A stretch of 64,000 nucleotides of DNA, from positions 19,189 to 83,188 of the forward strand of contig JBFJPL010000003.1 of NCBI GenBank assembly GCA_041617155.1, in the 5' to 3' direction. Below the pieces are notes generated by a model. It was not told where the DNA came from, searched no databases, and saw nothing but the letters and a program-made list of their open reading frames with translations. The translations under genes were made by a program, and so were the position numbers. Source of the stretch: Kiloniellales bacterium. Its GTDB lineage: Bacteria > Pseudomonadota > Alphaproteobacteria > Kiloniellales > JAKSDN01. Each line of letters begins with the position of its first letter. The first letter of the stretch is position 1. Below are positions 1-64,000 of this stretch, one piece after another.

Positions 1-1
1 C

Positions 2-718
2 TATGCCTTCGGGGTCGACATGGGATCGAAGAGCGACGGCCGCTTCCATGCCGACGGCAGCGTTTATTCGACCGGCCTGATCGACGACTACGCCACCGCG
101 ACCCTGAGCTTCCCGGGCAACTTCGGCGGCCAGGCGAGCGGCGAGGCGATCCTCAACTGGTCGCGCAGCGTTCTGGAAAACGTGCTCGCCTCGCACCGCA
201 GCGTGCGGGTCTACAACTGCAGCGACGGCGTTCGCATCGCCGGCGCCTTGCCCAAGGTGGCGCGCGCGATCGAGTTGCCGGCCGATCCGGTCGACGCCGC
301 GGCGCTCAAGCGGAGCATCGCCGGGTCTTTGCGCGTCTTTACCGCCAAGTTGCTGCAAGACATGTGGGACGGCGACGCCCGGCTGGCCGAGGTCGAGGCG
401 GTCTTCGATCGCCTGGAAGCCGACCTACGGGACAACGAGGACGGTGCGGAGCAGGGCATCGGCTGGATCCACGCGCTGTTCGAGACCGTCGGCCGGGCCG
501 GCGAACAGAGCGCGGTCACCAAGGCCTACTTGACCGGCACGACGCTGCTGATCATCGGCTGTGTCCGCTGGTACGACCGGCGGCTCGCCGACGCCAAGGA
601 CCGGACGCGCTATCGCGAAATCGCCGCGCAACTGGTGCGTGAGACCTTCCGCGATATGAGGCGGCAGTTGACCGAGCTGGTCCGGGAAACCGACCAGCGC
701 CTGCGCGCGGTCGGCTAG
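2..718 (+). CDS. C-terminal part of a hypothetical protein whose 5' end lies upstream of the window. Flagellin-locus associated, function unknown; a Maf/DUF115-type flagellin-modification role is only a guess.
   Basis: The frame of ORF 20..718 stays open back to base 2 (YAFGVD-MGSKSDGRF...), so the gene is cut by the window edge. Its stop TAG 716-718 lies in the palindrome CTAG that also supplies the stop of the convergent gene. Confidence 0.55.
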   Translation, partial: YAFGVDMGSKSDGRFHADGSVYSTGLIDDYATATLSFPGNFGGQASGEAILNWSRSVLENVLASHRSVRVYNCSDGVRIAGALPKVARAIELPADPVDAAALKRSIAGSLRVFTAKLLQDMWDGDARLAEVEAVFDRLEADLRDNEDGAEQGIGWIHALFETVGRAGEQSAVTKAYLTGTTLLIIGCVRWYDRRLADAKDRTRYREIAAQLVRETFRDMRRQLTELVRETDQRLRAVG

Positions 719-2706
719 ACGCCGGGTTTACGTGAGGGCCCCCGCGGGGCTCCGGTGGCGCAGTGGTCGCGCCACATGGCCCGGTAGGCCTGTTCCAGAG
801 CCCGCGCGAAACCGGCGACGTCGGCCAGCGGCGAGCGGCTCACCGCCTCGCGCAGGCCGGCCCGCAGCTCGGCCAGACGGCCAAGGTCGGCCGACAGGTC
901 AGCGGCCAGGGCGGCGAGCGCCGCTGCGGATTCGGCGGCCCAGCCGGGATGGCCCGCCGCGGCGACCAGACTTGCCCCCAGTCTCGTGCCGTGCCGGTCG
1001 CCGCTCAGGACCAGCAGCGGTACGCCCATCCACAAGGCCCGGCAGTTGTCCGCCAGCTCGCCCAGCGACCCGTTGGAGAGCGCCAAGTCGACGTGCTGGT
1101 AGAAATCGAACTCGGTCTGGAAGTTGTCGGCCATGTTGACGACATCGACACGGTTGCGCAGACCCAAGTGCGCGAACAGTTCCAACGGCCGGTCGATGCA
1201 GGACTGGTCCTGGTCGAAGCGGTTGCAGATCAATAGCCTGGCCCGGTCGAGCGACCGCAGCAGCCCGGCCCAGTGCGCCACGGTCCGCGGGCCGATCGCG
1301 CCCAGCTCGCCCGAGACGCCAAGCGTCAGGTGCCCGTGCGCCGGCGCGGGCAGGGGGCCGACCGGCGGCAGCAGGCTCGGCGCGCCGTAGGCGAAAGCGG
1401 CGCGTGGCAGGCGCCACACGGCCTCGCCGGTCGCGGGCGGCGGACAGTCGGCGGGCCAGGCCAGCTCGTCGGTGACGAAGTGGTCGATGGCGGCGACGCC
1501 GGTCGGATGCGGCGTGCCGAACCAGCTGAGCGCCACGGGCGCCGGGCGCCGGGCGAAGACCAGCGGTCGGCCGCCCTGTTCGTGGCCCGACAGATCGACC
1601 GCGATGTCGATCTGGTCGCCACGCAGGATTTGCCAGACCGTCTCGTCGTCGACTCCGGTGATGTCGGTCCACTTGTCGGACCGGCGCATCAGTCCCTCGG
1701 AGGTCACGTCGCTGCGGGTGCCGTCGCTGTAGCAGAAGAGCTCGACCGCCGTGCGGTCGTGCGCCTCGAGGATCGGCTTGAGCAGGCGCATCAGGTCATT
1801 GTCGTAGAACCCGCCCGAGAGGTAGGCGACGCGCAGCCGGCGCTCCGGTTCGGCATCTGCGCCTGCCGCCGGCCGCCAGGGCTCGATCCCGCCCGCGTGG
1901 CGCTGCTGCCATTCCCGATGGGCCGCGGTGAGGGCCGCGCTGGGGGTCTCCGGATCGCGCGCCAAATCCGCCAGCCAGAGGGAGTGCAGATCGGCGCGCT
2001 CCGGCGCCAGGTCGACGGCGGTCCGGTGGCAGGCGTCGGCCTCCGCCACCCGGCCGGCGGCGCTCAGGGTTCGAGCCAGGCCACTGACGTCCTCGGCCAG
2101 CGCCACGCCGTCATGGAGCACCGCGTGGAACGCTGCCATCGACCGTTCGAGCTGGCCGTTGCCGTAGCCGGCGCGGGCCATGAGCCGCAGGGTCGGAACA
2201 TCGCCGGGCGTCAGCTCGAGCTGTTTCCCGCTGTCGGCGGCCGCGCCGGCGAAATCGCCGGCTTCGAGCTTGCGCCGCGCCCGGTCGCGATAAACATGGC
2301 GATGGGTCGTCTCCAGGTTCCTGAAGAAGCTGCCGAAGCGCGCCGGCAGCAGACCCGTGATGGTCGGATGGGGCGCCAAGGCGGTCGCCACCTTGGCATG
2401 GAACAGCCCGTCGGCGACCTTGCCCAGGCGCGCGTAGGTCGCGGCCAGCGCCTCGGCGAATTCCTGAACGCCGGGATCGATCTCGTGCGCCTTTTCCAGC
2501 AGCTTGAGCGCCTGAGTCGGTTCATCGAGATCGAGCGTGACCAGGCCGAGCAGAAAGAACGCCTCGGCACATGCCGAATGCTGTTTCAGGGCGCTTTCGC
2601 AGGCCAGGATGGCGTCGTCGTGCAGCTCGGATTCCAGGCAGGCGGCCGCCTGTCGGATGGCCGCCGCAACCGCGCTCTCGTCCCGGTCCATGCCGGTCGG
2701 TTCCAT
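715..2706 (-). CDS. TPR-repeat plus GT41 (SPINDLY/OGT-like) glycosyltransferase; FlmG-like candidate flagellin glycosyltransferase
   Basis: 663 aa counted from ATG 2706 (MEPTGMDRDES...). The N-terminal half has TPR-like helices (AEAFFLLGLVTLDLDEPTQALKLLEKAHEIDP...). The C-terminal half matches the COG3914/OGT pattern (RLRVAYLSGGF...IDIAVDLSGHEQGGRPLVFARRPAPVALSWFGTPHPTGVAAIDHFVTDE). It sits 41 nt downstream of flagellin 1 on the same strand. The upstream 350 codons of track ORF 715..3780 are an out-of-frame shadow over the flagellin. Confidence 0.8.
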   Translation of the reverse strand: MEPTGMDRDESAVAAAIRQAAACLESELHDDAILACESALKQHSACAEAFFLLGLVTLDLDEPTQALKLLEKAHEIDPGVQEFAEALAATYARLGKVADGLFHAKVATALAPHPTITGLLPARFGSFFRNLETTHRHVYRDRARRKLEAGDFAGAAADSGKQLELTPGDVPTLRLMARAGYGNGQLERSMAAFHAVLHDGVALAEDVSGLARTLSAAGRVAEADACHRTAVDLAPERADLHSLWLADLARDPETPSAALTAAHREWQQRHAGGIEPWRPAAGADAEPERRLRVAYLSGGFYDNDLMRLLKPILEAHDRTAVELFCYSDGTRSDVTSEGLMRRSDKWTDITGVDDETVWQILRGDQIDIAVDLSGHEQGGRPLVFARRPAPVALSWFGTPHPTGVAAIDHFVTDELAWPADCPPPATGEAVWRLPRAAFAYGAPSLLPPVGPLPAPAHGHLTLGVSGELGAIGPRTVAHWAGLLRSLDRARLLICNRFDQDQSCIDRPLELFAHLGLRNRVDVVNMADNFQTEFDFYQHVDLALSNGSLGELADNCRALWMGVPLLVLSGDRHGTRLGASLVAAAGHPGWAAESAAALAALAADLSADLGRLAELRAGLREAVSRSPLADVAGFARALEQAYRAMWRDHCATGAPRGPSRKPGV

Positions 2707-2747
2707 GTCGGCGTTATCCGGCTTGCTCGTGGTCGCCCATGCCACGC

Positions 2748-3569
2748 CTACCTGAAGAGCTGCAGCACCGCCTGCTCGCTCTGGCCGGCGAAGGCCAGGG
2801 CGCTGATGCCCAGCTGCTGGCGGGTCTGCAGGGCCACCAGGTTGGCGCCCTCCTCGGTAATGTCGGCCAGGGTCAGCTTGTCGGCGCCGGCTTCGAGCAC
2901 GTTGACGTAGCTTTCGTTGAAGTCGAGCCGGGTCTGCAGCAGCGCGATGTTGGAGCCCAGCGTCTGGGCCTCGCCGCTGAGCGTTTCGATGGCGCTGGTG
3001 ATCTCGGCCAGGGCGGCGGTGATCACGCTGGCCAGGCTGAAGTTGGCCGCCGAGGTCAGGGCGAGCCCCGTGCTGCCCGCCCGGACGTCGATCGAATCGA
3101 TGTTGAGCACGCTCGTGGTATCTGTGCTGAACGACACCTCGAGGGTCTCGCCGGTGCCGTTCACCAGGTTCAGGCCCTGGTAGTTGGCGTCGCCGGTCAG
3201 GTTGTCGATCTGGGTGCGCAGCTCGTTGTACTGGTCGACCAGGCTGGTCAGCTCGTTGCCGGTCGCGGTCTTGGCGGCGATCGCCAGGCCCTTCATCTGC
3301 TGCACGATGGCGTCGACCGACTCGATAGCTTCCAGCGCCGTGGTGACCGAGGAGATCGACTGGTCGATGCCCTCCTTCTTCTCGTCCATGTCGCGCGCCC
3401 GGTCGCTGATCGCCTTCGATTCGAAGAAGATGCGGGCGTCGTCGATCGGGCTGGCAACCCGGAGCCCGGACGACAGCCGGTTCTGGGTGCGCGAGATCAG
3501 ACGCTCGGTGCTCAACAGCGCGAGCAGGTTCTCGCGCACGGCGGCGGAAAGGGAAATCTCGGAGGCCAT
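2748..3569 (-). CDS. fliC: Flagellin (short alphaproteobacterial type), paralog 1
   Basis: 273 aa. Conserved flagellin N-terminus (NRLSSGLRVASPIDDARIFFE) and C-terminus (LVALQTRQQLGISALAFAGQSEQAVLQLFR), with a Ser/Thr-rich centre. GGAG lies about 10 nt upstream of the ATG. Confidence 0.95.
   Translation of the reverse strand: MASEISLSAAVRENLLALLSTERLISRTQNRLSSGLRVASPIDDARIFFESKAISDRARDMDEKKEGIDQSISSVTTALEAIESVDAIVQQMKGLAIAAKTATGNELTSLVDQYNELRTQIDNLTGDANYQGLNLVNGTGETLEVSFSTDTTSVLNIDSIDVRAGSTGLALTSAANFSLASVITAALAEITSAIETLSGEAQTLGSNIALLQTRLDFNESYVNVLEAGADKLTLADITEEGANLVALQTRQQLGISALAFAGQSEQAVLQLFR
2772..2812. repeat. 41-nt stretch identical between the 3' ends of the two flagellin genes (partner copy at 3866-3906)
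   Basis: ctgctcgctctggccggcgaaggccagggcgctgatgccca is present at both positions. The surrounding roughly 130 nt differ at only scattered sites. Confidence 0.9.
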
Positions 3570-3628
3570 CGTCCCGTCTCCATACTGGAAGGGTTGCTAC
3601 GAACGGTCTTGTTCTTCGATGGCCTGGT

Positions 3629-3644
3629 TGCAATCGCTGTACCA
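3629..3644 (-). promoter_or_regulatory. sigma54-type -24/-12 promoter of flagellin 1
   Basis: The minus strand reads TGGTACAGCGATTGCA against consensus TGGCAC-N5-TTGCW, with correct GG-N10-GC spacing. It lies about 60 nt upstream of ATG 3569. Confidence 0.7.
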
Positions 3645-3719
3645 CAAGAAGTATGCAATTAAAACAGATAGTTAAAGATATCTGGTGAATTTCGTGGCGG
3701 TCATGCTTGCCGGTCGGGA

Positions 3720-3754
3720 GGCAGGCATTGCCGGGACCGATGGCAAAAGTTACC
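3720..3754. promoter_or_regulatory. Candidate enhancer (bEBP/FlbD-type) dyads upstream of the flagellin-1 sigma54 promoter
   Basis: GGCAGGCATTGCC (3720-3732) and GGCAAAAGTTACC (3742-3754) both follow the pattern GGCA-N5-T(G/A)CC. They lie 75-110 bp upstream of the promoter. Confidence 0.5.
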
Positions 3755-3778
3755 GGCGCCGCGGGGCGGCGCAGGGGC

Positions 3779-3807
3779 AAAAAAAGGGGGGCGCTTGCGC
3801 GCCCCCC
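3779..3807 (-). terminator. Rho-independent terminator after flagellin 2
   Basis: The minus strand reads GGGGGGCGC-GCAA-GCGCCCCCC followed by TTTTTTT, a perfect 9-bp GC stem. It lies 35 nt after the flagellin-2 stop and separates it from the flagellin-1 enhancer/promoter. Confidence 0.85.
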
Positions 3808-3841
3808 GAAAGGACCGATGGTCGGTGGGTCGTGCTGTCTC

Positions 3842-4663
3842 CTATCGGAACAGCGCCAACACCGACTGCTCGCTCTGGCCGGCGAAGGCCAGGGCGCTGA
3901 TGCCCAACTGCTGGCGAGTCTGCAATGCCACCAGGTTGGCGCCTTCCTCGGTGATGTCGGCCAAGGTCAGCTTGCCGGCGCCTTCCTCGAGAACGTTGAC
4001 GTAGTTCACGGTGAAGTCGAGGCGGGTCTGTAACAAGGCCACGTTCGAACCGATCTCCTGGCCCTCGCCTTCGAGGGTCTCGACCGCGGCATCGAGTTCC
4101 ACGATCGCCGCATCGATGTTCGAGGTGAGGCTGAAGTTCGCCGCCGAGGTGATGTCGAGGCCGGTCGTGTCGGTGGTCAGGTCGACCGAATCGATGGCCA
4201 GCTGGCTCGAGGTCAGGTTGCTGAACTCGACGGTCAGCGTCTCGCCGGTGCCGTTGACCAGGTTGAGGCCCTGGAAGGTGGCGTCGGCCGCCAGGTTGTC
4301 GATCTGGGTCAACAGCTCGTTGTACTGCGAGACCAGCGATGCCAGCTCGGTGCCGGTCGCCGATTTGGCGGCGATCGCCAGACCCTTGGCCTGACGGACG
4401 ACCGAGTCGATCGTCTCGACCGCCTCGAGGGCGGCGCTGACCGAAGAGATCGCCTGATCGATGCCGCTCTTCTTTTCGTCGAGCGCGCTGGCCCGGTCGC
4501 TGAGCGACTTGGCCTCGAAGAAGACACGCGCATCGTCGACCGGGCTCGCGATGCGCAGGCCGGACGACAGACGGTTGTTGGTGCGGTTGATCAGGTCGCT
4601 GGTGTTGCCCAGCGCGAGCACGCTGGCGCGTGCGGCTGCGGAAAGGGTGATTTCACTTGCCAT
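3842..4663 (-). CDS. fliC: Flagellin, paralog 2
   Basis: 273 aa, colinear with paralog 1 without indels. Same N and C termini (NRLSSGLRIASPVDDARVFFE ... ALAFAGQSEQSVLALFR). GGAG lies upstream of the ATG. Confidence 0.95.
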   Translation of the reverse strand: MASEITLSAAARASVLALGNTSDLINRTNNRLSSGLRIASPVDDARVFFEAKSLSDRASALDEKKSGIDQAISSVSAALEAVETIDSVVRQAKGLAIAAKSATGTELASLVSQYNELLTQIDNLAADATFQGLNLVNGTGETLTVEFSNLTSSQLAIDSVDLTTDTTGLDITSAANFSLTSNIDAAIVELDAAVETLEGEGQEIGSNVALLQTRLDFTVNYVNVLEEGAGKLTLADITEEGANLVALQTRQQLGISALAFAGQSEQSVLALFR

Positions 4664-4736
4664 TCTGGATCTCCATTCTGAAGCGTTATGTCATGGACCT
4701 TCTGGTCCCCGGGCCGTTCTGACCCACCCCTTCAGA

Positions 4737-4752
4737 CGCAATGGCCGTGCCA
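4737..4752 (-). promoter_or_regulatory. sigma54-type -24/-12 promoter of flagellin 2
   Basis: The minus strand reads TGGCACGGCCATTGCG, a near-perfect match with correct spacing. It lies about 75 nt upstream of ATG 4663. Confidence 0.8.
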
Positions 4753-4828
4753 CCCGAGGCGCGGCGGACCGCCCCAGGCGGCCCGCTGGCGCCTATACTT
4801 AATGCCGTTTAACCACGTGCTTCGACCC

Positions 4829-4882
4829 GGCAGAACTTACCGGGTTGCGCGGCAATTCTTGCCCAACGGGGCAGTTGTTGCC
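4829..4882. promoter_or_regulatory. Candidate enhancer dyads upstream of the flagellin-2 sigma54 promoter
   Basis: GGCAGAACTTACC (4829-4841), GGCAATTCTTGCC (4851-4863) and GGCAGTTGTTGCC (4870-4882). They lie 77-130 bp upstream of the promoter. Confidence 0.55.
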
Positions 4883-4917
4883 GGGCTGTCGATCGTTGGA
4901 TTTCGAGGGGGCGCCGA

Positions 4918-5751
4918 TCAGGCGAAGAGGTTGAGCACCGAGCCCGGTTCGACTTCCCGGGGCAGGAGCGTGCTCTCGGCCAGCGAGTCGGTGAGCGCCT
5001 GGGCGGCTTCGAAGGCGAAGGATATATTGGTCAGGATCTGCGCGGTGCGGTCGCGCAGCGCCTGGATCTCGTCGATCTGCTTCTTGCGCTCGGCGATCTC
5101 GATGTCGTCGATCTTGAGCTTGGCCTGGTCCAGGCTGCGGTCCACGGTTTTGATCAGGTTGACCGACAGCGTGTTGTTGATTTCGATGATCGCGAGCGAT
5201 CCGTCGAGGTCGCTCCTGACGGCGTCGATCGCATCCTGCGCGGCCTGAACGTCCGCCGCCGAGGCGAAGTCGTTGGTGACGATGGCCTCGATCGCCGCCA
5301 GGCCGTCGGCCTTGGTCGCCGCCAGCCCGTCCGGCGCGCCCAAGCGGCCGGGGGTGGCGCTCAGCAGCTTGTCCAGCGACTGCAGCACCTCGGCCCGCTT
5401 GCTGTCGAACTCGGCCACGGTCGTGGGATCGGCTAGCGCGCGCAGCTCATCGAGCTGATTCTGCAGGTCCTTCACGGTCAGCCGGTTGGTCTTGACCGTG
5501 GCGCTATAGGCTTTGACCTCCTCGAGTTCGCGTTCCAGGCGGCTTGCCTTGACCCGCAGCAAGGCGGTCTTGCCCTGCCCGAAGTCGGACTCCTGGAATT
5601 CCGCGATCTTCGCATCGAGGCGGGCCAGCTCGACGTTCTGGGCGATGTTGAACTGCAGCTCGAAGTTCGGGCGCGCCGCCGCCTGCGCCAGCCGCACCAG
5701 GGAGGTGGCGATGCTGTTGACGATGGTGTTATTGGTCGGAAACGTCAGCAT
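4918..5751 (-). CDS. Hypothetical coiled-coil protein in the flagellin/hook-associated-protein operon (unknown function)
   Basis: 277 aa, Ala/Leu/Asp/Glu-rich heptad-like sequence with no TM or signal peptide. Sits between flgL (78 nt upstream) and the flagellin-2 control region. The C-terminus ...EPGSVLNLFA resembles the flagellin ends ...SVLALFR / AVLQLFR. I recognise no family. Confidence 0.7.
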   Translation of the reverse strand: MLTFPTNNTIVNSIATSLVRLAQAAARPNFELQFNIAQNVELARLDAKIAEFQESDFGQGKTALLRVKASRLERELEEVKAYSATVKTNRLTVKDLQNQLDELRALADPTTVAEFDSKRAEVLQSLDKLLSATPGRLGAPDGLAATKADGLAAIEAIVTNDFASAADVQAAQDAIDAVRSDLDGSLAIIEINNTLSVNLIKTVDRSLDQAKLKIDDIEIAERKKQIDEIQALRDRTAQILTNISFAFEAAQALTDSLAESTLLPREVEPGSVLNLFA

Positions 5752-5829
5752 GGTCGATCCAACAAATTAGAGCCCGGACCAGTTTACACCGATGCCCGTT
5801 AAGTTCGTCCTAATGGACTAGCTAAACGG

Positions 5830-7020
5830 TCATATGAAATCCAGAAGCGTGAGCGACTGAAGCCTGGCGAGCGAGGCGTAGGATGCCTCGAGCACCTGCT
5901 GATTGCTTTGCAGCCGGACGACGACTTCGTTGCGGTCGATGTGCTCGATGTCGTGGATCACGCCCTCGGCGTAGGCCGAGAGGCTTTCGTGTCGTTCGCG
6001 CGCGAACTTCAGGTTGTCGCGCGCCCGGCTCAGTTCGATGCGCAACTGGTCCAGAGTGTCGATACCGCTGCCGTTCAGGGCATCCAGGGCGCCGTTCAGC
6101 ATGTCGCGCGCCTTGGCGACGACCGCCCGTTGGAAGGGGTCGCCGGTGTCGCCGTCCGGCAGGTTGGCGACCGCGTCGAGCGCGCTCAGAACCTGCTGGA
6201 AGGCGGTCAGGTCGGCGCGCACGTCGAAGGTCACGTCCAGGTCGTCGTCGGCCCGTACGGTGGTCGCCTGGGTGTCGCCCTGATAGTAGTCCAACTTCGG
6301 GTTGGCCAGCAGGGCGGCCGCGTCCAGGCGGTCGACGTAGTACTGCCACAGCGCCGGGTCCTCGGCGACGAACTCGCTCAAGGTCGGGTTGTCCAGGTCG
6401 GCCGGCAGCGGCCCGGCCGGCAGCGCGCCGTTCTTGTCGAAAAAAATCTGCTGGTAGAAGGACCCCTGGGCGAAGGGCAGGGTGTTGCCTTGGACCTGGG
6501 TATAGTCGGCCTCGTAGTAGGTGCTGTCGACCGTCACCCCGTCGGCCTCGATCAGCGTCACGCTGGTGTAGCCCGGCGCGGACAGGTCGACCGGCGGCCG
6601 GTCGACCCGCGCGCCGGCGAAGAGAAAGCGCGCGCCGTCGCGCGAGTTGAGCAGGTCCGCGACCATGGCCCGCCGGTCCGCCGCCAGCTGGACCAGGTCG
6701 CTGCCCAAGGCGTCGGGGCCGTTGAGCGCCGTTTCCAGGATGGCGCGGAAATCACGGCTGACCTCCTCGATCGAGGCGACACTGAGATCGAGCAGTTCGA
6801 GGCGCTGCTCCCCGGTCGCGATGTTGCTGGTGAACTGTGTGATCTCCAGGCGCGTGATCTCCAGCGAGACCAGGCGCAACGCGTCCTTGTCGATGCCGGC
6901 GTAGTCCTGGGATTTCTTGTCGCTGGCGAGCTGGATTTGCAGGTCCTGCGCGCGCGACAAAGTGTTGAGCGTGTGGAACAGCGTCAGATTGTTCTGCGCG
7001 AGAGTGCCGACACGGATCAT
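5830..7020 (-). CDS. flgL: Flagellar hook-associated protein 3 (hook-filament junction)
   Basis: 396 aa with flagellin-like termini (MIRVGTLAQNNLTLFHTLNTLSRAQ... ; ...LEASYASLARLQSLTLLDFI). Located directly downstream of flgK. Confidence 0.85.
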   Translation of the reverse strand: MIRVGTLAQNNLTLFHTLNTLSRAQDLQIQLASDKKSQDYAGIDKDALRLVSLEITRLEITQFTSNIATGEQRLELLDLSVASIEEVSRDFRAILETALNGPDALGSDLVQLAADRRAMVADLLNSRDGARFLFAGARVDRPPVDLSAPGYTSVTLIEADGVTVDSTYYEADYTQVQGNTLPFAQGSFYQQIFFDKNGALPAGPLPADLDNPTLSEFVAEDPALWQYYVDRLDAAALLANPKLDYYQGDTQATTVRADDDLDVTFDVRADLTAFQQVLSALDAVANLPDGDTGDPFQRAVVAKARDMLNGALDALNGSGIDTLDQLRIELSRARDNLKFARERHESLSAYAEGVIHDIEHIDRNEVVVRLQSNQQVLEASYASLARLQSLTLLDFI

Positions 7021-7052
7021 GGCCTTGGTTCCTTATTTCCTGCTTTGAGTCA

Positions 7053-9107
7053 TCAGACGATCTCGATCAGCAGGTCGAGCAGTTCGGAGATCGTGGTGGT
7101 CAAGCGCGCCGAGGCGGCATAGGCGTTTTGCAGCACCACGAGCTGGGCCAGTTCCTCGTCCAGGTTGACCTGGCTGATCGCGGCCGACTGGGTCTCCAGC
7201 GCGATGGCGAAGCTCTCGCCGAAGGCGATTTCGTCGCCGAGGACGCTGGCGTTCGCGGCATTGAGCGAAAGAATGTTGGCGGCATAGCCGGCCAGCGTGG
7301 TGACGCTGACCGGCAAGCCGCCGGCCGCGGCGAAGCTTCGGTCCGTGGTGAAAGCATCGGCCATGGCCCGCGCGATCGATCCGTCGCCGGCGGAGATCGC
7401 GATGTCGCCGACGGCGAGGGTGACAGCCGACGACAGCTCGCCGCGCGCGACCAGGTTGGGATCGGCCAGCACCGCCGGGCGTACTTCCAGGAGGCCGGCC
7501 GTGCCGGCCTGGCCCGCGCGCAGATTCAGCTGTCCGCTCAGGGTCCCGGTGTCGGACAGGAAGAAGTTGTCGCCGTCGCCGTCGCGAATCTCCAACCGGA
7601 AGCCGCTGCCCTCGTTCACCACCGTGGCCGCGATGTTGGCGCCGCCGAGCGCGGCGTTGATCGCCGTCGCGATGTCGGTCAGGCTGTCGCCGGCGGCGTA
7701 GGCCACGCTGGTGGTCGCGCCGGCAACGGAAAAGTCGAGCGAGCCGGCGAGGCCCAGTACGGCGGTGGCGCTGGCGCTGCGGTCGCTCTGATAGACGTCG
7801 AAGTCGCTGCCGCTGACGAACAGGTCGTTGAGTCCCAGGAAGTGGGCCAGACCCTGGGTGGTGTTTCCCGTGGCGACCGCGCTATCGCTTTCGTTGACCG
7901 CGATGCCGTTGCCGCCGGCTGCGGTCAGCACCAACTGCCCGTTGGCGTTGATGCTGGCGCTGGCATTGGCCATGGCGTTGATCTGGGCGACCAACTGGCC
8001 GACGTTGGGCGGCGCCAGGGCGGTCAGGTCGATGTCCAGCGCCTCGACCACCAGGCCGGCGGCATCGACCACCGCGACGCGGAAGTTGCCGCCGAAGGCC
8101 GGTGCGTCGGTCGCCGCGACGCTGCGGCTGCCGGTCAGGCTGCCGGGCGCCGGGAAGGCGGTGCCGTCGTTGTGCAGGGCGTTGATGCCGTCCCTCAGGG
8201 CCTCGGCCAAGCGGTCGATCTCGGCCTGCAGGTCGACCAGGGTTTCGTCGCGCAGGGTCAGCAGGCCGTCCAGGCGGCCGGAGCGAATCTCGCCGGTGAT
8301 GTCCAAACCGGCCGTCCCGTAGGTGATGCCGGCCAGGCCGTTCTGCAGGGTGGCGCCGGCGGCGACCTGGGCCGAGGGCGTGAATCCCAGATTGGTCGGC
8401 AGGCTGTCGAGCAGGGTCCGCCCGGAGCTCGTGGTGATGACCACTTCGCCGCTGGTTCGCTCGAAATAGTGGATATCGATCTCGGCGGCGAGCTGGTCGA
8501 TCAGGAGGTCGCGCCTGTCCCGCAGATCGCCGACCGGCCGGCCGATCGCGAGGCCGCTGGCGATCTCCACGTTCACGTCGTCGATGTCGGGCAGCAGGCC
8601 GTTGATCCGGTCGATCGAGGCGGCGATCTCACGGTCGGTCGAGGCCCGCATCCGTTGCAGGTTGTCGGTCATGAAGTTCAGCTGGTCGGCCAGACGGCGG
8701 GCGGTGTCCACGACGCCGTTGCGCGCAACCACGCTTTCCGGCGCGTTCGCCATGGCTTCGATCGCCGATCCGAACTCGGTCAGGCCGTGGCTGACCGAGC
8801 TGTTGTCGGCCAGCGAGCCGAACAGGTTTTGGGTCTGGTCGAGGATGCCGCTCTGAACCTGCTGTCCGGTCAGCTTGGCGATATGGTCGCGGATCTGGCG
8901 CAGCAGCTGTTCGTCGACCGTGCGCTGCACCGCGGCCAGCTCGACGCCGACCGCCTGGCCGGCCACCACCAGGGTCTGTGGCTGGCTGACCTTGCGCGTG
9001 TAGCCCTCGGTGTTGACGTTGGCGATGTTGTTGGAAACGGTCTGCAAGGCGGCCTGCATCGTCTGCAGGCCGGACAGCGCGGTATTGAGCGAACCGATAA
9101 GCGACAT
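7053..9107 (-). CDS. flgK: Flagellar hook-associated protein 1
   Basis: 684 aa. The N-terminus MSLIGSLNTALSGLQTMQAALQTVSNNIANVNTEGYTRK is the axial-protein motif. The C-terminus is ...VVLQNAYAASARLTTTISELLDLLIEIV. Confidence 0.9.
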   Translation of the reverse strand: MSLIGSLNTALSGLQTMQAALQTVSNNIANVNTEGYTRKVSQPQTLVVAGQAVGVELAAVQRTVDEQLLRQIRDHIAKLTGQQVQSGILDQTQNLFGSLADNSSVSHGLTEFGSAIEAMANAPESVVARNGVVDTARRLADQLNFMTDNLQRMRASTDREIAASIDRINGLLPDIDDVNVEIASGLAIGRPVGDLRDRRDLLIDQLAAEIDIHYFERTSGEVVITTSSGRTLLDSLPTNLGFTPSAQVAAGATLQNGLAGITYGTAGLDITGEIRSGRLDGLLTLRDETLVDLQAEIDRLAEALRDGINALHNDGTAFPAPGSLTGSRSVAATDAPAFGGNFRVAVVDAAGLVVEALDIDLTALAPPNVGQLVAQINAMANASASINANGQLVLTAAGGNGIAVNESDSAVATGNTTQGLAHFLGLNDLFVSGSDFDVYQSDRSASATAVLGLAGSLDFSVAGATTSVAYAAGDSLTDIATAINAALGGANIAATVVNEGSGFRLEIRDGDGDNFFLSDTGTLSGQLNLRAGQAGTAGLLEVRPAVLADPNLVARGELSSAVTLAVGDIAISAGDGSIARAMADAFTTDRSFAAAGGLPVSVTTLAGYAANILSLNAANASVLGDEIAFGESFAIALETQSAAISQVNLDEELAQLVVLQNAYAASARLTTTISELLDLLIEIV

Positions 9108-9133
9108 CTCGTGGGATCTCCCGTTGGCCCGCC

Positions 9134-9592
9134 CTAGAGAACCTGGTTGACCGATACCGCTGGCAGCGTGTCCACCGGTCCGCCTTCGCTCAATCCGCCG
9201 TTCGCCTGGTAGCGGTTGCCGCCGCGCTGCTCGTCACGCACCGCGTGGGCGATGGCTCTCACCAGGCGGCCGTTGACCTCGATCCCGGCCCTGAGCGCAA
9301 GCGCATTTGCTTCGGTCGCGGCGGCCAGATCTTGCGCCGCCGCCTTGATCGCGGTCTTTGCCTCGGAGTCGAGGTCCCGCAGCAGTTCCGGACGGTCGGC
9401 CAGCTGGCCGAGCAGGTCCCGGTAGGTCTTCGTCGCGGCCTGCTTATCGGGCAACAGGGATTCGATCTCCCCGGTGCGCATGGTCTCGAGCAGCCGAACT
9501 TCGTCCTGCATCAGCGCCGTCAGGCGGCCGACGGTCCGGGTCAGTTGTTCGGCAATCCGGGGGGCCGTCGTCTCAGTGGTGTTCTCGGTCAC
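9134..9592 (-). CDS. Small helical flagellar protein, FlgN/FlbY-like (putative export chaperone or assembly factor)
   Basis: 152 aa, all-helical composition. Lies between flgJ and flgK with a 4-nt overlap to flgJ, a position equivalent to flbY in the Caulobacter flgI-cheL-flbY operon. The family assignment rests on context and composition only. Confidence 0.5.
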   Translation of the reverse strand: MTENTTETTAPRIAEQLTRTVGRLTALMQDEVRLLETMRTGEIESLLPDKQAATKTYRDLLGQLADRPELLRDLDSEAKTAIKAAAQDLAAATEANALALRAGIEVNGRLVRAIAHAVRDEQRGGNRYQANGGLSEGGPVDTLPAVSVNQVL

Positions 9593-9912
9593 GGCTGGCT
9601 CTCCTGTAGCCTAAGGATTTCACGTTGCACGGCATCGGCGATGCCGACACCGCCGGAGCGGGCGATCGCCTTGCCGTATTCTTGCACCATCATGGAGCGA
9701 TAGACCTCTTCGCCGGGGCCGCCGCCGAACAGCGGGTCGGTCCCCAGCTGCTCGAAGATCGGCGCCAACATTTGCGCGAGAAAAAGCGCTTCGAATTCCT
9801 CGGCGGTCCGGTGCGCTTTCTCGAGATCCGCCGATCGCGAACCGGCCGCTTGCCCGATGGCGTGCGGACCAGGTCCTGCCAGCTCGGCGACGATCTGTTT
9901 CGGCCCCATCAC
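9589..9912 (-). CDS. flgJ: Rod-binding protein (FlgJ N-terminal domain only, CheL-like; no muramidase domain)
   Basis: 107 aa. The motif AEEFEALFLAQMLAPIFE...EVYRSMMVQEYGKAIA matches the Rod_binding domain. It overlaps flgI and the next gene by 4 nt each. Confidence 0.85.
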   Translation of the reverse strand: MMGPKQIVAELAGPGPHAIGQAAGSRSADLEKAHRTAEEFEALFLAQMLAPIFEQLGTDPLFGGGPGEEVYRSMMVQEYGKAIARSGGVGIADAVQREILRLQESQP

Positions 9913-11069
9913 AGCACCTCGATTTCGGCCTGCAGGGCGCCGGCCGCCTTGATCGCCTGCAGGATCGTGATCATGTCGCGCGGTCCGATGCCCAGGGCGT
10001 TCAGGCCGTTGACCAGCTCCTGCAGGCTGACGCCGGCCGGCAGGACCGCCAGGCGCTGGTCGCCGTTCTCGTCGACCTGGACGTTGGTGCGGTCGACGGT
10101 TTCCGTGTTGCCGGTGGCCGACAGCGGATTGGGTTGGCTGACCTGCGGCGTTTCGGTGATGCGGATGGTCAGGTTGCCCTGGGCGATCGCGACCGTGCTG
10201 ATCCGAACGCTTTCGCCCATGACGATGACGCCTGACTGCTCGTCGATCACCACGCGGGCGGTCTGGTCGGCGGCGATACGCAACTGCTCGATCTCGCTCA
10301 GCAGCCCGACCGTGCCGCCGGGGTACTCGGGCGGCACCTGGACGAGTACGGTGGCCGAATCGAGTTGTTGGGCGATCGGCGCTTTGACGGCGCCGTTGAC
10401 CGCGGCGGCGAGGCGGCGCGCGGTGGTGAAATCCGGGTTCCTGAGGCTGACCTTCACGCTCACCATGCGCTGCAGGTCGAATTCGACCTCGCGCTCGATG
10501 ATCGCGCCGTTGGGAATGCGGCCGGTGGTCGGGACCCCCTTGCTGACCTCCTCGGCCGCGCCGCCGGCGCTGAAGCCGGCCACGGTGACGGCACCCTGGG
10601 CGACGGCGTAGATCTCGCCGTCCGCGCCCATCAGCGGGCTGACCACAAGGGTGCCGCCCAGCAGGCTCTTGGCGTCGCCCAGGGTCGAGATCGTTACGTC
10701 GATGCGCTGGCCCTGGCGGGCGAAGGGCGGCAGGTGGGCGGTGACCATGACCGCGGCCACGTTGTCGGTCTCGAGGTCGTCGCTGCGGGCGTTGACGCCG
10801 AGGCGCTCGAGCATGCCGATCAGGCTTTCCCGGGTGAAGACGGCGCTGTCCAGGTCGTCGCCGGTGCCGTTCAGGCCGACCACCAGCCCATAGCCGATCA
10901 GCTGGTTGTCGCGCACGCCCTCGAATTCGGCGATATCCTTGATGCGCGCCTGGGCCTGGGCGAGCTCCGGCCGCAGGGCCGCGGCCAGGAACAGCGCGGC
11001 GAACAGCGCGGTCCAGCGAAACCGGCTGCGGGTCGCGGCAGCTCTTGGTTCTGGCGTGCTTCCGGCCAT
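9909..11069 (-). CDS. flgI: Flagellar P-ring protein
   Basis: ARIKDIAEFEGVRDNQLIGYGLVVGLNGTGD... and C-terminal ...ITILQAIKAAGALQAEIEVL. A signal peptide follows ATG 11069, with GGAG 12 nt upstream. The track's TTG start at 11129 abuts the predicted sigma54 promoter (11130-11145) and lies upstream of its predicted transcription start, so it is disfavoured. Confidence 0.9.
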   Translation of the reverse strand: MAGSTPEPRAAATRSRFRWTALFAALFLAAALRPELAQAQARIKDIAEFEGVRDNQLIGYGLVVGLNGTGDDLDSAVFTRESLIGMLERLGVNARSDDLETDNVAAVMVTAHLPPFARQGQRIDVTISTLGDAKSLLGGTLVVSPLMGADGEIYAVAQGAVTVAGFSAGGAAEEVSKGVPTTGRIPNGAIIEREVEFDLQRMVSVKVSLRNPDFTTARRLAAAVNGAVKAPIAQQLDSATVLVQVPPEYPGGTVGLLSEIEQLRIAADQTARVVIDEQSGVIVMGESVRISTVAIAQGNLTIRITETPQVSQPNPLSATGNTETVDRTNVQVDENGDQRLAVLPAGVSLQELVNGLNALGIGPRDMITILQAIKAAGALQAEIEVL

Positions 11070-11129
11070 GGCTTGCCTGTTCTCCCGACGATTTCCGGAC
11101 CCGAAAGCGGGCGGGCCGCCCAACGGCAA

Positions 11130-11145
11130 TGCGAAAGGCGTGCCA
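11130..11145 (-). promoter_or_regulatory. sigma54-type -24/-12 promoter of the flgI-flgJ-flgN-like-flgK-flgL operon
   Basis: The minus strand reads TGGCACGCCTTTCGCA, with correct spacing and one mismatch in the -12 element. It lies about 60 nt upstream of ATG 11069. Confidence 0.7.
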
Positions 11146-11242
11146 CTCTCAGGGCTGTGGAAAAGCTCAGGAAATCAGGTATATAGGTTTCCCAAGACAA
11201 TGCGTAGGCGGCCAGCCGCCAAGCACCCGGCAAGGATGAACC

Positions 11243-11255
11243 GGCAACAATTACC
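11243..11255. promoter_or_regulatory. Candidate enhancer dyad upstream of the flgI sigma54 promoter
   Basis: GGCAACAATTACC lies about 100 bp upstream of 11130-11145. A related GGTACAGTTTGCC lies at 11672-11684. Confidence 0.4.
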
Positions 11256-11317
11256 CGCGGACGGCTGCTGATGGACCTTGGAATTTCAGCGCGAGAAGAT
11301 CGGCGCGTCGGGCAGGC

Positions 11318-11668
11318 TCAGACGACCCGGTCCAAGACCAGGCCTGAATCGTCGACTTCGCCATTGGCCGCGGCGACGATGCTGTCGATGTGCTTGACCA
11401 GTTCTTCCGGCGGGAAGCGCTGAACCACTTCACCGGATTCGGGGTCGACGATCTCGACGAAAACCCGGCTGAGCTCCTGGTCGTAGGTCAAGCGCGATCG
11501 CGAAGACTGCGCGGCCTGAAACGACCGGGCAGATCGCTCGGCGTTCTGGTTGGGCTCCACGCGCTCCTTGCGCACCACGGGCTCCGCGGGGCGGTTGGCG
11601 GCTGGGGCCGGTAGCCTCTGGCGAGGCGGTTCGGCGGACAGCGCTATATTTGTGATCGCGACCAACAT
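11318..11668 (-). CDS. flaG: FlaG-family flagellar protein
   Basis: 116 aa. The C-terminal motif LTYDQELSRVFVEIVDPESGEVVQRFPPEELV matches the FlaG signature (xYDxE...V.vvD..TGEvIRQiPpEe). Confidence 0.75.
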   Translation of the reverse strand: MLVAITNIALSAEPPRQRLPAPAANRPAEPVVRKERVEPNQNAERSARSFQAAQSSRSRLTYDQELSRVFVEIVDPESGEVVQRFPPEELVKHIDSIVAAANGEVDDSGLVLDRVV

Positions 11669-11807
11669 CAGGGTACAGTTTGCCTATTATCACTAATATA
11701 TAGCACATAGCATCATGATGCAAATGTATTAATAAAAACTTTACTGCACACTACTATTCCGATGCCTGGTTTCATCTGGGAAAGCCACACGAATCTGCGT
11801 TTTATGA

Positions 11808-11822
11808 TTAACGGATTGTTAA
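11808..11822. promoter_or_regulatory. CtrA-type box (TTAA-N7-TTAA) upstream of fliX
   Basis: TTAACGGATTGTTAA is a perfect match. It lies 61 nt upstream of the fliX ATG within a roughly 210-bp AT-rich divergent region. Confidence 0.6.
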
Positions 11823-11882
11823 CCCCGGCGCTCCCAGTCTGGTCGATGGATGCGAGCCATGAGCAGGTAGTGAGCAGCTAGA

Positions 11883-12296
11883 ATGAAGATCGATCCTCTT
11901 GCCAAACAGCGCCTGTCACCGACCCGGCGCAGCGAGCGCGCCAAGCAGCCGGAGGCGGGCGGTTTTGCCGAGGAACTGAGCGGCGAGGCCCCGGCCGGCG
12001 GCTCGGTCGGCGGCGCCACGGCGCCCAGTCCGGTCGACGGCCTGCTTGCCCTGCAGGAGGTGTCGGACGGCTTGGCGCGCCATGCCAAGGCGCGGCAGCG
12101 CGGCGAGGCCCTGCTCGAAGAGCTCGATAGACTGCGCCTGGATCTCCTGACCGGGACACTATCCAAGGCCCGGCTGGAGCATCTGGCGGCTTTGACGGCG
12201 GCGCAGCGGGAGCGGATCGATGATCCACACTTGGCGCAGATCATCGAGGAGATCGAGCTGCGGGCGGCGGTCGAACTGGCCAAACTCGACCACTAG
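11883..12296 (+). CDS. fliX: Class II flagellar assembly regulator FliX
   Basis: 137 aa. GLLALQEV...RQRGEALLEELDRLRLDLLTG...DPHLAQIIEEIELRAAVELAKL fits the FliX family pattern. It is divergent from the flgI-containing strand as in Caulobacter, with a perfect TTAA-N7-TTAA box 61 nt upstream. Confidence 0.7.
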   Translation: MKIDPLAKQRLSPTRRSERAKQPEAGGFAEELSGEAPAGGSVGGATAPSPVDGLLALQEVSDGLARHAKARQRGEALLEELDRLRLDLLTGTLSKARLEHLAALTAAQRERIDDPHLAQIIEEIELRAAVELAKLDH

Positions 12297-12372
12297 GGCG
12301 CGGAAACAACAACCGAACATTTTTTACCTGATATCAACGTCATGAAGTGACCATGACGATGCATTCTTGTGC

Positions 12373-12400
12373 TTGAAGGGTCGCGGGAAATTCATATACT
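12373..12400 (+). promoter_or_regulatory. Candidate sigma70-type promoter of dksA with a flanking inverted repeat
   Basis: TTGAAG-N16-TATACT. The -10 element is bracketed by the inverted repeat GTCGCGG...CCGCGAC (12380-12407). Confidence 0.35.
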
Positions 12401-12436
12401 CCGCGACAATCTGGAGGACTCAGGCAGGGGTGAGGC

Positions 12437-12859
12437 ATGGCGAATGGGACTAGGTTAGCGATCGGTTACCGTCCGTCCGACGATGAGCCGTTCATGAATT
12501 CCCGTATGAGGGATTATTTTCGGCAGAAACTGCTCGCCTGGAAGCAGGAACTGCTCGAGGAGTCGACCGAAACGCTCCAGCATCTCCAGGAAGGCGGTCT
12601 GGCCGAGCCGGATATCGCCGACCGGGCCTCGCTGGAGACCGACCGCTCGCTCGAACTGCGCACCCGAGACCGGGAGCGCAAGCTGATTGCCAAGATCGAG
12701 GACGCCCTGCGCCGGATCGACGAGGGCTCCTATGGCTATTGCGAGGAAACCGCCGAGCCGATCAGCCTGAGACGGCTCGAGGCGCGGCCCATCGCGACCC
12801 TCTCGATCGAGGCCCAGGAGCGTCACGAGCGCATGGAGCGCACCCACCGCGACGATTGA
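12437..12859 (+). CDS. dksA: RNA polymerase-binding transcription factor DksA (Cys-poor variant)
   Basis: 140 aa. It carries the coiled-coil tip motif PDIADRASLETDRSLELRTRDRERKLIAKIEDAL (DxxDxA) and YGYCEETAEPISLRRLEARPIATLSIEAQE. Only 1 of the 4 canonical zinc-finger Cys is present. Confidence 0.9.
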   Translation: MANGTRLAIGYRPSDDEPFMNSRMRDYFRQKLLAWKQELLEESTETLQHLQEGGLAEPDIADRASLETDRSLELRTRDRERKLIAKIEDALRRIDEGSYGYCEETAEPISLRRLEARPIATLSIEAQERHERMERTHRDD

Positions 12860-12918
12860 ACCCGCCCAAGGGGGAAAATCAAACCGCCGGAGCCCGTGGC
12901 CGCGATTCGGACAGGCTG

Positions 12919-13689
12919 CTAGAACGGCCAGAGAATATCGAAGATCTGCTGCCCGTAGCGCGGCTGCTGGAGATCGCTGATCTGGCCGCGTCCGCCGTAG
13001 GCGATGCGCGCCTCGGCGATCTGGTCGAACTGGATCGTGTTGGTCGAGGCGATGTCCTCGGGCCTGATGATGCCGGCCACCTGCAGCTCGCGCATTTCGA
13101 AGTTGACCCGCACCTCCTGGCGCCCGGCGACCACCAGATTGCCGTTGGGCAGCACCTGGATGACCAGGGCGGCGACGCTCAGATCGATGGCTTCGTCGCG
13201 CTGGATGCTGCCGACCCCTTGGGTGCTGCCGGAGCTGTCCAGGTCGATCAGGCTGGTCGGATCGATCGCGGTCGGCAGGATCTGGCTGAGACTAGCCTCG
13301 TAGCCGAGGATCGAGCTGGCCGAGGAGTCCTCCGCCGCGGTCCGGCTGCGGTTGGTCGTGTTGGAGATCGCGGCGCTGTCCTGGATCGAGATGTTGATGG
13401 TTACGATGTCGCCCACCGTGGCTGCGCGCTGGTCCTGCAGGAAATGTTGCGAGCCCGGCCGCCACAGCGAATTGGCCTGGTGCGTGACCAAGGCCGGTGC
13501 CGGCTGCGGTACCTGCACCGGCTGCCGGCCGATGATCCGCTGCGGGTTCTCGATGCCGCTCATCGGCGGCGGCCGGCCGATTTCGGCGATCCGCTGCAGC
13601 GCGTTGCAGGCGCTCAGGGACGCGGCGATCAGCAGGGTTCCGGCCAGGCGGAGCGGGCGGGCGAGGGAGGTGCGATGCTGCGGGGCCAA
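12919..13689 (-). CDS. flgH: Flagellar L-ring lipoprotein
   Basis: 256 aa with a lipobox (LLIAASLSAC). SLWRPGSQHFLQDQRAATVGDIVTINISI... is typical of FlgH. Confidence 0.9.
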   Translation of the reverse strand: MAPQHRTSLARPLRLAGTLLIAASLSACNALQRIAEIGRPPPMSGIENPQRIIGRQPVQVPQPAPALVTHQANSLWRPGSQHFLQDQRAATVGDIVTINISIQDSAAISNTTNRSRTAAEDSSASSILGYEASLSQILPTAIDPTSLIDLDSSGSTQGVGSIQRDEAIDLSVAALVIQVLPNGNLVVAGRQEVRVNFEMRELQVAGIIRPEDIASTNTIQFDQIAEARIAYGGRGQISDLQQPRYGQQIFDILWPF

Positions 13690-13700
13690 GGGAGCCTCCT

Positions 13701-14651
13701 TCAGTTGACGGTCGCGATGGTGGCGGGCAGCACCCGGACGGTACCGGCCCGCACCACCACGCCATTGATCACGGCATTTGACTTGGTGTTCATGACCCGG
13801 ATGACCTGACCGCTGGCACCGTCTTCCAGGGCACGGCCCTGGGCGGTCAGGACCATGCGGTCGGTTTCCAGCCGCAGGATCACCAGGCTCTTGCGGGGCA
13901 CCAGCACGGGTTCCCGCAGGTTGCCGGTGCGGATCGCTTCGCCGGCCCGGATCGGTCGGCGCGGGCTCTTGCCGATCAGACGCTGTGCGTCGAGCACCAC
14001 GTTGCCTGCCAGACGATCGCTGCGTTGGCGCAGCCAGTCGACATCCGCGTGGCTGATGATCTCACCCGGCAAGGCGCGCCGGCGCAGCACCGGAACCTCG
14101 GTCATCTGGACCGCACGACCGGTGACCGTGCCGCGGGCCAGGGGCGCCGCGCCGGCTGGTGCCTGGAGATGGGCCATGAAGCGGCCGCTGGCCGGGTCGT
14201 GGGCGAGGCTGGTCAGGGCCAGGGTCGGCTCGGCGTCGACCGGCAACTCCAGGTGCAGCGTCGGGTTGTCCAGAACCAGCGAGACGTCACCGCTGACGCC
14301 GCGCTCGGCCAAGGCCGCCTGCAGCGCGGCTTTGATGTGCGCGGCGCCGATGACATGGCTGGCGCGGGTCACCACGACACTGTCGAGCGCCGAGGCGGGT
14401 CGCCAGTCGATACCGTAGCCGCTGGCCACGGCGGCGAGCCAGCGGGCGTCCAGCTCTACTCGGCGGCCCGGGGCGGGCGCGCGCGCGACCGCGGTGTCGG
14501 CAGCATCCGTCAGCCCCTCGAACAGGTCGCCCAGGCGCAGGATCGCGCCGTCGATGACGACCGACTTCTTGAGCAGGACCGGCGTCTGGCCGGCCTGGGC
14601 GGGCAGGGCGAGCAGGAGGCCGAAAATCAGGGCCAGGCAGCGGGTTCTCAT
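13701..14651 (-). CDS. flgA: Flagellar P-ring assembly chaperone FlgA
   Basis: 316 aa with a signal peptide. The C-terminal SAF-like region is GEAIRTGNLREPVLVPRKSLVILRLETDRMVLTAQGRALEDGASGQVIRVMNTKSNAVINGVV. Located between flgG and flgH. Confidence 0.8.
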   Translation of the reverse strand: MRTRCLALIFGLLLALPAQAGQTPVLLKKSVVIDGAILRLGDLFEGLTDAADTAVARAPAPGRRVELDARWLAAVASGYGIDWRPASALDSVVVTRASHVIGAAHIKAALQAALAERGVSGDVSLVLDNPTLHLELPVDAEPTLALTSLAHDPASGRFMAHLQAPAGAAPLARGTVTGRAVQMTEVPVLRRRALPGEIISHADVDWLRQRSDRLAGNVVLDAQRLIGKSPRRPIRAGEAIRTGNLREPVLVPRKSLVILRLETDRMVLTAQGRALEDGASGQVIRVMNTKSNAVINGVVVRAGTVRVLPATIATVN

Positions 14652-14678
14652 GGAGTCACCTCGGTTCTATGGCGCCGC

Positions 14679-15464
14679 CTAGCGCAGCTGGGTCACGCTC
14701 GACATCATCTCGTCAGACGCCTGGATCACCTTGGAGTTCATCTCGTAGGCCCGCTGGGCGGTGATCAGGTTGGTGATCTCCGACACCACGTTGACGTTCG
14801 AGGCCTCCAGCGCGCCCTGCTCCATCGAGCCGAAGCCGGTCGAGGCCGGCGTACCGACGGTTGGCGTGCCGGATGCCGGAGTCTCCAGCAGCAGGTTGTC
14901 GCCGATCGGCTCCAGGCCCGCCTGATTGAGGAAGGTGGCCAGTTCGAGCTGGCCGACCTGCTGCGGCGCGACCTGGCCGGCGATGGTCACGAAGACCTGG
15001 CCGCTGGCGTTGATCGTCACCGTGCTGGCGTTGTTCGGAATGGTGATGCCGGGCTGCACGACAAGACCGTCGGGGGTGACCAGGTCGCCGTCCGCCGAGA
15101 GCTGGAATGCGCCGGCGCGGGTGTAGCCGGTCTCTCCGCTCGGCAGCTCGACCTGGAAATAGCCGCGGCCGCTGATCGCCAGGTCGAAGGGGTTGTCGGT
15201 GATGTTCATGCTGCCCTGTTCGGCGATCCGGTAGACCGCGGCCGGCTGCACGCCGAGCCCGAGCTGCACGCCGGCGGGCACGATGGTGCCGGCTTCCGAC
15301 GAGGTCGAGCCGACCCGCAGCTGGTTCTGGTACAGCAGATCCTGAAACTCCGCGCGGCGGCGCTTGAAGCCGGTCGTGTTCATGTTGGCGATGTTGTTCG
15401 AGATGACCTCGACGTTGAGCTGCTGAGCCAGCATGCCGGTCGCGGCGATATCGAGCGATTTCAT
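14679..15464 (-). CDS. flgG: Flagellar distal rod protein
   Basis: 261 aa. MKSLDIAATGMLAQQLNVEVISNNIANMNTTGFKRRRAEFQDLLYQ... and C-terminal ...LITAQRAYEMNSKVIQASDEMMSSVTQLR. Confidence 0.93.
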   Translation of the reverse strand: MKSLDIAATGMLAQQLNVEVISNNIANMNTTGFKRRRAEFQDLLYQNQLRVGSTSSEAGTIVPAGVQLGLGVQPAAVYRIAEQGSMNITDNPFDLAISGRGYFQVELPSGETGYTRAGAFQLSADGDLVTPDGLVVQPGITIPNNASTVTINASGQVFVTIAGQVAPQQVGQLELATFLNQAGLEPIGDNLLLETPASGTPTVGTPASTGFGSMEQGALEASNVNVVSEITNLITAQRAYEMNSKVIQASDEMMSSVTQLR

Positions 15465-15483
15465 GGTACTGCTCCCCGGGTCT

Positions 15484-16209
15484 CTAGCTTCTTGCGGTTG
15501 CCAGGGCGTCGATCGCCCGGCGTTGGCGTTCGTGTTCGTTGTTGGCCAGCTTGGCGGCCGCCTCGTAGCTGCGCACCGTGGCGACCAGCCTGGTCATCTC
15601 GACCACGCCGGCAACGTTGGAGCTCTCCAGCTTGCCTTGCTGGACGTCCGGCTGTTCGACCGGCAGGGCGGCCTGACCGGCGGCGTCATAGAGGCTGTTG
15701 GCCTGCCGCTTCAGTGCCTGCTGGTTATCGAAGCGGACCACCTGGACCCGGCCCAGCTCGCCCTGATCGGTCGAGATCGTGCCGTCACGCGCGACCGCGA
15801 CGGAAAGCGCGTCGACCGGGATGGTAATCGGCGCTCCGCCGTCGTCCAGCAGGGCAAAGCCCTGTGCGCTGACGATCCGGCCGTCGGGGTCGGGGGTGAA
15901 GCCGCCGGCGCGGGTATAGCGTGTGCCTTCCGGCGTCTCGATCGCGAAGTATCCCTCGCCGCGTATTGCCAAGTCGAAGGGGCTGCCGGTTTCGGTCATC
16001 GGCCCGGCCTTCAGGTCGCGGATCGTGGCGATGTCGCGAACGAAGCTGATCTTCTCGCGCGGCTCCGTGCGGGCGAGGTGCTCGACAAAGAGCATGCTCT
16101 CGCCCTTGAATCCGGGCGTGGTCAGGTTGGCCAGGTTGTTGGCCACCATGTCCATCTGGCGCCTGAGCACCATCTGACGCGAGAGTGCGATGTAGCCGGG
16201 ATTTTCCAC
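15484..16209 (-). CDS. flgF: Flagellar proximal rod protein
   Basis: (V)ENPGYIALSRQMVLRRQMDMVANNLANLTTPGFK... is the normal FlgF N-terminus and begins at GTG 16209. The track start 16290 lies upstream of the predicted sigma54 promoter (16268-16283). Confidence 0.85.
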   Translation of the reverse strand: MENPGYIALSRQMVLRRQMDMVANNLANLTTPGFKGESMLFVEHLARTEPREKISFVRDIATIRDLKAGPMTETGSPFDLAIRGEGYFAIETPEGTRYTRAGGFTPDPDGRIVSAQGFALLDDGGAPITIPVDALSVAVARDGTISTDQGELGRVQVVRFDNQQALKRQANSLYDAAGQAALPVEQPDVQQGKLESSNVAGVVEMTRLVATVRSYEAAAKLANNEHERQRRAIDALATARS

Positions 16210-16267
16210 CTGAGCGTCCGCTTCGCTGTGATCTTTCGCGCTGCCACCGGGCAGCACGGCACGGACT

Positions 16268-16283
16268 TGCAGTTTGCATGCCA
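16268..16283 (-). promoter_or_regulatory. sigma54-type -24/-12 promoter of the flgF-flgG-flgA-flgH operon
   Basis: The minus strand reads TGGCATGCAAACTGCA, with GG and GC correctly spaced and two flanking mismatches. It lies about 60 nt upstream of GTG 16209. Confidence 0.65.
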
Positions 16284-16300
16284 GCGGCAAGGGCTCGCAG

Positions 16301-16313
16301 AATCAAAGACTTA
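16301..16313. promoter_or_regulatory. Candidate IHF site between the enhancer dyads and the flgF sigma54 promoter
   Basis: AATCAAAGACTTA matches WATCAANNNNTTR exactly. It sits in an AT-rich spacer between 16283 and 16357. Confidence 0.45.
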
Positions 16314-16356
16314 TCAGTTAGAATATATTAACTAGCGAACTCATATCATCGATTCC

Positions 16357-16383
16357 GGCAGGGCTTGCCCGGCAGTTGTTGCC
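16357..16383. promoter_or_regulatory. Candidate tandem enhancer dyads upstream of the flgF sigma54 promoter
   Basis: GGCAGGGCTTGCC (16357-16369) is immediately followed by GGCAGTTGTTGCC (16371-16383). The 14-mer GGCAGTTGTTGCCG is identical to 4870-4883. Confidence 0.55.
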
Positions 16384-16428
16384 GCAGGCCGCTTCGAGGC
16401 CGCTGCCGGACGCAGTCTCAACCAGATG

Positions 16429-16436
16429 TTAACCAC
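16429..16436. promoter_or_regulatory. CtrA-type half site (TTAACCAC) upstream of fliL
   Basis: It matches the TTAACCAT 8-mer in 7 of 8 positions and lies 57 nt upstream of the fliL ATG. The same 9-mer TTAACCACG occurs at 4809-4817. Confidence 0.4.
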
Positions 16437-16492
16437 GGCAGCGTAGCTTAGAGCCGGTCTAAACCCTTGGGTAACCGTAAAAAGGACTAGGT

Positions 16493-17035
16493 ATGTCGGA
16501 TCAAGCGGCGACCGAAGACATTGGCGGCGGCATGGACGCCGAGTCGAAGCCCGACGCGGGCGGGACGAACGGCAAGTCGATTGTGCTTTTCGTCGTGCTG
16601 CCGATCCTTTTGCTGTTCGGCGCGGTGCTCGGCGCCTACTTCATGGGCATGCTCGACCCGCTCCTGGGCGTACCGCCCAAACAGCCGAAGGCCGAGCAGG
16701 CCGCGGCACCCATGCCCGAGGTGAACCAGTCGGCGGTGTTCTACGATCTGCCGGAAATGCTGGTGAACCTCAACGCCGGCGGACGCAAGGCCTCCTACCT
16801 GAAGATTTCGGTCAGCCTGGAGCTGCAAAGCGAGGCCGCCATGGAGCAGGTCAAGCAGGTGCTGCCGCGCGTCATCGACAACTTCCAGGTCTATCTGCGC
16901 GAGCTGCGGATCGAGGATCTGCGCGGCTCGGCCGGCCTGCAGCGCCTGCGCGAAGAGCTGCTGCTGCGCGTCAACGCCGCGGTCCGGCCGGTCGTGGTCA
17001 AGGACGTGCTGTTCAAGGAAATGCTCGTCCAATAG
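16493..17035 (+). CDS. fliL: Flagellar basal-body-associated protein FliL
   Basis: 180 aa with a single TM. AVFYDLPEMLVNLNAGGRKASYLKISVSLEL...VLFKEMLVQ is typical of FliL. Confidence 0.9.
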   Translation: MSDQAATEDIGGGMDAESKPDAGGTNGKSIVLFVVLPILLLFGAVLGAYFMGMLDPLLGVPPKQPKAEQAAAPMPEVNQSAVFYDLPEMLVNLNAGGRKASYLKISVSLELQSEAAMEQVKQVLPRVIDNFQVYLRELRIEDLRGSAGLQRLREELLLRVNAAVRPVVVKDVLFKEMLVQ

Positions 17036-17078
17036 GGATCGAAGCAACACGGGCTGAACGGCGGAGCGGGCAAAGCAA

Positions 17079-18080
17079 ATGGCTGAACCAGAGGCGGCGA
17101 CGGACAAAGACGCCGGTGGCTCGACCAAGATCCTCAACCAGGCCGAGATCGACAGCCTGCTCGGCGGCCACGACGGCCTGGACGCGCGTTCGGGTATCGC
17201 GGCGATCGTCGATTCGGCGCTCGTCTCCTACGAGCGCCTGCCCATGCTCGAGGTCGTATTCGACCGCCTCGTGCGCATGATGTCGACCTCGCTGCGCAAC
17301 TTCACGTCCGACAACGTCGAGGTCCACCTGGAGTCGATCTCCTCCTCGCGCTTCGGCGACTACCTCGATTCGATTCCTCTGCCCGCCATGCTGACGGTGT
17401 TCAAGGCGGAGGAATGGGACAACTTCGGCCTCATGGCGGTCGACTCCTCGCTGATCTATTCGATTGTCGACGTTCTGTTGGGCGGCCGGCGCGGCTCCGC
17501 CGCCGTACGCATGGAAGGCCGGCCCTACACCACGATCGAGCGCAACCTGGTCGAGCGCATGGTGCACGTCGTCCTGGCCGACCTATCGGCCGCTTTCGAC
17601 CCCTTGTCGCCGGTCACCTTCCGTTTCGAGCGGCTGGAATCCAACCCGCGCTTTGCCACCATTGCTCGGCCGGCCAACGCCACCGTCGTCGCCCAGCTGC
17701 GGGTCGAGATGGAGGATCGTGGCGGCCGCTTCGAGCTGATGCTGCCCTACGCCACCCTGGAGCCGGTCCGCGAGCTCTTGCTGCAGATGTTCATCGGCGA
17801 GAAGTTCGGCCATGACTCCATTTGGGAAAGCCATCTGACCACCGAGCTGTGGCAGACCGAGCTGCCGATCCAGGCGGTGCTCGACGAAGTCGAGGTGCAC
17901 TTGGGCGAAGTCATCGGCTGGACCGAAGGCAGCCGCCTCGAACTCAACTGCGGCCCGAATTCGAAGGTCGAGCTGCGGTGCGGCGACATCGCCATGTTCG
18001 AGGGCCAAATGGGACGAAAGGGATCGAACATCGCAGTGCGGGTCGCCGGCAAGCTGACCGGCAACGGGGAGTCCACCTGA
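17079..18080 (+). CDS. fliM: Flagellar motor switch protein FliM
   Basis: 333 aa. It has the N-terminal CheY-P-binding-type motif ILNQAEIDSLLG and central FliM core similarity (LEVVFDRLVRMMSTSLRNF...). Confidence 0.9.
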   Translation: MAEPEAATDKDAGGSTKILNQAEIDSLLGGHDGLDARSGIAAIVDSALVSYERLPMLEVVFDRLVRMMSTSLRNFTSDNVEVHLESISSSRFGDYLDSIPLPAMLTVFKAEEWDNFGLMAVDSSLIYSIVDVLLGGRRGSAAVRMEGRPYTTIERNLVERMVHVVLADLSAAFDPLSPVTFRFERLESNPRFATIARPANATVVAQLRVEMEDRGGRFELMLPYATLEPVRELLLQMFIGEKFGHDSIWESHLTTELWQTELPIQAVLDEVEVHLGEVIGWTEGSRLELNCGPNSKVELRCGDIAMFEGQMGRKGSNIAVRVAGKLTGNGEST

Positions 18081-18592
18081 TGGATCTGTTGCCGTTCGAA
18101 CACTGGAGCCTATTGGCCGACGCGGTTCTCGCGGTCCTCCTGGTCGCGACCATCGCCTATGCCGCGATACTCGAGCGCAAGCTCTCGGGCCTGCGCGCCG
18201 CGAAGCAGGAAATGGCGGAGCTGGTCGGCCGCTTCACCGAGGCGACCAAGCGCGCGGAGAACGGCTTGGCCGAGATCAGGCAGACCGCGGAGGAAACCGG
18301 CCGAACCCTGCAGCAGGCCCTGGAGAAGGGCAACAGCTTGGCCGACGACCTGGTTTTTCTGGTTGAACGCGGCGATGCCGTTGCCGGCCGGCTCGAGCGG
18401 GGCGCCGCAAAGGGCCGTGGCCGAGCGACCGCCGAGCCACCGCCGGCCGGCCCACGGTCGGTCGCCAAAGGCCCCGGGGGAACCGCTGCAAAGGCGCCCG
18501 CTCCGGCGGCCGCCGAGGACGACGCCACATCGAGCCGCAAGCGCACGCCGGAGCAGTCCGCTCTGATGGCGGCCCTGCGGGCCATGCGCTAG
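18080..18592 (+). CDS. Hypothetical membrane-anchored coiled-coil protein with an Ala/Pro-rich tail (flagellar cluster, unknown function)
   Basis: 170 aa from ATG 18080, which overlaps the fliM stop (TGATG). It has an N-terminal TM (WSLLADAVLAVLLVATIAYAAIL), then a helical segment and a low-complexity tail. The 86 codons upstream of it in track ORF 17822..18592 overlap fliM out of frame. Confidence 0.7.
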   Translation: MDLLPFEHWSLLADAVLAVLLVATIAYAAILERKLSGLRAAKQEMAELVGRFTEATKRAENGLAEIRQTAEETGRTLQQALEKGNSLADDLVFLVERGDAVAGRLERGAAKGRGRATAEPPPAGPRSVAKGPGGTAAKAPAPAAAEDDATSSRKRTPEQSALMAALRAMR

Positions 18593-18610
18593 GAGCCCGA
18601 GGAAGCGGAC

Positions 18611-19252
18611 ATGAAGCTACGCCTTCTGCCTTTGCTGATCTTTGCGGCCGGCACCGGAGTCCTGTTCCACCTGGGCGATTTGTGGCGGGGCTTCGGCCCC
18701 TTGGCCCAGGTCGCGGCGGCGGAGGGCGAAGCGAAGCCCGCCAAGGCGGCGAAAGCCGGCGCTCGCTACGAGCCAGCCGGGCCGAAAACGGCCGGCGAGA
18801 TGTCGCCTCGGACCGCCACCTTGGCCAGCGACCCCTTCAATCTGACCGATGAAGAGATCGACCTGCTGCAGAAACTGGCCGAGCGCCGGTCAGAACTCGA
18901 GAGCCGTGCGGCGGAGTTGGAACAGCGCCGTACTCTCTTGGAAGCGGCCGAGCGCCGCATCGACGAGAAGATCGGCGAGCTGGAGGCGATCCGGAAAAAC
19001 ATCGAGGGCCTGCTGGTGCGCCACGACGAGCAGGAAGAGGCGCAACTCAACAGCCTGGTCAAGATCTACGAGAGCATGAAACCCAAGGATGCCGCGCGGA
19101 TTTTCGAAGAGCTCGACATGGTGGTGCTGCTCGATGTGATCGAGCGCATGAAGGAACGCAAGACCGCGCCGATCCTGGCCAAGATGAACCCGCGGCGCGC
19201 CAAGGCGATCACCTTGGAGCTGGCTCAGCGCCGCGGCCTGCCGGGCTCCTAG
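18611..19252 (+). CDS. MotE/FlbB-like protein (MgtE-N-like helical domain; putative periplasmic stator chaperone)
   Basis: 213 aa with a signal/TM segment, a coiled coil (EIDLLQKLAERRSELESRAAELEQRRTLLEAAERRIDEKIGELEAIRKNIE), then LVKIYESMKPKDAARIFEELDMVVLLDVIERMKERKTAPILAKMNPRRAKAIT. This pattern matches COG3334/MotE-type proteins. Confidence 0.55.
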   Translation: MKLRLLPLLIFAAGTGVLFHLGDLWRGFGPLAQVAAAEGEAKPAKAAKAGARYEPAGPKTAGEMSPRTATLASDPFNLTDEEIDLLQKLAERRSELESRAAELEQRRTLLEAAERRIDEKIGELEAIRKNIEGLLVRHDEQEEAQLNSLVKIYESMKPKDAARIFEELDMVVLLDVIERMKERKTAPILAKMNPRRAKAITLELAQRRGLPGS

Positions 19253-19257
19253 TCCGG

Positions 19258-19947
19258 ATGGAGCGCGCCGGGCAAACCTCACCGGCCGAGCGTGGCGACC
19301 CGAACATCGTCGCCTTGCTCGGGCTCAAACTGCTGCTTTTGGGGTTTTTCATTCTGTTGAACGCGCTGTCCCACTATGAGGAGGACCGGACTCGACGGGT
19401 TCTGCAAAGCGTCGACCAGGCCTTCAACGGCCGCATCGAAGCCTTGAAAAGCGAGGCTGAACATTCCGCTGCCCTGGGGCCGCTGAACGGAACCGAGGCG
19501 ATGATCGACTCGGTGGGGGCGCTCTTTACTTCGCTGATACCGGCGGTTGAGCGAGAGCTATCGGCCGCCGGCACGCGCCTGCGCCTGGAGCTGCCGGTCG
19601 CTGCCCTGTTCCGACAGGACAGCGTCGCCCTGCAGTCGGGTCGCGGCGTGCTGATGAAACGCTTCGCCGAAGCCTTGACCCAAAACGGCCGCGGCCGACT
19701 CAACTATGAGGTCGAGCTCTTGCACGGCATAAGGCGCGAGGCGATCTCGGACCTGACCGAAGCCGGCGCCGACTCGCTGGAAGTTCGGCGCATCGCCGCC
19801 CTGGTCCTTGCCCTGACCAAACGCGGCGTGCCCGCGGACAAGCTGTCCGTCGGCGTCATCCCCGGCCGGCCCGGCAAGGTCCAGATGGTGGTGCAAACCT
19901 ACCAGCGGGCGGGCCCGGCATTCGACTACGGGGAGCTGGCGCGATGA
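19258..19947 (+). CDS. Degenerate MotB/OmpA-like paralog (single TM, no conserved plug-region Asp)
   Basis: 229 aa. The TM segment IVALLGLKLLLLGFFILLNALS aligns with the MotB-like AWMLTFTDLVALMLTFFVMLFAMS of the next gene but has K where that has D. The C-terminal LRLELPVAALFRQDSVALQSGRGVL...SLEVRRIAALVLALTKRGVPADKLSV parallels the OmpA-like VLIALPGDLLFAPGSTELATTGRQAL...ELSLARALRVAQVLRDSGY. The GHxD motif is replaced by LLHG. Confidence 0.6.
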   Translation: MERAGQTSPAERGDPNIVALLGLKLLLLGFFILLNALSHYEEDRTRRVLQSVDQAFNGRIEALKSEAEHSAALGPLNGTEAMIDSVGALFTSLIPAVERELSAAGTRLRLELPVAALFRQDSVALQSGRGVLMKRFAEALTQNGRGRLNYEVELLHGIRREAISDLTEAGADSLEVRRIAALVLALTKRGVPADKLSVGVIPGRPGKVQMVVQTYQRAGPAFDYGELAR

Positions 19948-20735
19948 CGGAGCCAGGGAGTGTCGAAGCGGACGGCGCCGAACCGGGGGCCGCCAATCGC
20001 GCTTGGTGGCTCGCGCTATCGAACCATGCAGCGGCCGCGCAGCGTGAAGCGCCTTTGGCGCGCGGCTCTGCCTGGATGCTCACCTTTACCGACCTGGTCG
20101 CCCTGATGCTGACCTTCTTCGTCATGCTCTTCGCCATGTCCAAGGTGGAAAAGCGCGAATGGGAGAACCTGACCGACGCTCTGGCGCCGAAGCTGAACGT
20201 CGTGAGCAAGCTGTCCATCGCCCTGCCGACAGAGTCGCGCGATGTCGACGCGGTCGAGACCTTGCCGTCGGTCGATTTGAACTATCTGGCGGCCTTGTTG
20301 AAACAGGACATGGCCGATGATCCCCTGCTCGGCCTGGGCATCCTGCGCCGCTTGGAGCGGCGTGTCCTGATCGCGCTGCCGGGCGATCTGCTCTTTGCGC
20401 CCGGATCGACCGAGCTCGCCACGACCGGGCGGCAAGCCTTGACCGGCTTCGTCGGCCTGCTGCGCCACGTGAACAACCGGATCGAAGTCATGGGCCACGC
20501 CGATCCGCGCCAACCGATTGCCGGCTTTGCCTCCAATTGGGAACTCTCCCTGGCGCGGGCCCTGCGGGTCGCCCAGGTGTTGCGCGATTCCGGGTACCGG
20601 GGCCAGGTGGTCGCACGCGGCTTCGGCCATTCACGCTTCGAGTCGCTTTCGCCGCGGCTCCGGCCGGCGCAGCGCTTGACCTTGGGACGCCGGGTCGAAC
20701 TGGTGATACACGACGACGCCGGAGAAGCACGCTGA
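19944..20735 (+). CDS. motB: MotB-like flagellar stator protein (OmpA-family C-terminal domain)
   Basis: 263 aa. It has the MotB N-terminal signature (WMLTFTDLVALMLTFFVMLFAMS) and an OmpA-like domain (LFAPGSTELATTGRQALTGFVGLLRHVNNRIEVMGHADPRQ...NWELSLARALRVAQVL). ATGA start/stop overlaps occur on both sides. Confidence 0.8.
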   Translation: MTEPGSVEADGAEPGAANRAWWLALSNHAAAAQREAPLARGSAWMLTFTDLVALMLTFFVMLFAMSKVEKREWENLTDALAPKLNVVSKLSIALPTESRDVDAVETLPSVDLNYLAALLKQDMADDPLLGLGILRRLERRVLIALPGDLLFAPGSTELATTGRQALTGFVGLLRHVNNRIEVMGHADPRQPIAGFASNWELSLARALRVAQVLRDSGYRGQVVARGFGHSRFESLSPRLRPAQRLTLGRRVELVIHDDAGEAR

Positions 20736-23700
20736 TGGCTCGGCGGCAGGCAAAGATCGCCGCGCTTCTCGGCGGGTTTCTGGTCGCGGCGCTGCCGGTC
20801 CCGGCGGCCGTGGCCGAACCGCCGGACCAAACGGCGCCCGCGCTCAACCTGCGCAGCGGCGAACACGAAGGTTTCAGCCGCCTGGTGTTCGATTGGGATG
20901 CGCCGGTGACCTACAGCATCGAGGAGACGCCGAGCGGTGCCACGGTGTCTTTCGACCGGCCGGCCCGACTCGACCTGAAGAGCTACCGAAAAGATCCCTC
21001 GCCGGGCATTCTGGACCTCACCTTGGGCCCAGGCGACGACGGCCTCACGGTTGCCCTGCGGTTGCCCGAGGGCGCCAACCTGCGCCATTTTCTCAGCGGC
21101 CCCAAGGTGGTCATCGACGTGCTCGCCCCGGGCGCCGGCGCGGCCGAAGCGCAGGCCGATCAGGAAAGCGCCGCCGCCGGGGCGGCGCCCGAATCGCTCG
21201 GCAATTCCATCCTGAGCGATGCCGTGGAAGCCGCCGTGGCCCTGACCGGTGACACGCGGGCGAACCGCGCCGGCACCCGCCCGACCCGGCTCGGCGTTGC
21301 ACCCAAGGCCGCCGAACCGAAAGCGCCGCCGCGCCGCGCCGCGCCGCGTCCGGCGACCTCAAGCAAGGCATCGAGACGAAAACTGGTCGTCACCTACGAG
21401 CGGCCGCCCCTGCCGGCGGCAATGCCGGTGCCCGGTATGACGGCGCCGCGCTACCGCCCTCTGGCGATCCGCCTGAAGGGCATCGCCGGCGTAGCCGCCG
21501 CCGCCTTTCGCCGTGGCCAGCACCTATGGCTGGTGTTCGATTTGCCGGCCCGGGTCAACATCGCCAGGCAGATTCAGCGGATCGCGCCAGAACTGGCGCC
21601 GGTGTTGCAGCTCGAGCGACCAGACATCGTGGCCCTGCGCTTGACTGTGCCGCTGGGTGTGGCGCCGAAGCTGCGGCGCGACGGCACCGACTGGCTGGTC
21701 GACCTGCGGCCGCGCCTGATCCGGCCGGAAAAGCCGGCGACCCTCGACCTTCGCGCCGGCCATGACGGCCCTCGGCTTGTCTTTCCGGTTACCGGCGCGG
21801 GCCGGCTGATCCAGCTGGACGACCCGGATATGGGCGACCGGGTTCACGTGCTGCCGGTTTCGCTTGCCGATTTCGGCCTGGCAACGGCCCGCGATTTCCC
21901 ACAGTTCCAGGCGCTCGCCACCTATCAAGGACTGGCCATCGTGCCGCGGTCCGACAGGCTGTGGATCACGCTCGACAAGGACGCCTTGAAGATCACCTCG
22001 TCGGCCGGCCTTCTGGTCACCGCGGGATTGGACACCGACGCCGAGCCGAACGAGGAGGAGACGGTCGCGGGCAAGCGACGGCTGTTCGACCTGGCGGCCT
22101 GGCGCGAGGTCGACGGCGACGACTTCGAAACCAATCGAAAACTGCTGCAGCGCGCGATTATCGCGCCGGGCGACGCCCGGAGTCTCGATCTCGCGCGGCT
22201 CCGGCTGGCACGATTCTTTTTCGCCCATGGCTTGGCCACCGAGACCTTGTCGGTGATCAGGCTGATGGCGCGTGAGCGCGGGCGTTTCGCCGCCGATCCG
22301 GAGATGATCCTGCTCGAGGGCGCCGCTGCTTTCCTGGCGCAGGACTTTCACGCCGCAGCGGCCAGCCTTTCCCACCCGGCCCTGGAGGGCGAGGCCGAGG
22401 CCGTGATCTGGCGCGCCGCCATGTCGGCGGCGGCCCAGGACTGGCCCTATGCCGCGGAGCTGTTCGAGCAAGGCAAGGCGACGATCCAGGACTACCCGCG
22501 CGCGGTGCGCGTCCGGCTGCATCTCTTGGCGGCCGAGGCGCGCCTGGCGATCGGCGACACCGGCGGCGCCAGCTTCTACCTGAAACAGGCGCTTGAGGCT
22601 CAATCGACCGATTTCGAGCGGGCCCAGATCGATTTCCTCGAAGGCCGGCGCCTGCTGGCAGACCAGCGTCCGGAGCGCGCGCTGCCCCTGTGGCGGCGTG
22701 TCGCCGCCTCGACGCACCGGCCGTCCCAGGCAAGGGCGCGCCTGGCCCTGGTCAACCAAGGCCTGAAAGCGGGCACGCTCGAACCGGCCTCCGCGATCGC
22801 CGAACTGGAGCGTCTGCGCTTTGTCTGGCGGGGCGACGAGTTCGAGGCGGCGCTGCTTGAACGCCTGGGCCGGCTCTACGCCGACGCGGGCGACTACCGG
22901 GATGCCCTGGTCGCCCTGCGTCAGGCGGCTTCCCACTTCCCCGGTTCGGTCCGCGCCGAAGCGGCGGCGCGCCATATGCGCAAGCTCTTCGCCTCGCTTT
23001 ACCTGGGCGACAAGCGCGCGAGCCTGTCGCCGCTGGCGGCCTTGGCGCTATACCGCGAGTTCGAGGAACTGACGCCTGCCGCGCAGGACGGCAACCGCCT
23101 GATCGACAACCTGGTCGACCGGCTGGTCGAGATCGATCTTCTGGGCCAGGCGGCGGAACTGCTGGAAGACCAGATCGCCCGCCGCCTGGCCGGCGAAAAG
23201 CGGGCGCGGGCCGGCGCGCGTCTGGCGCTGGTCCGGCTGCTCGACCGCCAGCCTGGGCACGCGCTCGAGGCGCTGAACTCGAGCGCCGCCAAGAAACTGC
23301 CCAGCGCCGTCGAGCGCCGGCGCCGCCACCTCAGGGCGCGCGCGCTTGCCGGGCTGCACCGCGGGCGCGACGGGCTGGCCGTGCTGGCCGGCGACGAGAG
23401 CGAGGATGCACGCAAGCTGCGCGCGGAGATCCTGTGGCAGCTGCGCGACTGGCCGGCGGCGGCCGTCGCGCTGGCCCGGCTGATCCCGAGAGATCCGCCC
23501 AAGGAGCGAGCGCTCGATGCCGTCGAAACCCAGACCGTGATCGACCTGGCGACCGCCTATACCCTGGCAGGCGACCGCCGGGCGCTCGACGATCTGGCGC
23601 GGCGCTTCGGCAAGGCCATGGCCGAGAGCGGCAAGGCCGACAGCTTTACCCTGCTGACCAGCGACTTCGGCAAGGCCAACTTGGCCGCGGTGGCCGACGA

Positions 23701-23785
23701 GCTGGCCGGGGTCGAACGGATCCAAGCCTTCATCGCGAGCTATCGCGCGCGGGTCCGCAAGGACGGCCTCAGCAACCTGAACTAG
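20735..23785 (+). CDS. Large secreted AMIN-like plus TPR-repeat protein (flagellar cluster, unknown function)
   Basis: 1016 aa from ATG 20735, which overlaps the motB stop (TGATG). It has a signal peptide (AALLGGFLVAALPVPAAVA), an AMIN-like segment (LNLRSGEHEGFSRLVFDWDAPVTYSIEETPSGATVSFDRPARLDL...VVIDV), an Ala/Pro-rich linker, and a long C-terminal helical-repeat region rich in A/L/R. The track ORF start 20537 is an out-of-frame overlap with motB. Confidence 0.75.
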   Translation: MARRQAKIAALLGGFLVAALPVPAAVAEPPDQTAPALNLRSGEHEGFSRLVFDWDAPVTYSIEETPSGATVSFDRPARLDLKSYRKDPSPGILDLTLGPGDDGLTVALRLPEGANLRHFLSGPKVVIDVLAPGAGAAEAQADQESAAAGAAPESLGNSILSDAVEAAVALTGDTRANRAGTRPTRLGVAPKAAEPKAPPRRAAPRPATSSKASRRKLVVTYERPPLPAAMPVPGMTAPRYRPLAIRLKGIAGVAAAAFRRGQHLWLVFDLPARVNIARQIQRIAPELAPVLQLERPDIVALRLTVPLGVAPKLRRDGTDWLVDLRPRLIRPEKPATLDLRAGHDGPRLVFPVTGAGRLIQLDDPDMGDRVHVLPVSLADFGLATARDFPQFQALATYQGLAIVPRSDRLWITLDKDALKITSSAGLLVTAGLDTDAEPNEEETVAGKRRLFDLAAWREVDGDDFETNRKLLQRAIIAPGDARSLDLARLRLARFFFAHGLATETLSVIRLMARERGRFAADPEMILLEGAAAFLAQDFHAAAASLSHPALEGEAEAVIWRAAMSAAAQDWPYAAELFEQGKATIQDYPRAVRVRLHLLAAEARLAIGDTGGASFYLKQALEAQSTDFERAQIDFLEGRRLLADQRPERALPLWRRVAASTHRPSQARARLALVNQGLKAGTLEPASAIAELERLRFVWRGDEFEAALLERLGRLYADAGDYRDALVALRQAASHFPGSVRAEAAARHMRKLFASLYLGDKRASLSPLAALALYREFEELTPAAQDGNRLIDNLVDRLVEIDLLGQAAELLEDQIARRLAGEKRARAGARLALVRLLDRQPGHALEALNSSAAKKLPSAVERRRRHLRARALAGLHRGRDGLAVLAGDESEDARKLRAEILWQLRDWPAAAVALARLIPRDPPKERALDAVETQTVIDLATAYTLAGDRRALDDLARRFGKAMAESGKADSFTLLTSDFGKANLAAVADELAGVERIQAFIASYRARVRKDGLSNLN

Positions 23786-23801
23786 GAGCTTTCGCGGCCC
23801 G

Positions 23802-24542
23802 CTAGGTGCCGTAGCTTTGCACCAGGGAGCCGGCGACCAGGTACCAGCCGTCGACCAGCACGAAGAAGATCAGCTTGAAGGGCAGGGAGATCATGATCGG
23901 CGGCAGCATCATCATGCCCATGGACATGAGGATCGAGGCCACCACCATGTCGATCACCAGGAACGGCAGGAACAAAAGGAAACCGATCTCGAAGGCGCGC
24001 TTCAGCTCGCTGATCATGAAGGCCGGGATGAGCGCACGCATCGGCGTCTCCTCCGGCGCCGATATCGCGTCGATCTCGGCCATGTCCATGAACAGCTTGA
24101 GGTCCTGCTCGCGCACGTGGGCCAGCATGAAACTGCGCACCGGACCGGTCGCGAGGTCGAGCGCCTGCATCTCGGTCACGTCCTCGGCCACCAGGGGTGC
24201 GATGGCCTCATCATAGATCAGTTCCAGAGTCGGCATCATGACGAAGGCCGTGAGGAACAGCGCAAGGCTGATCAACACCGAATTGGGCGGCGTTTGCTGG
24301 ATGCCGAGCGCGCTGCGCAGAAACGACAGGACAACGACGATCCGGGTGAACGAGGTCATCATCACCAGGATCGACGGCGCCAGGCTGAGGATGGTGATAA
24401 GTGCGACCAGCTGGATGATCCGGCCGGTTGCCGAGCCGCCTTCGGTGCCGAGGTCCAGATTGAGGCTTTGCGCCGCCGCCGGCTCGGCGCCCGCCAGGAG
24501 CGCGGCGATCAGCCCGCCGAGCAGCCAGAGGAGAGGTCTCAT
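23802..24542 (-). CDS. fliP: Flagellar export apparatus protein FliP
   Basis: 246 aa. LAPSILVMMTSFTRIVVVLSFLRSALGIQQTPPNSVLISLALFLTAFVM is the FliP signature. Confidence 0.95.
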   Translation of the reverse strand: MRPLLWLLGGLIAALLAGAEPAAAQSLNLDLGTEGGSATGRIIQLVALITILSLAPSILVMMTSFTRIVVVLSFLRSALGIQQTPPNSVLISLALFLTAFVMMPTLELIYDEAIAPLVAEDVTEMQALDLATGPVRSFMLAHVREQDLKLFMDMAEIDAISAPEETPMRALIPAFMISELKRAFEIGFLLFLPFLVIDMVVASILMSMGMMMLPPIMISLPFKLIFFVLVDGWYLVAGSLVQSYGT

Positions 24543-24856
24543 CGGGCTTCGCTCCCCGCCGGCAGCGGCTTCTCGTCGCTCAGGGCTTGCCGCCCGGCGG
24601 TCATGCGCTCCAGGTGCAGGTCAGCGCCGCCGCCCAGCAGCACCAAGTGTTCGGTGTCGTCGCGGCGCAGCAACACCAGGCGGCGGCGCGCGTCGAGCGG
24701 CATCACCTCGACCACCGAAAGGCGCCGCGCCTTGCCGGTGTTGGGCGTCAGCCGGCCGGCCAGCCCGAAGCGCCGCGCCGCCCAGGCCAGGCAGCCGATC
24801 AGGCCGAGCACGAAGATCAGGGCCAGCAGGAACTTGAAGTAGACGGCGAAGTCCAT
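24539..24856 (-). CDS. fliO: Flagellar export protein FliO
   Basis: 105 aa with a single N-terminal TM, then RRLSVVEVMPLDARRRLVLLRRDDTEHLVLLGG, which is typical of FliO. It overlaps fliP by 4 nt. Confidence 0.8.
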   Translation of the reverse strand: MDFAVYFKFLLALIFVLGLIGCLAWAARRFGLAGRLTPNTGKARRLSVVEVMPLDARRRLVLLRRDDTEHLVLLGGGADLHLERMTAGRQALSDEKPLPAGSEAR

Positions 24857-24865
24857 CGCGCGCCG

Positions 24866-25141
24866 TCAGGGCTGATTCTCTGGCTGCCCGCCGGCCTGGT
24901 TCAGCAGTTCGAGGACGGCGGCGGCCAGGCGGTCGAGCGCGTCGCGCAGATCCCACAGCTTGGGCGCCAGTGCCACGGCCTGCTCCCGCGGCTGGTTTTC
25001 GAGGTTCGTGCAGATATCTCGGACCCGCTGGCCGAAGCCGGACAGCTCCACCAGGCGGCCGGCGCTGATCTCGGCGTGGGCCGCGGCAACCGCCTGGCCG
25101 AGCCGGTCGATCTCCGCCGCGATCGCGGTGGTGGGGGTCAC
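24866..25141 (-). CDS. Hypothetical small helical protein (flagellar export operon)
   Basis: 91 aa. The GTG start overlaps the stop of the upstream FlhB-C-like gene (GTGA). It sits 9 nt upstream of fliO. I recognise no family. Confidence 0.55.
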   Translation of the reverse strand: MTPTTAIAAEIDRLGQAVAAAHAEISAGRLVELSGFGQRVRDICTNLENQPREQAVALAPKLWDLRDALDRLAAAVLELLNQAGGQPENQP

Positions 25142-25479
25142 GGCGCGGCCTCGCCGGCGGCGGCCTGAGAGGCGCGATAGACGTAGGTCAGGATCTCGGC
25201 CACGGCGGCCAAGGCGGGCAGCGGCACTTCGCTGTCGATCTCCACCGCCGCCAGAATCTCCGCCAGATCGGCGTCGGTCCGCACCTTGACGCCCCGGTCG
25301 AAGGCGATCGCGAGTATCTGCTCGGCCAGGCGGCCTTGCCCCTTGGCGACGACGCGCGGCCCCTGGGCGGCGCCGGGGTCCTGCTGCAGGGCGATGGCCA
25401 GCGGACGGGGCCCGCCGGAATCTGGTGTCGAAGAGATCGGCTTGTCGGCCACGGCTGGCACCCGGTCCTCGGCTGTCAT
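25138..25479 (-). CDS. Stand-alone FlhB C-terminal-domain-like protein (EscU/YscU/FlhB-CC family, COG2257-like)
   Basis: 113 aa. PLAIALQQDPGAAQGPRVVAKGQGRLAEQILAIAFDRGVKVRTDADLAEILAAVEIDSEVPLPALAAVAEILTYVYRA aligns with the post-NPTH part of the bona fide FlhB in this window (HFAVALAYELGSAGAPKVTAKGADTLALRMRELAEEYAVPVVENPPLARALYGSVELDQEIPPEHYKAVAEIIGYVMRL). Confidence 0.8.
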   Translation of the reverse strand: MTAEDRVPAVADKPISSTPDSGGPRPLAIALQQDPGAAQGPRVVAKGQGRLAEQILAIAFDRGVKVRTDADLAEILAAVEIDSEVPLPALAAVAEILTYVYRASQAAAGEAAP

Positions 25480-25541
25480 GGGTCCGGTCCCGACAAAAAG
25501 ACTATCGCCGACACCGAGGCGATAATCATTATCTGTTAACC

Positions 25542-25556
25542 TTAAAGAATTATTTA
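25542..25556. promoter_or_regulatory. CtrA-like box (TTAA-N7-TTTA) upstream of the FlhB-C-like/fliOP operon
   Basis: TTAAAGAATTATTTA followed by CGG, preceded by TTAACC at 25536-25541. It lies 63-77 nt upstream of ATG 25479. Confidence 0.4.
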
Positions 25557-25609
25557 CGGCGAGCGCGCGAGGCTGCCCAGTCGGGTCGGGAGAGGTGCGG
25601 GACCGTGGC

Positions 25610-25846
25610 TCAGTCGGTCGGTTTCTTGCCCTTCTCCTGCTCGGTCACCTGACCTGCCTGCTGGGTCGCGGCGGCCGCCCGGTTTTCGGCCTGTATGCGC
25701 TCGTGGATCTCGCGACGCAGCACGGTGGCGGTCGGCGGAAAGGTAAAGCCCAGTTTGATCGACTTGCCCCGAATGTCGATGACGGTGACTTCGATGTCGT
25801 CGTTTATGATGACTGACTCGCCGATCTTGCGTGTCAGATAGAGCAT
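25610..25846 (-). CDS. csrA: Carbon storage regulator / translational repressor CsrA homolog with a C-terminal extension
   Basis: 78 aa from ATG 25846. MLYLTRKIGESVIINDDIEVTVIDIRGKSIKLGFTFPPTATVLRREIHERI matches the CsrA fold sequence (MLILTRKxGESIxIGDDIxVTVLxIxGxQVRLGIxAP). The 22 upstream codons of the track ORF are not CsrA-like. Confidence 0.85.
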   Translation of the reverse strand: MLYLTRKIGESVIINDDIEVTVIDIRGKSIKLGFTFPPTATVLRREIHERIQAENRAAAATQQAGQVTEQEKGKKPTD

Positions 25847-25912
25847 GAGCTGCTTGCGCCTTTTCCAATTCGGCGGCGCCCCACGGCGCAACCCCCAGCA
25901 TTTATCATGCAA

Positions 25913-25927
25913 TTAAATCACTTTTTA
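25913..25927. promoter_or_regulatory. CtrA-like box (TTAA-N7-TTTA) in the csrA / flgB divergent region
   Basis: TTAAATCACTTTTTA followed by CGG, the same TTAA-N7-TTTACGG arrangement as at 25542. It lies about 95 nt upstream of the flgB ATG. Confidence 0.4.
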
Positions 25928-26019
25928 CGGATCATTAATAGGCCGCGCGTGATAGTGCGCTGGGTCGGTCTGTCGGCACCGACCGATCGAAGCTCGAAAG
26001 ATCGGCCCCGGGAGACCCC

Positions 26020-26430
26020 ATGGACGGCAAGCTGAACATCTTCGAAGCGATCGCCCGGCGCATGGTCTGGCTCGGCCAGCGGCAACAGGTCCTGGCCCAG
26101 AACATCGCCAATTCGGACACGCCCGACTACGTTCCGCAGGACCTCAAGCACGGTCCATTCCAGCGCGTGCTGGCGAAGAGCGTCGCGCTCGTGCGCCCGG
26201 CCGCGACCCACGCCAAACACATGGCGGGCCCGGCCGGCCTGGCCGCCCGCCCGGCCGAGAGCGCGGATCAGCGCGAGCGTTTCGAGACCGCGCCATCGGG
26301 CAACGCGGTGGTGCTCGACGAGCAGCTGATCAAGGTCGCCGAGACCCAGATGGACTATCAGACCATGACCAACCTGTACCGCAAGCACGCCCAGATGATC
26401 CGCGCGGCGCTCGGCCGCGGCGGCAACTAG
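26020..26430 (+). CDS. flgB: Flagellar proximal rod protein FlgB
   Basis: 136 aa. It carries RQQVLAQNIANSDTPDYVPQDL and C-terminal LDEQLIKVAETQMDYQTMTNLYRKHAQMIRAAL. Confidence 0.9.
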   Translation: MDGKLNIFEAIARRMVWLGQRQQVLAQNIANSDTPDYVPQDLKHGPFQRVLAKSVALVRPAATHAKHMAGPAGLAARPAESADQRERFETAPSGNAVVLDEQLIKVAETQMDYQTMTNLYRKHAQMIRAALGRGGN

Positions 26431-26457
26431 ACGGTCTAGCTAGGAGGAGGACAAGCT

Positions 26458-26868
26458 GTGTCGGATTTGGTCAAGGCGCTGAACATCTCGGCGGCCGGGC
26501 TCGAGGCCCAGGGCACGCGGCTTCGGGTGATCGCGGAAAACGTCGCCAACGCCGACTCGGCGGCGCAAAGCCCGGGTGCCGAGCCCTACCGCCGCAAGGT
26601 CGTCACCTTCAGCAACGCGCTCGACCGCGAGCTCGGGGTCGCGCGGGTCGAGGTCAAGGGCATCACCCTGGACCGCAGCGATTTCGGACGCCGTTTCGAG
26701 CCCGGCCACCCGGCGGCCGACCCGCAGGGCTACATCCGCACGCCGAACGTCAACAGCCTGCTCGAGGTGGCCGATATGCGCGAGGCGCAGCGCAGCTACG
26801 AGGCCAACCTCAAGGCGATCCAGTCGGCCCGCACCATGTTGCAACAGACCATCGACATTCTGCGCTGA
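26458..26868 (+). CDS. flgC: Flagellar proximal rod protein FlgC
   Basis: 136 aa with a GTG start preceded by AGGAGGAGG. It carries LRVIAENVANADS...PYRRKVVTF...PGHPAADPQGYIRTPNVNSLLEVADMREAQRSYEANL. Confidence 0.93.
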   Translation: MSDLVKALNISAAGLEAQGTRLRVIAENVANADSAAQSPGAEPYRRKVVTFSNALDRELGVARVEVKGITLDRSDFGRRFEPGHPAADPQGYIRTPNVNSLLEVADMREAQRSYEANLKAIQSARTMLQQTIDILR

Positions 26869-26956
26869 CCCGCGCCCGGACCGCCACAAGGGCGGCCGGT
26901 TTCACGCCAGAACGGCACACCCCGAGAGCGTACCGCACCCGCAAGGAGCATAGCTC

Positions 26957-27268
26957 ATGACCGTCAATCTCGCCGATGCCGTATCCGCCTATCAGCGCCT
27001 GGTCCGAAGCGAGGCGGAGACCGGATTGGAGGCGCGCGACGGCGCGCGCGACGGCGATTTCGCCGGCGCCCTGCGCGCGGCCACCGAGACCGCCGTCGAG
27101 TCGCTGCGCACGGGCGAGACGGAATCGCTGAAGGCGGCCGCCGGAAAGGCCGACATCAACGAGGTGGTGCTGGCCGTCAGCCAGGCGGAGATCACACTGC
27201 AGACCGTGGTCGCGGTGCGCGATCGGGTGATCCAGGCCTATCAGGAGATCCTGCGCATGCCGATCTAG
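26957..27268 (+). CDS. fliE: Flagellar hook-basal body complex protein FliE
   Basis: 103 aa. DINEVVLAVSQAEITLQTVVAVRDRVIQAYQEILRMPI is the FliE C-terminus. Confidence 0.9.
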   Translation: MTVNLADAVSAYQRLVRSEAETGLEARDGARDGDFAGALRAATETAVESLRTGETESLKAAAGKADINEVVLAVSQAEITLQTVVAVRDRVIQAYQEILRMPI

Positions 27269-27330
27269 GCCAGGAGGCGGCCCGCCGGCACCAGCGCAGT
27301 TCCCCAATTCACTGCAGAAGCTCAAGTACC

Positions 27331-27597
27331 ATGAACCCTACCGACGTCCTCGAGGTCTCGCGCCAGGCGGTCATCGTGATGCTGAAGATCGGCTCGCCGA
27401 TCCTTGGTCTGGCACTGGCGGTCGGCCTCGTCGTGTCGCTGTTCCAGGCGCTGACCCAGATCCAGGAGATGACCTTGTCCTTCGTGCCGAAGATCATGGT
27501 GATCTTCGTCTCGCTGCTGGTGCTGCTGCCGTTCATGATGTCCACGCTGGTGACCTTCGGTCATAGCCTGATGGACCGGATCGTCGCCCTCGGTTAG
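27331..27597 (+). CDS. fliQ: Flagellar export apparatus protein FliQ
   Basis: 88 aa with two TM segments. It carries LGLALAVGLVVSLFQALTQIQEMTLSFVPKI. Confidence 0.93.
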   Translation: MNPTDVLEVSRQAVIVMLKIGSPILGLALAVGLVVSLFQALTQIQEMTLSFVPKIMVIFVSLLVLLPFMMSTLVTFGHSLMDRIVALG

Positions 27598-27609
27598 GAC
27601 AGGGCAAGC

Positions 27610-28368
27610 ATGCTCGACGCCCTGCTGCCGAAGGAGCTCTTCGCGGTCCTGCTCGTTTTCGTTCGAATCGGCGCCGCCATGATGCTGCTGCCCGGCGTCG
27701 GCGAGCCCTATGTCTCGCCGCGGGTCCGCTTGCTTCTTGCGCTGATGATCGCGCTGCTGCTGACCCCGGTGTTGTCCGGCACGCTGCCGGCCCTGCCCGA
27801 TAGCCTGGCGCTGCTTGCCCTGCTGGTCTTGGGCGAGGTCGTGATCGGGCTCTTCATCGGCACGATCACCCGTTTCTTCATGGCGGCGCTGACCACCGCG
27901 GGCATGATGATCGCCTACTCCACGGCGCTCGCCAACGCGCTGACCAACGATCCAAGCGCGGCCCAGCAGGGTTCGATCTCCGGGTCATTTCTGACGCTGG
28001 TCGCCTTGCTGACCATCTTTGCACTCAACCTCCATCACCTGATGCTCCAGGCGCTGGTCGAGAGCTACCACCTGTTCGTGCCCGGCCAGGCGCTGCCGCT
28101 CGGCGATTTCTCCGACATGGTGGCGCGCGTGATGGCCCGGACCTTCCTGCTGTCGTTTCAGCTCGCGGCGCCGTTCGTTGCGGTGGCGATGATCTTCTTC
28201 CTGGGCATCGGCCTGCTGGCGCGGCTCATGCCCCAGGTGCAGATCTTCTTTGTCGCCATGCCGGTACAGATCGCCCTGGGCCTGGTCGTCCTGTCGCTGG
28301 CCGTGCCCTTCATCATCCGATGGTTTGCCGGCGGTCTGGAACAGACCGTGCTGAGCTTGGGCGGGTAG
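27610..28368 (+). CDS. fliR: Flagellar export apparatus protein FliR
   Basis: 252 aa, polytopic. FVRIGAAMMLLPGVGEPYVSPRVRL... is typical of FliR, and the gene lies between fliQ and flhB. Confidence 0.9.
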   Translation: MLDALLPKELFAVLLVFVRIGAAMMLLPGVGEPYVSPRVRLLLALMIALLLTPVLSGTLPALPDSLALLALLVLGEVVIGLFIGTITRFFMAALTTAGMMIAYSTALANALTNDPSAAQQGSISGSFLTLVALLTIFALNLHHLMLQALVESYHLFVPGQALPLGDFSDMVARVMARTFLLSFQLAAPFVAVAMIFFLGIGLLARLMPQVQIFFVAMPVQIALGLVVLSLAVPFIIRWFAGGLEQTVLSLGG

Positions 28369-28378
28369 ACCTTAAGCC

Positions 28379-29485
28379 ATGGCAGACGAACGTCCCGACG
28401 AGTCGCAAAAGACCGAGGAGCCGACCCAAAAGCGCCTGCTGGAGGCGCAGCAGAAGGGCCAGGTGGCCAAGTCCCAGGAGGTCGGCCACTGGTTCATGAT
28501 CCTGGCCTTCGCGATCATGGTCGGATTCCTGGCGCCCGGTGTCGCCCGGGACATCGCCGATGCGCTTTACGGCTTGGTCGCGCGGCCCCATGCGATCCGG
28601 GTCGACGGCGCCGGCATCCAGGACCTGCTCGGCGAACTGACGGCCAACCTGGGCCTGGCGCTCGCCGTCCTGGTCCTGCTGGCCATGGTCGCCGCTCTGG
28701 CATCGGGCATGCTGCAGACCGGGTTCATCCTGACCACCGAACCGATCAAGCCCAAACTGGAACGGATCTCGCCGGCCAGCGGATTGAATCGGATGTTCTC
28801 CGCGCGCGCCCTGGTCGAGTTCCTGAAAGGCGTTGCAAAGCTTTCGATCGTCGGCTGCGTCATCGCCTTGTTGCTGTGGCCGGAGCGGCGCCTGATCGCC
28901 GACCTGGTGACCATGGACCTGGTCCAGTTCCTGGCGGTGATCCAATCTCTGGCTTTCCGGGTCCTGCTTGCCGTGTTGGCCGTCATGACGGTGATTGCCG
29001 GACTGGATTTCCTGTTCCAGAAGCAGCAGCACGCCAAACAGATGCGCATGTCGAAGCAGGAAGTGAAGGACGAGTTCAAGCAGACCGAAGGCGATCCCAT
29101 GGTCAAGGCTCGGCTGCGGCAGATTCGCATGGAGCGCGCCCGGCAACGTATGATGGCCGCCGTGCCGGAGGCCGATGTGGTGATCGCCAATCCGACCCAC
29201 TTCGCGGTCGCGCTTGCTTACGAACTCGGCTCCGCCGGGGCGCCGAAGGTGACGGCCAAAGGCGCCGATACGCTTGCCCTGCGCATGCGCGAGCTGGCCG
29301 AGGAGTACGCTGTGCCGGTGGTCGAAAACCCGCCCCTGGCGCGCGCGCTCTACGGCTCGGTCGAGCTCGATCAGGAGATCCCGCCCGAACATTATAAGGC
29401 GGTCGCCGAAATCATCGGGTATGTCATGCGCCTAAAGGGTAAGCTACCCCAGCAGCGGGCCGGCTTGCAGCGGGGCCGTGAGTGA
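28379..29485 (+). CDS. flhB: Flagellar export switch protein FlhB
   Basis: 368 aa. It starts ESQKTEEPTQKRLLEAQQKGQVAKSQEV, has 4 TM segments, and carries the autocleavage motif VVIANPTHFAVAL. Confidence 0.95.
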   Translation: MADERPDESQKTEEPTQKRLLEAQQKGQVAKSQEVGHWFMILAFAIMVGFLAPGVARDIADALYGLVARPHAIRVDGAGIQDLLGELTANLGLALAVLVLLAMVAALASGMLQTGFILTTEPIKPKLERISPASGLNRMFSARALVEFLKGVAKLSIVGCVIALLLWPERRLIADLVTMDLVQFLAVIQSLAFRVLLAVLAVMTVIAGLDFLFQKQQHAKQMRMSKQEVKDEFKQTEGDPMVKARLRQIRMERARQRMMAAVPEADVVIANPTHFAVALAYELGSAGAPKVTAKGADTLALRMRELAEEYAVPVVENPPLARALYGSVELDQEIPPEHYKAVAEIIGYVMRLKGKLPQQRAGLQRGRE

Positions 29486-29566
29486 TGGATAAAGGGGTTC
29501 GCAAATCAGTACCTATCATCCTCCTGTGAGGGTGGGGACTGTTACGCTTGGGAGTGTTTTGACACG

Positions 29567-32050
<2,484 letters not shown>

Positions 32051-32087
32051 GCGATAGGCGGCCAGTCCCCTGAGCTTTCGGCCGAAA

Positions 32088-32538
32088 TCAGCCGAGGCCT
32101 TCGTACTCCACCGTCGTCATCGTGCCCGCTTGCATGTGGTCGGGGTTGTGGCAGTGGAACACCCAGTTGCCCGGATTGTCGGCGTCGAAGGCGAGGGTCG
32201 TGCTGCTTGCCCGGTGGCACCTGGAGCGTGTCGCGCAGGGCGCCGGAAAAACGCTGGCGATTCAGCGCCACCACCTGGAAGCTGTGGCCGTGCAGGTGCA
32301 TGGGTTGGGCCATCGAGGTGCGGTTGACCAGTTCGATCTCGACCCGCTCGCCAGGCGCGACACGCAACGGCTTGTGGCTGCCGTAAACGTCGCCGTTGAG
32401 GCTCCAGCGATAGTCCGCGCCGCCACCGGTCAAGGCCACTTCATAGCGCCGATTGGCCGCCTTGGCGGACAGCGGCGCGGCCGCCCGTAACCGACTCTCG
32501 AGCGCGTTGCCGTCCGCGGGTACGGCGGCCTCCGCCAC
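32088..32538 (-). pseudogene. Remnant of a multicopper oxidase (CopA/laccase-type C-terminal cupredoxin domain), 5'-truncated and frameshifted
   Basis: One frame gives ...YRWSLNGDVYGSHKPLRVAPGERVEIELVNRTSMAQPMHLHGHSFQVVALNRQRFSGALRDTLQVPPG. The conserved continuation SSTTLAFDADNPGNWVFHCHNPDHMQAGTMTTVEYEGLG* is in the +1 frame and stops at 32088-32090. The shift lies near 32207-32208 (extra A in GGCAAGC). Only about 200 codons of open frame exist before a stop near 32690, whereas full MCOs exceed 450 aa. Confidence 0.65.
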
Positions 32539-32682
32539 CGACGCCAGACGCCGGACCTGGGCGGTCTTGGTCGCCAGGACGATGCCGGCGCGCCGGCGGT
32601 CGCCTTCGCGCCGCGCGAAGACCGGGGTAGGCGCCCGGCCGGCGAGCCCCGGGTTGCGGCCGGAAAAGCGGCCGTCTTTTCT

Positions 32683-32735
32683 GTTCTCTTTTCATTCCGC
32701 TTTTTCGCTTGTTTTCATGAGAACAAAACGAGTAC
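32683..32735. promoter_or_regulatory. Two candidate alphaproteobacterial LexA (SOS) boxes upstream of recA
   Basis: GTTCTCTTTTCATTC (32683-32697) and GAACAAAACGAGTAC (32721-32735). Each has one mismatch to the direct-repeat GTTC-N7-GTTC / GAAC-N7-GAAC motif. They lie 50-100 nt upstream of the recA ATG. Confidence 0.4.
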
Positions 32736-32785
32736 ACTCGCATCCATTGCAGTCGCCCCGCACGTGAGATAAGAAAGGACCGGTC

Positions 32786-33877
32786 ATGTCGCAAAACGCC
32801 TTGCGTCTCGTCGAGAGGGAATCAGTGGATAAAACGAAGGCCTTGGAAGCCGCTTTGGGCCAGATCGAAAGGGCTTTCGGCAAGGGTTCGATCATGCGTC
32901 TCGGCGACGAGAAGGCGGTCGAGACCGAGGTTGTGCCGACTGGGTCGCTGGGCCTGGATATCGCGCTCGGCATCGGTGGCCTGCCGCGCGGGCGGGTGGT
33001 CGAGGTCTATGGGCCGGAAAGCTCCGGCAAGACGACGCTGGCGCTCCATGTGATCGCCGAGGCGCAGAAGCTCGGTGGCACCTGCGCCTTCGTCGATGCC
33101 GAGCACGCGCTCGATCCGGTTTACGCCGGCAAGCTGGGGGTCGATGTCGGCGAGCTCTTGATCTCGCAGCCCGATGCCGGCGAACAGGCTCTGGAGATTG
33201 CCGATACCCTGGTGCGATCCGGCGCGATCGACGTTCTGGTGATCGATTCCGTGGCCGCCCTGGTGCCGCGTGCCGAGCTGGAGGGGGAGATGGGCGACCA
33301 GCTCCCGGGGCTCCAGGCCCGGCTGATGAGCCAGGCCCTGCGCAAGCTGACCAGTTCGATCTCGAAGTCCAACACCATGGTGCTGTTCATCAACCAGATA
33401 CGCTACAAGATCGGCGTGATGTTCGGCAGCCCGGAGACCACGACCGGCGGCAACGCCTTGAAGTTCTACGCCTCGGTCCGGCTCGACATTCGGCGCATCG
33501 GGGCGATCAAGGACCGCGACGTCGTGGTCGGCAACCAGACCCGGGTCAAGGTGGTCAAGAACAAGATGGCGCCACCCTTCCGAGTGGTCGAGTTCGACAT
33601 CATGTACGGCGAAGGCGTGTCCAAGACCGGCGAGCTGATCGATCTCGGCGTTCAGGCCGGGATCGTCGAGAAGTCCGGTTCCTGGTTCTCCTTCAACGGC
33701 CAGAGGGTCGGACAGGGGCGCGAGAACGCCAAGAATTTCTTCAAGGAAAACCCGGAAATCGCCGCGAGCGTGGAACAGAAGATTCGCGAGAACGCCGGCT
33801 TGGTGGCGGCGGTCATGCTCGAAGGGCCGGAGCCCGGCGAATCGGACGCGGATCCGGAGACCGGCGCGGCCGGCTGA
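32786..33877 (+). CDS. recA: Recombinase RecA
   Basis: 363 aa. It carries [23 protein letters not shown]...[20 protein letters not shown]... Confidence 0.98.
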
Positions 33878-33948
33878 ATCGCCGGTCTCCCTCGGACCAT
33901 AGCTTGGTCGGCGGACGACCGGCTGATCATCGGATTTCAAGTGCGCTT

Positions 33949-33971
33949 GGCGAGGCCCCGGAGGCCTCGCC
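33949..33971 (+). terminator. Hairpin downstream of recA (possible terminator; weak U tract)
   Basis: GGCGAGGCC-CCGGA-GGCCTCGCC is a perfect 9-bp stem followed by TTCC. It lies 72 nt after the recA stop. Confidence 0.45.
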
Positions 33972-34135
33972 TTCCGCCGTCTTGGTGGCGGTTTTAGGGC
34001 GACCCGCGATCTGGACAGGCCGGGGCCGGCACGCTACATACTCCTGGCCGGTGGGCCAGCCATTCGGGGCCAAGAATGGAGCGATTCCAGCTTGGTCCGG
34101 GCGCGGCCCTAGCCGCCGCCGGAGTGGACAACGAC

Positions 34136-36808
34136 ATGACAACCGCCAACGAGATACGCAGCGCGTTTCTGCACTACTTCGCGCGCCACGGACATGAGAT
34201 CGTGGCCTCGTCGCCGCTGGTGCCGCACAATGACCCGACCCTCCTGTTCACCAACGCCGGCATGGTGCAGTTCAAGAACGTCTTCACCGGGGCCGAGACG
34301 CGGCCCTATCAGCGGGCGGTCACATCGCAGAAATGCGTGCGCGCGGGCGGCAAGCACAACGACCTGGAGAACGTCGGCTACACGGCGCGGCATCACACCT
34401 TCTTCGAGATGCTCGGCAATTTCTCCTTTGGCGACTACTTCAAGGACCTGGCGATCGAGCTGGCCTGGAATCTGGTGACCAAAGAGTACGGCCTCGATCC
34501 CAAGCGCCTGCTGGTCACGGTCTATGCCGAGGACGAGGAGGCGGCCAAGCTGTGGCACAAGATCGCCGGCCTGCCGGAAAAGCGGATCATCCGCATCGCG
34601 ACCTCCGACAACTTCTGGGCCATGGGCGAGACCGGGCCCTGCGGGCCCTGTTCCGAGATCTTCTACGACCATGGACCGGAGATCGCCGGCGGCCCGCCGG
34701 GCAGCTCGGACCAGGACGGCGACCGCTTCGTCGAGATCTGGAATCTGGTGTTCATGCAGTTCGAGCAGCGCGCGCCCGGCGAGCGGGTCGAGCTGCCCAA
34801 GCCCTCGATCGACACCGGCATGGGCCTGGAGCGGATCGCCGCGGTCCTGCAGGGCAAGCACGACAACTACGACACCGATCTGATGCGCGCGCTGATCGAG
34901 GCCTCGGCCGAGGCTTCCGGCCAGGCGCCCGACGGGCCGCACGCGGTCTCCCACCGGGTGATCGCCGACCATCTGCGGGCGACCGCCTTCCTGATCGCGG
35001 ACGGTGTCCAACCGTCCAACGAGGGGCGCGGCTACGTGCTGCGCCGGATTATGCGCCGGGCCATGCGCCACGTGCACAAGCTGGGCGTCAAGGACACCAT
35101 GATCTGGCGCCTGGTGCCGGTTCTGGTGGCGCAGATGGGCCAACACTTCGGTGAGCTGCAGCGCGCCGAGGCACACGTTACCGCGACGCTCAGGCAGGAG
35201 GAGAGCAACTTCAACCGCACGCTCGACCGCGGCCTCAAGCTGCTCGGCGAGGAGACCGCGAAGCTGGGCAAGGGCAAGGCGCTGCCCGGCGAGGTCGCCT
35301 TCAAGCTCTATGACACCTTCGGCTTCCCGCTCGACCTGACCCAGGACATCCTGCGCGGGCAGGGCGGCAGCGTCGACACCGCCGGCTTCGATGCCGCCAT
35401 GAAGCGTCAGAAGGAGCAGGCCAAGAAGGCCTGGGCCGGATCCGGCGACGCCGCCACCGAGTCCCAGTGGTTCGACCTGCGCGACCGCCTTGGCGCGACC
35501 GAGTTCCTGGGCTACGCCACCGAGGTGGCCGAGGGCCAGGTCCTGGCGCTATTGAAGGACGGCAAGGAGGTCAAGAAGGCCAAGGCGGGCGCCGCGGTCC
35601 AGGTGCTGGTCAACCAGACGCCCTTCTACGGCGAATCGGGTGGCCAGATCGGCGACACCGGAGTGTTCTTCAGCGCCGGCGGCGCGGAGCTCAGGATCGA
35701 CGATACCCAGAAGAAGCTGGGCGATCTGCACGTCCACATGGGCGAGGTCACGGGCGGCGAAATCGCCGTCGGCGACGTGGTCGAGATGCGCATCGACGGC
35801 CGGCGCCGGGCCGGCCTGCGCGCCCACCACTCGGCGACCCACCTGCTGCACGAAGCCCTGCGCCAGCGCCTGGGCGATCACGTGACCCAGAAGGGCTCGC
35901 TGGTCGCGCCCGACCGCCTGCGTTTCGACATCTCCCACCCCAAACCATTGACCGCCGAGGACATCCGCGCGGTCGAGGAGATGGTCAACGAGCGGATCCG
36001 CGAGAACGCGGCGGTCACCACCCGATTCATGACGCCGGACGAGGCGGTCGAGGCCGGCGCTCTGGCCCTGTTCGGCGAGAAGTATGGCGAGGAGGTGCGT
36101 GTCGTCTCCATGGGCGGCCCCGACTCGAAAAAGGGCGCCGACCAGGAATTCTCGACCGAGCTGTGCGGCGGCACCCACGTCAAGCGCACCGGCGATATCG
36201 GATTGCTGAAGATCGTCGGTGAGAGCGCGCTGGCCGCCGGCGTGCGGCGCATCGAGGCGGTCGCCGGGGCGGCGGCTCTCGCCACGTTCGCGCAGATCGA
36301 GGCGCAGCTCGGCCAGGCCGCGGCGCGCCTGAAGGTGGCGCCGCAGGACCTGGCCGGCCGGATCGACGACCTGTTGGGGGAGCGCAAGCGCCTGGAGCGT
36401 GAGTTGAGCGATCTGCGCAAGAAGCTGGCGACCGGCGCCGGCGGCAACGGCGCGGCGGCGCCCGCCGAGGCGCGCGAGGTGGGCGGCGTCAAATTTGCCG
36501 CCCGCGTTCTGGCAGACGTGCCGGCGAAAGATCTGAAACCCCTGGCCGACGAGATGAAGAGTCGGATCGGCTCGGGCGTCGTGGCGCTGGTCTCGGTCAA
36601 CGACAGCCGGGCCTCGCTCGTGGTTGGTGTGACCCCCGACCTGACCGGCCGGGTCTCGGCGATCGATCTGGTGCGGGTCGGCTCCCAGGCGGTCGGTGGC
36701 AAGGGCGGCGGCGGGCGGCCCGATATGGCCCAGGCCGGCGGACCGGACGGCGCGGCCGCACAAGCGGCGCTCAACGCGATTGAGGGAGCGCTCGCTGGAG
36801 CTGCCTGA
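34136..36808 (+). CDS. alaS: Alanine--tRNA ligase
   Basis: 890 aa from ATG 34136 ([47 protein letters not shown]). The 20 upstream codons of the track ORF are not conserved-looking. Confidence 0.97.
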
Positions 36809-36981
36809 CCGTGCAGGCGAAAGCCTTGATTCGACCCCGGGTGATGGGAATGATGTCGCACATACTGGAATTGACAGCTTCCCGGCGGCGTGGCTAGCTA
36901 GGCCATCAGACAATTACCGACCCCGGTGCCCGATACCGGGGTCTCAGCAAAGAACAAGCAATCTCAGCTAGGGAGGCTTCA

Positions 36982-38571
36982 GTGAAGAGCAATGTTTTCA
37001 CGGCTTCGGTCGTCGCGGCCGCAACACTGGCTTTTGCGGCGACGGCCCAGGCCAAGACCTTGGTTTACTGCTCGGAGGGCAGCCCCGAGGGTTTCAATCC
37101 GTCGCTCTATACCGCGGGCACGACATTCGACGCCTCGTCCCGCCCGATCTTCAACCGCTTGGTCGAGTTCGAGCGCGGTACCACCAAGATCGTCCCGGCG
37201 CTGGCCGAGTCCTGGACCGTCTCGAGTGACGGCCTGCAGTACACCTTCAAGCTGCGCAAGGGCGTCAAGTTCCATACGACCAAGGAGTTCACGCCGAGCC
37301 GCGACTTCAACGCGGACGACGTCATTTACAGCTTCGAGCGCCAGCTCAAGGCCGACCACCCCTACCACAAGGTCTCGGGCGGCTCCTACGAGTACTTCAA
37401 CGGCATGGGCATGCCGGACCTCTTGAAGTCGATCGACAAGCTCGACGACCACACGGTCCGTTTCGTGCTGACCAAGCCGGAGGCGCCCTTCATCGCCAAT
37501 CTGGGCATGGACTTCGCCTCGATCCAGTCGGCCGAGTACGCCGACAAGATGGCCAAGGCCGGCACACCCGAGCAGGTCGACCTGAAACCGGTCGGCACCG
37601 GCCCATTCCAGCTGGTCGCCTACCAGAAGGACGCGGTCATCCGCTACCAGGCGCACCCGGACTACTGGGCCGGCAGGGCCAAGATCGGTGGTCTGATCTA
37701 CGCCATCACGCCGGATCCCTCGGTGCGCTACCAGAAGCTCAAGGCCGGCGAATGTCATGTCATGCCCTATCCGAATCCGGCAGATATCGAAGCCATGCGC
37801 AAGGACCCGGACGTCAAGCTGTTGGAGCAGGAAGGGCTCAACGTCGGCTACCTGGCCTTCAACACCGAGAAGAAGCCGTTCACCGACAAGCGCGTGCGCC
37901 AGGCCCTCAACATGGCGATCGACAAGGGCGCGATCATCGACGTCGTGTTCCAGGGCGCCGGCAAGGCGGCCAAGAACCCGATCCCGCCGACCATCTGGTC
38001 CTACAACGACGCGACCCGAGACTATCCCTACGACCCGAACAAGGCGAAAGCCCTGCTCGCCGAGGCCGGAGTCAAGAACCTCAAGACCAACATCTGGGCC
38101 ATGCCCGTGCAGCGGCCCTACAATCCCAACGCCAAGCGCATGGCGGAGCTGATCCAGGCCGACTGGGCCAAGGTTGGCGTCGAGGCCGAAATCGTCACCT
38201 TCGAGTGGGGTGAGTACCTCAAGCGCTCGAAGCAGGGCGAGCACGAGACCGTGCTGCTCGGCTGGACCGGCGACAACGGCGATCCGGACAACTTCCTCTA
38301 CGTGCTGCTGAGCTGCGATGCCGCTTCGGGCGCCAATCGGGCGCGCTGGTGCTACAAGCCGTTCGACGATTTGCTGCGCAAGGCCAAGCAGATTTCCGAC
38401 GTGGCCGAGCGCACCAAGCTTTACGAGCAGGCCCAGCTGATCTTCAAGGAGGAGGCGCCCTGGGTGACGATCGCCCACTCGGTGGTCTTCATGCCGGTGC
38501 GCAACGAGGTCGTCGACTACAAGATCGATCCCTTCGGCGGCCACGTCTTCTACGGTGTGGACCTCAAGTAA
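36982..38571 (+). CDS. dppA: Dipeptide ABC transporter substrate-binding protein
   Basis: 529 aa with a signal peptide. KTLVYCSEGSPEGFNPSLYTAGTTFDASSRPIFNRLVEFERGTTKIVPALAESW closely follows E. coli DppA. Confidence 0.9.
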   Translation: MKSNVFTASVVAAATLAFAATAQAKTLVYCSEGSPEGFNPSLYTAGTTFDASSRPIFNRLVEFERGTTKIVPALAESWTVSSDGLQYTFKLRKGVKFHTTKEFTPSRDFNADDVIYSFERQLKADHPYHKVSGGSYEYFNGMGMPDLLKSIDKLDDHTVRFVLTKPEAPFIANLGMDFASIQSAEYADKMAKAGTPEQVDLKPVGTGPFQLVAYQKDAVIRYQAHPDYWAGRAKIGGLIYAITPDPSVRYQKLKAGECHVMPYPNPADIEAMRKDPDVKLLEQEGLNVGYLAFNTEKKPFTDKRVRQALNMAIDKGAIIDVVFQGAGKAAKNPIPPTIWSYNDATRDYPYDPNKAKALLAEAGVKNLKTNIWAMPVQRPYNPNAKRMAELIQADWAKVGVEAEIVTFEWGEYLKRSKQGEHETVLLGWTGDNGDPDNFLYVLLSCDAASGANRARWCYKPFDDLLRKAKQISDVAERTKLYEQAQLIFKEEAPWVTIAHSVVFMPVRNEVVDYKIDPFGGHVFYGVDLK

Positions 38572-38653
38572 AGGCCATGCTGCCGGAATGAACTGACGAC
38601 GCGGGAGAGGCCCGCCTTGCCTCTCCCGCGCCCGGTTCCCGAGGGGTCCGGAG

Positions 38654-39664
38654 ATGCTGCGCTTCATCCTGTCCCGCGTCGGCCTGCTGATTCCGACCTT
38701 TATCGGGGTCACGCTGATCGCGTTTTCCTTCATCCGCCTGGTGCCCGGCGACCCGATCGAGCTCCTGGTCGGCGAGCGCGGAATCGATCCGGAGCGTCAT
38801 GCCCAACTGTTGCACGAAATGGGCTTCGACCGGCCGTGGTACGTCCAGTATGGCGATTTTCTCGGCAGCGTGCTGCAGGGCGACCTGGGCCGTTCGATCG
38901 TCACCAAGAAGCCGGTCTTCACCGAGTTCCTCGAGCTCTTTCCGGCGACCATCGAGCTGTCGATCTTCGCCCTGGCCTTCGCCATCCTGATCGGCTTGCC
39001 GATCGGCATCCTGGCCGGGGTGAAGCGCGGCACGGCCTTCGACCACACCTCCATGACCCTGTCGCTGACCGGCTATTCCATGCCGATCTTCTGGTGGGCC
39101 TTGCTGCTGATCATCCTGTTTTCCGGCATCTTGAAATGGACACCGGTCTCCGGGCGCATCGACGTGCTCTACTTCGTCCAGCCGGTCACCGGATTCATGC
39201 TGATCGACACGCTGTTGTCGGACGAGGAGGGGGCCTTCGCCTCGGCGCTCAGTCATCTGATTCTGCCGTCGATCGCGCTCGGCACCATCCCCATGGCGGT
39301 GATCGCCCGGCAAACCCGGTCGGCCATGCTCGAGGTGCTGGGCGAGGACTACGTGCGCACCGCGCGGGCCAAGGGGCTGCCGCCGATGCGGGTGATCGGC
39401 CTGCACGCCTTGCGCAACGCCCTCATCCCGGTGGTGACGGTGATCGGCCTGCAGACCGGCACGCTCTTGGCCGGCGCCATCCTGACCGAGACGATCTTCG
39501 CCTGGCCGGGGATCGGCAAGTGGCTGTTCGATTCGATCAGCCGGCGCGACTATCCTTCCGTGCAGGGCGGCCTGCTGCTGATCGCCGTGCTGGTCATGAT
39601 GGTCAACCTTCTGGTCGACCTGCTCTATGGTTTGATCAATCCCCGAATCCGGCACGCGAGGTAA
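38654..39664 (+). CDS. dppB: Dipeptide ABC transporter permease
   Basis: 336 aa. MLRFILSRVGLLIPTFIGVTLIAFSFIRLVPGDPIELL is typical of DppB/OppB. Confidence 0.88.
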   Translation: MLRFILSRVGLLIPTFIGVTLIAFSFIRLVPGDPIELLVGERGIDPERHAQLLHEMGFDRPWYVQYGDFLGSVLQGDLGRSIVTKKPVFTEFLELFPATIELSIFALAFAILIGLPIGILAGVKRGTAFDHTSMTLSLTGYSMPIFWWALLLIILFSGILKWTPVSGRIDVLYFVQPVTGFMLIDTLLSDEEGAFASALSHLILPSIALGTIPMAVIARQTRSAMLEVLGEDYVRTARAKGLPPMRVIGLHALRNALIPVVTVIGLQTGTLLAGAILTETIFAWPGIGKWLFDSISRRDYPSVQGGLLLIAVLVMMVNLLVDLLYGLINPRIRHAR

Positions 39665-39668
39665 CGGC

Positions 39669-40571
39669 GTGACCACGACCGCCGAGACAGCCCGAATCGC
39701 GGAGGCGCCGCTCTCGCCGCTGGGCGAGTTCTGGCATTATTTCAGCGAGAACAACGGCGCCGTGGCGGGGCTGTCGGTGGTTGTCATGCTGATCCTTGTG
39801 GCCGTCTTCGCCGACGTCATCGCGCCCTATTCGCCCTACGAGCAGTACCGCGATGCCCTGCTGCAGCCGCCGTTCTGGCAAGCGGGCGGCGGCTTCGACC
39901 ACATTCTGGGCACCGACGCGACCGGACGCGACATCTTCTCGCGCATCATCCACGGCTCGCGGCTCTCGCTGCTGATCGGCTGCATCGCCGTCACCCTGTC
40001 GTTCTCCGTGGGCGTCTCACTGGGCCTGGTGGCCGCTTTCTTCCGGACCGTGGCGGACACGCTCATCATGCGCCTGATGGACGTCATCCTGGCGGTGCCG
40101 AGCCTGCTGCTGGCCCTGGTCATCGTTGCCATCTTGGGTCCCGGCCTGGTCAACGCCATGATCGCCGTGGCGGTCGTCTATGTTCCGGCCTTCGTGCGCC
40201 TGACCCGCGCCTCGGCGATGAACGAGCTGGCCAAGGACTACGTGACCGCCAGCCGGGTCAACGGCGCCGGGCTGTTCCGGCTGATGCTGGTCACCGTGCT
40301 GCCCAACTGCATGCCGCCGCTGATCGTCCAGGCCACGCTCAGCTTCTCGACCGCCGTTCTGGACGCCGCGGCACTCGGTTTCCTCGGCATGGGCGCCCAG
40401 CCGCCGACGCCGGAGTGGGGCGCCATGCTGGCCGATGCCCGCGAGTTCATCCTGCGCGCCTGGTGGGTCGTGACCTTCCCGGGCCTGGCCATCCTGATCA
40501 CCGTGCTGGCCATCAACCTGATGGGCGACGGCCTGCGCGACGCGCTCGACCCGAAACTGAAACGGAGCTAG
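39669..40571 (+). CDS. dppC: Dipeptide ABC transporter permease
   Basis: 300 aa. HILGTDATGRDIFSRIIHGSRLSLLIG is the DppC/OppC pattern. Confidence 0.88.
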   Translation: MTTTAETARIAEAPLSPLGEFWHYFSENNGAVAGLSVVVMLILVAVFADVIAPYSPYEQYRDALLQPPFWQAGGGFDHILGTDATGRDIFSRIIHGSRLSLLIGCIAVTLSFSVGVSLGLVAAFFRTVADTLIMRLMDVILAVPSLLLALVIVAILGPGLVNAMIAVAVVYVPAFVRLTRASAMNELAKDYVTASRVNGAGLFRLMLVTVLPNCMPPLIVQATLSFSTAVLDAAALGFLGMGAQPPTPEWGAMLADAREFILRAWWVVTFPGLAILITVLAINLMGDGLRDALDPKLKRS

Positions 40572-40577
40572 AGGGCC

Positions 40578-41569
<992 letters not shown>

Positions 41570-41573
<4 letters not shown>

Positions 41574-42553
41574 GCGCCGCGAAAGGCGAACAGGTGCTCG
41601 AGGCGGTCGATCTGGCGCGCCACTACAACGTCAAGCTCGGCCTGTTCGGCGGTCGCGCCACGGTCAAGGCGCTGGCCAACGCGAGCTTCAAGCTGGCGGC
41701 CGGCGAGACGCTTGCCGTGGTCGGCGAATCGGGCTGCGGCAAGTCGACCCTGGCCCGGCTGGTCACCTTGATCGAGCCGCCGACCTCCGGCCATTTGCTG
41801 ATCGACGGCGTCGACGTGGCCAAGGCCGGCGACGAGGAGCGCCGCAGGCTGCGCCGGGCCGTCCAGATCGTCTTCCAGGACCCTTACGGCTCGCTCAACC
41901 CGCGCAAGAAGGTCGGCACCATCATCGAGGAACCGGTGCTGATCAATACCAAGCAGAGCGCTGCCGAACGGCGCGAGCGGGCCGAGGCGATGATGGCCAA
42001 GGTCGGCCTGCGGCCCGAGCACTACAGCCGCTATCCGCACATGTTCTCGGGCGGTCAGCGCCAGCGCATCGCGGTGGCGCGCGCGCTCATGCTGCAGCCG
42101 CGGATCCTGGTCGCCGACGAGCCGGTCTCGGCGCTCGACGTCTCGATCCAGGCCCAGGTGCTCAATCTGCTGATGGATCTGCAGGAGGAGTTCGCGCTGG
42201 CCTATCTCTTCATCTCTCACGACCTCGGCGTAGTCCGGCACATCGCCGACGATGTCATGGTGATGTACCTGGGCCGGCCGGTCGAACACGGCCCGCGCGA
42301 GGCCATCTTCGCCAAGCCGGCGCACCCTTACACGCGGGCGCTTCTGGCCTCCACGCCGGCGGTCGATCCCAAGCACCGCGGCGCGCGCATCGAGCTCAAG
42401 GGCGAACTGCCCTCGCCGCTCGATCCGCCGTCCGGCTGTGCCTTTCACAAGCGCTGCCCCTACGCGACCGAGATCTGCGGCCAAGAGCGCCCGAAGCTGC
42501 GGCCCTTCGAAGGCCGCGACGTCGCCTGCCACCACGCCGAAACGCTCGGGTAG
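41570..42553 (+). CDS. dppF: Dipeptide ABC transporter ATP-binding protein
   Basis: 327 aa from GTG 41570, which overlaps the dppD stop (GTGA). It has Walker [10 protein letters not shown] and signature FSGGQRQR. The remainder of track ORF 40415..42553 is an out-of-frame shadow over dppD. Confidence 0.88.
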
Positions 42554-42597
42554 ACGCCAGTCACTCCCGGCGAGCGAGGGTATCCTGTTTGCTCAGG

Positions 42598-43155
42598 CTA
42601 TTCCTTGATGTCGGCTTGGATGCGCATGCGGACGATCTTGTCCGGGTCGTCGACCGCACCGCTCTGGCGGCCCGGCGGGGCTTTCTTGATCCGGTCGACC
42701 GCATCCATGCCGTCGATCACCTTGCCCCAGACCGTATACTTTTTGTTCAGGAACTGGGCGTCGTCGAACACGATGAAGAACTGGCTGTCGGCGCTGTTGG
42801 GGCTCTGCGCGCGGGCCATGCCGACGACGCCGCGCACGAAGGGCTCGGCGGTGAACTCGGCGGGGATTTTCTGCCCCGAGCCGCCGCGTCCGGTGCCCGT
42901 GGGGTCACCGGTCTGGGCCATGAAGCCCTCCATCACGCGGTGGAACACCACGCCGTCGTAGAAGCCCTGGCGGGTCAGCTCCCGGATCCGCTCGACATGC
43001 TTCGGCGCCAGGTCCGGCAGCATCTCGATGGTCACGGTGCCGTCGGCCAGCTCCATGATCAGGACGTTTTCGGGATCGGTCTCCGACCGCGATTCGGTGG
43101 CTGCTGAGGTCATGGCGAGGCCCAATGCTATGAGGAAGGTCGAGAAGAGTTTCAT
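42598..43155 (-). CDS. ppiA: Periplasmic cyclophilin-type peptidyl-prolyl cis-trans isomerase
   Basis: 185 aa with a signal peptide. It carries FYDGVVFHRVMEGFMAQTGDPTGTGRGGSG...NSADSQFFIVF...KYTVWGKVIDGMD. Confidence 0.9.
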   Translation of the reverse strand: MKLFSTFLIALGLAMTSAATESRSETDPENVLIMELADGTVTIEMLPDLAPKHVERIRELTRQGFYDGVVFHRVMEGFMAQTGDPTGTGRGGSGQKIPAEFTAEPFVRGVVGMARAQSPNSADSQFFIVFDDAQFLNKKYTVWGKVIDGMDAVDRIKKAPPGRQSGAVDDPDKIVRMRIQADIKE

Positions 43156-43184
43156 GGCGGATATCCAGGCTCACGGCGATGGGG

Positions 43185-44399
43185 TCAACCCATGGCCTTT
43201 TGGAGGTTTTCGTCCAACTTATCCATGAACTGGCCGGTCGTCAGCCACTTCTGGTCGGGTGAGATCAACAGGGCGAGGTCCTTGGTCATGTCGCCGGACT
43301 CGACCGTGTCGACGCAGACCCGCTCGAGCAGCTTGGCGAAGTCGACCACCTCCGGCGTGCCGTCGAACTCGCCCCGGTAGGCGAGGCCGCGGGTCCAGGC
43401 GAAGATCGAGGCGATCGGGTTGGTCGAGGTGTCCCGGCCCTGCTGGTGCAGGCGATAGTGCCGGGTCACCGTGCCGTGGGCCGCTTCGGCCTCGATCGTC
43501 TTGCCGTCGGGCGTCATCAGCACCGAGGTCATCAGCCCGAGCGAGCCGAAGCCCTGGGCCACCGTGTCGGACTGGACGTCGCCGTCGTAGTTCTTACAGG
43601 CCCAGACGAAGCCGCCCGACCATTTCATCGCGGCGGCCACCATGTCGTCGATCAGCCGGTGCTCGTAGGTGATCTTCTTGGCCGCGAACTTGTCCTGGAA
43701 TTCTTGGTCGAAGATCTCCTGGAAGAGGTCCTTGAAGCGGCCGTCGTAAGCCTTGAGGATGGTGTTCTTGGTCGAGAGGTAGAGCGGCCAGCCGAGCCCC
43801 AGCGCGTAGTTCATGCAGGCCCGCGCGAAGCCGCGGATCGATTCGTCGAGGTTGTACATGCCCATGGCGACGCCGGGCTCGGGAAAATCGAAGACCTCGC
43901 GGCTGATCGGCTCGCCGCCGTCCGCCGGCGTGAAGGTCAAGGTCAGCTTGCCCGGGCCCGGCACCAGGAAATCGGTCGCCCGGTACTGGTCGCCGAAGGC
44001 GTGGCGCCCGATCACGATGGGCTCGGTCCAGCCGGGCACGAGCCGCGGCACGTTCTGCATGATGATCGGCTGGCGGAACACCGTGCCGCCCAGGATGTTG
44101 CGGATCGTGCCGTTGGGCGAGCGCCACATCTTCTTCAAACCGAACTCCTCGACCCGGGCTTCGTCCGGGGTGATGGTCGCGCACTTGACGCCGACGCCGT
44201 ACCGCTGGATGGCGTTGGCCGAGTCGATGGTGATCTGGTCGTCGCTCCGGTCCCGGCTCTGGATCGATAGGTCGAAGTACTTCAGGTCGACGTCGAGATA
44301 GGGCTGGATCAGCTTCTCCTTGATCATCGCCCAGATGATCCGCGTCATCTCGTCGCCGTCCAGCTCGACGATCGGATTCTTGACCTTGATCTTGGCCAT
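43185..44399 (-). CDS. icd: NADP-dependent isocitrate dehydrogenase (about 404-aa dimeric IDH1-like type)
   Basis: [23 protein letters not shown]... GGAGG lies 5 nt upstream of ATG 44399, and the track start is 5 codons further upstream. Confidence 0.93.
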
Positions 44400-44600
44400 C
44401 GATGCCTCCGCCACTCAGACCCGGGGTGCCGCGCTTACCGGCGCGCCTTTGCGCGGCAAGATAACAGCCTTTGCCGGCAGCGCAAGTCAGGCGCGCGGTG
44501 CGGAAAGGACCTTCGATAGAAGAGCCGTGCGGCCGGAAGCGCTAAGCCACTTTACCGGTCCGCGCGGCGATTGGAACAGTCCGGATCCAGGCGACCCACT

Positions 44601-45590
44601 TTACGAAAGCTGGCCCATTTTTTCGAGCAGCCGCTTATGGACATCGAGTTCCGACATTATGAAGTCTTTCAGCATCGCCCGCTTGAGCCAATGTCGGGCG
44701 AGCGACTTCTTCTTCGCATAGCTCCGCCATTCGTCGGTCTTCTCGACTTTCGTGAACAGTTTTTCGTAGAACACCAGGGCCTTCCGCGGCACGTTGAGCG
44801 GCGCCATGACGCCGCGCTGCATGTGGTAGACCAGGTCGTGTCCGAGTTCCCTGAAGGTCGGCACGTCGGGGAACATTTCCAGCCGGACCGGCGTGAAGGC
44901 GGCGATTGGCCGGGACTTGCCTTCCTGATAGAAATCCATCTGTTCGGAGGGGTTGTTGACCGTCGAGTCGATGTCCTTGGCGATCAGCGCCTTCGCCACC
45001 GCGCCGCCGCCCTTGTAGGGCTTGTAGGCGTGTTTGATGCCATAGGCCTTCTCGAGCATCGCCGTGACCAGGGAGTCCTCCTGGCCGCTACCGGTGCCGC
45101 CCATGGTCCAGCCGCCGAGCCCGGCCGTTTTGACCGCTTCCACGTAGTCCTTGATGTTCCTGATATCCGACTCCGCGTTGACCCAAAGCAGGAAGCTGTC
45201 GATCGCCAGGGTCACGACAGGCGTGAACTCGCGAATGTCGAGACTGAGCGCCGGCGTGCGCAGCGGCGTCGTATAGAGGCTGTTCAGGGTGGCCATGATC
45301 ACGTTGGAGTTGCCGGCGTGCTGCTTGAGGTACAGCATGGCTTCCGCGCCGGATTGGCCGCCCTTGTTGATCGGCAGGAAGGCTTGATCGCTGAACTTGT
45401 ACTTCTCGATGATCTTGATGATGTAGCGTGCCAAGCGGTCCGCACCACCGCCTTCTCCGGCCATGATCACGAACTCGATCGGCCGATTGGGGCTCCAGTT
45501 GGCTGCTGCCTCGCCGGGGCCCAGCAGGGTGCTGGTTCCAAGGCCCGTGATAAGCCCCAGGCTAAACTCTCTCCGGTCAATTTTTCTCAT
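44601..45590 (-). CDS. Tripartite tricarboxylate transporter substrate-binding protein (TctC/Bug family), orphan
   Basis: About 329 aa from ATG 45590, with GGAG upstream and a Tat-like MRKIDRREFSLGL. FVIMAGEGGGADRLARYII...INKGGQSGAEAM...YKPYKGGGAVAKAL fits the Bug/TctC pattern. No tctA or tctB is adjacent. Confidence 0.75.
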   Translation of the reverse strand: MRKIDRREFSLGLITGLGTSTLLGPGEAAANWSPNRPIEFVIMAGEGGGADRLARYIIKIIEKYKFSDQAFLPINKGGQSGAEAMLYLKQHAGNSNVIMATLNSLYTTPLRTPALSLDIREFTPVVTLAIDSFLLWVNAESDIRNIKDYVEAVKTAGLGGWTMGGTGSGQEDSLVTAMLEKAYGIKHAYKPYKGGGAVAKALIAKDIDSTVNNPSEQMDFYQEGKSRPIAAFTPVRLEMFPDVPTFRELGHDLVYHMQRGVMAPLNVPRKALVFYEKLFTKVEKTDEWRSYAKKKSLARHWLKRAMLKDFIMSELDVHKRLLEKMGQLS

Positions 45591-45767
45591 CGCTCCGCCC
45601 GCCATGTTCGAAGTCAGGGTGTAAAACTCCAAGGCTTCTTGATTTGCAGTAGTTCTAGGCGTTAATTTATTAATGATCGGTTATTTATTTAACAATAATA
45701 ATTTGATGCTTTCAAGGTTTATTTATTTATTTCAAATATATTGGCTAATTATTAAAGGTAACATACT

Positions 45768-46352
45768 CTAAACTCGCGGACTGACTCCTTGGATATTCGG
45801 TTCGGGTGCGGCGTCCAGTGCGCCGAAGATTTCGTCGATCCGATTGACCACCTGGAACAGGTGGAGCTGGTCGCCGCGCACGTAGCCCGCTTCGGCCTGG
45901 TGCCGGATCAAGTCCAGCAAGGAGTCCCAGTAGCCGGCGATATTGACCAGGACTACCGGCTTGTCGTGCAGGCCAAGCTGCTTCCAGGTGATGATCTCGA
46001 AGGTCTCGTCCAGTGTGCCCAAGCCGCCGGGCAGGACGCAAAAGGCATCGGACACCTCGCACATGCGCTGCTTTCGGCTGTGCATGGAGTCGACCACCTG
46101 AAGGTCGCCGATGCCCGTGTGCCCGACCTCGCGGGCCTGCAGGTGTTCGGGTATGATTCCGGTAACTTGGCCGCCAGCTGCCAAGGCGGCGTCGGCCAGC
46201 ACGCCCATCAGGCCGACACGACCGCCGCCGAATACGATACGGACCTGGCGCTCGGCGGCCAGTCTGCCCAGTTCGGCGGCCGCTTCGACGTGGCTGCCGT
46301 CGACCTGATCGGAGGCGCCGCAATAGACGCAGAGCGAACTTACATTTGCCAT
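45768..46352 (-). CDS. LOG-family protein (TIGR00730; cytokinin riboside 5'-monophosphate phosphoribohydrolase-like)
   Basis: 194 aa from ATG 46352. It carries LCVYCGAS...IVFGGGRVGLMGVLADAAL...PGGLGTLDETFEIITWKQLGLHDKPVVLVN. Confidence 0.88.
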   Translation of the reverse strand: MANVSSLCVYCGASDQVDGSHVEAAAELGRLAAERQVRIVFGGGRVGLMGVLADAALAAGGQVTGIIPEHLQAREVGHTGIGDLQVVDSMHSRKQRMCEVSDAFCVLPGGLGTLDETFEIITWKQLGLHDKPVVLVNIAGYWDSLLDLIRHQAEAGYVRGDQLHLFQVVNRIDEIFGALDAAPEPNIQGVSPRV

Positions 46353-46540
46353 GGCTCCAAGTCTCCCTACTTGTAAAGCTGCATCATCGCGTAGACTTTG
46401 AACAATGCCCGATAAGGCTCCTACCGCAAGTTGCCTTTCAGGAAAAGTACCGGGCGGCGGTTCGGAAAAGGACGCGATCATTGCGCGACCTCGGTGGCCG
46501 TACTAGGGTGAGGCCGCGCGCGACGATTGGAGTCGGTTCA

Positions 46541-47596
46541 TTGAAGCGCCTAGTGGTTATTGCCGGAGCCGTGGTGGGTATTATCCTTGCCCTGCTCCTC
46601 TTCTTGTACCTCCAGACCGGCGAGGAGACCGAGACGCCGCTCACGGCGGAGACGCCGCGCCCGACCGTCCCGGTCGAGCGGCCGAGTGGTGCGCCGGACC
46701 AGCCCGAGGTGGCGACGGTCCCGCCGACTTTCGATATCGTGCGGGTCGAGCGGACCGGCGAAGCGGTGATTGCCGGCCGCGCGACACCTGGCGCCGAGGT
46801 GACGGTGCTTGATGGCGAGAAGGTGCTGGGCAAGGTCAGGGCGAACGAGAGCGGCGAGTGGGTATTCCTGCCAGACGAACCCCTGGCGCCCGGCAGCCAT
46901 GAATTGGGGCTGAGTGTGGCGACCGCCGGCGGCGAAGCTCAGTCGCCGGCCGCGGATGCCGAACCGAGCGGCGCTCCGGCGACCGGGGCGCTCGAATCCG
47001 AACAGGTGGTGGTGGTGGTCGTCCCGGAGGCGGCCGGCAGCGACCAGGCGGCGGCCCAGCCCGAGCGGGCCATCGCCGTGTTGACGCCGCGCGGCGGCGA
47101 GGGTGTTTCGAAGATCCTGCGGCAGCCGGGCGACGGCGGCTTGGCCGATCAGGACCTGGTCCTCAATGCCGTCGACTACGACGGTACCGGCTCCGTTATC
47201 ATCAGCGGACAGGCGACCCCCGGCGCACTGATTATCGTCTATCTCGACAACCGTGTGATCGGGCGCGTGGTGGCCGACGGCCAGGGCGCCTGGCAACTCA
47301 AGCCGGAGGCGCCGGTCGAACCGGGCCTGCATAGCCTGCGGGTCGACCGGGTCGACGCCCAGGGCAAGGTCATCGCCCGCGTGGAAACACCCTTCTCCCG
47401 TTCGACCGTGCTCGCCGGCCTGGAAGACGAAGGTTTCGCCGTGGTTCAGCCGGGCAACAGCCTGTGGCGGATCGCGCGCCGCACCTATGGCGACGGCATG
47501 CGTTATACGGTGATCTACCAGGCGAACAAAAGCCAGATCCGCGACCCGGACCTGATCTATCCGGGGCAGATATTCGTCGTGCCGCCGACCGACTGA
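46541..47596 (+). CDS. LysM peptidoglycan-binding protein with Ig-like repeats
   Basis: The C-terminal LysM is VVQPGNSLWRIARRTYGDGMRYTVIYQANKSQIRDPDLIYPGQIFVVP. It has an N-terminal TM (LVVIAGAVVGIILALLLFLYL). The start is uncertain: TTG 46541 has GGAG 8 nt upstream, and GTG 46508 is an alternative. The track start 46346 overlaps the LOG gene. Confidence 0.75.
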   Translation: MKRLVVIAGAVVGIILALLLFLYLQTGEETETPLTAETPRPTVPVERPSGAPDQPEVATVPPTFDIVRVERTGEAVIAGRATPGAEVTVLDGEKVLGKVRANESGEWVFLPDEPLAPGSHELGLSVATAGGEAQSPAADAEPSGAPATGALESEQVVVVVVPEAAGSDQAAAQPERAIAVLTPRGGEGVSKILRQPGDGGLADQDLVLNAVDYDGTGSVIISGQATPGALIIVYLDNRVIGRVVADGQGAWQLKPEAPVEPGLHSLRVDRVDAQGKVIARVETPFSRSTVLAGLEDEGFAVVQPGNSLWRIARRTYGDGMRYTVIYQANKSQIRDPDLIYPGQIFVVPPTD

Positions 47597-47731
47597 CGGC
47601 CACCGCCGGCCCCGGTTAACCATTGGTAAAGCATAACACGGGCAGCTTGGATCGCCGGAAGGCGAGGCTTGCCTTGACTTTCACCCGGGTTATGCTGCGC
47701 GCCACAGTCGATCAGGTTAGGAGACCAGCGG

Positions 47732-48406
47732 GTGCTCGTTCCCATACATCGGGCCGGTTGGCCATTCGTCGCCGTCTTTTGTCTCGTCACCCTTGTGGCC
47801 GGCTATTTCTTCCAACCGCTGTTTTGGATCGGCCTCGTCCTGACGGCCTGGTGCGCCTATTTCTTCCGCGACCCGCCGCGCATGACGCCGGTGCGCGAGG
47901 GCCTGGTGGTCAGCCCGGCGGACGGCCGGGTCACCTGGGTCGCCAGGGCCAAGCCGCCGGCGGAACTCGGCCTGGGCGAGGACGAGCTGACCCGCATCAG
48001 CATCTTCCTCAACGTGTTCGACGTGCACATCAACCGGATTCCGATCGGCGGCAGGATCGCGCGCCTGGAATATCATGCCGGCAAGTTCCTCAATGCCGAG
48101 CTCGACAAGGCGTCGGAGGACAACGAACGACAGTCGGTGTTGATCGAGTTGGCGGACGGGCGCCAAATCGGTGTGGTACAAATAGCCGGGCTGGTGGCGC
48201 GGCGCATCGTGTGCGATCTGAAGCTGGACCAGCAAGTAACGACCGGCGCGCGGTTCGGGTTGATCCGCTTCGGCAGCCGGACCGACCTCTTCCTGCCGGA
48301 CGGCGTGGCGCCTCTGGTCGCCGTCGGACAACGGGCGGTCGGCGGCGAGACCGTGCTGGCGGATCTCAGCTCCAGCGAAGGCCCGCGTGAGGCGAAGGAA
48401 AGGTAG
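47732..48406 (+). CDS. psd: Phosphatidylserine decarboxylase (short type)
   Basis: 224 aa, GTG start with AGGAGA upstream. It carries [19 protein letters not shown]...[10 protein letters not shown]...[16 protein letters not shown]. Confidence 0.9.
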
Positions 48407-48410
48407 ACCC

Positions 48411-49211
48411 ATGGAGATGCATCCGCAGCATCGGCTGAGAGGTCATTCGCTCAACCGGCTGATCCCCAACATTCTGACCCTGCTCGCGCTCTGTGCCGGC
48501 ATAACCGCCATGCGCTACGGCCTGCAGGGGGCCTGGGAGCGCGCCGTGATCGCGATCCTGGTGGCGGCGATTCTGGACGGACTCGACGGCCGGATCGCGC
48601 GCGCGCTGGGCGCCTCGAGCCGCTTTGGCGCCGAGCTGGACTCGCTGTCGGACTTCGTGGCCTTTGGGGTCGCGCCGGCCTTTGTCATCTATCTTTGGAG
48701 CCTGCAGACCGCCGGCGGTTTCGGCTGGGCGCTGACGCTGCTGTTCGCGGTATGCTGCGGGCTGCGCTTGGCGCGCTTCAACACGGCGCTGGAATCCGAG
48801 GTCCCGAAGCCGGCCTGGACCAAGAATTTCTTTGTCGGGGTGCCGGCGCCGCTCGGCGGCCTGCTGGCCTTGATGCCGCTGATTGTGGGCCTTGAAACCG
48901 AGCACAGTGCCTTCGCCAGCCCGCTGCTCACCGGTGTGACCATGGTGCTGGTCTCCGCACTGATGGTCAGCCGGGTGCCGACCCTGGCGCTCAAGCAGGC
49001 CAAGGTGCCGGCGCGCTATGTGGTGTTCGTCCTGCTCGGGGTCGGGGCCTTCGCCGCGTTTCTGATCAGCACGCCCTGGATCACGCTCGGCATTACCGGT
49101 CTGGTCTACCTGGCCAGCATTCCCTACGCGATCACTGTCTACCGCCGCATGGAACGGAGCGAGCCGGTCGCCGCGGCGAAGGTCGAGGTGTCGGAAGACG
49201 AGGAGGCATAG
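48411..49211 (+). CDS. pssA: CDP-diacylglycerol--serine O-phosphatidyltransferase
   Basis: 266 aa from ATG 48411. The CDP-alcohol phosphatidyltransferase motif is DGLDGRIARALGASSRFGAELDSLSDFV. It lies immediately downstream of psd. Confidence 0.9.
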   Translation: MEMHPQHRLRGHSLNRLIPNILTLLALCAGITAMRYGLQGAWERAVIAILVAAILDGLDGRIARALGASSRFGAELDSLSDFVAFGVAPAFVIYLWSLQTAGGFGWALTLLFAVCCGLRLARFNTALESEVPKPAWTKNFFVGVPAPLGGLLALMPLIVGLETEHSAFASPLLTGVTMVLVSALMVSRVPTLALKQAKVPARYVVFVLLGVGAFAAFLISTPWITLGITGLVYLASIPYAITVYRRMERSEPVAAAKVEVSEDEEA

Positions 49212-49228
49212 CGCCCTCGCGCCGGTTA

Positions 49229-52200
49229 CTATTCCGCCGCCTTCGGCACCTGCTCGAGGTCGACCGCGGCGGGCGGCCCCGCGGCCGGCCGCGGCCGCCG
49301 CTTCTTGCGCCACCAATCAGCCAGGTTGGCGCGCAGCATGAGTGCCGACGGCGTCACCACCAGTGTCAGCACGGTCGCGAAGGTCAGGCCGAACACGATC
49401 GCGGTCGACAGCTGGCGCCACCACTGGGTCGAGGGCGCGCCCAGCTGCACGGTCCGGGTCAGGAAGTCGATGTTCATGGCCAGCACCATGGGCATCAGCC
49501 CGAGGATCGTCGTCACCGTGGTCAACAGCACCGGGCGCAGGCGCTGGGCGCCGGTGCGCAGAATCGCCTCGCGCACGTTCGGCGTGGTTTGCTTCAGGCG
49601 GTCGAAGGTATCGATCAGCACGATGTTGTTGTTGACCACGATGCCGGCCAGCGCGATGACGCCGATGCCCGACATGACGATACCGAAGGGCTGGCCGGTG
49701 ACCAGCAGTCCGATCATGACGCCGATGGTCGACATAATGACCGCCGAGAGGATCAGGAAGGCGCTGTAGAAGCTGTTGAACTGGGTCACCAGAATGATCG
49801 CCATGAGGAACAGGGCGACGATGAAGGCCTTGATCAGGAAAGCCTGCGCCTCCTGCTGTTCCTCGTCCTCGCCTTTGAAAGTGACGGTGACCCGAGGATC
49901 GAGCGCGGCGGTGGCCAGCCAGCGACGGATCTCGCCGACCTTGTCGTCGACCAGGAGACCGGGTGCGACATCGGCCTTCACGGTCATGACGCGGCTGCCG
50001 TCGATGCGGTTCAGCAGCCCGACCTTGGGCCGCGCCTTGCGCTCGACGAAGTTCGCGATCGGGATCAGCCCGGCGCCGGTCTGGACCCGTATCTCGTCCA
50101 GGTGGTCGATGCTGCGGTTCGCCTCGGGCAGGCGCACCACGATGTCGATCTCCTCGTCGCTATCGTCCGGCCGGTACTCGCCCAGCTTCATGCCGTTGGT
50201 GATCATGCGCACGTAGCTGCCGATCAGCGACACGTCGGCGCCGAACTTGGCCGCCTGGGAACGGTCGACGCTGAGCTCCCACTCGATGCCGGGGATCGGC
50301 CGGCTGTCCTCCAGGTCGACGAAACCGCCGATCCGCTTCATGGCCTCGACCACCTGTGCCACGGTCGGTTCGATCGCCGCCGGGTCGGCGGAGGCGATCT
50401 GGACCTGGACCGGCTTGCCGACCGGCGGGCCGGCTTCCTCCTTGCGCGGCTCGACGGCGATGCCGGCCAGATCGGCGGTGCGGGCGCGCACCTCGGCCAG
50501 GATCTCGTTGGCCGGCCGGCGCAGGTGCCAGTCCGTGAACTCGATTTGTATGGTGCCGATCAGGTCCTGCGGCTCGTTGTCGCGTTGGGTGCCCGACGAG
50601 GCGACGCTGCGCGCGTAGATCGCGTGGAATTCGGCCTTTTCGCGCTGCATCTGGAGGATCCGGTCCTCGACCTGACGCAGCAGGTGGTCGCGCTCGTCGA
50701 TCGACAGGTTGCCGCGCCCGTGAACCTGAAGGGCGGCGTTGTCGGGCTCCACGTCGGGGAAGAACTCGACCCCCCGGCCGAAGGTGGCATAGGCGAACTG
50801 TACGCCGACCAGCACCACCAGGGCCGCCAGCAGCACCTTGGCCGGGTGTTTCAAGGCCGCCTGGAGCAGTCTTATGTAGCGTCCGGTAAAGCCCGGCACC
50901 CTGGTGAGGTCGCCGGACTCCCCGGCGGCCAGCACCTTGGCGGTCTCGCCTTTGGCGGCACCGCCCGCCCGGCCGAAGATCGAGCCCAATGTCGGCACGA
51001 AGACCAGCGCCATCAGCAGCGAGGCCGACAGCGTCGCGACCAGGGTAATCGGCAGGTATTTCATGAATTCGCCGACCGTGCCGGGCCAGAAGATCAGCGG
51101 CAGGAAGGCGGCCAGGGTGGTCGCGGTCGCCGCGGCGATCGGCCATGCCATGCGCTTGGCCGCCAGGGTGTAGGACTCCTTCTTGTCCAGGCCCTCGCTC
51201 ATCTTCCGGTCGGCGTATTCGGTCACCACGATGGCGCCGTCGACCAGCATGCCGACCGCGAGGATCAGGCTGAACAGCACCACGATGTTGACTGTGAAGC
51301 CGACCACCGCCAGCACCAGAATGCCGGTCAGAAAAGAGCCCGGGATGGCAATGCCGACCATGCTGGCTGAACGCAGGCCGAGCGCGGCGACCACCACGAT
51401 CATCACCAGCAGGATCGCGCTCAGCACGTTGTTCTGCAAGTCGCTCAACATGTTGCGGATGTCGGAAGACTTGTCCTGGCTGTAGGTCACGATCACATCG
51501 GCCGGCCAATTGCGGCGCTCGGCCTCGACCGCGGTGCGGACCTGCTCGATGGTCGCGATGATGTTCTCGCCGGTGCGCTTGGAAACCTCGAGCGCGATCG
51601 CCGGGCTGCCGTTGATGCGGGCGAAACCTTGGGAATCCTTGAAGGTGCGGCGCAGCACGCCGATGTCGCGAAAGCGCACGGCGGCGTCGCCGAAAACCTT
51701 CACCGGCATGTCGAGAATGTCGTCGGCGGTCTCGAACAGGCCCGGCACCTTGATGGCGAAACGGCCCTGGCCGGTGTCCAGCGAACCGGCCGCGACCAGC
51801 CGGTTGGAGCGGTTGACCGTATCTATGATGTCGCGGGCGTTCAAGTTGTAGCTTTCCAGGATCAAAGGATCGACCACCAGTTCGACCAGCTCCTCGCGGT
51901 CGCCGCCGATCTCGGCCTTGAGCACGCTGGAGATGCCTTCGATCCGGTCCTGCAGGTCGCGGGCCAGGCGCAGAAGCGTGCGCTCCGGCACGTCGCCCGA
52001 TAGGGTCACCACCAGCACCGGGAAGAGGCTCAGGTTGATCTCGTGGACCGTCGGCTCGTCGCTGTCCTCCGGCAGTTCCGGCTTGGCCAGGTCGACCTTC
52101 TCGCGAACATCGGCCATGGCGATGTCGACGTCGAACCCGGCGTCGAACTCGAGCACCACGTTGGCGCCGCCGAGGAAGGCGGTCGAGCGCATCTCCTTGG

Positions 52201-52432
52201 CGCCCTCGATGTCGCGCAGCTGTTTTTCCAGCGGCTTGATCAAGAGACGCTCGGCGTCTTCCGGCGAAATGCCCTCGTGGTTGGCGTTGACGTAGAGTAT
52301 CGGAATGTTGATGTCCGGTTCGGCCTCCTTGGGCACGGCGACATAGGCATAGGTGCCGGCGATCAGCACCAGCACCAGCGTGGCCAGGACCGTACGCGAA
52401 TGGCCGATGGCGGCTTCGATCAGGCTGTTCAA
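49229..52432 (-). CDS. RND efflux transporter permease (AcrB/HAE family)
   Basis: 1067 aa with the 12-TM RND pattern (MNSLIEAAIGHSRTVLATLVLVLIAG...; two large loops). It overlaps the MFP gene by 4 nt. Confidence 0.92.
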   Translation of the reverse strand: MNSLIEAAIGHSRTVLATLVLVLIAGTYAYVAVPKEAEPDINIPILYVNANHEGISPEDAERLLIKPLEKQLRDIEGAKEMRSTAFLGGANVVLEFDAGFDVDIAMADVREKVDLAKPELPEDSDEPTVHEINLSLFPVLVVTLSGDVPERTLLRLARDLQDRIEGISSVLKAEIGGDREELVELVVDPLILESYNLNARDIIDTVNRSNRLVAAGSLDTGQGRFAIKVPGLFETADDILDMPVKVFGDAAVRFRDIGVLRRTFKDSQGFARINGSPAIALEVSKRTGENIIATIEQVRTAVEAERRNWPADVIVTYSQDKSSDIRNMLSDLQNNVLSAILLVMIVVVAALGLRSASMVGIAIPGSFLTGILVLAVVGFTVNIVVLFSLILAVGMLVDGAIVVTEYADRKMSEGLDKKESYTLAAKRMAWPIAAATATTLAAFLPLIFWPGTVGEFMKYLPITLVATLSASLLMALVFVPTLGSIFGRAGGAAKGETAKVLAAGESGDLTRVPGFTGRYIRLLQAALKHPAKVLLAALVVLVGVQFAYATFGRGVEFFPDVEPDNAALQVHGRGNLSIDERDHLLRQVEDRILQMQREKAEFHAIYARSVASSGTQRDNEPQDLIGTIQIEFTDWHLRRPANEILAEVRARTADLAGIAVEPRKEEAGPPVGKPVQVQIASADPAAIEPTVAQVVEAMKRIGGFVDLEDSRPIPGIEWELSVDRSQAAKFGADVSLIGSYVRMITNGMKLGEYRPDDSDEEIDIVVRLPEANRSIDHLDEIRVQTGAGLIPIANFVERKARPKVGLLNRIDGSRVMTVKADVAPGLLVDDKVGEIRRWLATAALDPRVTVTFKGEDEEQQEAQAFLIKAFIVALFLMAIILVTQFNSFYSAFLILSAVIMSTIGVMIGLLVTGQPFGIVMSGIGVIALAGIVVNNNIVLIDTFDRLKQTTPNVREAILRTGAQRLRPVLLTTVTTILGLMPMVLAMNIDFLTRTVQLGAPSTQWWRQLSTAIVFGLTFATVLTLVVTPSALMLRANLADWWRKKRRPRPAAGPPAAVDLEQVPKAAE

Positions 52433-53535
52433 GACTCACCGCCCGCGACCGCCGGCCTTTCCAGGCTGCCTTCCTCGACCGGCCGCACCGTCTGGCCGAC
52501 CGTGACGAACTCCTGGCCCACGGTGATGAAGGTGACCCGCTCCGGCGGCCCGCCGATCCACATGCCCTTGGCGCCGCTCTCGAGGATCTTGACCGGGAGG
52601 AAGCCGACCGTGTTGTCCGCCTCCAGGGTCTTGACACCGATTTCGCCGCTGTCGGTCAATGTCAGGATGGCCGGTGATACCAGGTGCGCGAGCGCGCTTT
52701 CCAGGGGAATGCGCAGCTCAGCCGTGACGCCGTCGGGAATCGCGCCCTTCGGGTTGGCGACTTCCAGCTCGACCCGGAAGGTGCGGGTCGCCGGGTCGGC
52801 CATGGCGCCGATGAAGCGCAGCCTGCCGCGCACCTCGACACCGGTGATCAGGCGCGCCCGGGCATCGGCGCCGATCGTCAAGCGGCCGACGTCGCGCTCG
52901 CTCACCTGGGCGACCACCAGGATCGGATCGAGATCGATCACCCGGGCGATCGGATTGCCGGTTTCGACGAAATCGCCGATCTCGATCATGCGTTCGTCGA
53001 CCAGGCCGTCGAACGGCGCCCGGATGCTGAGGTTTTCCAGCTCCACTTCGGCGCGGCTGACCGCGGCTTCCGCGGCATTCAGGGCGGCCTTGGCGGCGGC
53101 CAGCTGGGTTTCGGCGCGGAAGCCTTTTTTCGACAGGCGCCTGGCGGCGTCGTACTCGATGCGCCGCTGCTCGAGCAGCGAGCGCGCCTCCTTGAGCTGT
53201 GCCGGTCGGTCTTCCGGGGCCAGGCCGGCGATGACCTGGTTGCCCTCGACCCGGTCACCGCGTGCGATCGGCAGCGTTACCACCCGGCCATAAGTCTCGG
53301 CCTTGACCTGAACGGTGCGCACCGCTTCGGTCCGGCCGCGCAGAATGATCTTCGCCTGGCGCATCTCGGCCACTTGGCTGCGCACCCGTACCAGCGGCAC
53401 CTTACTGGCGCCGGCCAGATCGGCCGGCGGTTTGCGCGCTTCCGGCTCGTTGCCGCCCTCGGCGATCAGGCCCGAAGCGATCCACCCGGCGGCGGCTACC
53501 GCCAGCACGGCGGCTATGACATACGAGCGGTTCAT
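52429..53535 (-). CDS. RND efflux periplasmic adaptor (membrane fusion protein)
   Basis: 368 aa with an N-terminal anchor, a coiled-coil hairpin (LKEARSLLEQRRIEYDAARRL...AAKAALNAAEAAVSRAEVELENLSIRAPFDG) and a beta-barrel region. Confidence 0.9.
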   Translation of the reverse strand: MNRSYVIAAVLAVAAAGWIASGLIAEGGNEPEARKPPADLAGASKVPLVRVRSQVAEMRQAKIILRGRTEAVRTVQVKAETYGRVVTLPIARGDRVEGNQVIAGLAPEDRPAQLKEARSLLEQRRIEYDAARRLSKKGFRAETQLAAAKAALNAAEAAVSRAEVELENLSIRAPFDGLVDERMIEIGDFVETGNPIARVIDLDPILVVAQVSERDVGRLTIGADARARLITGVEVRGRLRFIGAMADPATRTFRVELEVANPKGAIPDGVTAELRIPLESALAHLVSPAILTLTDSGEIGVKTLEADNTVGFLPVKILESGAKGMWIGGPPERVTFITVGQEFVTVGQTVRPVEEGSLERPAVAGGES

Positions 53536-53612
53536 TGCGGCGGTCGGCTCCTCGTGGACCTCTGTTCAATTGTACGCGCTATCGGGCGGTTCGGTTCCCG
53601 CGACCGGCGGGT

Positions 53613-54170
53613 TTATTCGGCCACCAGGGCCGGTGGCGGGTCGGCCAGGGGATGGGCGGCGTCGGCCGCCACCAGGTCGCGGTTCTGCCGCAGATAGTCG
53701 GCGGCGGCGCGATAGAGCGCCAGGCCGAAGCCGTGGACCAGTTGCTGACCGGCCGAGCGGTCGTCCGGGGCGCAGGCCTCCATGCGGGCGATCTGCGCCT
53801 CGTAGTAGGCGATCCGCTGGTCGATCACGGCCGCCACGTGGCTTGCCGGCAGCATGTGGCTCAGGAACAGCACGAACAGAAAATCCGAGCGGAACTTGTC
53901 GGGCGGCGGCGGTTCCATCAGGGCGGCGGTCAAGGCCTGCCAACCGGACTCGGTGATCGCGTAGACCTTTTTGTCCGGCCGCTTTTGCTGGGCCATCTCG
54001 GTGCCGTGGACCAGCCCTTCCTCGGTCAGCTTGGTGAGCGCCGGATAGATCGACCCGAAGCCGGTGTCCTGGAACTGGCCGAGCGGCGGCTCTTCCAGGG
54101 CTTTCTTAATCTCGTAGCCACTGGCGTCGCCTCGGCTCAGCACCGCCAGGCAAAGTGATTTGGCATCCAT
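53613..54170 (-). CDS. PadR-family transcriptional regulator
   Basis: 185 aa. LAVLSRGDASGYEIKKALEE...GSIYPALTKLTEEGLV...KKVYAITESG is the PadR wHTH. It lies upstream of the MFP-RND genes on the same strand. Confidence 0.88.
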   Translation of the reverse strand: MDAKSLCLAVLSRGDASGYEIKKALEEPPLGQFQDTGFGSIYPALTKLTEEGLVHGTEMAQQKRPDKKVYAITESGWQALTAALMEPPPPDKFRSDFLFVLFLSHMLPASHVAAVIDQRIAYYEAQIARMEACAPDDRSAGQQLVHGFGLALYRAAADYLRQNRDLVAADAAHPLADPPPALVAE

Positions 54171-54372
54171 GGTGCGCCTCTTCCCCCGATAATGGCCTTA
54201 TATATCGGAACGAAATAACACGGTCCAATATATTTTTTTTCGGTATATCAATATGCGCGTAAAAATCCTGGAGACCTCGCGGCAATACCCTAAAAATTAC
54301 ATAAAAATCATACATTTGCCGATCTAGCTTCTACATAGTAGTATTAAAAGACGATATATTTCGGGGACCGCC

Positions 54373-54771
54373 ATGAATTTGCTGTCCAACGCGACCCTCT
54401 CCAGCCTGGCGGCGCAAAGCCATAGCCTGGCTGTTTCGGCGAGCAATATCGCGAACGTGCGCAGCCTGGGTCTGCCGCTAGACGGTAGTCAGCCGAGCGG
54501 GGGAGAGTACGTGCCCCAGCGTGCGGTGCAGACCTCCGGGCCGGACGGTATCGTACGCAGCCAGGCGGTACCGATCGAACCACCCTCGGTTCCAGCTTTC
54601 GACCCGAATGACCCCCGGGCCGACGCGAACGGATTGGTGCCGATCGCCAACGTGTCGCTGGAACAGGAATTCGTCGTCCAGATCCAGGCCAAGCTCGCCT
54701 ACAAGGCCAATCTGGCGGCCTTGCAGACCCAAAACGAGATCCTGGGCGAGTTGCTCGACGTGGTGTCCTGA
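54373..54771 (+). CDS. Orphan FlgC-like flagellar rod-family protein
   Basis: 132 aa, colinear with FlgC of this window: SNIANVRS (vs ENVANADS), YVPQRAVQT (vs YRRKVVTF), FDPNDPRADANGLVPIANVSLEQEFVVQIQAKLAYKANL (vs [39 protein letters not shown]). It lies 22 kb away from the flagellar island. Confidence 0.7.
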   Translation: MNLLSNATLSSLAAQSHSLAVSASNIANVRSLGLPLDGSQPSGGEYVPQRAVQTSGPDGIVRSQAVPIEPPSVPAFDPNDPRADANGLVPIANVSLEQEFVVQIQAKLAYKANLAALQTQNEILGELLDVVS

Positions 54772-54854
54772 GCGCAGCCTGGACGCGGGCCTGCGTTGGC
54801 CGGCTCTTAGTTTAACCTTGTCCCCGCGTCACCGGCGCGCTACATATGTCCCTG

Positions 54855-54971
54855 ATGAGCACGACGCGCAAAGAGATGATCCAGCATCAAAGTGCCCTGC
54901 CGGACGCTGGGGTTGTTCGTGCGCCGCTGCTCCCCCTCCTTCCCGAGATCCTCCTTCTTAGCTGCCCCTGA
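54855..54971 (+). promoter_or_regulatory. Candidate Leu-rich leader peptide ORF upstream of leuA
   Basis: A 38-codon ORF encodes MSTTRKEMIQHQSALPDAGVVRAPLLPLLPEILLLSCP*, with an in-frame alternative ATG at 54846. Seven Leu occur in the last 14 codons, including three CTT. It ends 90 nt before the leuA ATG. No convincing SD is present. Confidence 0.35.
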
Positions 54972-55060
54972 GCGCTACAGCCGCGTTGTGGCGGCAAGCG
55001 AGCAGGGGGACATGACCGGCCCAACGCTAAGTAACTGAGGGAACGAGGAAATTTTCAGTC

Positions 55061-56617
55061 ATGAGTAGTACCAAGAAGGGCGCCGAGCGCGTCATCGTCT
55101 TCGACACCACCCTGCGCGACGGCGAACAGTCGCCGGGTTGCTCGATGAACCTGGAGGAGAAGGTCCAGGTCGCCGACATGCTCGAGCGCATGGGCGTGGA
55201 TGTCATCGAAGCCGGCTTCCCGATCGCCTCGCGCGGCGACTTCGAGGCGGTCAGCAAGATCGCCAGCCGGGTCAAGGACAGCGCCGTGGCCGGATTGGCC
55301 AGGGCCAGCGCAAAGGACATCGACCGGGCCGGAGAGGCGCTCAAGCATGCCGAGCGGCCGCGCATCCACACTTTCATCTCCACCAGCCCGCTGCATATGA
55401 AGCACAAGCTGCAGATGGAGCCCGAGGCGGTGCACCAGGCGGTGATCGACAGCGTCACCCGGGCCCGCAACCTGTGCGACGACGTGGAGTGGTCGCCCGA
55501 GGACGGCACCCGCACCGAGCACGACTTCCTCTGCCGTTGCGTCGAGTCGGCGATCAAGGCGGGCGCGCGCACGGTCAACATCCCGGACACCGTGGGCTAC
55601 ACCGTGCCCGAGGAGTTCCACGACCTGATCGCCATGCTGAAGAACCGGGTGCCCAACATCGACCAGGCGGTGATCTCGGTCCACTGCCACAACGATCTGG
55701 GCTTGGCGGTCGCCAACTCCCTGGCCGCGATCCAGGCCGGCGCCCGGCAGGTCGAATGCACGATCAACGGCATCGGCGAACGGGCCGGCAACGCCTCGAT
55801 GGAGGAGATCGTCATGGCGCTGCGCACGCGCCGCGACTTCATGCCTTTCGAGACCGGCGTCGACACCACGATGATCACCAAGGCCTCGCGCCTGCTTTCG
55901 GCGGTCACCGGCTTTTCGGTCCAGCCGAACAAGGCCATCGTCGGCGCCAACGCCTTCGCCCACGAGGCCGGCATCCATCAGGACGGCATGCTGAAGAACG
56001 CCGAGACCTACGAGATCATGACGCCGGAGTCGGTCGGCCTGACCCGCTCGACCCTGGTCATGGGCAAGCATTCGGGGCGCCACGCCTTCAAGACCAAGCT
56101 CGAGGAGCTGGGCTTCAAGCTGAGCGACAACGAGCTGAACGACGCCTTCGAGCGCTTCAAGGACTTGGCGGACAACAAGAAAGACGTGTTCGACGAAGAC
56201 CTGATCGCCCTGGTCGACGATGCCGTGGTGCGCCACAACGACCGCATCAAGTTCGTTTCCCTGCAGGTGGTATGCGGCTCGAAGGGGCCGCAGACGGCCG
56301 AGCTAGAGCTCGAGTTCGACGGCAAGGTCAAGTGCGAGAAGGCCAACGGCAACGGTCCGGTCGACGCGCTGTTCGCGGCGATCAGCAAGATCTGTCCGCA
56401 CGAGGGCAAACTGCAGCTCTATCAGGTCCATGCCGTGACCGGCGGGACCGACGCCCAGGCCGAAGTGACGGTACGACTTGAAGAGAACGGCAAAACCGTC
56501 AACGGCCAGGGCGCCGACTATGATACCCTGGTGGCGTCCGCCCGGGCCTATGTGAATGCTTTGAACAAACTACTGGTGAAACGAGAAAAGACCGCGCCGG
56601 CGGCGCTTTCGGCCTGA
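55061..56617 (+). CDS. leuA: 2-isopropylmalate synthase
   Basis: 518 aa. It carries VIVFDTTLRDGEQSPGCSMNLEEKVQVADMLERMGVDVIEAGFPIAS...HCHNDLGLAVANSLAA. Confidence 0.96.
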   Translation: MSSTKKGAERVIVFDTTLRDGEQSPGCSMNLEEKVQVADMLERMGVDVIEAGFPIASRGDFEAVSKIASRVKDSAVAGLARASAKDIDRAGEALKHAERPRIHTFISTSPLHMKHKLQMEPEAVHQAVIDSVTRARNLCDDVEWSPEDGTRTEHDFLCRCVESAIKAGARTVNIPDTVGYTVPEEFHDLIAMLKNRVPNIDQAVISVHCHNDLGLAVANSLAAIQAGARQVECTINGIGERAGNASMEEIVMALRTRRDFMPFETGVDTTMITKASRLLSAVTGFSVQPNKAIVGANAFAHEAGIHQDGMLKNAETYEIMTPESVGLTRSTLVMGKHSGRHAFKTKLEELGFKLSDNELNDAFERFKDLADNKKDVFDEDLIALVDDAVVRHNDRIKFVSLQVVCGSKGPQTAELELEFDGKVKCEKANGNGPVDALFAAISKICPHEGKLQLYQVHAVTGGTDAQAEVTVRLEENGKTVNGQGADYDTLVASARAYVNALNKLLVKREKTAPAALSA

Positions 56618-56728
56618 TCCCTGACAAGGGTTTCAGGCTGATGGCCCAACCATTTCCTTGAAATCGCCACGGCGGGGCGCTATTCCGATGCGATACCCGC
56701 CGTGGCGGGGTTTACTCCTAACCCTTGA

Positions 56729-57781
<1,053 letters not shown>

Positions 57782-57942
57782 TGGTCTGATTCAGATCACT
57801 AGGGTCTCGGCGCTGCCCGCAACCGGTTTCCCAAATTCTCAACGCTTTATTAAGATAAAGCTGTATACCTTAAAGTGTAGCGACAGTAGCATAGACCGAA
57901 TCGCAAACGTGATGGTGGCTGATACCCAGGAACGGAGGGGGC

Positions 57943-58824
57943 GTGTATAGACGCGCGGGTTCAGTTGTTCGCTTGGCCACGCCCGTCAAGGCGTGGGCGC
58001 AAAGGTTTGCCCTCCTTCTGCTGATCGGCGTCGCCATTGCCCTGATGTTGCTGGACAAGGCCGACAGCGTGGTGATCGAACGGGCCCGCACCGTTGTGAC
58101 CGACGCCGTCTCGCCCCTGCTCGAAGCGGCCGCCCGGCCCGTCACGACCTTCAACGAGATGACCGAGCGTGCCGCCCAGCTGGTTTCCGTGGCCGCCGAG
58201 AACGCCACCCTGCGCGAGCAGAACGAACGCCTGCAGCACTGGCAGACCGTCGCGCGCCGCCTGGAAGCGGAGAACACCGCGCTCAGGAACATGCTCAGCC
58301 TGGCGCCGGACCCGGCGCTTCGGTTCGTCACCGCGCGGGTGATCGGCGATCAGGGCGGCGCCTTCGTCCGCTCGATGCTGGTCAATGTCGGCCGCCGCCA
58401 AGGCGTCGCGCGTGGCCAGGCGGCGCTGACCGGCCAAGGCCTGGCCGGTCGGGTCGCGGAGGTCGGCGCGCATACGGCGCGGGTGCTCCTGTTGACCGAC
58501 ATGAACAGCCGGATACCGATCCTCGTGGGCGAGACGCGCGACCGCGCGATGCTGGCCGGCGACAACACGGGCCAACCACGGCTGCTCTACCTGGAGCCGC
58601 GGGTCGAGCTGAAGGTCGGCGACCGCGTGGTGACCTCGGGCCACGGGGGCGTGTTTCCGCCGGGCCTGCCGGTTGGCCAGGTGGTCTCGGCCGGCAAGGA
58701 AGGCGTCCGGGTGCAGCCCTTTGTCGACTGGGGGCACATGGAATATCTTCGGCTGGTGGACTATGAACTGCCCGGCATCCTGCGCTCCCTCGAGGATAGC
58801 AAGACGCCGGGGAATGGTCGGTGA
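57943..58824 (+). CDS. mreC: Rod shape-determining protein MreC
   Basis: 293 aa, GTG start after GGAGGGGG. It has a coiled coil (LREQNERLQHWQTVARRLEAENTALR) and C-terminal GDRVVTSGHGGVFPPGLPVGQV. Confidence 0.9.
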   Translation: MYRRAGSVVRLATPVKAWAQRFALLLLIGVAIALMLLDKADSVVIERARTVVTDAVSPLLEAAARPVTTFNEMTERAAQLVSVAAENATLREQNERLQHWQTVARRLEAENTALRNMLSLAPDPALRFVTARVIGDQGGAFVRSMLVNVGRRQGVARGQAALTGQGLAGRVAEVGAHTARVLLLTDMNSRIPILVGETRDRAMLAGDNTGQPRLLYLEPRVELKVGDRVVTSGHGGVFPPGLPVGQVVSAGKEGVRVQPFVDWGHMEYLRLVDYELPGILRSLEDSKTPGNGR

Positions 58825-59330
58825 AGCAAGGCCTCTGGCACCGTTTGGATATCATCGCACGCAGCCTGTCGCCCCTGGCGATCACGCTGCTGTTGATCAT
58901 GTTGGGCATGATCCCGCTGCAGATCCCCAATATCGCCCCGGTGATTCCGGCCCTGGCCTTGATCGCGGTCTACTACTGGGCGGTTCACCGGCCGGAACTC
59001 ATGACGGTCTGGGCGATCTTTCTGATCGGACTGTTTCATGATCTGCTGTCGGGCGGCCATATCGGGGTCGGCATCCTGGCGCTGCTGCTGGTGCATATCA
59101 TCGTCGACACCCAGCGGCGGATCTTCGCCCGCTCGTCGTTTCAGGCGCTGTGGGTGCTGTTCGCGCCGGTCGCGGCCGCCGCCATGTATCTGATGTGGCT
59201 TCTGAACTGCCTAATGCAGGGTGAGTTTCTGGAGGTCGGGCCGGTGTTGTTTCAGTATCTGACCACCGTCGCGGCCTATCCCTGTCTGGCCTGGCTTTTC
59301 GCCCAGGCCCAGAAAGTCTTGTTAAGATAG
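58821..59330 (+). CDS. mreD: Rod shape-determining protein MreD
   Basis: 169 aa, polytopic. It overlaps mreC by 4 nt and occupies the position between mreC and mrdA. Confidence 0.8.
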   Translation: MKQGLWHRLDIIARSLSPLAITLLLIMLGMIPLQIPNIAPVIPALALIAVYYWAVHRPELMTVWAIFLIGLFHDLLSGGHIGVGILALLLVHIIVDTQRRIFARSSFQALWVLFAPVAAAAMYLMWLLNCLMQGEFLEVGPVLFQYLTTVAAYPCLAWLFAQAQKVLLR

Positions 59331-59373
59331 GTTCCTAGGCCGGCAAAGCGGTCGAGTGAGGATCAGGCGCAGC

Positions 59374-61269
59374 ATGGTGCGGCGTAACGAAGAACAGGCC
59401 CGCTACAAGTCCTTCTCCCGGCGCGCCTTGCTGTTGGGCGGCGGTCAGGCCGCGCTGCTCGCCACCCTGGCCGGGCGCATGTACTACCTGCAGATCCTGG
59501 AGTCCGACCGCTATGCGACGCTGGCCGAGGACAACCGCATCAACCTGCGCCTGCTGCCGCCGCCGCGCGGGCGCATCGTCGACCGTTTCGGCCGGCCGCT
59601 GGCGGACAACGTGCAGAACTACCGCGTGGTGCTGGTGCGCGAGCAGGCGCCGGATGTCCGCGCGACGCTGGACGACCTGGGCCGGTTGATCGCGCTGTCG
59701 GACTACGACCGCGAGCGGGTGCTGCGGGAGACCTCCAAGAAGCGGGCCTTCGTCCCGGTCACCGTGCGCGGCCACCTGAGCTGGCCCGAGGTCAGCCGGA
59801 TCGAGGTCAACGCGCCGGAGCTGCCCGGCGTCGGCATCGAGGTCGGCGAGAGCCGGCGCTATCCCTACGGCGACCCCATGACCCAGGTGCTGGGTTACGT
59901 CGCGCCGGTGTCGGAAGCGGAGCAGACCGGCGAGCCCCTGCTGCAGCTGGCGGACTTCCGGATCGGCAAGAACGGCGTCGAGCGGCAGCACGACCTGGCG
60001 TTGCGCGGTTCGCCTGGGACCACGCACTTCGAGGTCAACGCCGCCGGCCGGATCATCCGCGAGGTGCCGCCGCGCGAGGAGGCCAAACCGGGCCGCGAGC
60101 TGGTGCTGAGTCTGGACGCGGAACTGCAGAGCTTCGTGCACCAGCAGCTGATCCAGCACAAGAGCGCCACCGCCGTGGTTATGAACGTCGAGGACGGCGA
60201 GGTCCTGGCCCTCGACTCCGCGCCCAGCTACGACGCCAGCGCCTTCGACCTCGGACTGTCGTCGGAGCAGTGGAGCCAGTTGGTCAACAATCCGTTGTCG
60301 CCCTTGACCAACAAGGCGATCAGTGGGCTCTACGCGCCGGGTTCGACCTTCAAGATGATGGTTGCGCTGGCCGCCCTGGAATCGGGAATCAGGCCCTCGG
60401 AGACGGCCTTTTGCCGCGGTTACCTGGAGCTCGGCAACGCCCGCTTCCACTGCTGGAAAAAGCACGGGCACGGCCTCATGGACATGCACCGAGGCATCAA
60501 GCATTCCTGCGACATCTATTTCTACGAGCTGGCAAAGCGGGTCGGCATAGACGCGATTTCCGACATGGCCTTCCGCTTCGGGCTCGGCAAGCTGGTCGGG
60601 CTCGACCTGCCGGGCGAGCGCCCCGGCGTGGTGCCGACCCGCGACTGGAAGCTCGCCAACATCGGCGAAGTCTGGCAGCGCGGGGAAACCCTGGTGACCG
60701 CGATCGGTCAGGGCTTCGTCCTGGCGACGCCGCTGCAGCTGGCGGTCATGACCGCGCGCCTCGCCAGCGGCACGGCGGTCACGCCGCGCCTGACCCGCGG
60801 CTTCCGAGATGTCGAGGGCGAGGGGCCGGTGATCGGCGTCGAGACGCCCGGGTTCGCGCCGCTCGAGGTCTCCAAGGCCCACCTCAAGATCGTCCGTGAC
60901 GGCATGGACGCGGTGGTCAACGAGGAGCGCGGCACCGCCTATTGGCGGCGCATCGCCCAGGAGGGCTGGGAGATGGCCGGCAAGACCGGGACATCCCAGG
61001 TGCGCCGGATCACCAAGGCCGAGCGGGAGGCCGGCGTCAAGAAGAACGAGGAGCTGCCCTGGCGGTTCCGGGACCATGCCCTGTTCGTCGCCTTCGCGCC
61101 GGTCCACAAGCCGCGCTACAGCTGCGCCGTACTGGTCGAACACGGCGGCGGCGGGTCCAAAGCGGCGGCGCCGATCGCGCGCGACATCCTGATCGAAACC
61201 CAGCGCCGCGATCCGTCCGGCGCCCAAGGTCTGCCGATGCTCGCCAGCAGCGCGGTGGGCGAGGGTTAG
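59374..61269 (+). CDS. mrdA: Penicillin-binding protein 2 (elongasome transpeptidase)
   Basis: It carries RLLPPPRGRIVDRFGRPLADN..., the active-site motif APGSTFKM, and KTGTSQV. The start is either ATG 59374 or GTG 59356. Confidence 0.92.
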   Translation: MVRRNEEQARYKSFSRRALLLGGGQAALLATLAGRMYYLQILESDRYATLAEDNRINLRLLPPPRGRIVDRFGRPLADNVQNYRVVLVREQAPDVRATLDDLGRLIALSDYDRERVLRETSKKRAFVPVTVRGHLSWPEVSRIEVNAPELPGVGIEVGESRRYPYGDPMTQVLGYVAPVSEAEQTGEPLLQLADFRIGKNGVERQHDLALRGSPGTTHFEVNAAGRIIREVPPREEAKPGRELVLSLDAELQSFVHQQLIQHKSATAVVMNVEDGEVLALDSAPSYDASAFDLGLSSEQWSQLVNNPLSPLTNKAISGLYAPGSTFKMMVALAALESGIRPSETAFCRGYLELGNARFHCWKKHGHGLMDMHRGIKHSCDIYFYELAKRVGIDAISDMAFRFGLGKLVGLDLPGERPGVVPTRDWKLANIGEVWQRGETLVTAIGQGFVLATPLQLAVMTARLASGTAVTPRLTRGFRDVEGEGPVIGVETPGFAPLEVSKAHLKIVRDGMDAVVNEERGTAYWRRIAQEGWEMAGKTGTSQVRRITKAEREAGVKKNEELPWRFRDHALFVAFAPVHKPRYSCAVLVEHGGGGSKAAAPIARDILIETQRRDPSGAQGLPMLASSAVGEG

Positions 61270-61279
61270 GCACTAGATC

Positions 61280-62437
61280 ATGGCCTATTCGGACCTCTCC
61301 TGGCCGCGCAATCCGCGCCTCAACCTGGCCCAAAAGGTCAGCCAGATCAACTGGGGCATGGTGTTCCTGGTCGTGCTGCTGGGCGCGATCGGCTGTTCCA
61401 TGCTCTACTCGGCGGCCGACGGCAGCATGGATCCCTGGGCCTCGCGCCAGTTGACCCGCTTCGCGCTCGGTTTCGTCTTGATGTTCGCGGTCGCGCTGGT
61501 CGATATCCGCTTCTGGTTCCGCAACGCCTACTTCATCTACTTGGGCGGACTGGTGCTGCTGGCGGCGGTCGAGGTGATCGGCAGCACCGGCATGGGCGCG
61601 CAGCGCTGGATCAATCTCGGCGTCGCCCAGGTGCAGCCCTCGGAGATCATGAAGGTGACCGTGGTGCTGGCGCTCGCGCGCTACTTCCACGGCGTGGCCA
61701 GCGAGGAGATCAGCCGTCCGTTCCTGCTGATCCTGCCGATCGGCCTGATCCTGGTGCCGACCGCCCTGGTGCTCAAGCAGCCGGATCTGGGCACCGGCAT
61801 GATGCTGCTGATGATGGGCGCGGCGGTCTTCTTCGTGGCCGGCGTGCGCATCTGGAAGTTCATCGTGGTGCTGGTCGCCGGCCTGGCGGCGATCCCGATC
61901 GGCTGGCAGTTCCTGCACGAGTACCAGCGCCGGCGGGTGCTCACCTTCCTCGACCCGGAGTCCGATCCGCTCGGCTCCGGCTACCACATCCTGCAGTCGA
62001 AGATCGCGCTCGGCTCCGGCGGCTTCCTCGGCAAGGGCTTCCTGCAGGGCACCCAGACCCACCTGGAGTTCCTGCCCGAAAAACACACCGACTTCATCTT
62101 CACCATGCTGGCCGAAGAGTTCGGCATGCTGGGCGGACTGGCCCTGTTGACCGTGTACACCAGTATTTTCGTCTACGGCGCCGCCATCGCCTACCGTTCG
62201 CGCAACCATTTCGGCCGGATCCTGGCCATGGGGCTGATGGTCAACCTGTTCCTCTACGTCTTCATCAACATCGCCATGGTGATGGGCCTGCTGCCGGTGG
62301 TCGGCGTGCCGCTGCCGCTGATCTCCTACGGCGGCACGGCGATGCTGACGGTGATGCTCTCGCTCGGCCTGATCATCTCGGTCTCGGTCCACCGCGACGT
62401 ACGCATCCCGCGCACCGGCCTGAACAACAACCTTTAG
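61280..62437 (+). CDS. mrdB: Peptidoglycan glycosyltransferase RodA (SEDS family)
   Basis: 385 aa. It carries QPSEIMKV...LLILPIGLILVPTALVLKQPDLGT...TDFIFTMLAEEFG...PLPLISYGGT. Confidence 0.93.
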   Translation: MAYSDLSWPRNPRLNLAQKVSQINWGMVFLVVLLGAIGCSMLYSAADGSMDPWASRQLTRFALGFVLMFAVALVDIRFWFRNAYFIYLGGLVLLAAVEVIGSTGMGAQRWINLGVAQVQPSEIMKVTVVLALARYFHGVASEEISRPFLLILPIGLILVPTALVLKQPDLGTGMMLLMMGAAVFFVAGVRIWKFIVVLVAGLAAIPIGWQFLHEYQRRRVLTFLDPESDPLGSGYHILQSKIALGSGGFLGKGFLQGTQTHLEFLPEKHTDFIFTMLAEEFGMLGGLALLTVYTSIFVYGAAIAYRSRNHFGRILAMGLMVNLFLYVFINIAMVMGLLPVVGVPLPLISYGGTAMLTVMLSLGLIISVSVHRDVRIPRTGLNNNL

Positions 62438-62504
62438 CCGGCGGCGCCTTGCGGCCAATTCGCTCGACAAAGCGGGCCGGAGTTGCTATCTAGCCGGCCC
62501 GGTG

Positions 62505-62580
<76 letters not shown>

Positions 62581-62822
62581 TTCTTTTCAAAGACTTAGCC
62601 TAACGCCGCCGCTGCCAAGCGACGCGGGCCTCGAACCGACGTGTCTGCGGGCCACGACCTTCGGGCGCGCCGAAGGGCAGTCGCTGAAACGCCGATTGAG
62701 CGCGGGGCGGCTCCGATTGCCGGAATCCCGCGGCCGGACCACTTGATCCGGATCAATGATCCGACCGGGTTTCCCGTGGACTATCCGCAGCACGACCCGC
62801 AATTTGACCGCAGGTACCCGCG

Positions 62823-64000
62823 ATGGCCGATCTGCTCATGAGCTACGTCCACGGCACCAGCCCGACGCCGCTGCTGGGCTCGACAGTGGGCGCGCTGTTC
62901 GACCGCACGGTGGCTCGTTGGCCGGACAATCCGGCGCTCGTTGTCCGGCATCAGAACGTGCGCTGGACTTATCGAGAGCTGAAACGGGAAGTCGACGCCC
63001 TGGCGGCCGGCCTGATCGCGATCGGACTCGAGCCCGGCGATCGGCTCGGAATCTGGTCCCAGAACAATGCCGAATGGGTCGTTACCCAGTTCGCCTCGGC
63101 AAAGGCGGGCGTCATCCTGGTCAACATCAATCCAGGTTACCGGGTGCAGGAGGTTGAATACGCGCTCAACAAAACCGGCTGCAAGGCCCTCATCGCCGCG
63201 CCGGCCTTCAAGTCCAGCAACTATATCGAGATGCTCGGCCAGTTGGCCCCGGAACTCGAAACCGCCAGGCCAGGCGAACTCGAGAGCGCACGCCTGCCAC
63301 AGCTCAGAGTCGCCATATGTCTGGGCGGCGAGCCGAGCGCCGGCATGCTGAATTTTGCCGATCTGCCGGGGATGGCCGGCGCGTCGGAGCGGCTACGCCT
63401 CGAGGACCTGAGCACCACGCTGCAGTTCGACGACCCCATCAACATTCAGTTCACCAGCGGGACGACCGGCGCGCCCAAGGCCGCGACCCTGACCCATCAC
63501 AACATCGTCAACAATGCCTTTTTCGTCGGCCGGACCATGGAGCTCGGCGAGCGCGACCGGCTCTGCATTCCGGTTCCCATGTACCACTGCTTCGGCATGG
63601 TCCTCGGCACGCTTACTTGCGTCGCGCACGGCGCGAGCATGGTCTTCCCCTCGGAAGGATTCGATCCGCTGGAGGTGCTGAAGTCGGTCGAGGCCGAGCG
63701 CTGTACGGGGCTGCATGGCGTCCCCACGATGTTTATCGCCGAGCTCGATCATCCGGCGTTCGACGAGTTCGACCTTGCCTCCCTGCGCACCGGGATCATC
63801 GCCGGCGCGCCTTGTCCCATCGAGCTGATGAAGCGGCTGATCGGCGAGATGCACCTGCCGCAGATCACGATCGCCTACGGCATGACCGAGACCGGGCCCG
63901 TCAGCTTCGAGACCTCGGTCCACGATCCGATCGAGCGGCGCGTGACCACGGTCGGCCGGGTGCTGCCCCATACCGAGGTAAAGATCGTCGACGAAAAGGG
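62823..64000 (+). CDS. AMP-binding acyl-CoA synthetase/ligase (3' end beyond the window)
   Basis: Absent from the ORF track because no stop occurs in the window. My translation from ATG 62823 gives [41 protein letters not shown]...[26 protein letters not shown]...[11 protein letters not shown]..., which contains the AMP-binding core motifs. Confidence 0.88.

Follow-up and report, generated by a model that had tools for sequence, protein, structure and literature searches.

Results

Flagellin Genes and Their Control Regions

The window, by which we denote the whole stretch of 64,000 nucleotides of marine alphaproteobacterial DNA that was analysed, carries two flagellin genes on the minus strand, each preceded by a sigma-54 promoter and an array of ftr-like dyads, with the following features (dyad scores are given in bits of a 19-bp matrix described below).

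2748..3569, minus strand: flagellin gene 2, 273 aa, 72% identical to flagellin 1
3629..3644, minus strand: sigma-54 -24/-12 promoter of flagellin gene 2, TGGTACAGCGATTGCA
3696..3757: three ftr-like dyads of flagellin 2, at 3696-3714 (9.8 bits, weak), 3717-3735 (13.3) and 3739-3757 (17.0)
3732..3720 and 3754..3742, minus strand: dyads read upstream of flagellin 2, GGCAATGCCTGCC and GGTAACTTTTGCC
3786..3807, minus strand: intrinsic terminator after flagellin 1, a 9-bp all-GC stem followed by T7, conserved in relatives
3842..4663, minus strand: flagellin gene 1, 273 aa, Pfam Flagellin_N/C
4737..4752, minus strand: sigma-54 -24/-12 promoter of flagellin gene 1, TGGCACGGCCATTGCG
4826..4885: three ftr-like dyads of flagellin 1, at 4826-4844 (19.7 bits), 4848-4866 (17.5) and 4867-4885 (15.9)
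4841..4829, 4863..4851 and 4882..4870, minus strand: dyads read upstream of flagellin 1, GGTAAGTTCTGCC, GGCAAGAATTGCC and GGCAACAACTGCC

Both promoters and five of these dyads had been reported by a sequence-only reading of this DNA, and a direct reading of the minus strand located all seven elements where that reading had put them, the two -24/-12 elements departing from the sigma-54 consensus by 0-1 mismatch. The weaker third dyad at flagellin 2 (ACCGGCAAGCATGACCGCC, 3714..3696, 9.8 bits) was absent from it. The dyad centres are situated 84, 106 and 125 bp upstream of the -24 GG at flagellin 1, where all three positions align with the sites of relatives, and 62, 83 and 105 bp upstream of it at flagellin 2. 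Relatives with 81-83% flagellin identity keep all three dyads together with the promoter in the alignments, while the spacers drift; the flagellin 1 promoter is also retained in L001/L002/L005 and in more distant relatives, and the flagellin 2 promoter is present in L001/L002/L005 as the identical TGGTAC variant. The nearest solved structures for flagellin 1 are the Caulobacter flagellins FljK/L/M/N.

Transcription is predicted to start near 4726 for flagellin 1, with a 5'UTR of about 63 nt, and near 3619 for flagellin 2. Because of the terminator at 3786..3807, the two flagellin genes should be regarded as separate transcription units. The dyads themselves were also considered as hairpins or terminators, but this was rejected, since arms of 4-5 bp around a centre of 3-5 nt are too weak, and the actual terminator is the one at 3786-3807. 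Folding of the flagellin 5'UTRs was no better than that of shuffled sequences (z = -1.1 and -0.3), and an Rfam search of the region gave no match. As a separate observation, the flagellin leaders are nearly invariant, more conserved than the promoter spacers, and a CAG-W-AUGGAGA element in them spans the Shine-Dalgarno sequence.

The flgI and flgF/fliL Control Regions

Two further sigma-54-like promoters were found in the window, at flgI (11145..11130) and at flgF (16283..16268), with transcription predicted to start near 11119 and 16257. Over all four promoters, the predicted 5'UTRs are about 50-63 nt. The features of these regions, together with the regulatory genes considered later, are listed here.

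11130..11145, minus strand: sigma-54-like promoter of the flgI operon, TGGCACGCCTTTCGCA, 1 mismatch
11240..11258: ftr-like dyad upstream of flgI, ACCGGCAACAATTACCCGC, 16.8 bits, centre 105 bp upstream of the -24 GG
11808..11822, plus strand: sequence of CtrA-box form, TTAA-N7-TTAA, TTAACGGATTGTTAA, 61 bp upstream of the fliX ATG
11883..12296, plus strand: fliX, class II flagellar assembly regulator and FlbD partner, PF10768 E = 1.2e-34 over its full length
16268..16283, minus strand: sigma-54-like promoter of the flgF-flgG-flgA-flgH operon, TGGCATGCAAACTGCA, 2 mismatches
16301..16313, plus strand: AATCAAAGACTTA, which fits the IHF consensus exactly and is placed between the promoter of flgF and the flgF dyads
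16354..16386: overlapping pair of ftr-like dyads (12.2 and 18.6 bits) in the intergenic region from which flgF and fliL diverge
29567-32050: CckA-like kinase, the only hybrid kinase of the window

The flgI ATG lies at 11069 and is followed by a tightly packed series of flgI, flgJ-N, a weakly FlgN-like ORF, flgK, flgL and a 277-aa ORF. The same TTCGCA variant of the promoter with an upstream dyad occurs in L001-L003, L005, L010-L013 and L015, and a Niveispirillum chromid has this arrangement at flgI/fliX too. For flgF, the start is likely the GTG at 16209, judging from the offset of the Pfam rod-protein domain, and its two dyads are centred 81 and 95 bp ahead of the -24 GG; with respect to the divergent fliL, they are about 110-140 bp upstream of the ATG. 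All four sigma-54 promoters are conserved in relatives, and the pairs of dyad and promoter, located at flgF-G-A-H, at flgI through flgK-flgL and at both flagellin genes, mark middle and late flagellar targets.

Motif Statistics

The 19-bp matrix, CCGGCAA-N3-TTGCCGG, was built from 30 sites of relatives only and has a maximum of 26.6 bits; in these 30 sites the flanking C and G positions of the dyad are conserved, at 49/60 each. At a threshold of at least 12 bits it matches the window eight times, and all eight matches belong to four flagellar control regions, those of flagellin 1, flagellin 2, flgI and flgF/fliL; Markov simulations averaged 1.3 matches and never gave more than 5. About 60-125 bp downstream of each of these eight best dyads there is a sigma-54 -24/-12 element.

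Counts of the bare motif are less telling. For perfect GGCA-N5-TGCC dyads 2.0 are expected by chance, and the five that are present exceed this only modestly, as 2 of 100 shuffles also reached 5; the flagellin genes account for three of them, and the other two are between flgF and fliL, at 16357-16383. The GGCA-N5-TACC variant occurs six times against 0.77 expected, a number that none of 100 shuffles reached: two copies are at the flagellin genes, one at 11243 upstream of flgI, one at 11672 abutting the ATG of a flaG-like gene, one at 9208 in an ORF 100 bp upstream of flgK and one at 35170 in alaS. Beyond the five dyads reported earlier, the window thus also holds the copies at 16357-16383, 11243, 11672, 9208 and 35170. 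What is non-random about the dyads is their location, not their count.

This location was quantified in a set of 374 kb composed of the window and 19 related loci, L001-L019, in which the zone 50-160 bp upstream of sigma-54-like sites makes up 1.2% of the sequence. This zone holds 46 of the 71 dyads, and the downstream control zone of equal size holds none. Conversely, 32 of the 39 sigma-54-like sites in the set have a dyad, and in a non-redundant set without the window the figures are 27 dyads upstream and 0 downstream. Distances to the -24 element cluster at about 61, 83, 105 and 124 bp, i.e., in steps of about 21 bp, equal to two helical turns, and the conservation reaches relatives with flagellin identity down to 61%.

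Spacers between Dyads and Promoters

An AT-rich spacer suited to IHF bending had been claimed for both flagellin genes. This is true of the spacer of flagellin 2, with 42% GC overall and one 30-mer at 20%, and applies to flgF as well, but it fails for flagellin 1, whose spacer has 69% GC. The idea of IHF bending finds only partial support. The IHF consensus WATCAANNNNTTR has no match within one mismatch in either flagellin spacer; the flgF spacer is the only one among the spacers with an exact match, and over the whole window, on both strands, just 13 matches are found within one mismatch.

FliX and the Search for an Activator

The fliX gene is divergent from the flaG-like gene and flgI. Its product also resembles the NCBIfam FliX model (E = 5.6e-34), at a score below that model's curated cutoff. 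The TTAA-N7-TTAA sequence upstream of it is the sole copy in the window, where 0.01 would be expected. It was stated earlier that neither flbD nor rpoN is in the window, and indeed no signature of an enhancer-binding protein (EBP) or of RpoN was present in any frame: Pfam Sigma54_activat had no match among the window ORFs scanned, the GAFTGA and Walker-A signatures of EBPs were missing from the window and L001-L046, and the RpoN box was missing from the window. An EBP motif was likewise missing from the Niveispirillum locus L048.

Comparison with Caulobacter fljK

With the FljK sequence taken from a PDB alignment, a homology search led to the Caulobacter vibrioides fljL-fljK-fljJ locus (L047, 20.8 kb). 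Upstream of its fljK promoter TGGCCCGGCAATTGCT are CCCGGCAGAAATTGCCGGG and CCCGGCAACAATTTCCC, centred 83 and 112 bp from the -24 GG, and CCCGGCAGAAATTGCCGGG scores 23.6 of 26.6 bits with the relatives-only matrix, which is the top match in that locus. In a second Caulobacter-like locus the distal site, too, is a perfect dyad. Two further FljK-like Caulobacter loci are other flagellin loci without sigma-54 or ftr elements and were uninformative, as was L053. We take the element upstream of Caulobacter fljK to be an ftr bound by FlbD. General statements in PMC3930126 and PMC4083442 back this identity.

The window dyads share with the fljK element the GGCA-N5-TGCC core, the CC/GG flanks and the distance class. 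Common to the window and the class III/IV genes of Caulobacter are also the -24/-12 promoter and a 19-bp dyad that is present two or three times and precedes the -24 GG by about 83-125 bp, as are the kinds of targets (273-aa flagellins, flgI, and a flgF-flgG-flgA-flgH operon divergent from fliLM), the divergence of fliX from the flgI region and a sequence of CtrA-box form at an early gene. There are differences as well. The host is of a Kiloniellales-like lineage and not of the Caulobacterales, its flagellin genes have three phased sites where fljK has two, and its -24 hexamer is canonical TGGCAC or TGGTAC instead of TGGCCC. Unlike the sigma-54, ftr and IHF type of Caulobacter, the spacer of flagellin 1 is GC-rich and has no IHF match; in contrast to Caulobacter, the window yielded neither flbT nor flaF while csrA is in the cluster, and flbD was not observed in the window.

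Discussion

The architecture of Caulobacter class III/IV promoters (sigma-54 with ftr enhancers and FlbD), which had been suggested for the flagellin genes, is supported by the fljK match, by FliX and by the conserved positions in relatives. Class III/IV genes need sigma-54, FlbD and IHF (PMC3096577), FlbD is found at class III/IV promoters by ChIP-seq (PMC4083442), and the flgF operon, flgI and the flagellins of the window match the RpoN/FlbD-dependent set of Caulobacter (PMC6180460). FliX and FlbD homologues occur together in dozens of polarly flagellated alphaproteobacteria (PMC3096577). We therefore consider it probable, at roughly 0.85, that the four sigma-54 flagellar promoters are driven from upstream dyads, in one to three copies, which are the counterparts of ftr, by an activator of FlbD type. 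As flbD and rpoN are not in the window, we infer the binding of this activator, and its existence elsewhere in the genome is suggested by the presence of fliX and of the motif.

To hypothesize, an FlbD-type activator of the NtrC family, encoded outside the window, would bind each dyad as a dimer, and sites about 21 bp apart on one helix face would allow an active oligomer to assemble. The intervening DNA may then loop, with the help of IHF at least at flgF and through intrinsic AT-rich bendability at flagellin 2, and ATP hydrolysis would open the sigma-54 closed complex. FliX, placed behind the sequence of CtrA-box form, may tie FlbD activity to a finished early basal-body and export structure, and by this coupling the rod, ring, hook-associated and flagellin genes would fire late. 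The flgF/fliL dyads could also serve to repress the early promoter of the divergent fliL, in the manner of ftr4 at Caulobacter fliF.

An accident of GC-rich composition, or fragments of sigma-54-like sequence, could in principle produce such dyads: the perfect motif is barely in excess of its expectation (5 vs 2.0, reached by 2/100 shuffles), GGCA and TTGC look like parts of the -24 and -12 elements, and a pattern search in L008/L009 did match the promoters themselves. This explanation is effectively refuted, since all eight strong matrix matches lie in four flagellar intergenic regions, the sites are conserved in relatives down to 61% flagellin identity, and the dyads have a GG-N8-GC spacing against GG-N10-GC in sigma-54 promoters, with flanking C/G positions (49/60 each) that are conserved too. 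It is very improbable, although less so than chance, that the dyads are operators of a conventional, non-EBP repressor or activator. Arms of 4-5 bp around a 3-5-bp centre are generic for dimeric regulators, one copy (11672-11684) directly adjoins the start codon of the flaG-like gene, and the divergent promoter region of fliL contains two; against this stand the strict directional tie to sigma-54 promoters (46 upstream vs 0 downstream) and the distances of 60-125 bp with 21-bp phasing, which are typical of enhancers and not of operators. Furthermore, a sigma-54 promoter cannot fire without an EBP, and therefore an EBP site must exist near each of the four.

Somewhat less remote, but still unlikely, is that the dyads serve another sigma-54 activator, be it a master regulator such as FleQ/FlrA, a two-component regulator such as FleR/FlrC/FlgR, or NtrC. 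What speaks for it is that no activator gene was seen in the window and that many polar flagellates use other EBPs for their rod and hook genes (PMC7064773). However, the dyad matches the Caulobacter fljK element in core, flanks and distance, fliX is present and is known only as the partner of FlbD, and no flagellar sensor kinase of FleS/FlrB type adjoins, the only hybrid kinase being CckA-like. The NtrC consensus is TGCACC-N5-GGTGCA and the NifA UAS is TGT-N10-ACA. Sites of NtrC/glnAp2 type are therefore not what is conserved here, where the consensus is CCGGCAA-N3-TTGCCGG, and FleQ boxes are different sequences as well. With the NtrC enhancers (enteric glnAp2) and NifA UAS the window dyads share a tandem arrangement about 100 bp upstream of a sigma-54 promoter, on the same helical face; those enhancers act by looping, sometimes with IHF, as the window dyads may do, whereas the recognition sequences, the regulon and the signal input (nitrogen status via phosphorylation) differ. 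The binding sites of FleQ/FleR (Pseudomonas), FlrA/FlrC (Vibrio), FlgR (Campylobacter/Helicobacter) and FleQ/FleT (Rhodobacter sphaeroides fla1) are not known to be GGCA-N5-TGCC dyads. These systems have in common with the window that rod, hook or flagellin genes depend on sigma-54 as part of a flagellar hierarchy (PMC3930126, PMC7064773, PMC6180460); they rely on sensor kinases or a master EBP, some of their activators bind downstream or not at all, and none uses FliX.

Taken as FlbD-type control, the locus presents the known FlbD/FliX/ftr/sigma-54 hierarchy in textbook style in a new, Kiloniellales-like lineage, and not a new mechanism. It would mean that the FlbD element and its enhancer geometry (about 61, 83, 105 and 124 bp) are essentially unchanged from Caulobacterales to Kiloniellales/Rhodospirillales-like bacteria, which supports the view that a flagellar hierarchy of CtrA, FliX/FlbD and sigma-54 is ancestral to the polarly flagellated alphaproteobacteria, and the matrix CCGGCAA-N3-TTGCCGG could be used for annotating FlbD regulons in uncultured members of the group. 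A more daring version, which we find doubtful, keeps this Caulobacter-type hierarchy and adds a different late checkpoint, with the CsrA of the cluster acting on the flagellin leaders instead of or besides FlbT/FlaF, and with triple ftr arrays, phased at 21 bp, that would nucleate a full FlbD hexamer directly on DNA. If this were true, flagellin control here would combine the alphaproteobacterial style with that of Bacillus/Campylobacter.

Flagellin Promoters and Their Dyads

The two flagellin genes, each encoding 273 amino acids with Flagellin_N and Flagellin_C domains, are separated by a strong intrinsic terminator, so each has its own promoter. A sequence-only reading had placed sigma-54 promoters and ftr-like inverted repeats (dyads, GGCA-N5-T(G/A)CC) upstream of both genes, and on reading 2400-5400 on the minus strand, every one of these two promoters and five dyads was recovered where it had been placed. 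The count was too low, however, as the window contains four promoters and further dyads at flgI and flgF/fliL.

Promoter and dyad features of the window
3842-4663, minus strand, flagellin 1 gene
2748-3569, minus strand, flagellin 2 gene
3807..3786, minus strand, intrinsic terminator between the flagellin genes
4752..4737, minus strand, sigma-54 -24/-12 element of flagellin 1, TGGCACGGCCATTGCG, 89 nt to the ATG
3644..3629, minus strand, sigma-54 -24/-12 element of flagellin 2, TGGTACAGCGATTGCA, 75 nt to the start of the gene
3720-3732, 3742-3754, 4829-4841, 4851-4863 and 4870-4882, minus-strand reading, dyads at the flagellin genes
11145..11130, minus strand, sigma-54-like candidate, flgI
11243-11255, GGCA-N5-TACC dyad, 98 bp upstream of the flgI candidate
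16283..16268, minus strand, sigma-54-like candidate, flgF, TGGCATGCAAACTGCA, ahead of the likely flgF start (GTG at 16209)
16357-16383, two additional perfect dyads, flgF/fliL divergent intergenic region

The number of dyads by itself is not decisive, while their location is. Perfect GGCA-N5-TGCC occurs 5 times in the window versus 2.0 expected (2 of 100 shuffles reach 5), and GGCA-N5-TACC 6 times versus 0.77 expected (none of 100 shuffles reaches 6). Because circularity was to be avoided, a symmetric matrix of 19 bp was drawn only from related genomes (30 sites upstream of flagellin genes); its consensus is CCGGCAA-N3-TTGCCGG, with 49 of the 60 half-sites carrying the flanking C and 49 the flanking G. 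This matrix gave eight matches of at least 12 bits in the window (Markov simulations: mean 1.3, maximum 5), all of them in four intergenic regions, namely those of flagellin 1 (three sites), flagellin 2 (two, plus a third at 9.8 bits), flgI (one) and flgF/fliL (two). When the window was scanned for sigma-54 sites with GG and GC held fixed, only four intergenic candidates were obtained, one per dyad-bearing region.

Two other GGCA-N5-TACC dyads have weak flanks: 11672-11684 abuts the flaG-like ATG (below 8 bits), and 9208-9220 (9.2 bits) falls within an ORF that weakly resembles FlgN, 100 bp ahead of flgK. Downstream of these two, the search turned up no sigma-54 site; each could be a chance occurrence, or a weak or repressive site.

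Conservation in Related Loci

Searching the genome collection with the flagellin yielded 46 loci, of which the nearest are Kiloniellales/Kiloniellaceae and "Rhodospirillales" metagenome-assembled genomes (81-83% identity), in a series down to 61%. At most flagellin genes in these relatives, 70-92 nt separate a sigma-54 promoter from the ATG, and between one and four dyads stand farther upstream. Dyads are enriched upstream of sigma-54 sites: in the window and related loci L001-L019 (374 kb), 46 of 71 dyads are situated 50-160 bp upstream of a sigma-54-like site, in stretches making up 1.2% of the 374 kb, and 32 of 39 such sites have at least one dyad, while the downstream control window of equal size has 0. 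With the window left out and one locus per lineage, there were 27 dyads upstream versus 0 downstream. Measured from the -24 GG, dyad centres cluster at approximately 61, 81-86, 101-108 and 124-125 bp; the step of about 21 bp amounts to two turns of the helix, which is the spacing expected if the sites have to lie on one face of the DNA. Alignment with the three nearest relatives shows that all three dyad positions are kept, as is the -24/-12 element, while the intervening spacer diverges.

In a Niveispirillum (Azospirillaceae) chromid carrying fliX, the sigma-54-like site of flgI (19781) has an ftr-like match about 95 bp upstream, therefore the motif is not limited to the window's lineage. This 1-Mb chromid (Niveispirillum cyanobacteriorum plasmid NZ_CP025613.1) is essentially unannotated; its divergent fliX/flgI pair lies within 17586-19888, and both minus-strand sigma-54-like sites, 19781 and 17586, have ftr-like matrix matches 65-105 bp upstream.

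Comparison with Caulobacter ftr Elements

Among solved structures, the window flagellin is closest to the Caulobacter FljK, FljL, FljM and FljN filaments; the FljK sequence from the structure alignment led to the Caulobacter vibrioides protein and its locus (flbT-flaF-fljL-fljK-flaG-fljJ). Upstream of fljK stand, in order, CCCGGCAACAATTTCCC, CCCGGCAGAAATTGCCGGG, an AT-rich stretch and TTGGCCCGGCAATTGCT. Counting upstream from the -24 GG, the perfect dyad is centred at 83 bp and the half-degenerate one at 112 bp, distances that fall in the classes seen in the window. With the Kiloniellales-like matrix, the fljK element reaches 23.6 bits out of a maximum of 26.6 and ranks first in the 20.8-kb locus; a second Caulobacter-like locus has a perfect GGCA-N5-TGCC at its distal site too. 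We take this fljK upstream element to be an ftr. The suggested class III/IV-type architecture of Caulobacter is thereby supported, by this match, the shared distance classes and fliX in the window; the architecture is already known, and what is new is the lineage carrying it. Class III/IV promoters have nearby ftr elements to which FlbD binds, and they require sigma-54 and IHF (PMC3930126, PMC3096577 and the ChIP-seq study PMC4083442).

Two other Caulobacter flagellin loci hold genes 87-89% identical to FljK in other genomic contexts, with no sigma-54 or ftr elements upstream of them; judging from these loci, an FlbD-type promoter is not common to all Caulobacter flagellin paralogues.

Flagellar Cluster and Regulators

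Pfam and NCBIfam scans placed on the minus strand a TPR/GT41 protein, flagellin 2, flagellin 1, a 277-aa unknown, flgL-like, flgK, the weakly FlgN-like ORF, flgJ-N, flgI and flaG-like, later flgH, flgA, flgG and flgF, and also fliP, fliO and csrA; on the plus strand are fliX, dksA, fliL, fliM, motB, flgB, flgC, fliE, fliQ, fliR and flhB. As in Caulobacter, the flgF-flgG-flgA-flgH operon points away from fliLM, and fliX points away from the flgI region.

Regulatory features of the window
11883-12296, plus strand, fliX, PF10768 over the full length (E = 1.2e-34), divergent from flaG-like/flgI
11808-11822, TTAA-N7-TTAA (CtrA-box form), 61 bp upstream of the fliX ATG, the sole one in 64 kb (expected 0.01)
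29567-32050, plus strand, hybrid PAS histidine kinase directly after flhB
25610-25912, minus strand, csrA homologue (TIGR00202, E = 4e-21), between a FlhB-C-like ORF and flgB

A minus-strand ORF overlapping fliX (11819-12283) was rejected as spurious. The best NCBIfam match of the kinase is CckA (E = 4e-228), its 759 bits falling short of the curated cutoff of 1000; together with the CtrA-box-form sequence at fliX, this CckA-like kinase fits an early tier driven by CtrA.

In Caulobacter, rod and ring genes depend on RpoN and FlbD (PMC6180460). FliX binds FlbD and ties its activity to assembly. Dozens of alphaproteobacteria with polar flagella, Rhodospirillum and Magnetospirillum among them, have homologues of both FlbD and FliX (PMC3096577; for R. 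centenum, PMC2890560). The window was correctly said to lack flbD and rpoN, as no signature of RpoN or of a sigma-54 activator (EBP) appears in any frame; the fetched relative loci have no EBP signature either. A tblastn search of the window with the Caulobacter proteins detected neither flbT nor flaF, both of which occur in more distant relatives (L008, L009, L011 and L015). No fliW was recognised among the window ORFs scanned.

Proposed Mechanism and Alternatives

The best explanation for the flgF, flgI and flagellin promoters is an FlbD/FliX-type system (probability about 0.85). We infer that FlbD dimers would bind the phased dyads and then oligomerise, that the DNA would loop, helped by IHF or intrinsic bending, and that ATP hydrolysis would open the sigma-54 complex at these promoters. 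FliX would gate FlbD by the assembly state of the early structure, and the flgF/fliL dyads may also repress fliL.

That the dyads serve a different EBP is improbable, since they match the Caulobacter element and fliX is encoded in the window. A non-EBP operator is less probable still, as the dyads are strictly upstream of, and phased with, sigma-54 promoters. Chance is refuted for practical purposes, both by the confinement of the eight matrix matches to four flagellar intergenic regions and by the 46 of 71 dyads upstream of sigma-54-like sites against 0 downstream.

The spacers had been described as AT-rich and suitable for IHF bending. This holds for AT content at flagellin 2 (42% GC overall, one 30-mer 20%), but the flagellin 1 spacer has 69% GC, and IHF consensus within one mismatch is absent from both flagellin spacers; among the spacers, only that of flgF (39% GC) has an exact match, WATCAANNNNTTR (16301-16313). 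Therefore, the IHF part of the interpretation is only partly supported.

Additional Observations

Among the relatives, the flagellin 5'UTRs (4664-4728 and 3570-3621, minus strand) vary less than the promoter spacers do. The flagellin 1 leader, which contains a hairpin GGACC-AGAA-GGTCC, hardly varies at all, and in both leaders CAG-W-AUGGAGA spans the Shine-Dalgarno sequence; their folding energies are unremarkable (z = -1.1 and -0.3). This conservation suggests post-transcriptional control.

A 676-aa protein with TPR and a GT41-type glycosyltransferase (715-2745, minus strand) begins on the flagellin 2 stop codon and is a candidate flagellin glycosyltransferase, its architecture being analogous to Caulobacter FlmG (PMC7591256). 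The 277-aa ORF that immediately precedes the flagellin genes (4918-5751, minus strand) has no family match and is conserved in the relatives' loci, and a 1082-aa ORF between motB and fliP (20537-23785, plus strand) has no convincing family match. An isolated 132-aa ORF (54373-54771, plus strand) with Flg_bbr_C, the flagellar rod C-terminal domain (E = 9e-6), adjoins a PadR-family gene approximately 25 kb from the flagellar cluster.

What the first reader, a model, noticed from the sequence alone, without database searches (positions are those of the whole stretch)
4918..5751. Uncharacterised 277-aa coiled-coil protein at the end of the flgK-flgL operon, with a flagellin-like C-terminal tail
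The ORF is clearly coding: it is long, co-oriented and lies 78 nt after flgL. It matches no flagellar family I recognise. It is predicted all-helical with heptad-like repeats and has no signal peptide or TM. It ends ...SVLNLFA, which echoes the flagellin ends ...SVLALFR and ...AVLQLFR. No fliD (cap) or fliS gene is visible in this 32-kb flagellar island. The protein could be a type III-exported filament, junction or cap accessory protein, or a flagellin-specific chaperone or regulator. That suggestion rests on position and the tail similarity alone.
Basis: inference. Interest (0 to 1): 0.6.

Follow-up and report, generated by a model that had tools for sequence, protein, structure and literature searches.

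The report
Unnamed flagellin-fold protein beside flgL
The ORF is a real, conserved gene for a protein predicted to fold like a short flagellin although its sequence matches no flagellin family; it is probably a secreted, single-copy helper subunit for building the glycosylated flagellar filament in a group of marine alphaproteobacteria, but its exact role is unproven.

Summary
Window 4918-5751 (minus strand) is a 277-aa gene, 78 nt after flgL and 254 nt before two 273-aa flagellin genes. It ends in SVLNLFA and matches no Pfam or NCBIfam family.

- **Family:** at least 217 clusters at 50% identity, almost all 270-290 aa, from Kiloniellales, Rhodospirillales, Terasakiella and Magnetovibrio lineages.
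- **Context:** single copy in all 47 related loci, always among late flagellar genes (flgK/flgL, flaF, flbT, flagellins, Maf and FlmG-type glycosyltransferases, pseudaminic-acid genes).
- **Fold:** two independent AlphaFold models (members 28% identical) have D0/D1-only flagellins as best PDB matches over their full length.
- **Sequence homology to flagellin:** not significant.
- **Composition:** essentially cysteine-free (1 of 191 sequences), like exported axial proteins and unlike cytoplasmic neighbours.
- **C-terminus:** repeats the cognate flagellin motifs, split by a proline-containing insert of roughly 16-19 aa.
- **Excluded:** DUF1217, FliD, FliS, FlaF, FlbT and GlfM.

Best reading: a new branch of the flagellin superfamily, exported by the flagellar type III system and needed to start or cap the filament. 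Which of these applies is unresolved.

The parts
4918..5751 (-). The gene under study ('X'): a 277-aa member of an unnamed flagellin-fold family. Landmarks: N-terminal motif AARPNFELQFNxAQN (residues 24-39), C-terminal motifs IS(F/L)AFExxQ (242-251) and PGSVLNLF (269-276), and a Pro-containing linker at about 262-268.
5798..5813 (-). CtrA-type box TTAGGACGAACTTAAC in the flgL-X gap, 46 nt upstream of the X start codon. It is a candidate promoter element for X alone.
   Evidence: 8 boxes in the window against 0.47 expected. In one search the half-sites are kept at -59 to -78 in all flgL-X type loci (L001-3, L006-15, L041) while the spacer varies.
5830..7020 (-). flgL (HAP3), 396 aa
   Evidence: TIGR02550 and PRK08913 partial matches
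7053..9107 (-). flgK (HAP1), 684 aa
   Evidence: Flg_bb_rod, FlgK_D1
9134..9592 (-). FlgN-like protein; the putative FlgK/FlgL chaperone assignment rests on a weak Pfam hit (E 0.0013, below the cut-off) and on position.
3842..4663 (-). flagellin, 273 aa, D0/D1 only
   Evidence: Flagellin_N and Flagellin_C
4738..4752 (-). Exact sigma54-type promoter motif TGGCAC-N5-TTGC, 75 nt upstream of the flagellin start codon
2748..3569 (-). Second flagellin, 273 aa. A sigma54-like motif with 1 mismatch lies at 3630-3644.
715..2706 (-). FlmG-type flagellin glycosyltransferase (TPR plus GT41), about 663 aa. The listed ORF 715..3780 is over-extended.
1..718 (+). 3' part of a Maf-type flagellin glycosyltransferase gene, cut by the window edge

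Best explanation
X belongs to a previously unnamed, very divergent branch of the flagellin/HAP3 superfamily that has only the D0-D1 core. Proposed mechanism: X is made from its own CtrA-type promoter, before the sigma54-dependent flagellins. It is exported unfolded through the flagellar type III apparatus. It then takes a flagellin-type lattice position at one end of the filament in low copy number. Its flagellin-like N/C-terminal D0 surface docks on the axial structure, while its divergent D1 and interrupted C-terminal helix prevent it from being an ordinary filament subunit. There it lets glycosylated flagellin begin or continue to polymerise. I think a hook-proximal, FljJ-like 'first subunit' on top of FlgL is slightly more likely than a distal cap. 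What is shown: the gene is real and conserved; the family is single-copy and fixed in length; the flagellin fold is predicted; the composition is that of exported axial proteins; the gene is linked to late flagellar and glycosylation genes. What is inferred: export, location in the filament, and function.
For: (1) Family and context. One search found 91 homologues. One search found 217 clusters at 50% identity, almost all 270-290 aa and full length. X is single copy in 47 loci, always beside flgK/flgL, flaF, flbT, flagellins, Maf, FlmG-type TPR glycosyltransferases or pse genes. X keeps about 277 aa even where the flagellins are 380-560 aa.
(2) Fold. The model of X (pLDDT 81.5) has D0/D1-only flagellins as top PDB hits: P. 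aeruginosa, Caulobacter FljK and Shewanella, about 270 aligned columns, TM about 0.5. FlgL chains follow. An independent model of a 28%-identical member shows a beta-hairpin where flagellin has one, and its top 22 hits are all flagellins. A viral-library control gives only generic coiled coils at TM 0.2-0.4 and rmsd 12-28.
(3) Export signature. There is 1 Cys-containing sequence among 191 (0.00% of 53,404 residues), like flagellin, FlgK, FlgL, FlgE, FlgG and FlgD. FlbT, Maf, FlmG and NeuB have 1.0-1.5%. Both termini are predicted disordered.
(4) C-terminus. It repeats the cognate flagellin motifs ISALAFAGQ and SVLALF as ISLAFExxQ and GSVLNLF. 188 of 202 members have a Pro in the insert between them.
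(5) Regulation. A CtrA-type box lies upstream of X and is conserved across the clade. The flagellins carry sigma54 motifs.
(6) Literature. FljJ of Caulobacter is a hook-proximal flagellin paralogue, the first made and exported, and unable to form a filament alone. An unidentified assembly factor for glycosylated flagellin, encoded in flagellar clusters, was predicted (PMC7591256).
Confidence: 0.5

Rival explanations
1. X is the filament cap or distal assembly factor that replaces FliD. A few copies sit at the growing tip, docked through flagellin-like termini, and promote insertion of glycosylated flagellin.
For: No FliD or FliS is present in the 29-kb island or in any of the 47 late-gene neighbourhoods examined. 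Caulobacter-type alphaproteobacterial systems are reported to lack FliD (PMC6913195; PMC11974857). The gene order flgK-flgL-X mirrors HAP1-HAP3-HAP2. X is low-copy, early-expressed, cysteine-free and fast-evolving, as FliD is. The flexible Pro linker before the last helix could act like FliD legs. An assembly factor of this kind was predicted for bacteria that glycosylate flagellin. In Rhodobacterales the gene at the equivalent position (CP1, a DUF1217 protein) gives a 'flagellin secreted, no filament' mutant.
Against: X has no head or plate domain, and no FliD chain appears among the top 50 structural hits. Absence of FliD from the rest of the genome could not be checked. Caulobacter and the Rhizobiales also lack FliD, and no member from them appeared among the named family hits, so X cannot be a general solution.
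Confidence: 0.2
2. X is a secreted regulatory flagellin mimic. It binds FlbT and co-represses flagellin translation until it is exported, like FljJ-FlbT in Caulobacter, and has little or no structural role.
For: FlbT and X are direct tandem neighbours in L004, L016, L018-L021 and L023. X has the flagellin fold, is expressed from a different promoter type than the flagellins, and has an exported-type composition. The FljJ precedent is described in PMC7591256.
Against: In most loci FlbT is 5-8 kb away or outside the fetched stretch. FljJ is still 49% identical to structural flagellins, whereas X has lost all detectable similarity. The linkage of X to Maf and FlmG is at least as strong as its linkage to FlbT.
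Confidence: 0.15
3. X is a cytoplasmic adaptor or dedicated substrate of the adjacent Maf or FlmG glycosyltransferases. It would be a functional analogue of GlfM, a flagellin-shaped bridge or decoy, and not an axial component.
For: X lies directly next to Maf in about 25 loci, usually between Maf and an FlmG-type gene, inside islands of sugar-modifying enzymes. Maf-2 enzymes that lack a TPR domain need a cis-encoded helical factor, GlfM (bioRxiv 10.1101/2023.12.03.569772).
Against: GlfM is an 89-aa FliS/FliT-like four-helix bundle, unlike X in size and fold. The near-total absence of Cys, Trp and His in 53 kaa argues for an exported protein. In the window's clade X follows flgL, not Maf.
Confidence: 0.1
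4. X is simply a very divergent minor flagellin that co-polymerises along the filament.
For: Flagellin-like fold and the same size as the local 273-aa flagellins. UniRef names one member 'Flagellin' (A0A1C3RKL7).
Against: The flagellin D0/D1 ends are almost invariant across the same genomes in which X drops to 22-30% identity. The flagellin N-terminal signature is missing. The C-terminal helix is interrupted by a Pro linker. X is always single copy with a fixed length.
Confidence: 0.05

Closest known systems
D0/D1-only flagellins (Caulobacter FljK/L/M/N, P. aeruginosa and Shewanella flagellins; Pfam Flagellin_N/Flagellin_C)
   Same: Predicted fold and helix order: long N helix with a kink, short return helix, hairpin or short helix, and a 97-residue C helix. 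Length is about 275 aa, both termini are disordered, the composition is cysteine-free, and the C-terminal motifs ISxLAF..Q and S(V/I)LxLF are shared.
   Different: No significant HMM or profile match. X has its own invariant N-terminal motif RPNFELQF in place of the NRLSSGLRI signature. A Pro-containing insert of roughly 16-19 aa sits before the last 8 residues. X is single copy, has a CtrA-type rather than a sigma54 promoter, and evolves much faster.
FljJ of Caulobacter crescentus (specialised hook-proximal regulatory flagellin)
   Same: A flagellin-type protein distinct from the bulk flagellins and plausibly made first. X is encoded beside flbT in some lineages.
   Different: FljJ is a recognisable flagellin, 49% identical to its paralogues. 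No binding, order-of-export or localisation data exist for X.
FlgL (HAP3)
   Same: X is encoded directly after flgL. FlgL chains are the second group of structural hits (TM 0.33-0.39). Both are low-copy and fast-evolving.
   Different: No TIGR02550 match. A separate FlgL is present in every locus. X is closer in shape to flagellin than to FlgL.
FliD (HAP2, filament cap)
   Same: Position in the HAP gene order, inferred low copy number, and terminal helices that could insert at the filament end.
   Different: No FliD_N or FliD_C match, no beta-rich head domains, and no structural hit.
DUF1217 proteins (CP1 of Phaeobacter inhibens; gene after flbT in Cereibacter sphaeroides)
   Same: Same genomic slot (flaF-flbT-[gene]), similar size (about 262 aa), also cysteine-free, and found in FliD-less alphaproteobacteria.
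   Different: Unrelated by profile-profile comparison (probability 0.06%). The sequence character is different: Gly/Trp-containing, with no long helices evident.
GlfM (Maf-2 specificity factor)
   Same: Helical protein encoded in cis next to maf.
   Different: GlfM is 89 aa, a FliS/FliT-like four-helix bundle, and cytoplasmic.

Membership tests
Flagellin (PF00669 Flagellin_N + PF00700 Flagellin_C) | Significant match to the Flagellin_N and Flagellin_C profiles | tested here: not met
   X has no hit at E<=1. None of 70 family members hits at E<=0.01. NCBIfam flagellin models give nothing.
Flagellin (PF00669 Flagellin_N + PF00700 Flagellin_C) | Profile-level sequence homology to cognate flagellins | tested here: inconclusive
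   hhalign probability is about 1%. In shuffle controls 1/100 (full length) and 4/100 (C-terminus) reach the observed score. HMM alignments are collinear but score only 14-17 bits, near decoy level.
Flagellin (PF00669 Flagellin_N + PF00700 Flagellin_C) | D0-D1 fold (ND0, ND1a, ND1b, hairpin, CD1, CD0) | tested here: met
   Two independent AlphaFold models have flagellins as top PDB hits over their full length. These are predictions, and TM is only 0.36-0.55.
Flagellin (PF00669 Flagellin_N + PF00700 Flagellin_C) | Export by the flagellar T3SS and polymerisation into the filament | not testable with these tools
   The only indirect support is the cysteine-free composition and disordered termini.
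FlgL / HAP3 (TIGR02550) | Match to the FlgL profile, and the sole HAP3 of the locus | tested here: not met
   No TIGR02550 hit for X. A bona fide flgL is adjacent in the window and in related loci. hhalign against an FlgL alignment gives probability 0.6%.
FliD / HAP2 (PF02465, PF07195) | FliD_N and FliD_C profile match and D2-D3 head domains | tested here: not met
   No Pfam hit. The model is all-helical with no beta head. No FliD chain is among the top 50 PDB hits.
FliD / HAP2 (PF02465, PF07195) | Caps the distal filament end; mutants secrete unpolymerised flagellin | not testable with these tools
   Needs genetics and microscopy.
DUF1217 (PF06748; CP1) | Match to the DUF1217 profile | tested here: not met
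   No Pfam hit. hhalign of X family versus 24 DUF1217 proteins gives probability 0.06%. The C. sphaeroides protein itself hits PF06748 at 1.5e-38.
FlaF / FlbT / FliS (flagellin chaperones and regulators) | Profile match, or being the only candidate for that role in the locus | tested here: not met
   No hits. FlbT and FlaF genes are present separately in the same loci.
FljJ-type regulatory flagellin | Binds FlbT specifically, is exported first, and cannot form a filament alone | not testable with these tools
   Only circumstantial evidence: flbT-X tandem in 7 loci and a distinct promoter type.
GlfM (Maf-2 specificity factor) | About 90-aa FliS/FliT-like four-helix bundle flanking maf | tested here: not met
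   X is 277 aa with a flagellin-like fold. Only the position next to maf is shared. The GlfM description comes; no GlfM sequence was available for direct comparison.

The most novel reading that the evidence does not exclude
X is the missing filament cap or assembly factor of FliD-less alphaproteobacteria that glycosylate their flagellin. It would be a flagellin-derived tip protein, exported ahead of flagellin, possibly in rod/hook mode through its invariant F30-x-x-x-F34 motif. It would recognise glycosylated flagellin and catalyse its insertion, and it would be functionally equivalent to the unrelated DUF1217/CP1 protein of Rhodobacterales.
Probability: 0.2. Interest if true: 0.85.

Novelty: new variant of a known kind. 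Interest (0 to 1): 0.55.

Why it matters
Many alphaproteobacteria build working flagella without any recognisable FliD cap, and how they polymerise flagellin is an open question. Work on Caulobacter explicitly predicted an unidentified assembly factor, encoded in flagellar clusters, that handles glycosylated flagellin. This family fits that description: it is flagellin-shaped, probably secreted, single-copy, and embedded among flagellin and flagellin-glycosylation genes. It is also absent from Pfam and NCBIfam, so current annotation pipelines call it 'hypothetical'. At the least, it extends the flagellin superfamily to a branch that sequence methods miss. It also gives a concrete, testable candidate in culturable Terasakiella strains.

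Tried and rejected
the gene after flbT in Cereibacter (CP1) is a DUF1217 protein, but X is unrelated to it.
- **FliD, FliS, FlaF, FlbT and FlgL membership:** no profile hits. FlaF, FlbT and FlgL are encoded separately in the same loci.
- **GlfM-like Maf adaptor:** size and fold do not fit.
- **Weak Pfam and PDB sequence hits** (DUF3819, HrpB2, influenza HA2, coronavirus S2 heptad repeats, de novo helical bundles): treated as coiled-coil noise.
- **Sequence homology to flagellin, FlgL or FlgK:** hhalign, hmmsearch and shuffle or reversed controls are suggestive and collinear but not significant.
- **Locus search with the broad alignment A2:** failed for lack of a conserved stretch; A1 was used instead.
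- **Literature:** no paper in the library describes this family or an alphaproteobacterial substitute for FliD.

Full report
**1. The observation**

It occupies window 4918..5751 on the minus strand, starts with ATG, and encodes 277 aa ending ...PGSVLNLFA. Its codon-position GC is that of a gene: GC3 is 0.92 and GC2 is 0.40 in a 66% GC window.

On the same strand the gene order is flgI, a rod-binding FlgJ-like gene, a FlgN-like gene, flgK (7053..9107), flgL (5830..7020), a 78-nt gap, X, a 254-nt gap, flagellin (3842..4663), flagellin (2748..3569), and an FlmG-type TPR/GT41 glycosyltransferase (715..2706). A Maf gene cut by the window edge lies convergent to the last of these. The flagellins end ...SVLALFR and ...AVLQLFR.

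X has no Pfam or NCBIfam match above noise. It has no hydrophobic segment and no Cys, His or Trp. I scanned the ORFs of the flagellar island (about 1-29.5 kb) and found FliL, FliM, MotB, FliP, FliO, CsrA, FlgB, FlgC, FliE, FliQ, FliR and FlhB. I found no FliD, FliS, FlaF or FlbT.

**2. A conserved, unannotated family**

A word-indexed search returned 91 homologues. All that carry a name from NCBI or JGI are called hypothetical, and they are 273-300 aa long. A full HMMER scan with a 30-sequence profile found 217 cluster representatives at 50% identity with E<=1e-3, and 158 at E<=1e-10. Nearly all are 270-290 aa and match end to end. None of 70 diverse members hits any Pfam or NCBIfam family.

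The conserved features are:
- an N-terminal motif AARPNFELQFNxAQN (F30, F34 and Q38 are at least 90% conserved);
- a C-terminal ISLAFExxQ;
- a terminal PGSVLNLF.

Genome hits come from Kiloniellales, Rhodospirillales, Thalassospiraceae, Magnetovibrio and Terasakiella, including the isolate Terasakiella sp. A23 and Ca. Terasakiella magnetica. UniRef labels the latter protein 'Flagellin', while NCBI calls it hypothetical.

**3. Genomic context**

In all 47 loci examined X is single copy and sits among late flagellar genes. I saw three arrangements:
1. flgK-flgL-X-flagellins-FlmG, as in the window and its clade;
2. cytidylyltransferase-flbT-X-fliK-flgD-flgE;
3. flagellins-Maf-X, then a convergent FlmG, then flaF-flgL-flgK.

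FlaF is present in many of these loci. In L029 and L037 the order is flgL-flaF-X. X therefore does not substitute for FlaF or FlbT.

The remaining neighbours with a Pfam match are sugar-modifying enzymes: further TPR-GT9 glycosyltransferases, GT4, radical SAM, GNAT, amidotransferase, methyltransferase, NeuB, and a PseF-like enzyme. A few neighbouring ORFs have no match. No FliD was seen in any neighbourhood.

**4. Fold**

An AlphaFold2 model of X, built without templates from a 30-sequence family alignment, has mean pLDDT 81.5 and pTM 0.56. Its helices are 9-54, 59-105, 112-127, 143-155 and 165-261, and both termini are disordered. The two N-terminal helices together span 97 residues, the same length as the single C-terminal helix. 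This matches the flagellin pattern of ND0+ND1a going up and CD1+CD0 coming down.

Foldseek against the PDB ranks D0/D1-only flagellins first: P. aeruginosa 5wk5, Caulobacter FljK 8uxj and 6xky, and Shewanella. These align over about 270 columns at TM about 0.5 and rmsd 6.5-7. FlgL chains of the Salmonella junction come next.

A second model, for a member 28% identical to X, shows a beta-hairpin at the place where flagellin D1 has one. Its top 22 PDB hits are all flagellins, and the first five are Caulobacter FljK, FljL, FljM and FljN.

The Foldseek E-values (about 2e-3) are not discriminating on their own. A viral-structure control gave similar E-values for generic coiled coils, but at TM 0.2-0.4 and rmsd 12-28. 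The case therefore rests on coverage, TM-score and reproducibility.

**5. Sequence homology to flagellin is not established**

- BLASTP of X against the neighbouring flagellin gives E about 1, though the C-terminal halves align in register.
- hhalign of the family against alignments of cognate flagellins, FlgL and FlgK gives probabilities of about 1%.
- In a column-shuffle control, 1 of 100 shuffles (full length) and 4 of 100 (C-terminus, the SVLNLF/SVLALF match) reach the observed score.
- HMM-to-sequence alignments are collinear (profile positions 35-215 against flagellin 22-219) but score only 14-17 bits, close to reversed-sequence decoys.

The motif-level resemblance is nevertheless consistent across genomes. 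Flagellins end ...LGISALAFAGQSEQS(V/I)LxLF(R/N). X proteins end ...ISLAFExxQ, then roughly 16-19 extra residues, then GS(V/I)LNLF(A/T/V/S). 188 of 202 members have a proline in that insert.

**6. Signs of export**

Across 191 family members there is one cysteine-containing sequence (0.00% of 53,404 residues), and Trp is 0.05%. This matches the exported axial proteins of the same loci: flagellins, FlgK, FlgL, FlgE, FlgG and FlgD all have at most 0.06% Cys. It contrasts with the cytoplasmic neighbours FlbT, Maf, FlmG, NeuB, DksA and the cytidylyltransferase, which have 0.9-2.2%.

The invariant F30-E-L-Q-F34 has the form and position of the gate-recognition motif of early (rod/hook) export substrates. 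That motif is described in PMC8983047; the F-x-x-x-hydrophobic consensus itself is from my own recollection of Evans et al. 2013. In this system FlgB, FlgC, FliE, FlgG, FlgE, FlgD, FliK and FlgJ each carry such a motif at residues 32-51. FlgK and the flagellins have none in their first 70 residues, and FlgL has one only at residue 63. A short motif like this is expected by chance in about a third of proteins, so this is a lead and not a result.

**7. Regulation**

An exact sigma54 motif TGGCAC-N5-TTGC lies 75 nt upstream of the first flagellin. One-mismatch copies precede the second flagellin and flgI.

CtrA-type boxes (TTAA-N7-TTAAC with at most 1 mismatch) occur 8 times in the window, against 0.47 expected. 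Seven of them are in intergenic regions of the flagellar island. One lies in the 78-nt flgL-X gap at 5798-5813. In every flgL-X type locus a TTA(A/G)-N7-TTAA box is kept 59-78 nt before the X start while the spacer sequence varies. No intrinsic terminator was found after flgL or after X.

X therefore probably has its own CtrA-dependent promoter, of a different type from that of the flagellins.

**8. Families excluded**

The Phaeobacter study (PMC11974857) describes CP1, a conserved gene of the fliC-flaF-flbT-CP1 cluster. Its mutant secretes flagellin but has no filament, in an organism without FliD. I retrieved the Cereibacter copy. It is a DUF1217 protein and is unrelated to X by profile-profile comparison (probability 0.06%).

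X and DUF1217 are thus positional analogues only. DUF1217 proteins are also cysteine-free.

GlfM, the cis-encoded Maf-2 specificity factor, is an 89-aa FliS/FliT-like bundle and does not resemble X.

**9. Interpretation**

The best-supported statement is that X represents a new, highly divergent branch of the flagellin/HAP3 superfamily. It is exported by the flagellar type III system and acts in low copy number in filament assembly.

Three more specific roles remain open:
- A hook-proximal first subunit, like Caulobacter FljJ. FljJ is the first flagellin made, lies next to the hook, cannot form a filament alone, and partners with FlbT (PMC7591256).
- A distal cap or assembly factor for glycosylated flagellin. 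Such a factor was predicted in the same paper.
- A regulatory mimic acting with FlbT.

I favour a structural end-subunit role at about 0.5 overall, with proximal slightly ahead of distal. A pure FlbT co-repressor gets about 0.15, a glycosylation adaptor or substrate about 0.1, and an ordinary minor flagellin about 0.05.

X evolves faster than FlgK and FlgL and much faster than the flagellin core in the same genomes. That fits a low-copy accessory better than a bulk subunit.

**10. Novelty**

The kind is known: a flagellin-superfamily paralogue with a specialised role. This branch, however, is invisible to Pfam, NCBIfam and profile-profile comparison. It has its own motifs and an interrupted C-terminal helix, and it is consistently embedded in flagellin-glycosylation islands. 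I rate it a new variant of a known kind, with moderate interest. The interest would be high if it proves to be the cap substitute.

Noticed in passing
window 5798-5813, 11729-11744, 11807-11823, 16418-16433, 25542-25557, 25913-25928, 47615-47630: CtrA-type boxes (TTAA-N7-TTAAC, at most 1 mismatch) are about 17-fold enriched: 8 found against 0.47 expected. Seven of the eight sit in intergenic regions of the flagellar island: flgL-X, flaG/fliX, flgF/fliL, and both sides of csrA. This suggests CtrA control of part of this flagellar regulon.
   Followed up: partly
window 4738-4752, 3630-3644, 11131-11145 (all minus strand): Sigma54-type motifs TGGCAC-N5-TTGC lie upstream of both flagellin genes (one exact) and of the flgI operon. 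This implies a Caulobacter-like split between CtrA-dependent and sigma54-dependent flagellar classes. The window-wide motif count is not above chance (6 against 4.8 expected), so only the placement is suggestive.
   Followed up: partly
X residues 30-34 (window about 5650-5664); N-termini of FlgB, FlgC, FliE, FlgG and FlgJ in the window and FlgE, FlgD and FliK in L004: The most conserved motif of X, F-E-L-Q-F, has the form and position of the gate-recognition motif of early (rod/hook) type III substrates. All early subunits checked have such a motif at residues 32-51. FlgK and the flagellins have none in their first 70 residues, and FlgL has one only at residue 63. If functional, X would be exported before the substrate-specificity switch.
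   Followed up: partly
L048 5396-6184 (Cereibacter sphaeroides plasmid pA) and P0237-P0356: DUF1217 proteins (CP1 of Rhodobacterales, whose mutant secretes flagellin but has no filament) are also essentially cysteine-free: 2 of 120 sequences contain Cys. This suggests that they too are exported flagellar proteins. No function is assigned in the literature searched.
   Followed up: partly
window 25610-25912 (minus), 25138-25479 (minus), 24866-25141 (minus): A CsrA homologue sits inside the flagellar island, next to a 113-aa stand-alone FlhB C-terminal-domain protein and a 91-aa ORF with no family. No FliW partner was seen in the island.
   Followed up: no
L021, L030, L032, L035, L039, L043, L045 (5-10 kb around X): In the more distant lineages X lies inside large flagellin-glycosylation islands. 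These hold several paralogous TPR+GT9 proteins of 450-550 aa in addition to Maf and the FlmG-type TPR/GT41 enzyme, plus radical-SAM, GNAT, amidotransferase and methyltransferase genes.
   Followed up: partly
window 715-3780 (minus) and 1-718 (plus): The mechanical ORF 715..3780 is over-extended across the flagellin gene. The FlmG-type gene most likely starts at 2706 (663 aa). The Maf-like ORF at the left edge is open to the first base of the window, so it is truncated.
   Followed up: yes
L006 11105-14070: In this 3x-coverage long-read contig the flagellin genes downstream of X are broken into fragments of 60-240 aa. These are probably frameshift errors of the assembly rather than pseudogenes.
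   Followed up: no
window about 18080-18592 (plus): A small gene between fliM and the MgtE_N-like gene encodes a protein of about 170 aa with one hydrophobic N-terminal segment and a charged helical tail (MDLLPFEHWSLLADAVLAVLLVATIAYA...). It was not assigned to a family here.
   Followed up: no
P0362 (Ca. Terasakiella magnetica MTBPR1_70136, UniProt A0A1C3RKL7): UniRef names this family member 'Flagellin' while NCBI calls it hypothetical. At least one automatic pipeline has therefore flagged the resemblance.
   Followed up: partly
window 62505-62577 (plus): A tRNA gene; the only Rfam match in the window.
   Followed up: no

Follow-up and report, generated by a model that had tools for sequence, protein, structure and literature searches.

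The 283 bp gap that separates flgF from fliL in an uncultured Kiloniellales/Rhodospirillales-like bacterium lies between two divergent flagellar operons and raises the question of whether these operons draw upon common control elements or are each served by a promoter of their own. On the minus strand is flgF-flgG-flgA-flgH (assigned by NCBIfam), whose first gene, flgF (15484..16209, minus strand), matches PRK12690/TIGR02490 and encodes 241 aa from a GTG start at 16209. On the plus strand are fliL (16493-17035; NCBIfam PRK12785), with a Shine-Dalgarno AGGA recognizable in the sequence at 16483..16486 (plus strand), and fliM (17079-18080; NCBIfam TIGR01397). Here we will refer to the whole 64-kb stretch of DNA analysed as the window. 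Four motifs had been proposed for the gap from the sequence: a σ54 promoter and an IHF consensus serving flgF, a pair of dyads, and a CtrA half-site serving fliL. All four are present where they were predicted, except that the spacing of the dyads was off by one nucleotide.

Since such motifs are individually weak evidence, their significance comes from conservation among relatives, which we assessed in 78 genomic loci and in 120 metagenomic loci from a motif scan. In 70 of the 78 genomic loci fliL is divergent from flgF. Among cultured relatives, Pelagibius litoralis, Denitrobaculum tricleocarpae and Ferruginivarius sediminum have this architecture. Conservation in orthologous intergenic regions had been named beforehand as the test that could refute the original prediction, and on that test each of the four elements came out strongly positive. 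In an alignment of 14 intergenic regions, the invariant columns fall in the fliL box, the TA of its −10 element, the dyads and the TGGCA..TGC of the flgF promoter, and nowhere else. Likewise, relatives with ~89% FlgF identity carry every element in identical form and have substitutions confined to the stretches between them. We consider it likely that the gap consists of two flagellar promoters of the Caulobacter type, placed back to back and independent of each other.

The proposed −24/−12 promoter of flgF, TGGCATGCAAACTGCA (reverse complement of 16268-16283, minus strand), was borne out. It matches 10 of the 12 specified σ54 positions, lies 58 nt before GTG 16209, and has its GG (16282/16281) and GC (16270/16269) doublets 10 nt apart and oriented towards flgF; counting against the σ54 model, its −12 element has CTGCA in place of TTGCA. 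A TGGCAY-N5-nTGC promoter is found 55-105 nt upstream of flgF in 74 of the 78 genomic loci, and an equivalent σ54 promoter precedes flgF in 79 of 82 metagenomic loci. The pattern TGGYAY-N5-nTGC has four matches in the window, one within an ORF and three that are intergenic and rightly oriented, before flgF, flagellin 1 and flagellin 2. These three are the only intergenic σ54 sites in the window and every one is flagellar; a scan of the window detected no σ54 promoter before flgI, flgK or flgB. Given standard σ54 geometry, transcription of flgF-flgG-flgA-flgH from this promoter would be predicted to begin near 16257 (minus strand), 12 nt past the −12 C at 16269, and the flgF leader would be 48 nt long.

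Upstream of the flgF promoter lies the putative FlbD-type enhancer, the tandem dyads GGCAGGGCTTGCC-C-GGCAGTTGTTGCC (16357..16383, unstranded). The original prediction had located the two dyads correctly but had described them as abutting; one nucleotide, C16370, separates the first (16357-16369) from the second (16371-16383), and the centre-to-centre distance is 14 bp. In the direction of flgF the pair reads GGCAACAACTGCC-G-GGCAAGCCCTGCC, with the distal dyad beginning 100 nt upstream of TGGCAT. Among the 74 loci with a promoter, GGCA-N5-TGCC dyads matching at least 7/8 positions occur ~100 nt upstream of it (−108 to −92) in 62, whereas a control window at the same threshold yields two (2/74). 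The distance from dyads to promoter is quantised, falling at 99-103, 88-91 and 79 nt, which correspond to helical-turn steps. When metagenomes were scanned blindly for the tandem dyad, flgF was adjacent in 82 of 120 matches, and at least 92 of the 120 copies have a flagellar context.

Within the window itself GGCA-N5-TGCC occurs five times against 2.0 expected, and all five copies are confined to three flagellar intergenic regions, which jointly account for ~1.2% of the window. Besides the flgF/fliL gap, the dyads are found upstream of the promoters of flagellins 1 and 2, the window having no further good σ54 promoter in intergenic DNA. The flagellin-1 control region (3629..3754, minus strand) has the σ54 promoter TGGTACAGCGATTGCA at 3629-3644, a dyad at 3720-3732 and a near-dyad at 3742-3754; that of flagellin 2 (4737..4882, minus strand) has the σ54 promoter TGGCACGGCCATTGCG at 4737-4752, dyads at 4851-4863 and 4870-4882 and a near-dyad at 4829-4841. 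Measured to the promoters, the dyads stand at 100 nt for flgF and at 88-130 nt for the two flagellins. As had been noted from the sequence, the second dyad of the gap is part of a 14-mer, GGCAGTTGTTGCCG, which recurs at 4870-4883 before flagellin 2. We rejected a duplication as the origin of this 14-mer because conservation from genus to genus is also seen in the AAGAAC/AACAAC spacer of the distal dyad; a pair of strong sites for a single protein would account for the identity.

The dyads, 100 bp upstream of the promoter, would be bound by an enhancer-binding ATPase, for which FlbD, controlled by FliX, is the most probable candidate. The window contains fliX (11874..12296, plus strand; NCBIfam FliX models, E = 6e-34), whose product in Caulobacter partners FlbD and regulates it (PMC3096577). 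Both FlbD and FliX are present in Rhodospirillales (PMC2890560, PMC3096577), and in R. centenum mutations in FlbD abolish the polar flagellum (PMC2890560). No flbD, rpoN, ctrA, chpT or ihfA/B gene was found within the 64-kb window, and we assume that FlbD, RpoN, CtrA and IHF are present in the genome. The absence of flbD from the window would also suit a different σ54 activator at the dyads, for example one like NtrC/NtrX or FleQ. We think this very unlikely, as the motif is almost exclusively flagellar (5/5 copies in the window and at least 92/120 in the metagenomic set), the only known role of the fliX gene found in the cluster is FlbD control, and FlbD is the known activator of the polar flagellum in this group (PMC2890560). 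With FlbD as the probable activator, its contact with the closed σ54 holoenzyme complex would drive open-complex formation at the flgF promoter.

Such contact would be helped by IHF, which would bend the DNA between activator and promoter. An IHF core consensus, AATCAAAGACTTA, lies at 16301-16313, between the dyads and the promoter; on the minus strand it reads TAAGTCTTTGATT, an instance of YAANNNNTTGATW, and it sits 30 nt upstream of TGGCAT. The claim that this is an exact match to the IHF core WATCAANNNNTTR held. By itself the pattern is not significant, since 14 of 100 shuffles gave at least one match (one observed in the window, 0.17 expected). We scored it by offset in a promoter-anchored alignment of the 74 loci that have the promoter, at a threshold of 8/9 and from −34 to −29. 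The YAANNNNTTGATW core is kept 30-31 nt upstream of the σ54 promoter in 47 of the 74 at 8/9 or better, against none (0/74) in a control window. None of the three nearest genomic relatives (L001-L003) has an IHF match. An A/T-rich tract 5′ of the WATCAA core is common at IHF sites and is not obligatory. The core in the window is without this usual tract, 16284-16300 being G+C-rich and the A/T-rich DNA lying on the other side; the 5′ tract is present in more distant relatives.

That A+T-rich DNA forms a spacer between the IHF core and the dyads (16314..16350, unstranded), and within it is a σ70-like match, ATGATA-16-TATATT (16349 to 16322, minus strand). It is conceivable that flgF is also, or even mainly, transcribed from this sequence and that the σ54 promoter is secondary, given that the match agrees with 9 of 12 consensus positions where shuffles of the region would give 0.2 such matches. 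We give this reading scant probability. DNA that is locally A+T-rich yields such matches easily, the spacer sequence is unconserved among relatives and is G+C-rich in L001-L003, L009 and L080, and it is the σ54 promoter that is conserved, in 74 of 78 loci. What is kept of the spacer is its length, which is phased even though its sequence is not conserved, and for the expression of flgF we retain the σ54 promoter with its putative upstream enhancer.

On the fliL side, the half-site TTAACCAC (16429-16436) was correctly positioned by the original prediction, its end lying 57 nt before the fliL ATG at 16493, but it does not stand alone: it is the proximal half of TCAA-N7-TTAA (16418-16432). The conserved full box around it leads us to reject an isolated half-site. 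The full CtrA-type box, TCAACCAGATGTTAA plus CCAC, covers 16418..16436 (plus strand) and is predicted to occupy −38 to −24 of the fliL promoter. In 61 of the 70 divergent loci the box has the form TCAAY-N6-TTAACCA (in its fuller consensus TCAAY-N2-sTT-N-TTAACCAwc) and is followed by a −10 TA; in these 61 loci a c-TA-N3-T motif lies 11 nt past the box, and its TA is invariant in alignment A2. In the window this predicted −10 is TAGCTT (16444..16449, plus strand), with A16445 at −11 and a start that we place near G16456. Relative to the predicted start, the box overlaps the −35 region, with its proximal element at about −27, and the A is at −11. The motif TTAACCAY occurs three times in the window where 0.36 occurrences are expected.

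On this layout fliL-fliM would be transcribed from a σ70-type promoter that lacks a normal −35, TCAA-N7-TTAA(CCAC) at about −38 to −24 taking its place next to the −10 TAGCTT, and the box would most probably be bound by phosphorylated CtrA, fed by CckA, which would recruit RNA polymerase. CckA is the kinase that heads the CtrA phosphorelay, and cckA is in the window (29567..32050, plus strand; NCBIfam CckA, E = 5e-228). The box departs from known CtrA sites by one position either way, TCAA-N7-TTAA agreeing with 7/8 of TTAA-N7-TTAA and TTAACCAC with 7/8 of the ungapped CtrA site TTAACCAT. Its distal half is TCAA, and never the canonical TTAA, in all 61 loci across the whole order; judging by these alignments, TCAA appears to be a conserved departure from the CtrA consensus with no sign of decay. 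This constancy, and the absence of ctrA from the window, could indicate that TCAAY-N6-TTAACCA is read by some other regulator or is an unusual −35 for an alternative σ factor. We regard that as quite improbable: the box forms a direct repeat with a period of 11 bp and contains TTAACCA(T/C), the known ungapped CtrA motif, and its position relative to the −10 is that of mapped CtrA-activated flagellar promoters (PMC6180460). Moreover, cckA belongs to the same cluster and a perfect TTAA-N7-TTAA lies upstream of fliX. CtrA thus remains our favoured candidate for the fliL box.

Do the two promoters depend on one another? That the operons share 283 bp is true physically, but there is no sign of shared elements. 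From one locus to another the distance between the dyads and the fliL box runs from 38 to 260 bp and is unphased, while the distance between the dyads and the σ54 promoter is fixed. The variability of the former argues that the two promoters stand side by side as separate modules, and the spacing data give no support to an enhancer that is shared or bidirectional. The same data bear on a dual-purpose scheme, in which the activator bound to the dyads would turn on flgF and shut off fliLM and so effect the switch from class II to class III. There is some precedent in Caulobacter, where FlbD acts as a repressor of class II promoters, of fliF by way of ftr4 (PMC3930126), and is found by ChIP-seq at class II promoters (PMC4083442). 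In favour of the scheme, the dyads of the gap are centred ~86 bp before the predicted start of fliL; against it, they do not overlap the core promoter of fliL. The site of fliF repression in Caulobacter reportedly overlaps the transcription start. The known case of fliF repression uses a site upstream of fliF (PMC3930126). With the dyads unphased to the fliL box and fixed to the σ54 promoter, we hold the dual-purpose scheme to be unlikely. A more elaborate conjecture, which we find rather more doubtful, is that the fliL box may be something other than a usual CtrA site, with TCAA having been selected as deliberately weak or co-factor-dependent so as to time fliLM, or else marking a lineage-specific regulator; with phased FlbD-type dyads that might repress fliLM in addition, the 283 bp would be a self-contained switch from class II to class III.

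As two separate modules, the gap is the Caulobacter class II/class III scheme in an uncultured bacterium of the Kiloniellales/Rhodospirillales type, strongly conserved but ordinary, and it reveals no new mechanism. Caulobacter presumably also has the divergent gene order fliLM / flgFG-flgA(flaD)-flgH. As in C. crescentus, the rod and ring genes and the flagellins have σ54 −24/−12 promoters (class III/IV), with dyad enhancer sites ~100 bp away and an IHF site between, fliX is in the cluster, and fliLM has a CtrA-type box overlapping the −35 (class II) (PMC3930126, PMC3096577, PMC7064773, PMC6180460). By analogy with that system flgFGAH would be expressed late and fliLM early, with FlbD and IHF acting on the former and CtrA on the latter. 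By their symmetry, their position and their recurrence at several flagellar operons the dyads are putative ftr-type sites. Several features set the present host, a member of another order, apart from Caulobacter: a mere 14 bp lies between the centres of its two dyads, the CtrA-type box has TCAA as its distal half, no σ54 promoter is detectable in the window before flgI or flgK, and the −24 element is TGGCAY, where that of Caulobacter is TGGCCC.

The divergent fla2 promoters of Rhodobacter sphaeroides (fliL2p-fliF2p and flgB2p-fliI2p) offer a second comparison. There too CtrA activates the fliL promoter from a site near −35, the right element is at −27/−28, the A at −11 is essential and invariant, and the promoter on the other side is flagellar as well (PMC6180460). 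In R. sphaeroides, however, the partner is CtrA-dependent as well, a single CtrA site may be shared, and RpoN and FlbD are uninvolved (PMC6180460), whereas in our host the partner is predicted to be σ54- and enhancer-dependent and the modules are separate. The flgF side also resembles classical enhancer-IHF-σ54 promoters. In these (NifA at nifH, NtrC at glnHp2) activator sites ~100 bp upstream serve a −24/−12 promoter, with an IHF bend at about −30 to −60 and helical-phase dependence. It differs from NifA/nifH and NtrC/glnHp2 in serving a flagellar regulon and in having an activator that probably answers, through FliX, to flagellar assembly and not to phosphorylation. The Caulobacter scheme, with CtrA acting on early flagellar genes and σ54, FlbD/FliX and IHF on those of rod, ring and filament, appears to reach well past Caulobacterales, into Kiloniellales, Rhodospirillales and related marine alphaproteobacteria, with a promoter geometry that is nearly identical across these groups down to the helical-turn quantisation of the enhancer distance. 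For annotation, the dyad, the IHF offset and the fliL box provide motif models of the flagellar regulon in metagenome-assembled genomes.

Finally, the start of flgF, which the original prediction had moved to GTG 16209, is established by several kinds of evidence. Seventeen FlgF homologues, with lengths of 241-242 aa, start at MENPGYIALSRQ, and the alignment to the NCBIfam FlgF profile begins at residue 1 of the protein so defined. A Shine-Dalgarno-like CGGACG (16215..16220, minus strand) places GGA 7 nt before the GTG, and GGACG precedes the flgF start codon in L001-L003, L005, L010, L012, L013, L145 and L183 as well. TTG 16290 was rejected as the start: it is upstream of the promoter, and in a close relative an indel of 1 nt between 16290 and 16257 puts it out of frame. 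At its 5′ end the predicted leader carries a palindrome, GCTGCC-cggt-GGCAGC (16240..16255, minus strand), and we rejected an RNA element in the gap, as the 9-bp hairpin predicted there is no better than those of shuffled sequences (z-score −1.1) and Rfam is empty in the gap; the one Rfam hit in the window is a tRNA elsewhere. GTG 16257 was rejected too, since it coincides with the predicted transcription start and homologue N-termini give it no support. It is the start in the 257-aa public model of the identical protein (P0001), which is 16 aa too long, and the public gene call for flgF is corrected to GTG 16209.

Genes in the window were identified with NCBIfam, and the 283-bp gap at 16210–16492 separates flgH, flgA, flgG and flgF on the minus strand (12919–16209) from fliL (16493–17035) and fliM (17079–18080) on the plus strand. 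Upstream of the region lie three flagellin genes followed by flgL, flgK and flgI, all on the minus strand, with fliX (11874–12296) and dksA (12434–12859) both on the plus strand; motor genes, fliOP, csrA, flgBC-fliE, fliR-flhB and cckA lie downstream. The cckA start (29567) is 81 nt past the flhB stop on the same strand (29483–29567), so the CtrA-feeding kinase is embedded at the end of the fliR-flhB export operon. NCBIfam identification found no flbD, rpoN, ctrA or ihf gene in the 64-kb window. The closest FlgF proteins belong to uncultured Kiloniellales/Rhodospirillales MAGs (74% identity), while identity to Pelagibius and Denitrobaculum is about 55%.

Checked against the sequence, every element quoted in the original prediction was found where it had been placed. 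The σ54 −24/−12 promoter TGGCATGCAAACTGCA occupies 16268–16283 (reverse complement, minus strand), the IHF consensus AATCAAAGACTTA 16301–16313, and the two dyads 16357–16369 (GGCAGGGCTTGCC) and 16371–16383 (GGCAGTTGTTGCC). Measured from TGGCAT, the IHF core begins 30 nt upstream and the distal dyad 100 nt upstream; on the opposite side TTAACCAC occupies 16429–16436, its end 57 nt upstream of the fliL ATG (16493). The 14-mer GGCAGTTGTTGCCG from the second dyad does recur at 4870–4883. The sole correction to the quoted elements is that the dyads do not abut, as one base (C16370) lies between them. All five GGCA-N5-TGCC copies in the window (2.0 expected) fall within three flagellar intergenic regions that jointly make up ~1.2% of it, and a fairly strict σ54 pattern has just three intergenic sites in the 64 kb, at flgF and two flagellin genes, each correctly oriented. 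TTAACCAY occurs three times (0.36 expected). The single IHF match (0.17 expected) is not significant on its own, and its core has no 5′ A/T tract. A σ70-like hexamer pair lies within a non-conserved A+T-rich spacer.

The cross-genome alignment suggested with the original prediction found the σ54 promoter, IHF core, dyads and fliL box conserved in related loci. A scan that took one genome per species gave 80 loci, 78 with usable upstream sequence, and the divergent fliLM/flgFG arrangement is kept in 70 of these 78. A σ54 promoter (TGGYAY-N5-nTGC) lies 55–105 nt before flgF in 74 of the 78. Anchored on this promoter, the IHF core YAANNNNTTGATW matches at ≥8/9 positions at offset −31/−30 in 47 of 74 loci versus 0 of 74 in a control window, and the GGCA-N5-TGCC dyads match at ≥7/8 positions at about −100 in 62 of 74 versus 2 of 74 (consensus cGGCAAaaCCTGCC-s-GGCAAAGCCTGCC). 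The layout in the window is exactly this promoter-anchored layout. When 14 intergenic regions were aligned, the fliL box, the −10 TA, the dyads and TGGCA..TGC were the only places with invariant columns; in two metagenomic relatives (~89% FlgF identity) the elements are identical except for TGGCAT to TGGCAC, and substitutions sit between elements. The IHF match is absent in the three nearest genomic relatives (L001–L003).

The distance from distal dyad start to promoter in the genomic set is 99–103 nt in 18 loci, 89–90 nt in four and 79 nt in one, the shorter-spacing loci including those lacking an IHF match (L001–L003 and a further locus, L080). A blind scan of metagenome contigs with the tandem pattern GGCAANNNCTGCCNGGCAANNNCTGCC returned at least 120 stretches, whose neighbors were identified with a query set comprising only flagellar proteins from the window. 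Among the 120 matches listed, flgF was the immediate neighbor, transcribed away from the motif, in 82, fliL or fliM was near with flgF lost at the contig end in nine, a flagellin gene was near in one, the motif was at a contig edge in 11, and 17 had no match to the window-derived query set. A σ54 promoter follows the dyads in 79 of these 82 listed flgF-adjacent loci, at 99–103 nt (50), 88–91 nt (25), 79 nt (two), 70 nt (one) or 113 nt (one). Steps of ~10.5 bp are what is required of an activator that faces polymerase across a DNA loop. The blind adjacency to flgF and the helical-step distances argue that the dyad motif is a flagellar, flgF-linked enhancer, one that is widespread in alphaproteobacteria. 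The dyad-to-fliL-box distance runs from 38 to 260 bp without periodicity, which points to dyads that belong to the flgF promoter and to flgF and fliL promoters that are juxtaposed modules. It is possible, by analogy with fliF/ftr4, that the dyad-bound activator also represses fliLM, but this variable spacing gives that idea no support. Five metagenome contigs (L099, L109, L159, L162 and L181) carry the same tandem dyads ~105 nt upstream of a cGGCCC-N5-TTGC promoter, whose cGGCCC we take to be a Caulobacter-style −24 element; the following gene, with a product beginning MSNPITNRPISLPF, is probably another regulon member in a different alphaproteobacterial lineage.

On the fliL side, TTAACCAC is present as predicted; rather than a half-site, it forms the proximal portion of a longer conserved box. 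In the direction of fliL, tt-TCAAY-N2-sTT-N-TTAACCAwc-N4-c-TA-N3-T occurs in 61 of 70 divergent loci, the window copy being TCAACCAGATGTTAACCAC (16418–16436) followed by TAGCTT (16444–16449). With the A of TA taken as −11, the proximal TTAA spans −27 to −24 and the distal TCAA spans −38 to −35. The predicted fliL promoter thereby has the geometry of CtrA-activated flagellar promoters in Rhodobacter sphaeroides, where 5′ RACE and mutagenesis defined a right element at −27/−28, a site near −35 and an invariant A at −11, and TTAACCAT is a known ungapped CtrA motif (PMC6180460). The cckA gene lies within the same gene cluster as the box. A notable departure is that none of the 61 loci has TTAA as its distal half and every one has TCAA there; recognition of the box by something other than CtrA is possible but less probable. 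Elsewhere, at 11808–11822, a full CtrA-type box that is a perfect palindrome, TTAACGGATTGTTAA, sits 60 nt before a fliX ATG at 11883, in the divergent gap between a FlaG-like gene/flgI operon (minus) and fliX (plus) and beside a very A+T-rich stretch (11685–11760); in Caulobacter, fliX is among the early genes that depend on CtrA (PMC3930126). The window's only other TYAA-N7-TTAA match, TCAACGCTTTATTAA (57839–57853, between mreB and mreC), may be a CtrA site or a chance occurrence.

Relocation of the flgF start to GTG 16209 was correct. Seventeen FlgF homologues (61–88% identity, nearly all 241–242 aa) align from MENPGYIALSRQ, the NCBIfam FlgF profile alignment begins at residue 1 of the GTG-16209 product, and both the window and relatives have a GGA motif 7 nt upstream of the start. 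TTG 16290, the start of the longest ORF, is upstream of the promoter, and among relatives that share 89% FlgF identity a 1-nt indel cuts it off from the flgF frame. A public model (P0001, 257 aa) of the identical protein begins at GTG 16257, a position that is also the predicted transcription start and that homologues do not support. The public call for an 88% relative (P0002) likewise starts at the equivalent GTG, both 16 codons too far upstream, and the error is systematic in the clade. Just past the predicted transcription start comes a palindrome, GCTGCC-CGGT-GGCAGC (16240–16255). It reads either as an inside-out TGCC-N4-GGCA or as an RNA hairpin of 9 bp at the 5′ terminus, the fold of which does not stand out from shuffled sequences (z = −1.1). 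Leaders of relatives show loose repeats of CGGC and of CTGCC-like words.

The conserved, positioned elements thus support, with these refinements, the original reading of flgFGAH as σ54/enhancer type and fliLM as CtrA type, and a Caulobacter-type scheme is the model they best support. By analogy, CtrA~P, fed by CckA, would activate a σ70-type fliLM promoter (predicted start ~16456, plus) from the box overlapping −35. After the early structure has formed, FliX would release or stimulate FlbD, which would bind the tandem dyads, 100 bp away on the upstream side of the σ54 promoter; with IHF presumably bending the intervening DNA, the activator ATPase would open the σ54 complex and flgFGAH would be transcribed (predicted start ~16257, minus). 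The flagellin promoters share these dyads and may be activated in the same way. The analysis establishes the elements themselves with their conservation, spacing and phasing, as well as the gene content and the flgF start codon; the binding proteins and temporal order are assigned from the literature on this scheme (PMC3930126, PMC3096577, PMC7064773, PMC4083442). Rhodospirillales have both FlbD and FliX, and R. centenum loses its polar flagellum when FlbD is mutated (PMC2890560, PMC3096577).

In the arrangement of its elements, the region has the architecture of Caulobacter class II and class III flagellar promoters. The divergent order fliLM/flgFG-flgA-flgH is, we assume, also that of Caulobacter, and the layout fits classical enhancer-IHF-σ54 promoters as well. 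Minor differences from Caulobacter are the −24 element TGGCAY, flgF dyads 14 bp apart center to center (about two helical turns at the flagellin genes), the TCAA half-site in the fliL box, and the lack of a detectable σ54 promoter ahead of flgI and flgK in the window. As none was detected on the flgI side, control of flgI may differ from that in Caulobacter. This is a known architecture newly seen in an unstudied lineage, unsurprising to a specialist and of use for annotation and comparative work on flagellar hierarchies.

At flagellin-1 (3629–3754) the dyads lie 88 and 110 nt upstream of TGGYAC and at flagellin-2 (4737–4882) 89, 111 and 130 nt upstream, spaced by about two helical turns versus the 14-bp tandem at flgF; flagellin 3 (4918–5766), only 63 bp from flgL, has no promoter of its own. 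A second TTAACCAC copy (4809–4816, plus), between the flagellin-2 dyads and σ54 promoter, faces away from any plus-strand gene and may be chance, part of a bend/IHF-like site, or a CtrA input at a flagellin gene. A csrA homologue (25610–25941) diverges from flgB across a gap of only ~29 bp; in other bacteria CsrA is known to regulate flagellin post-transcriptionally. The minus-strand gene that directly follows flagellin 1 (718–2676) encodes a TPR and glycosyltransferase family 41 protein (Pfam PF13844, E = 1e-24) with a domain composition resembling that of the Caulobacter flagellin glycosyltransferase FlmG.
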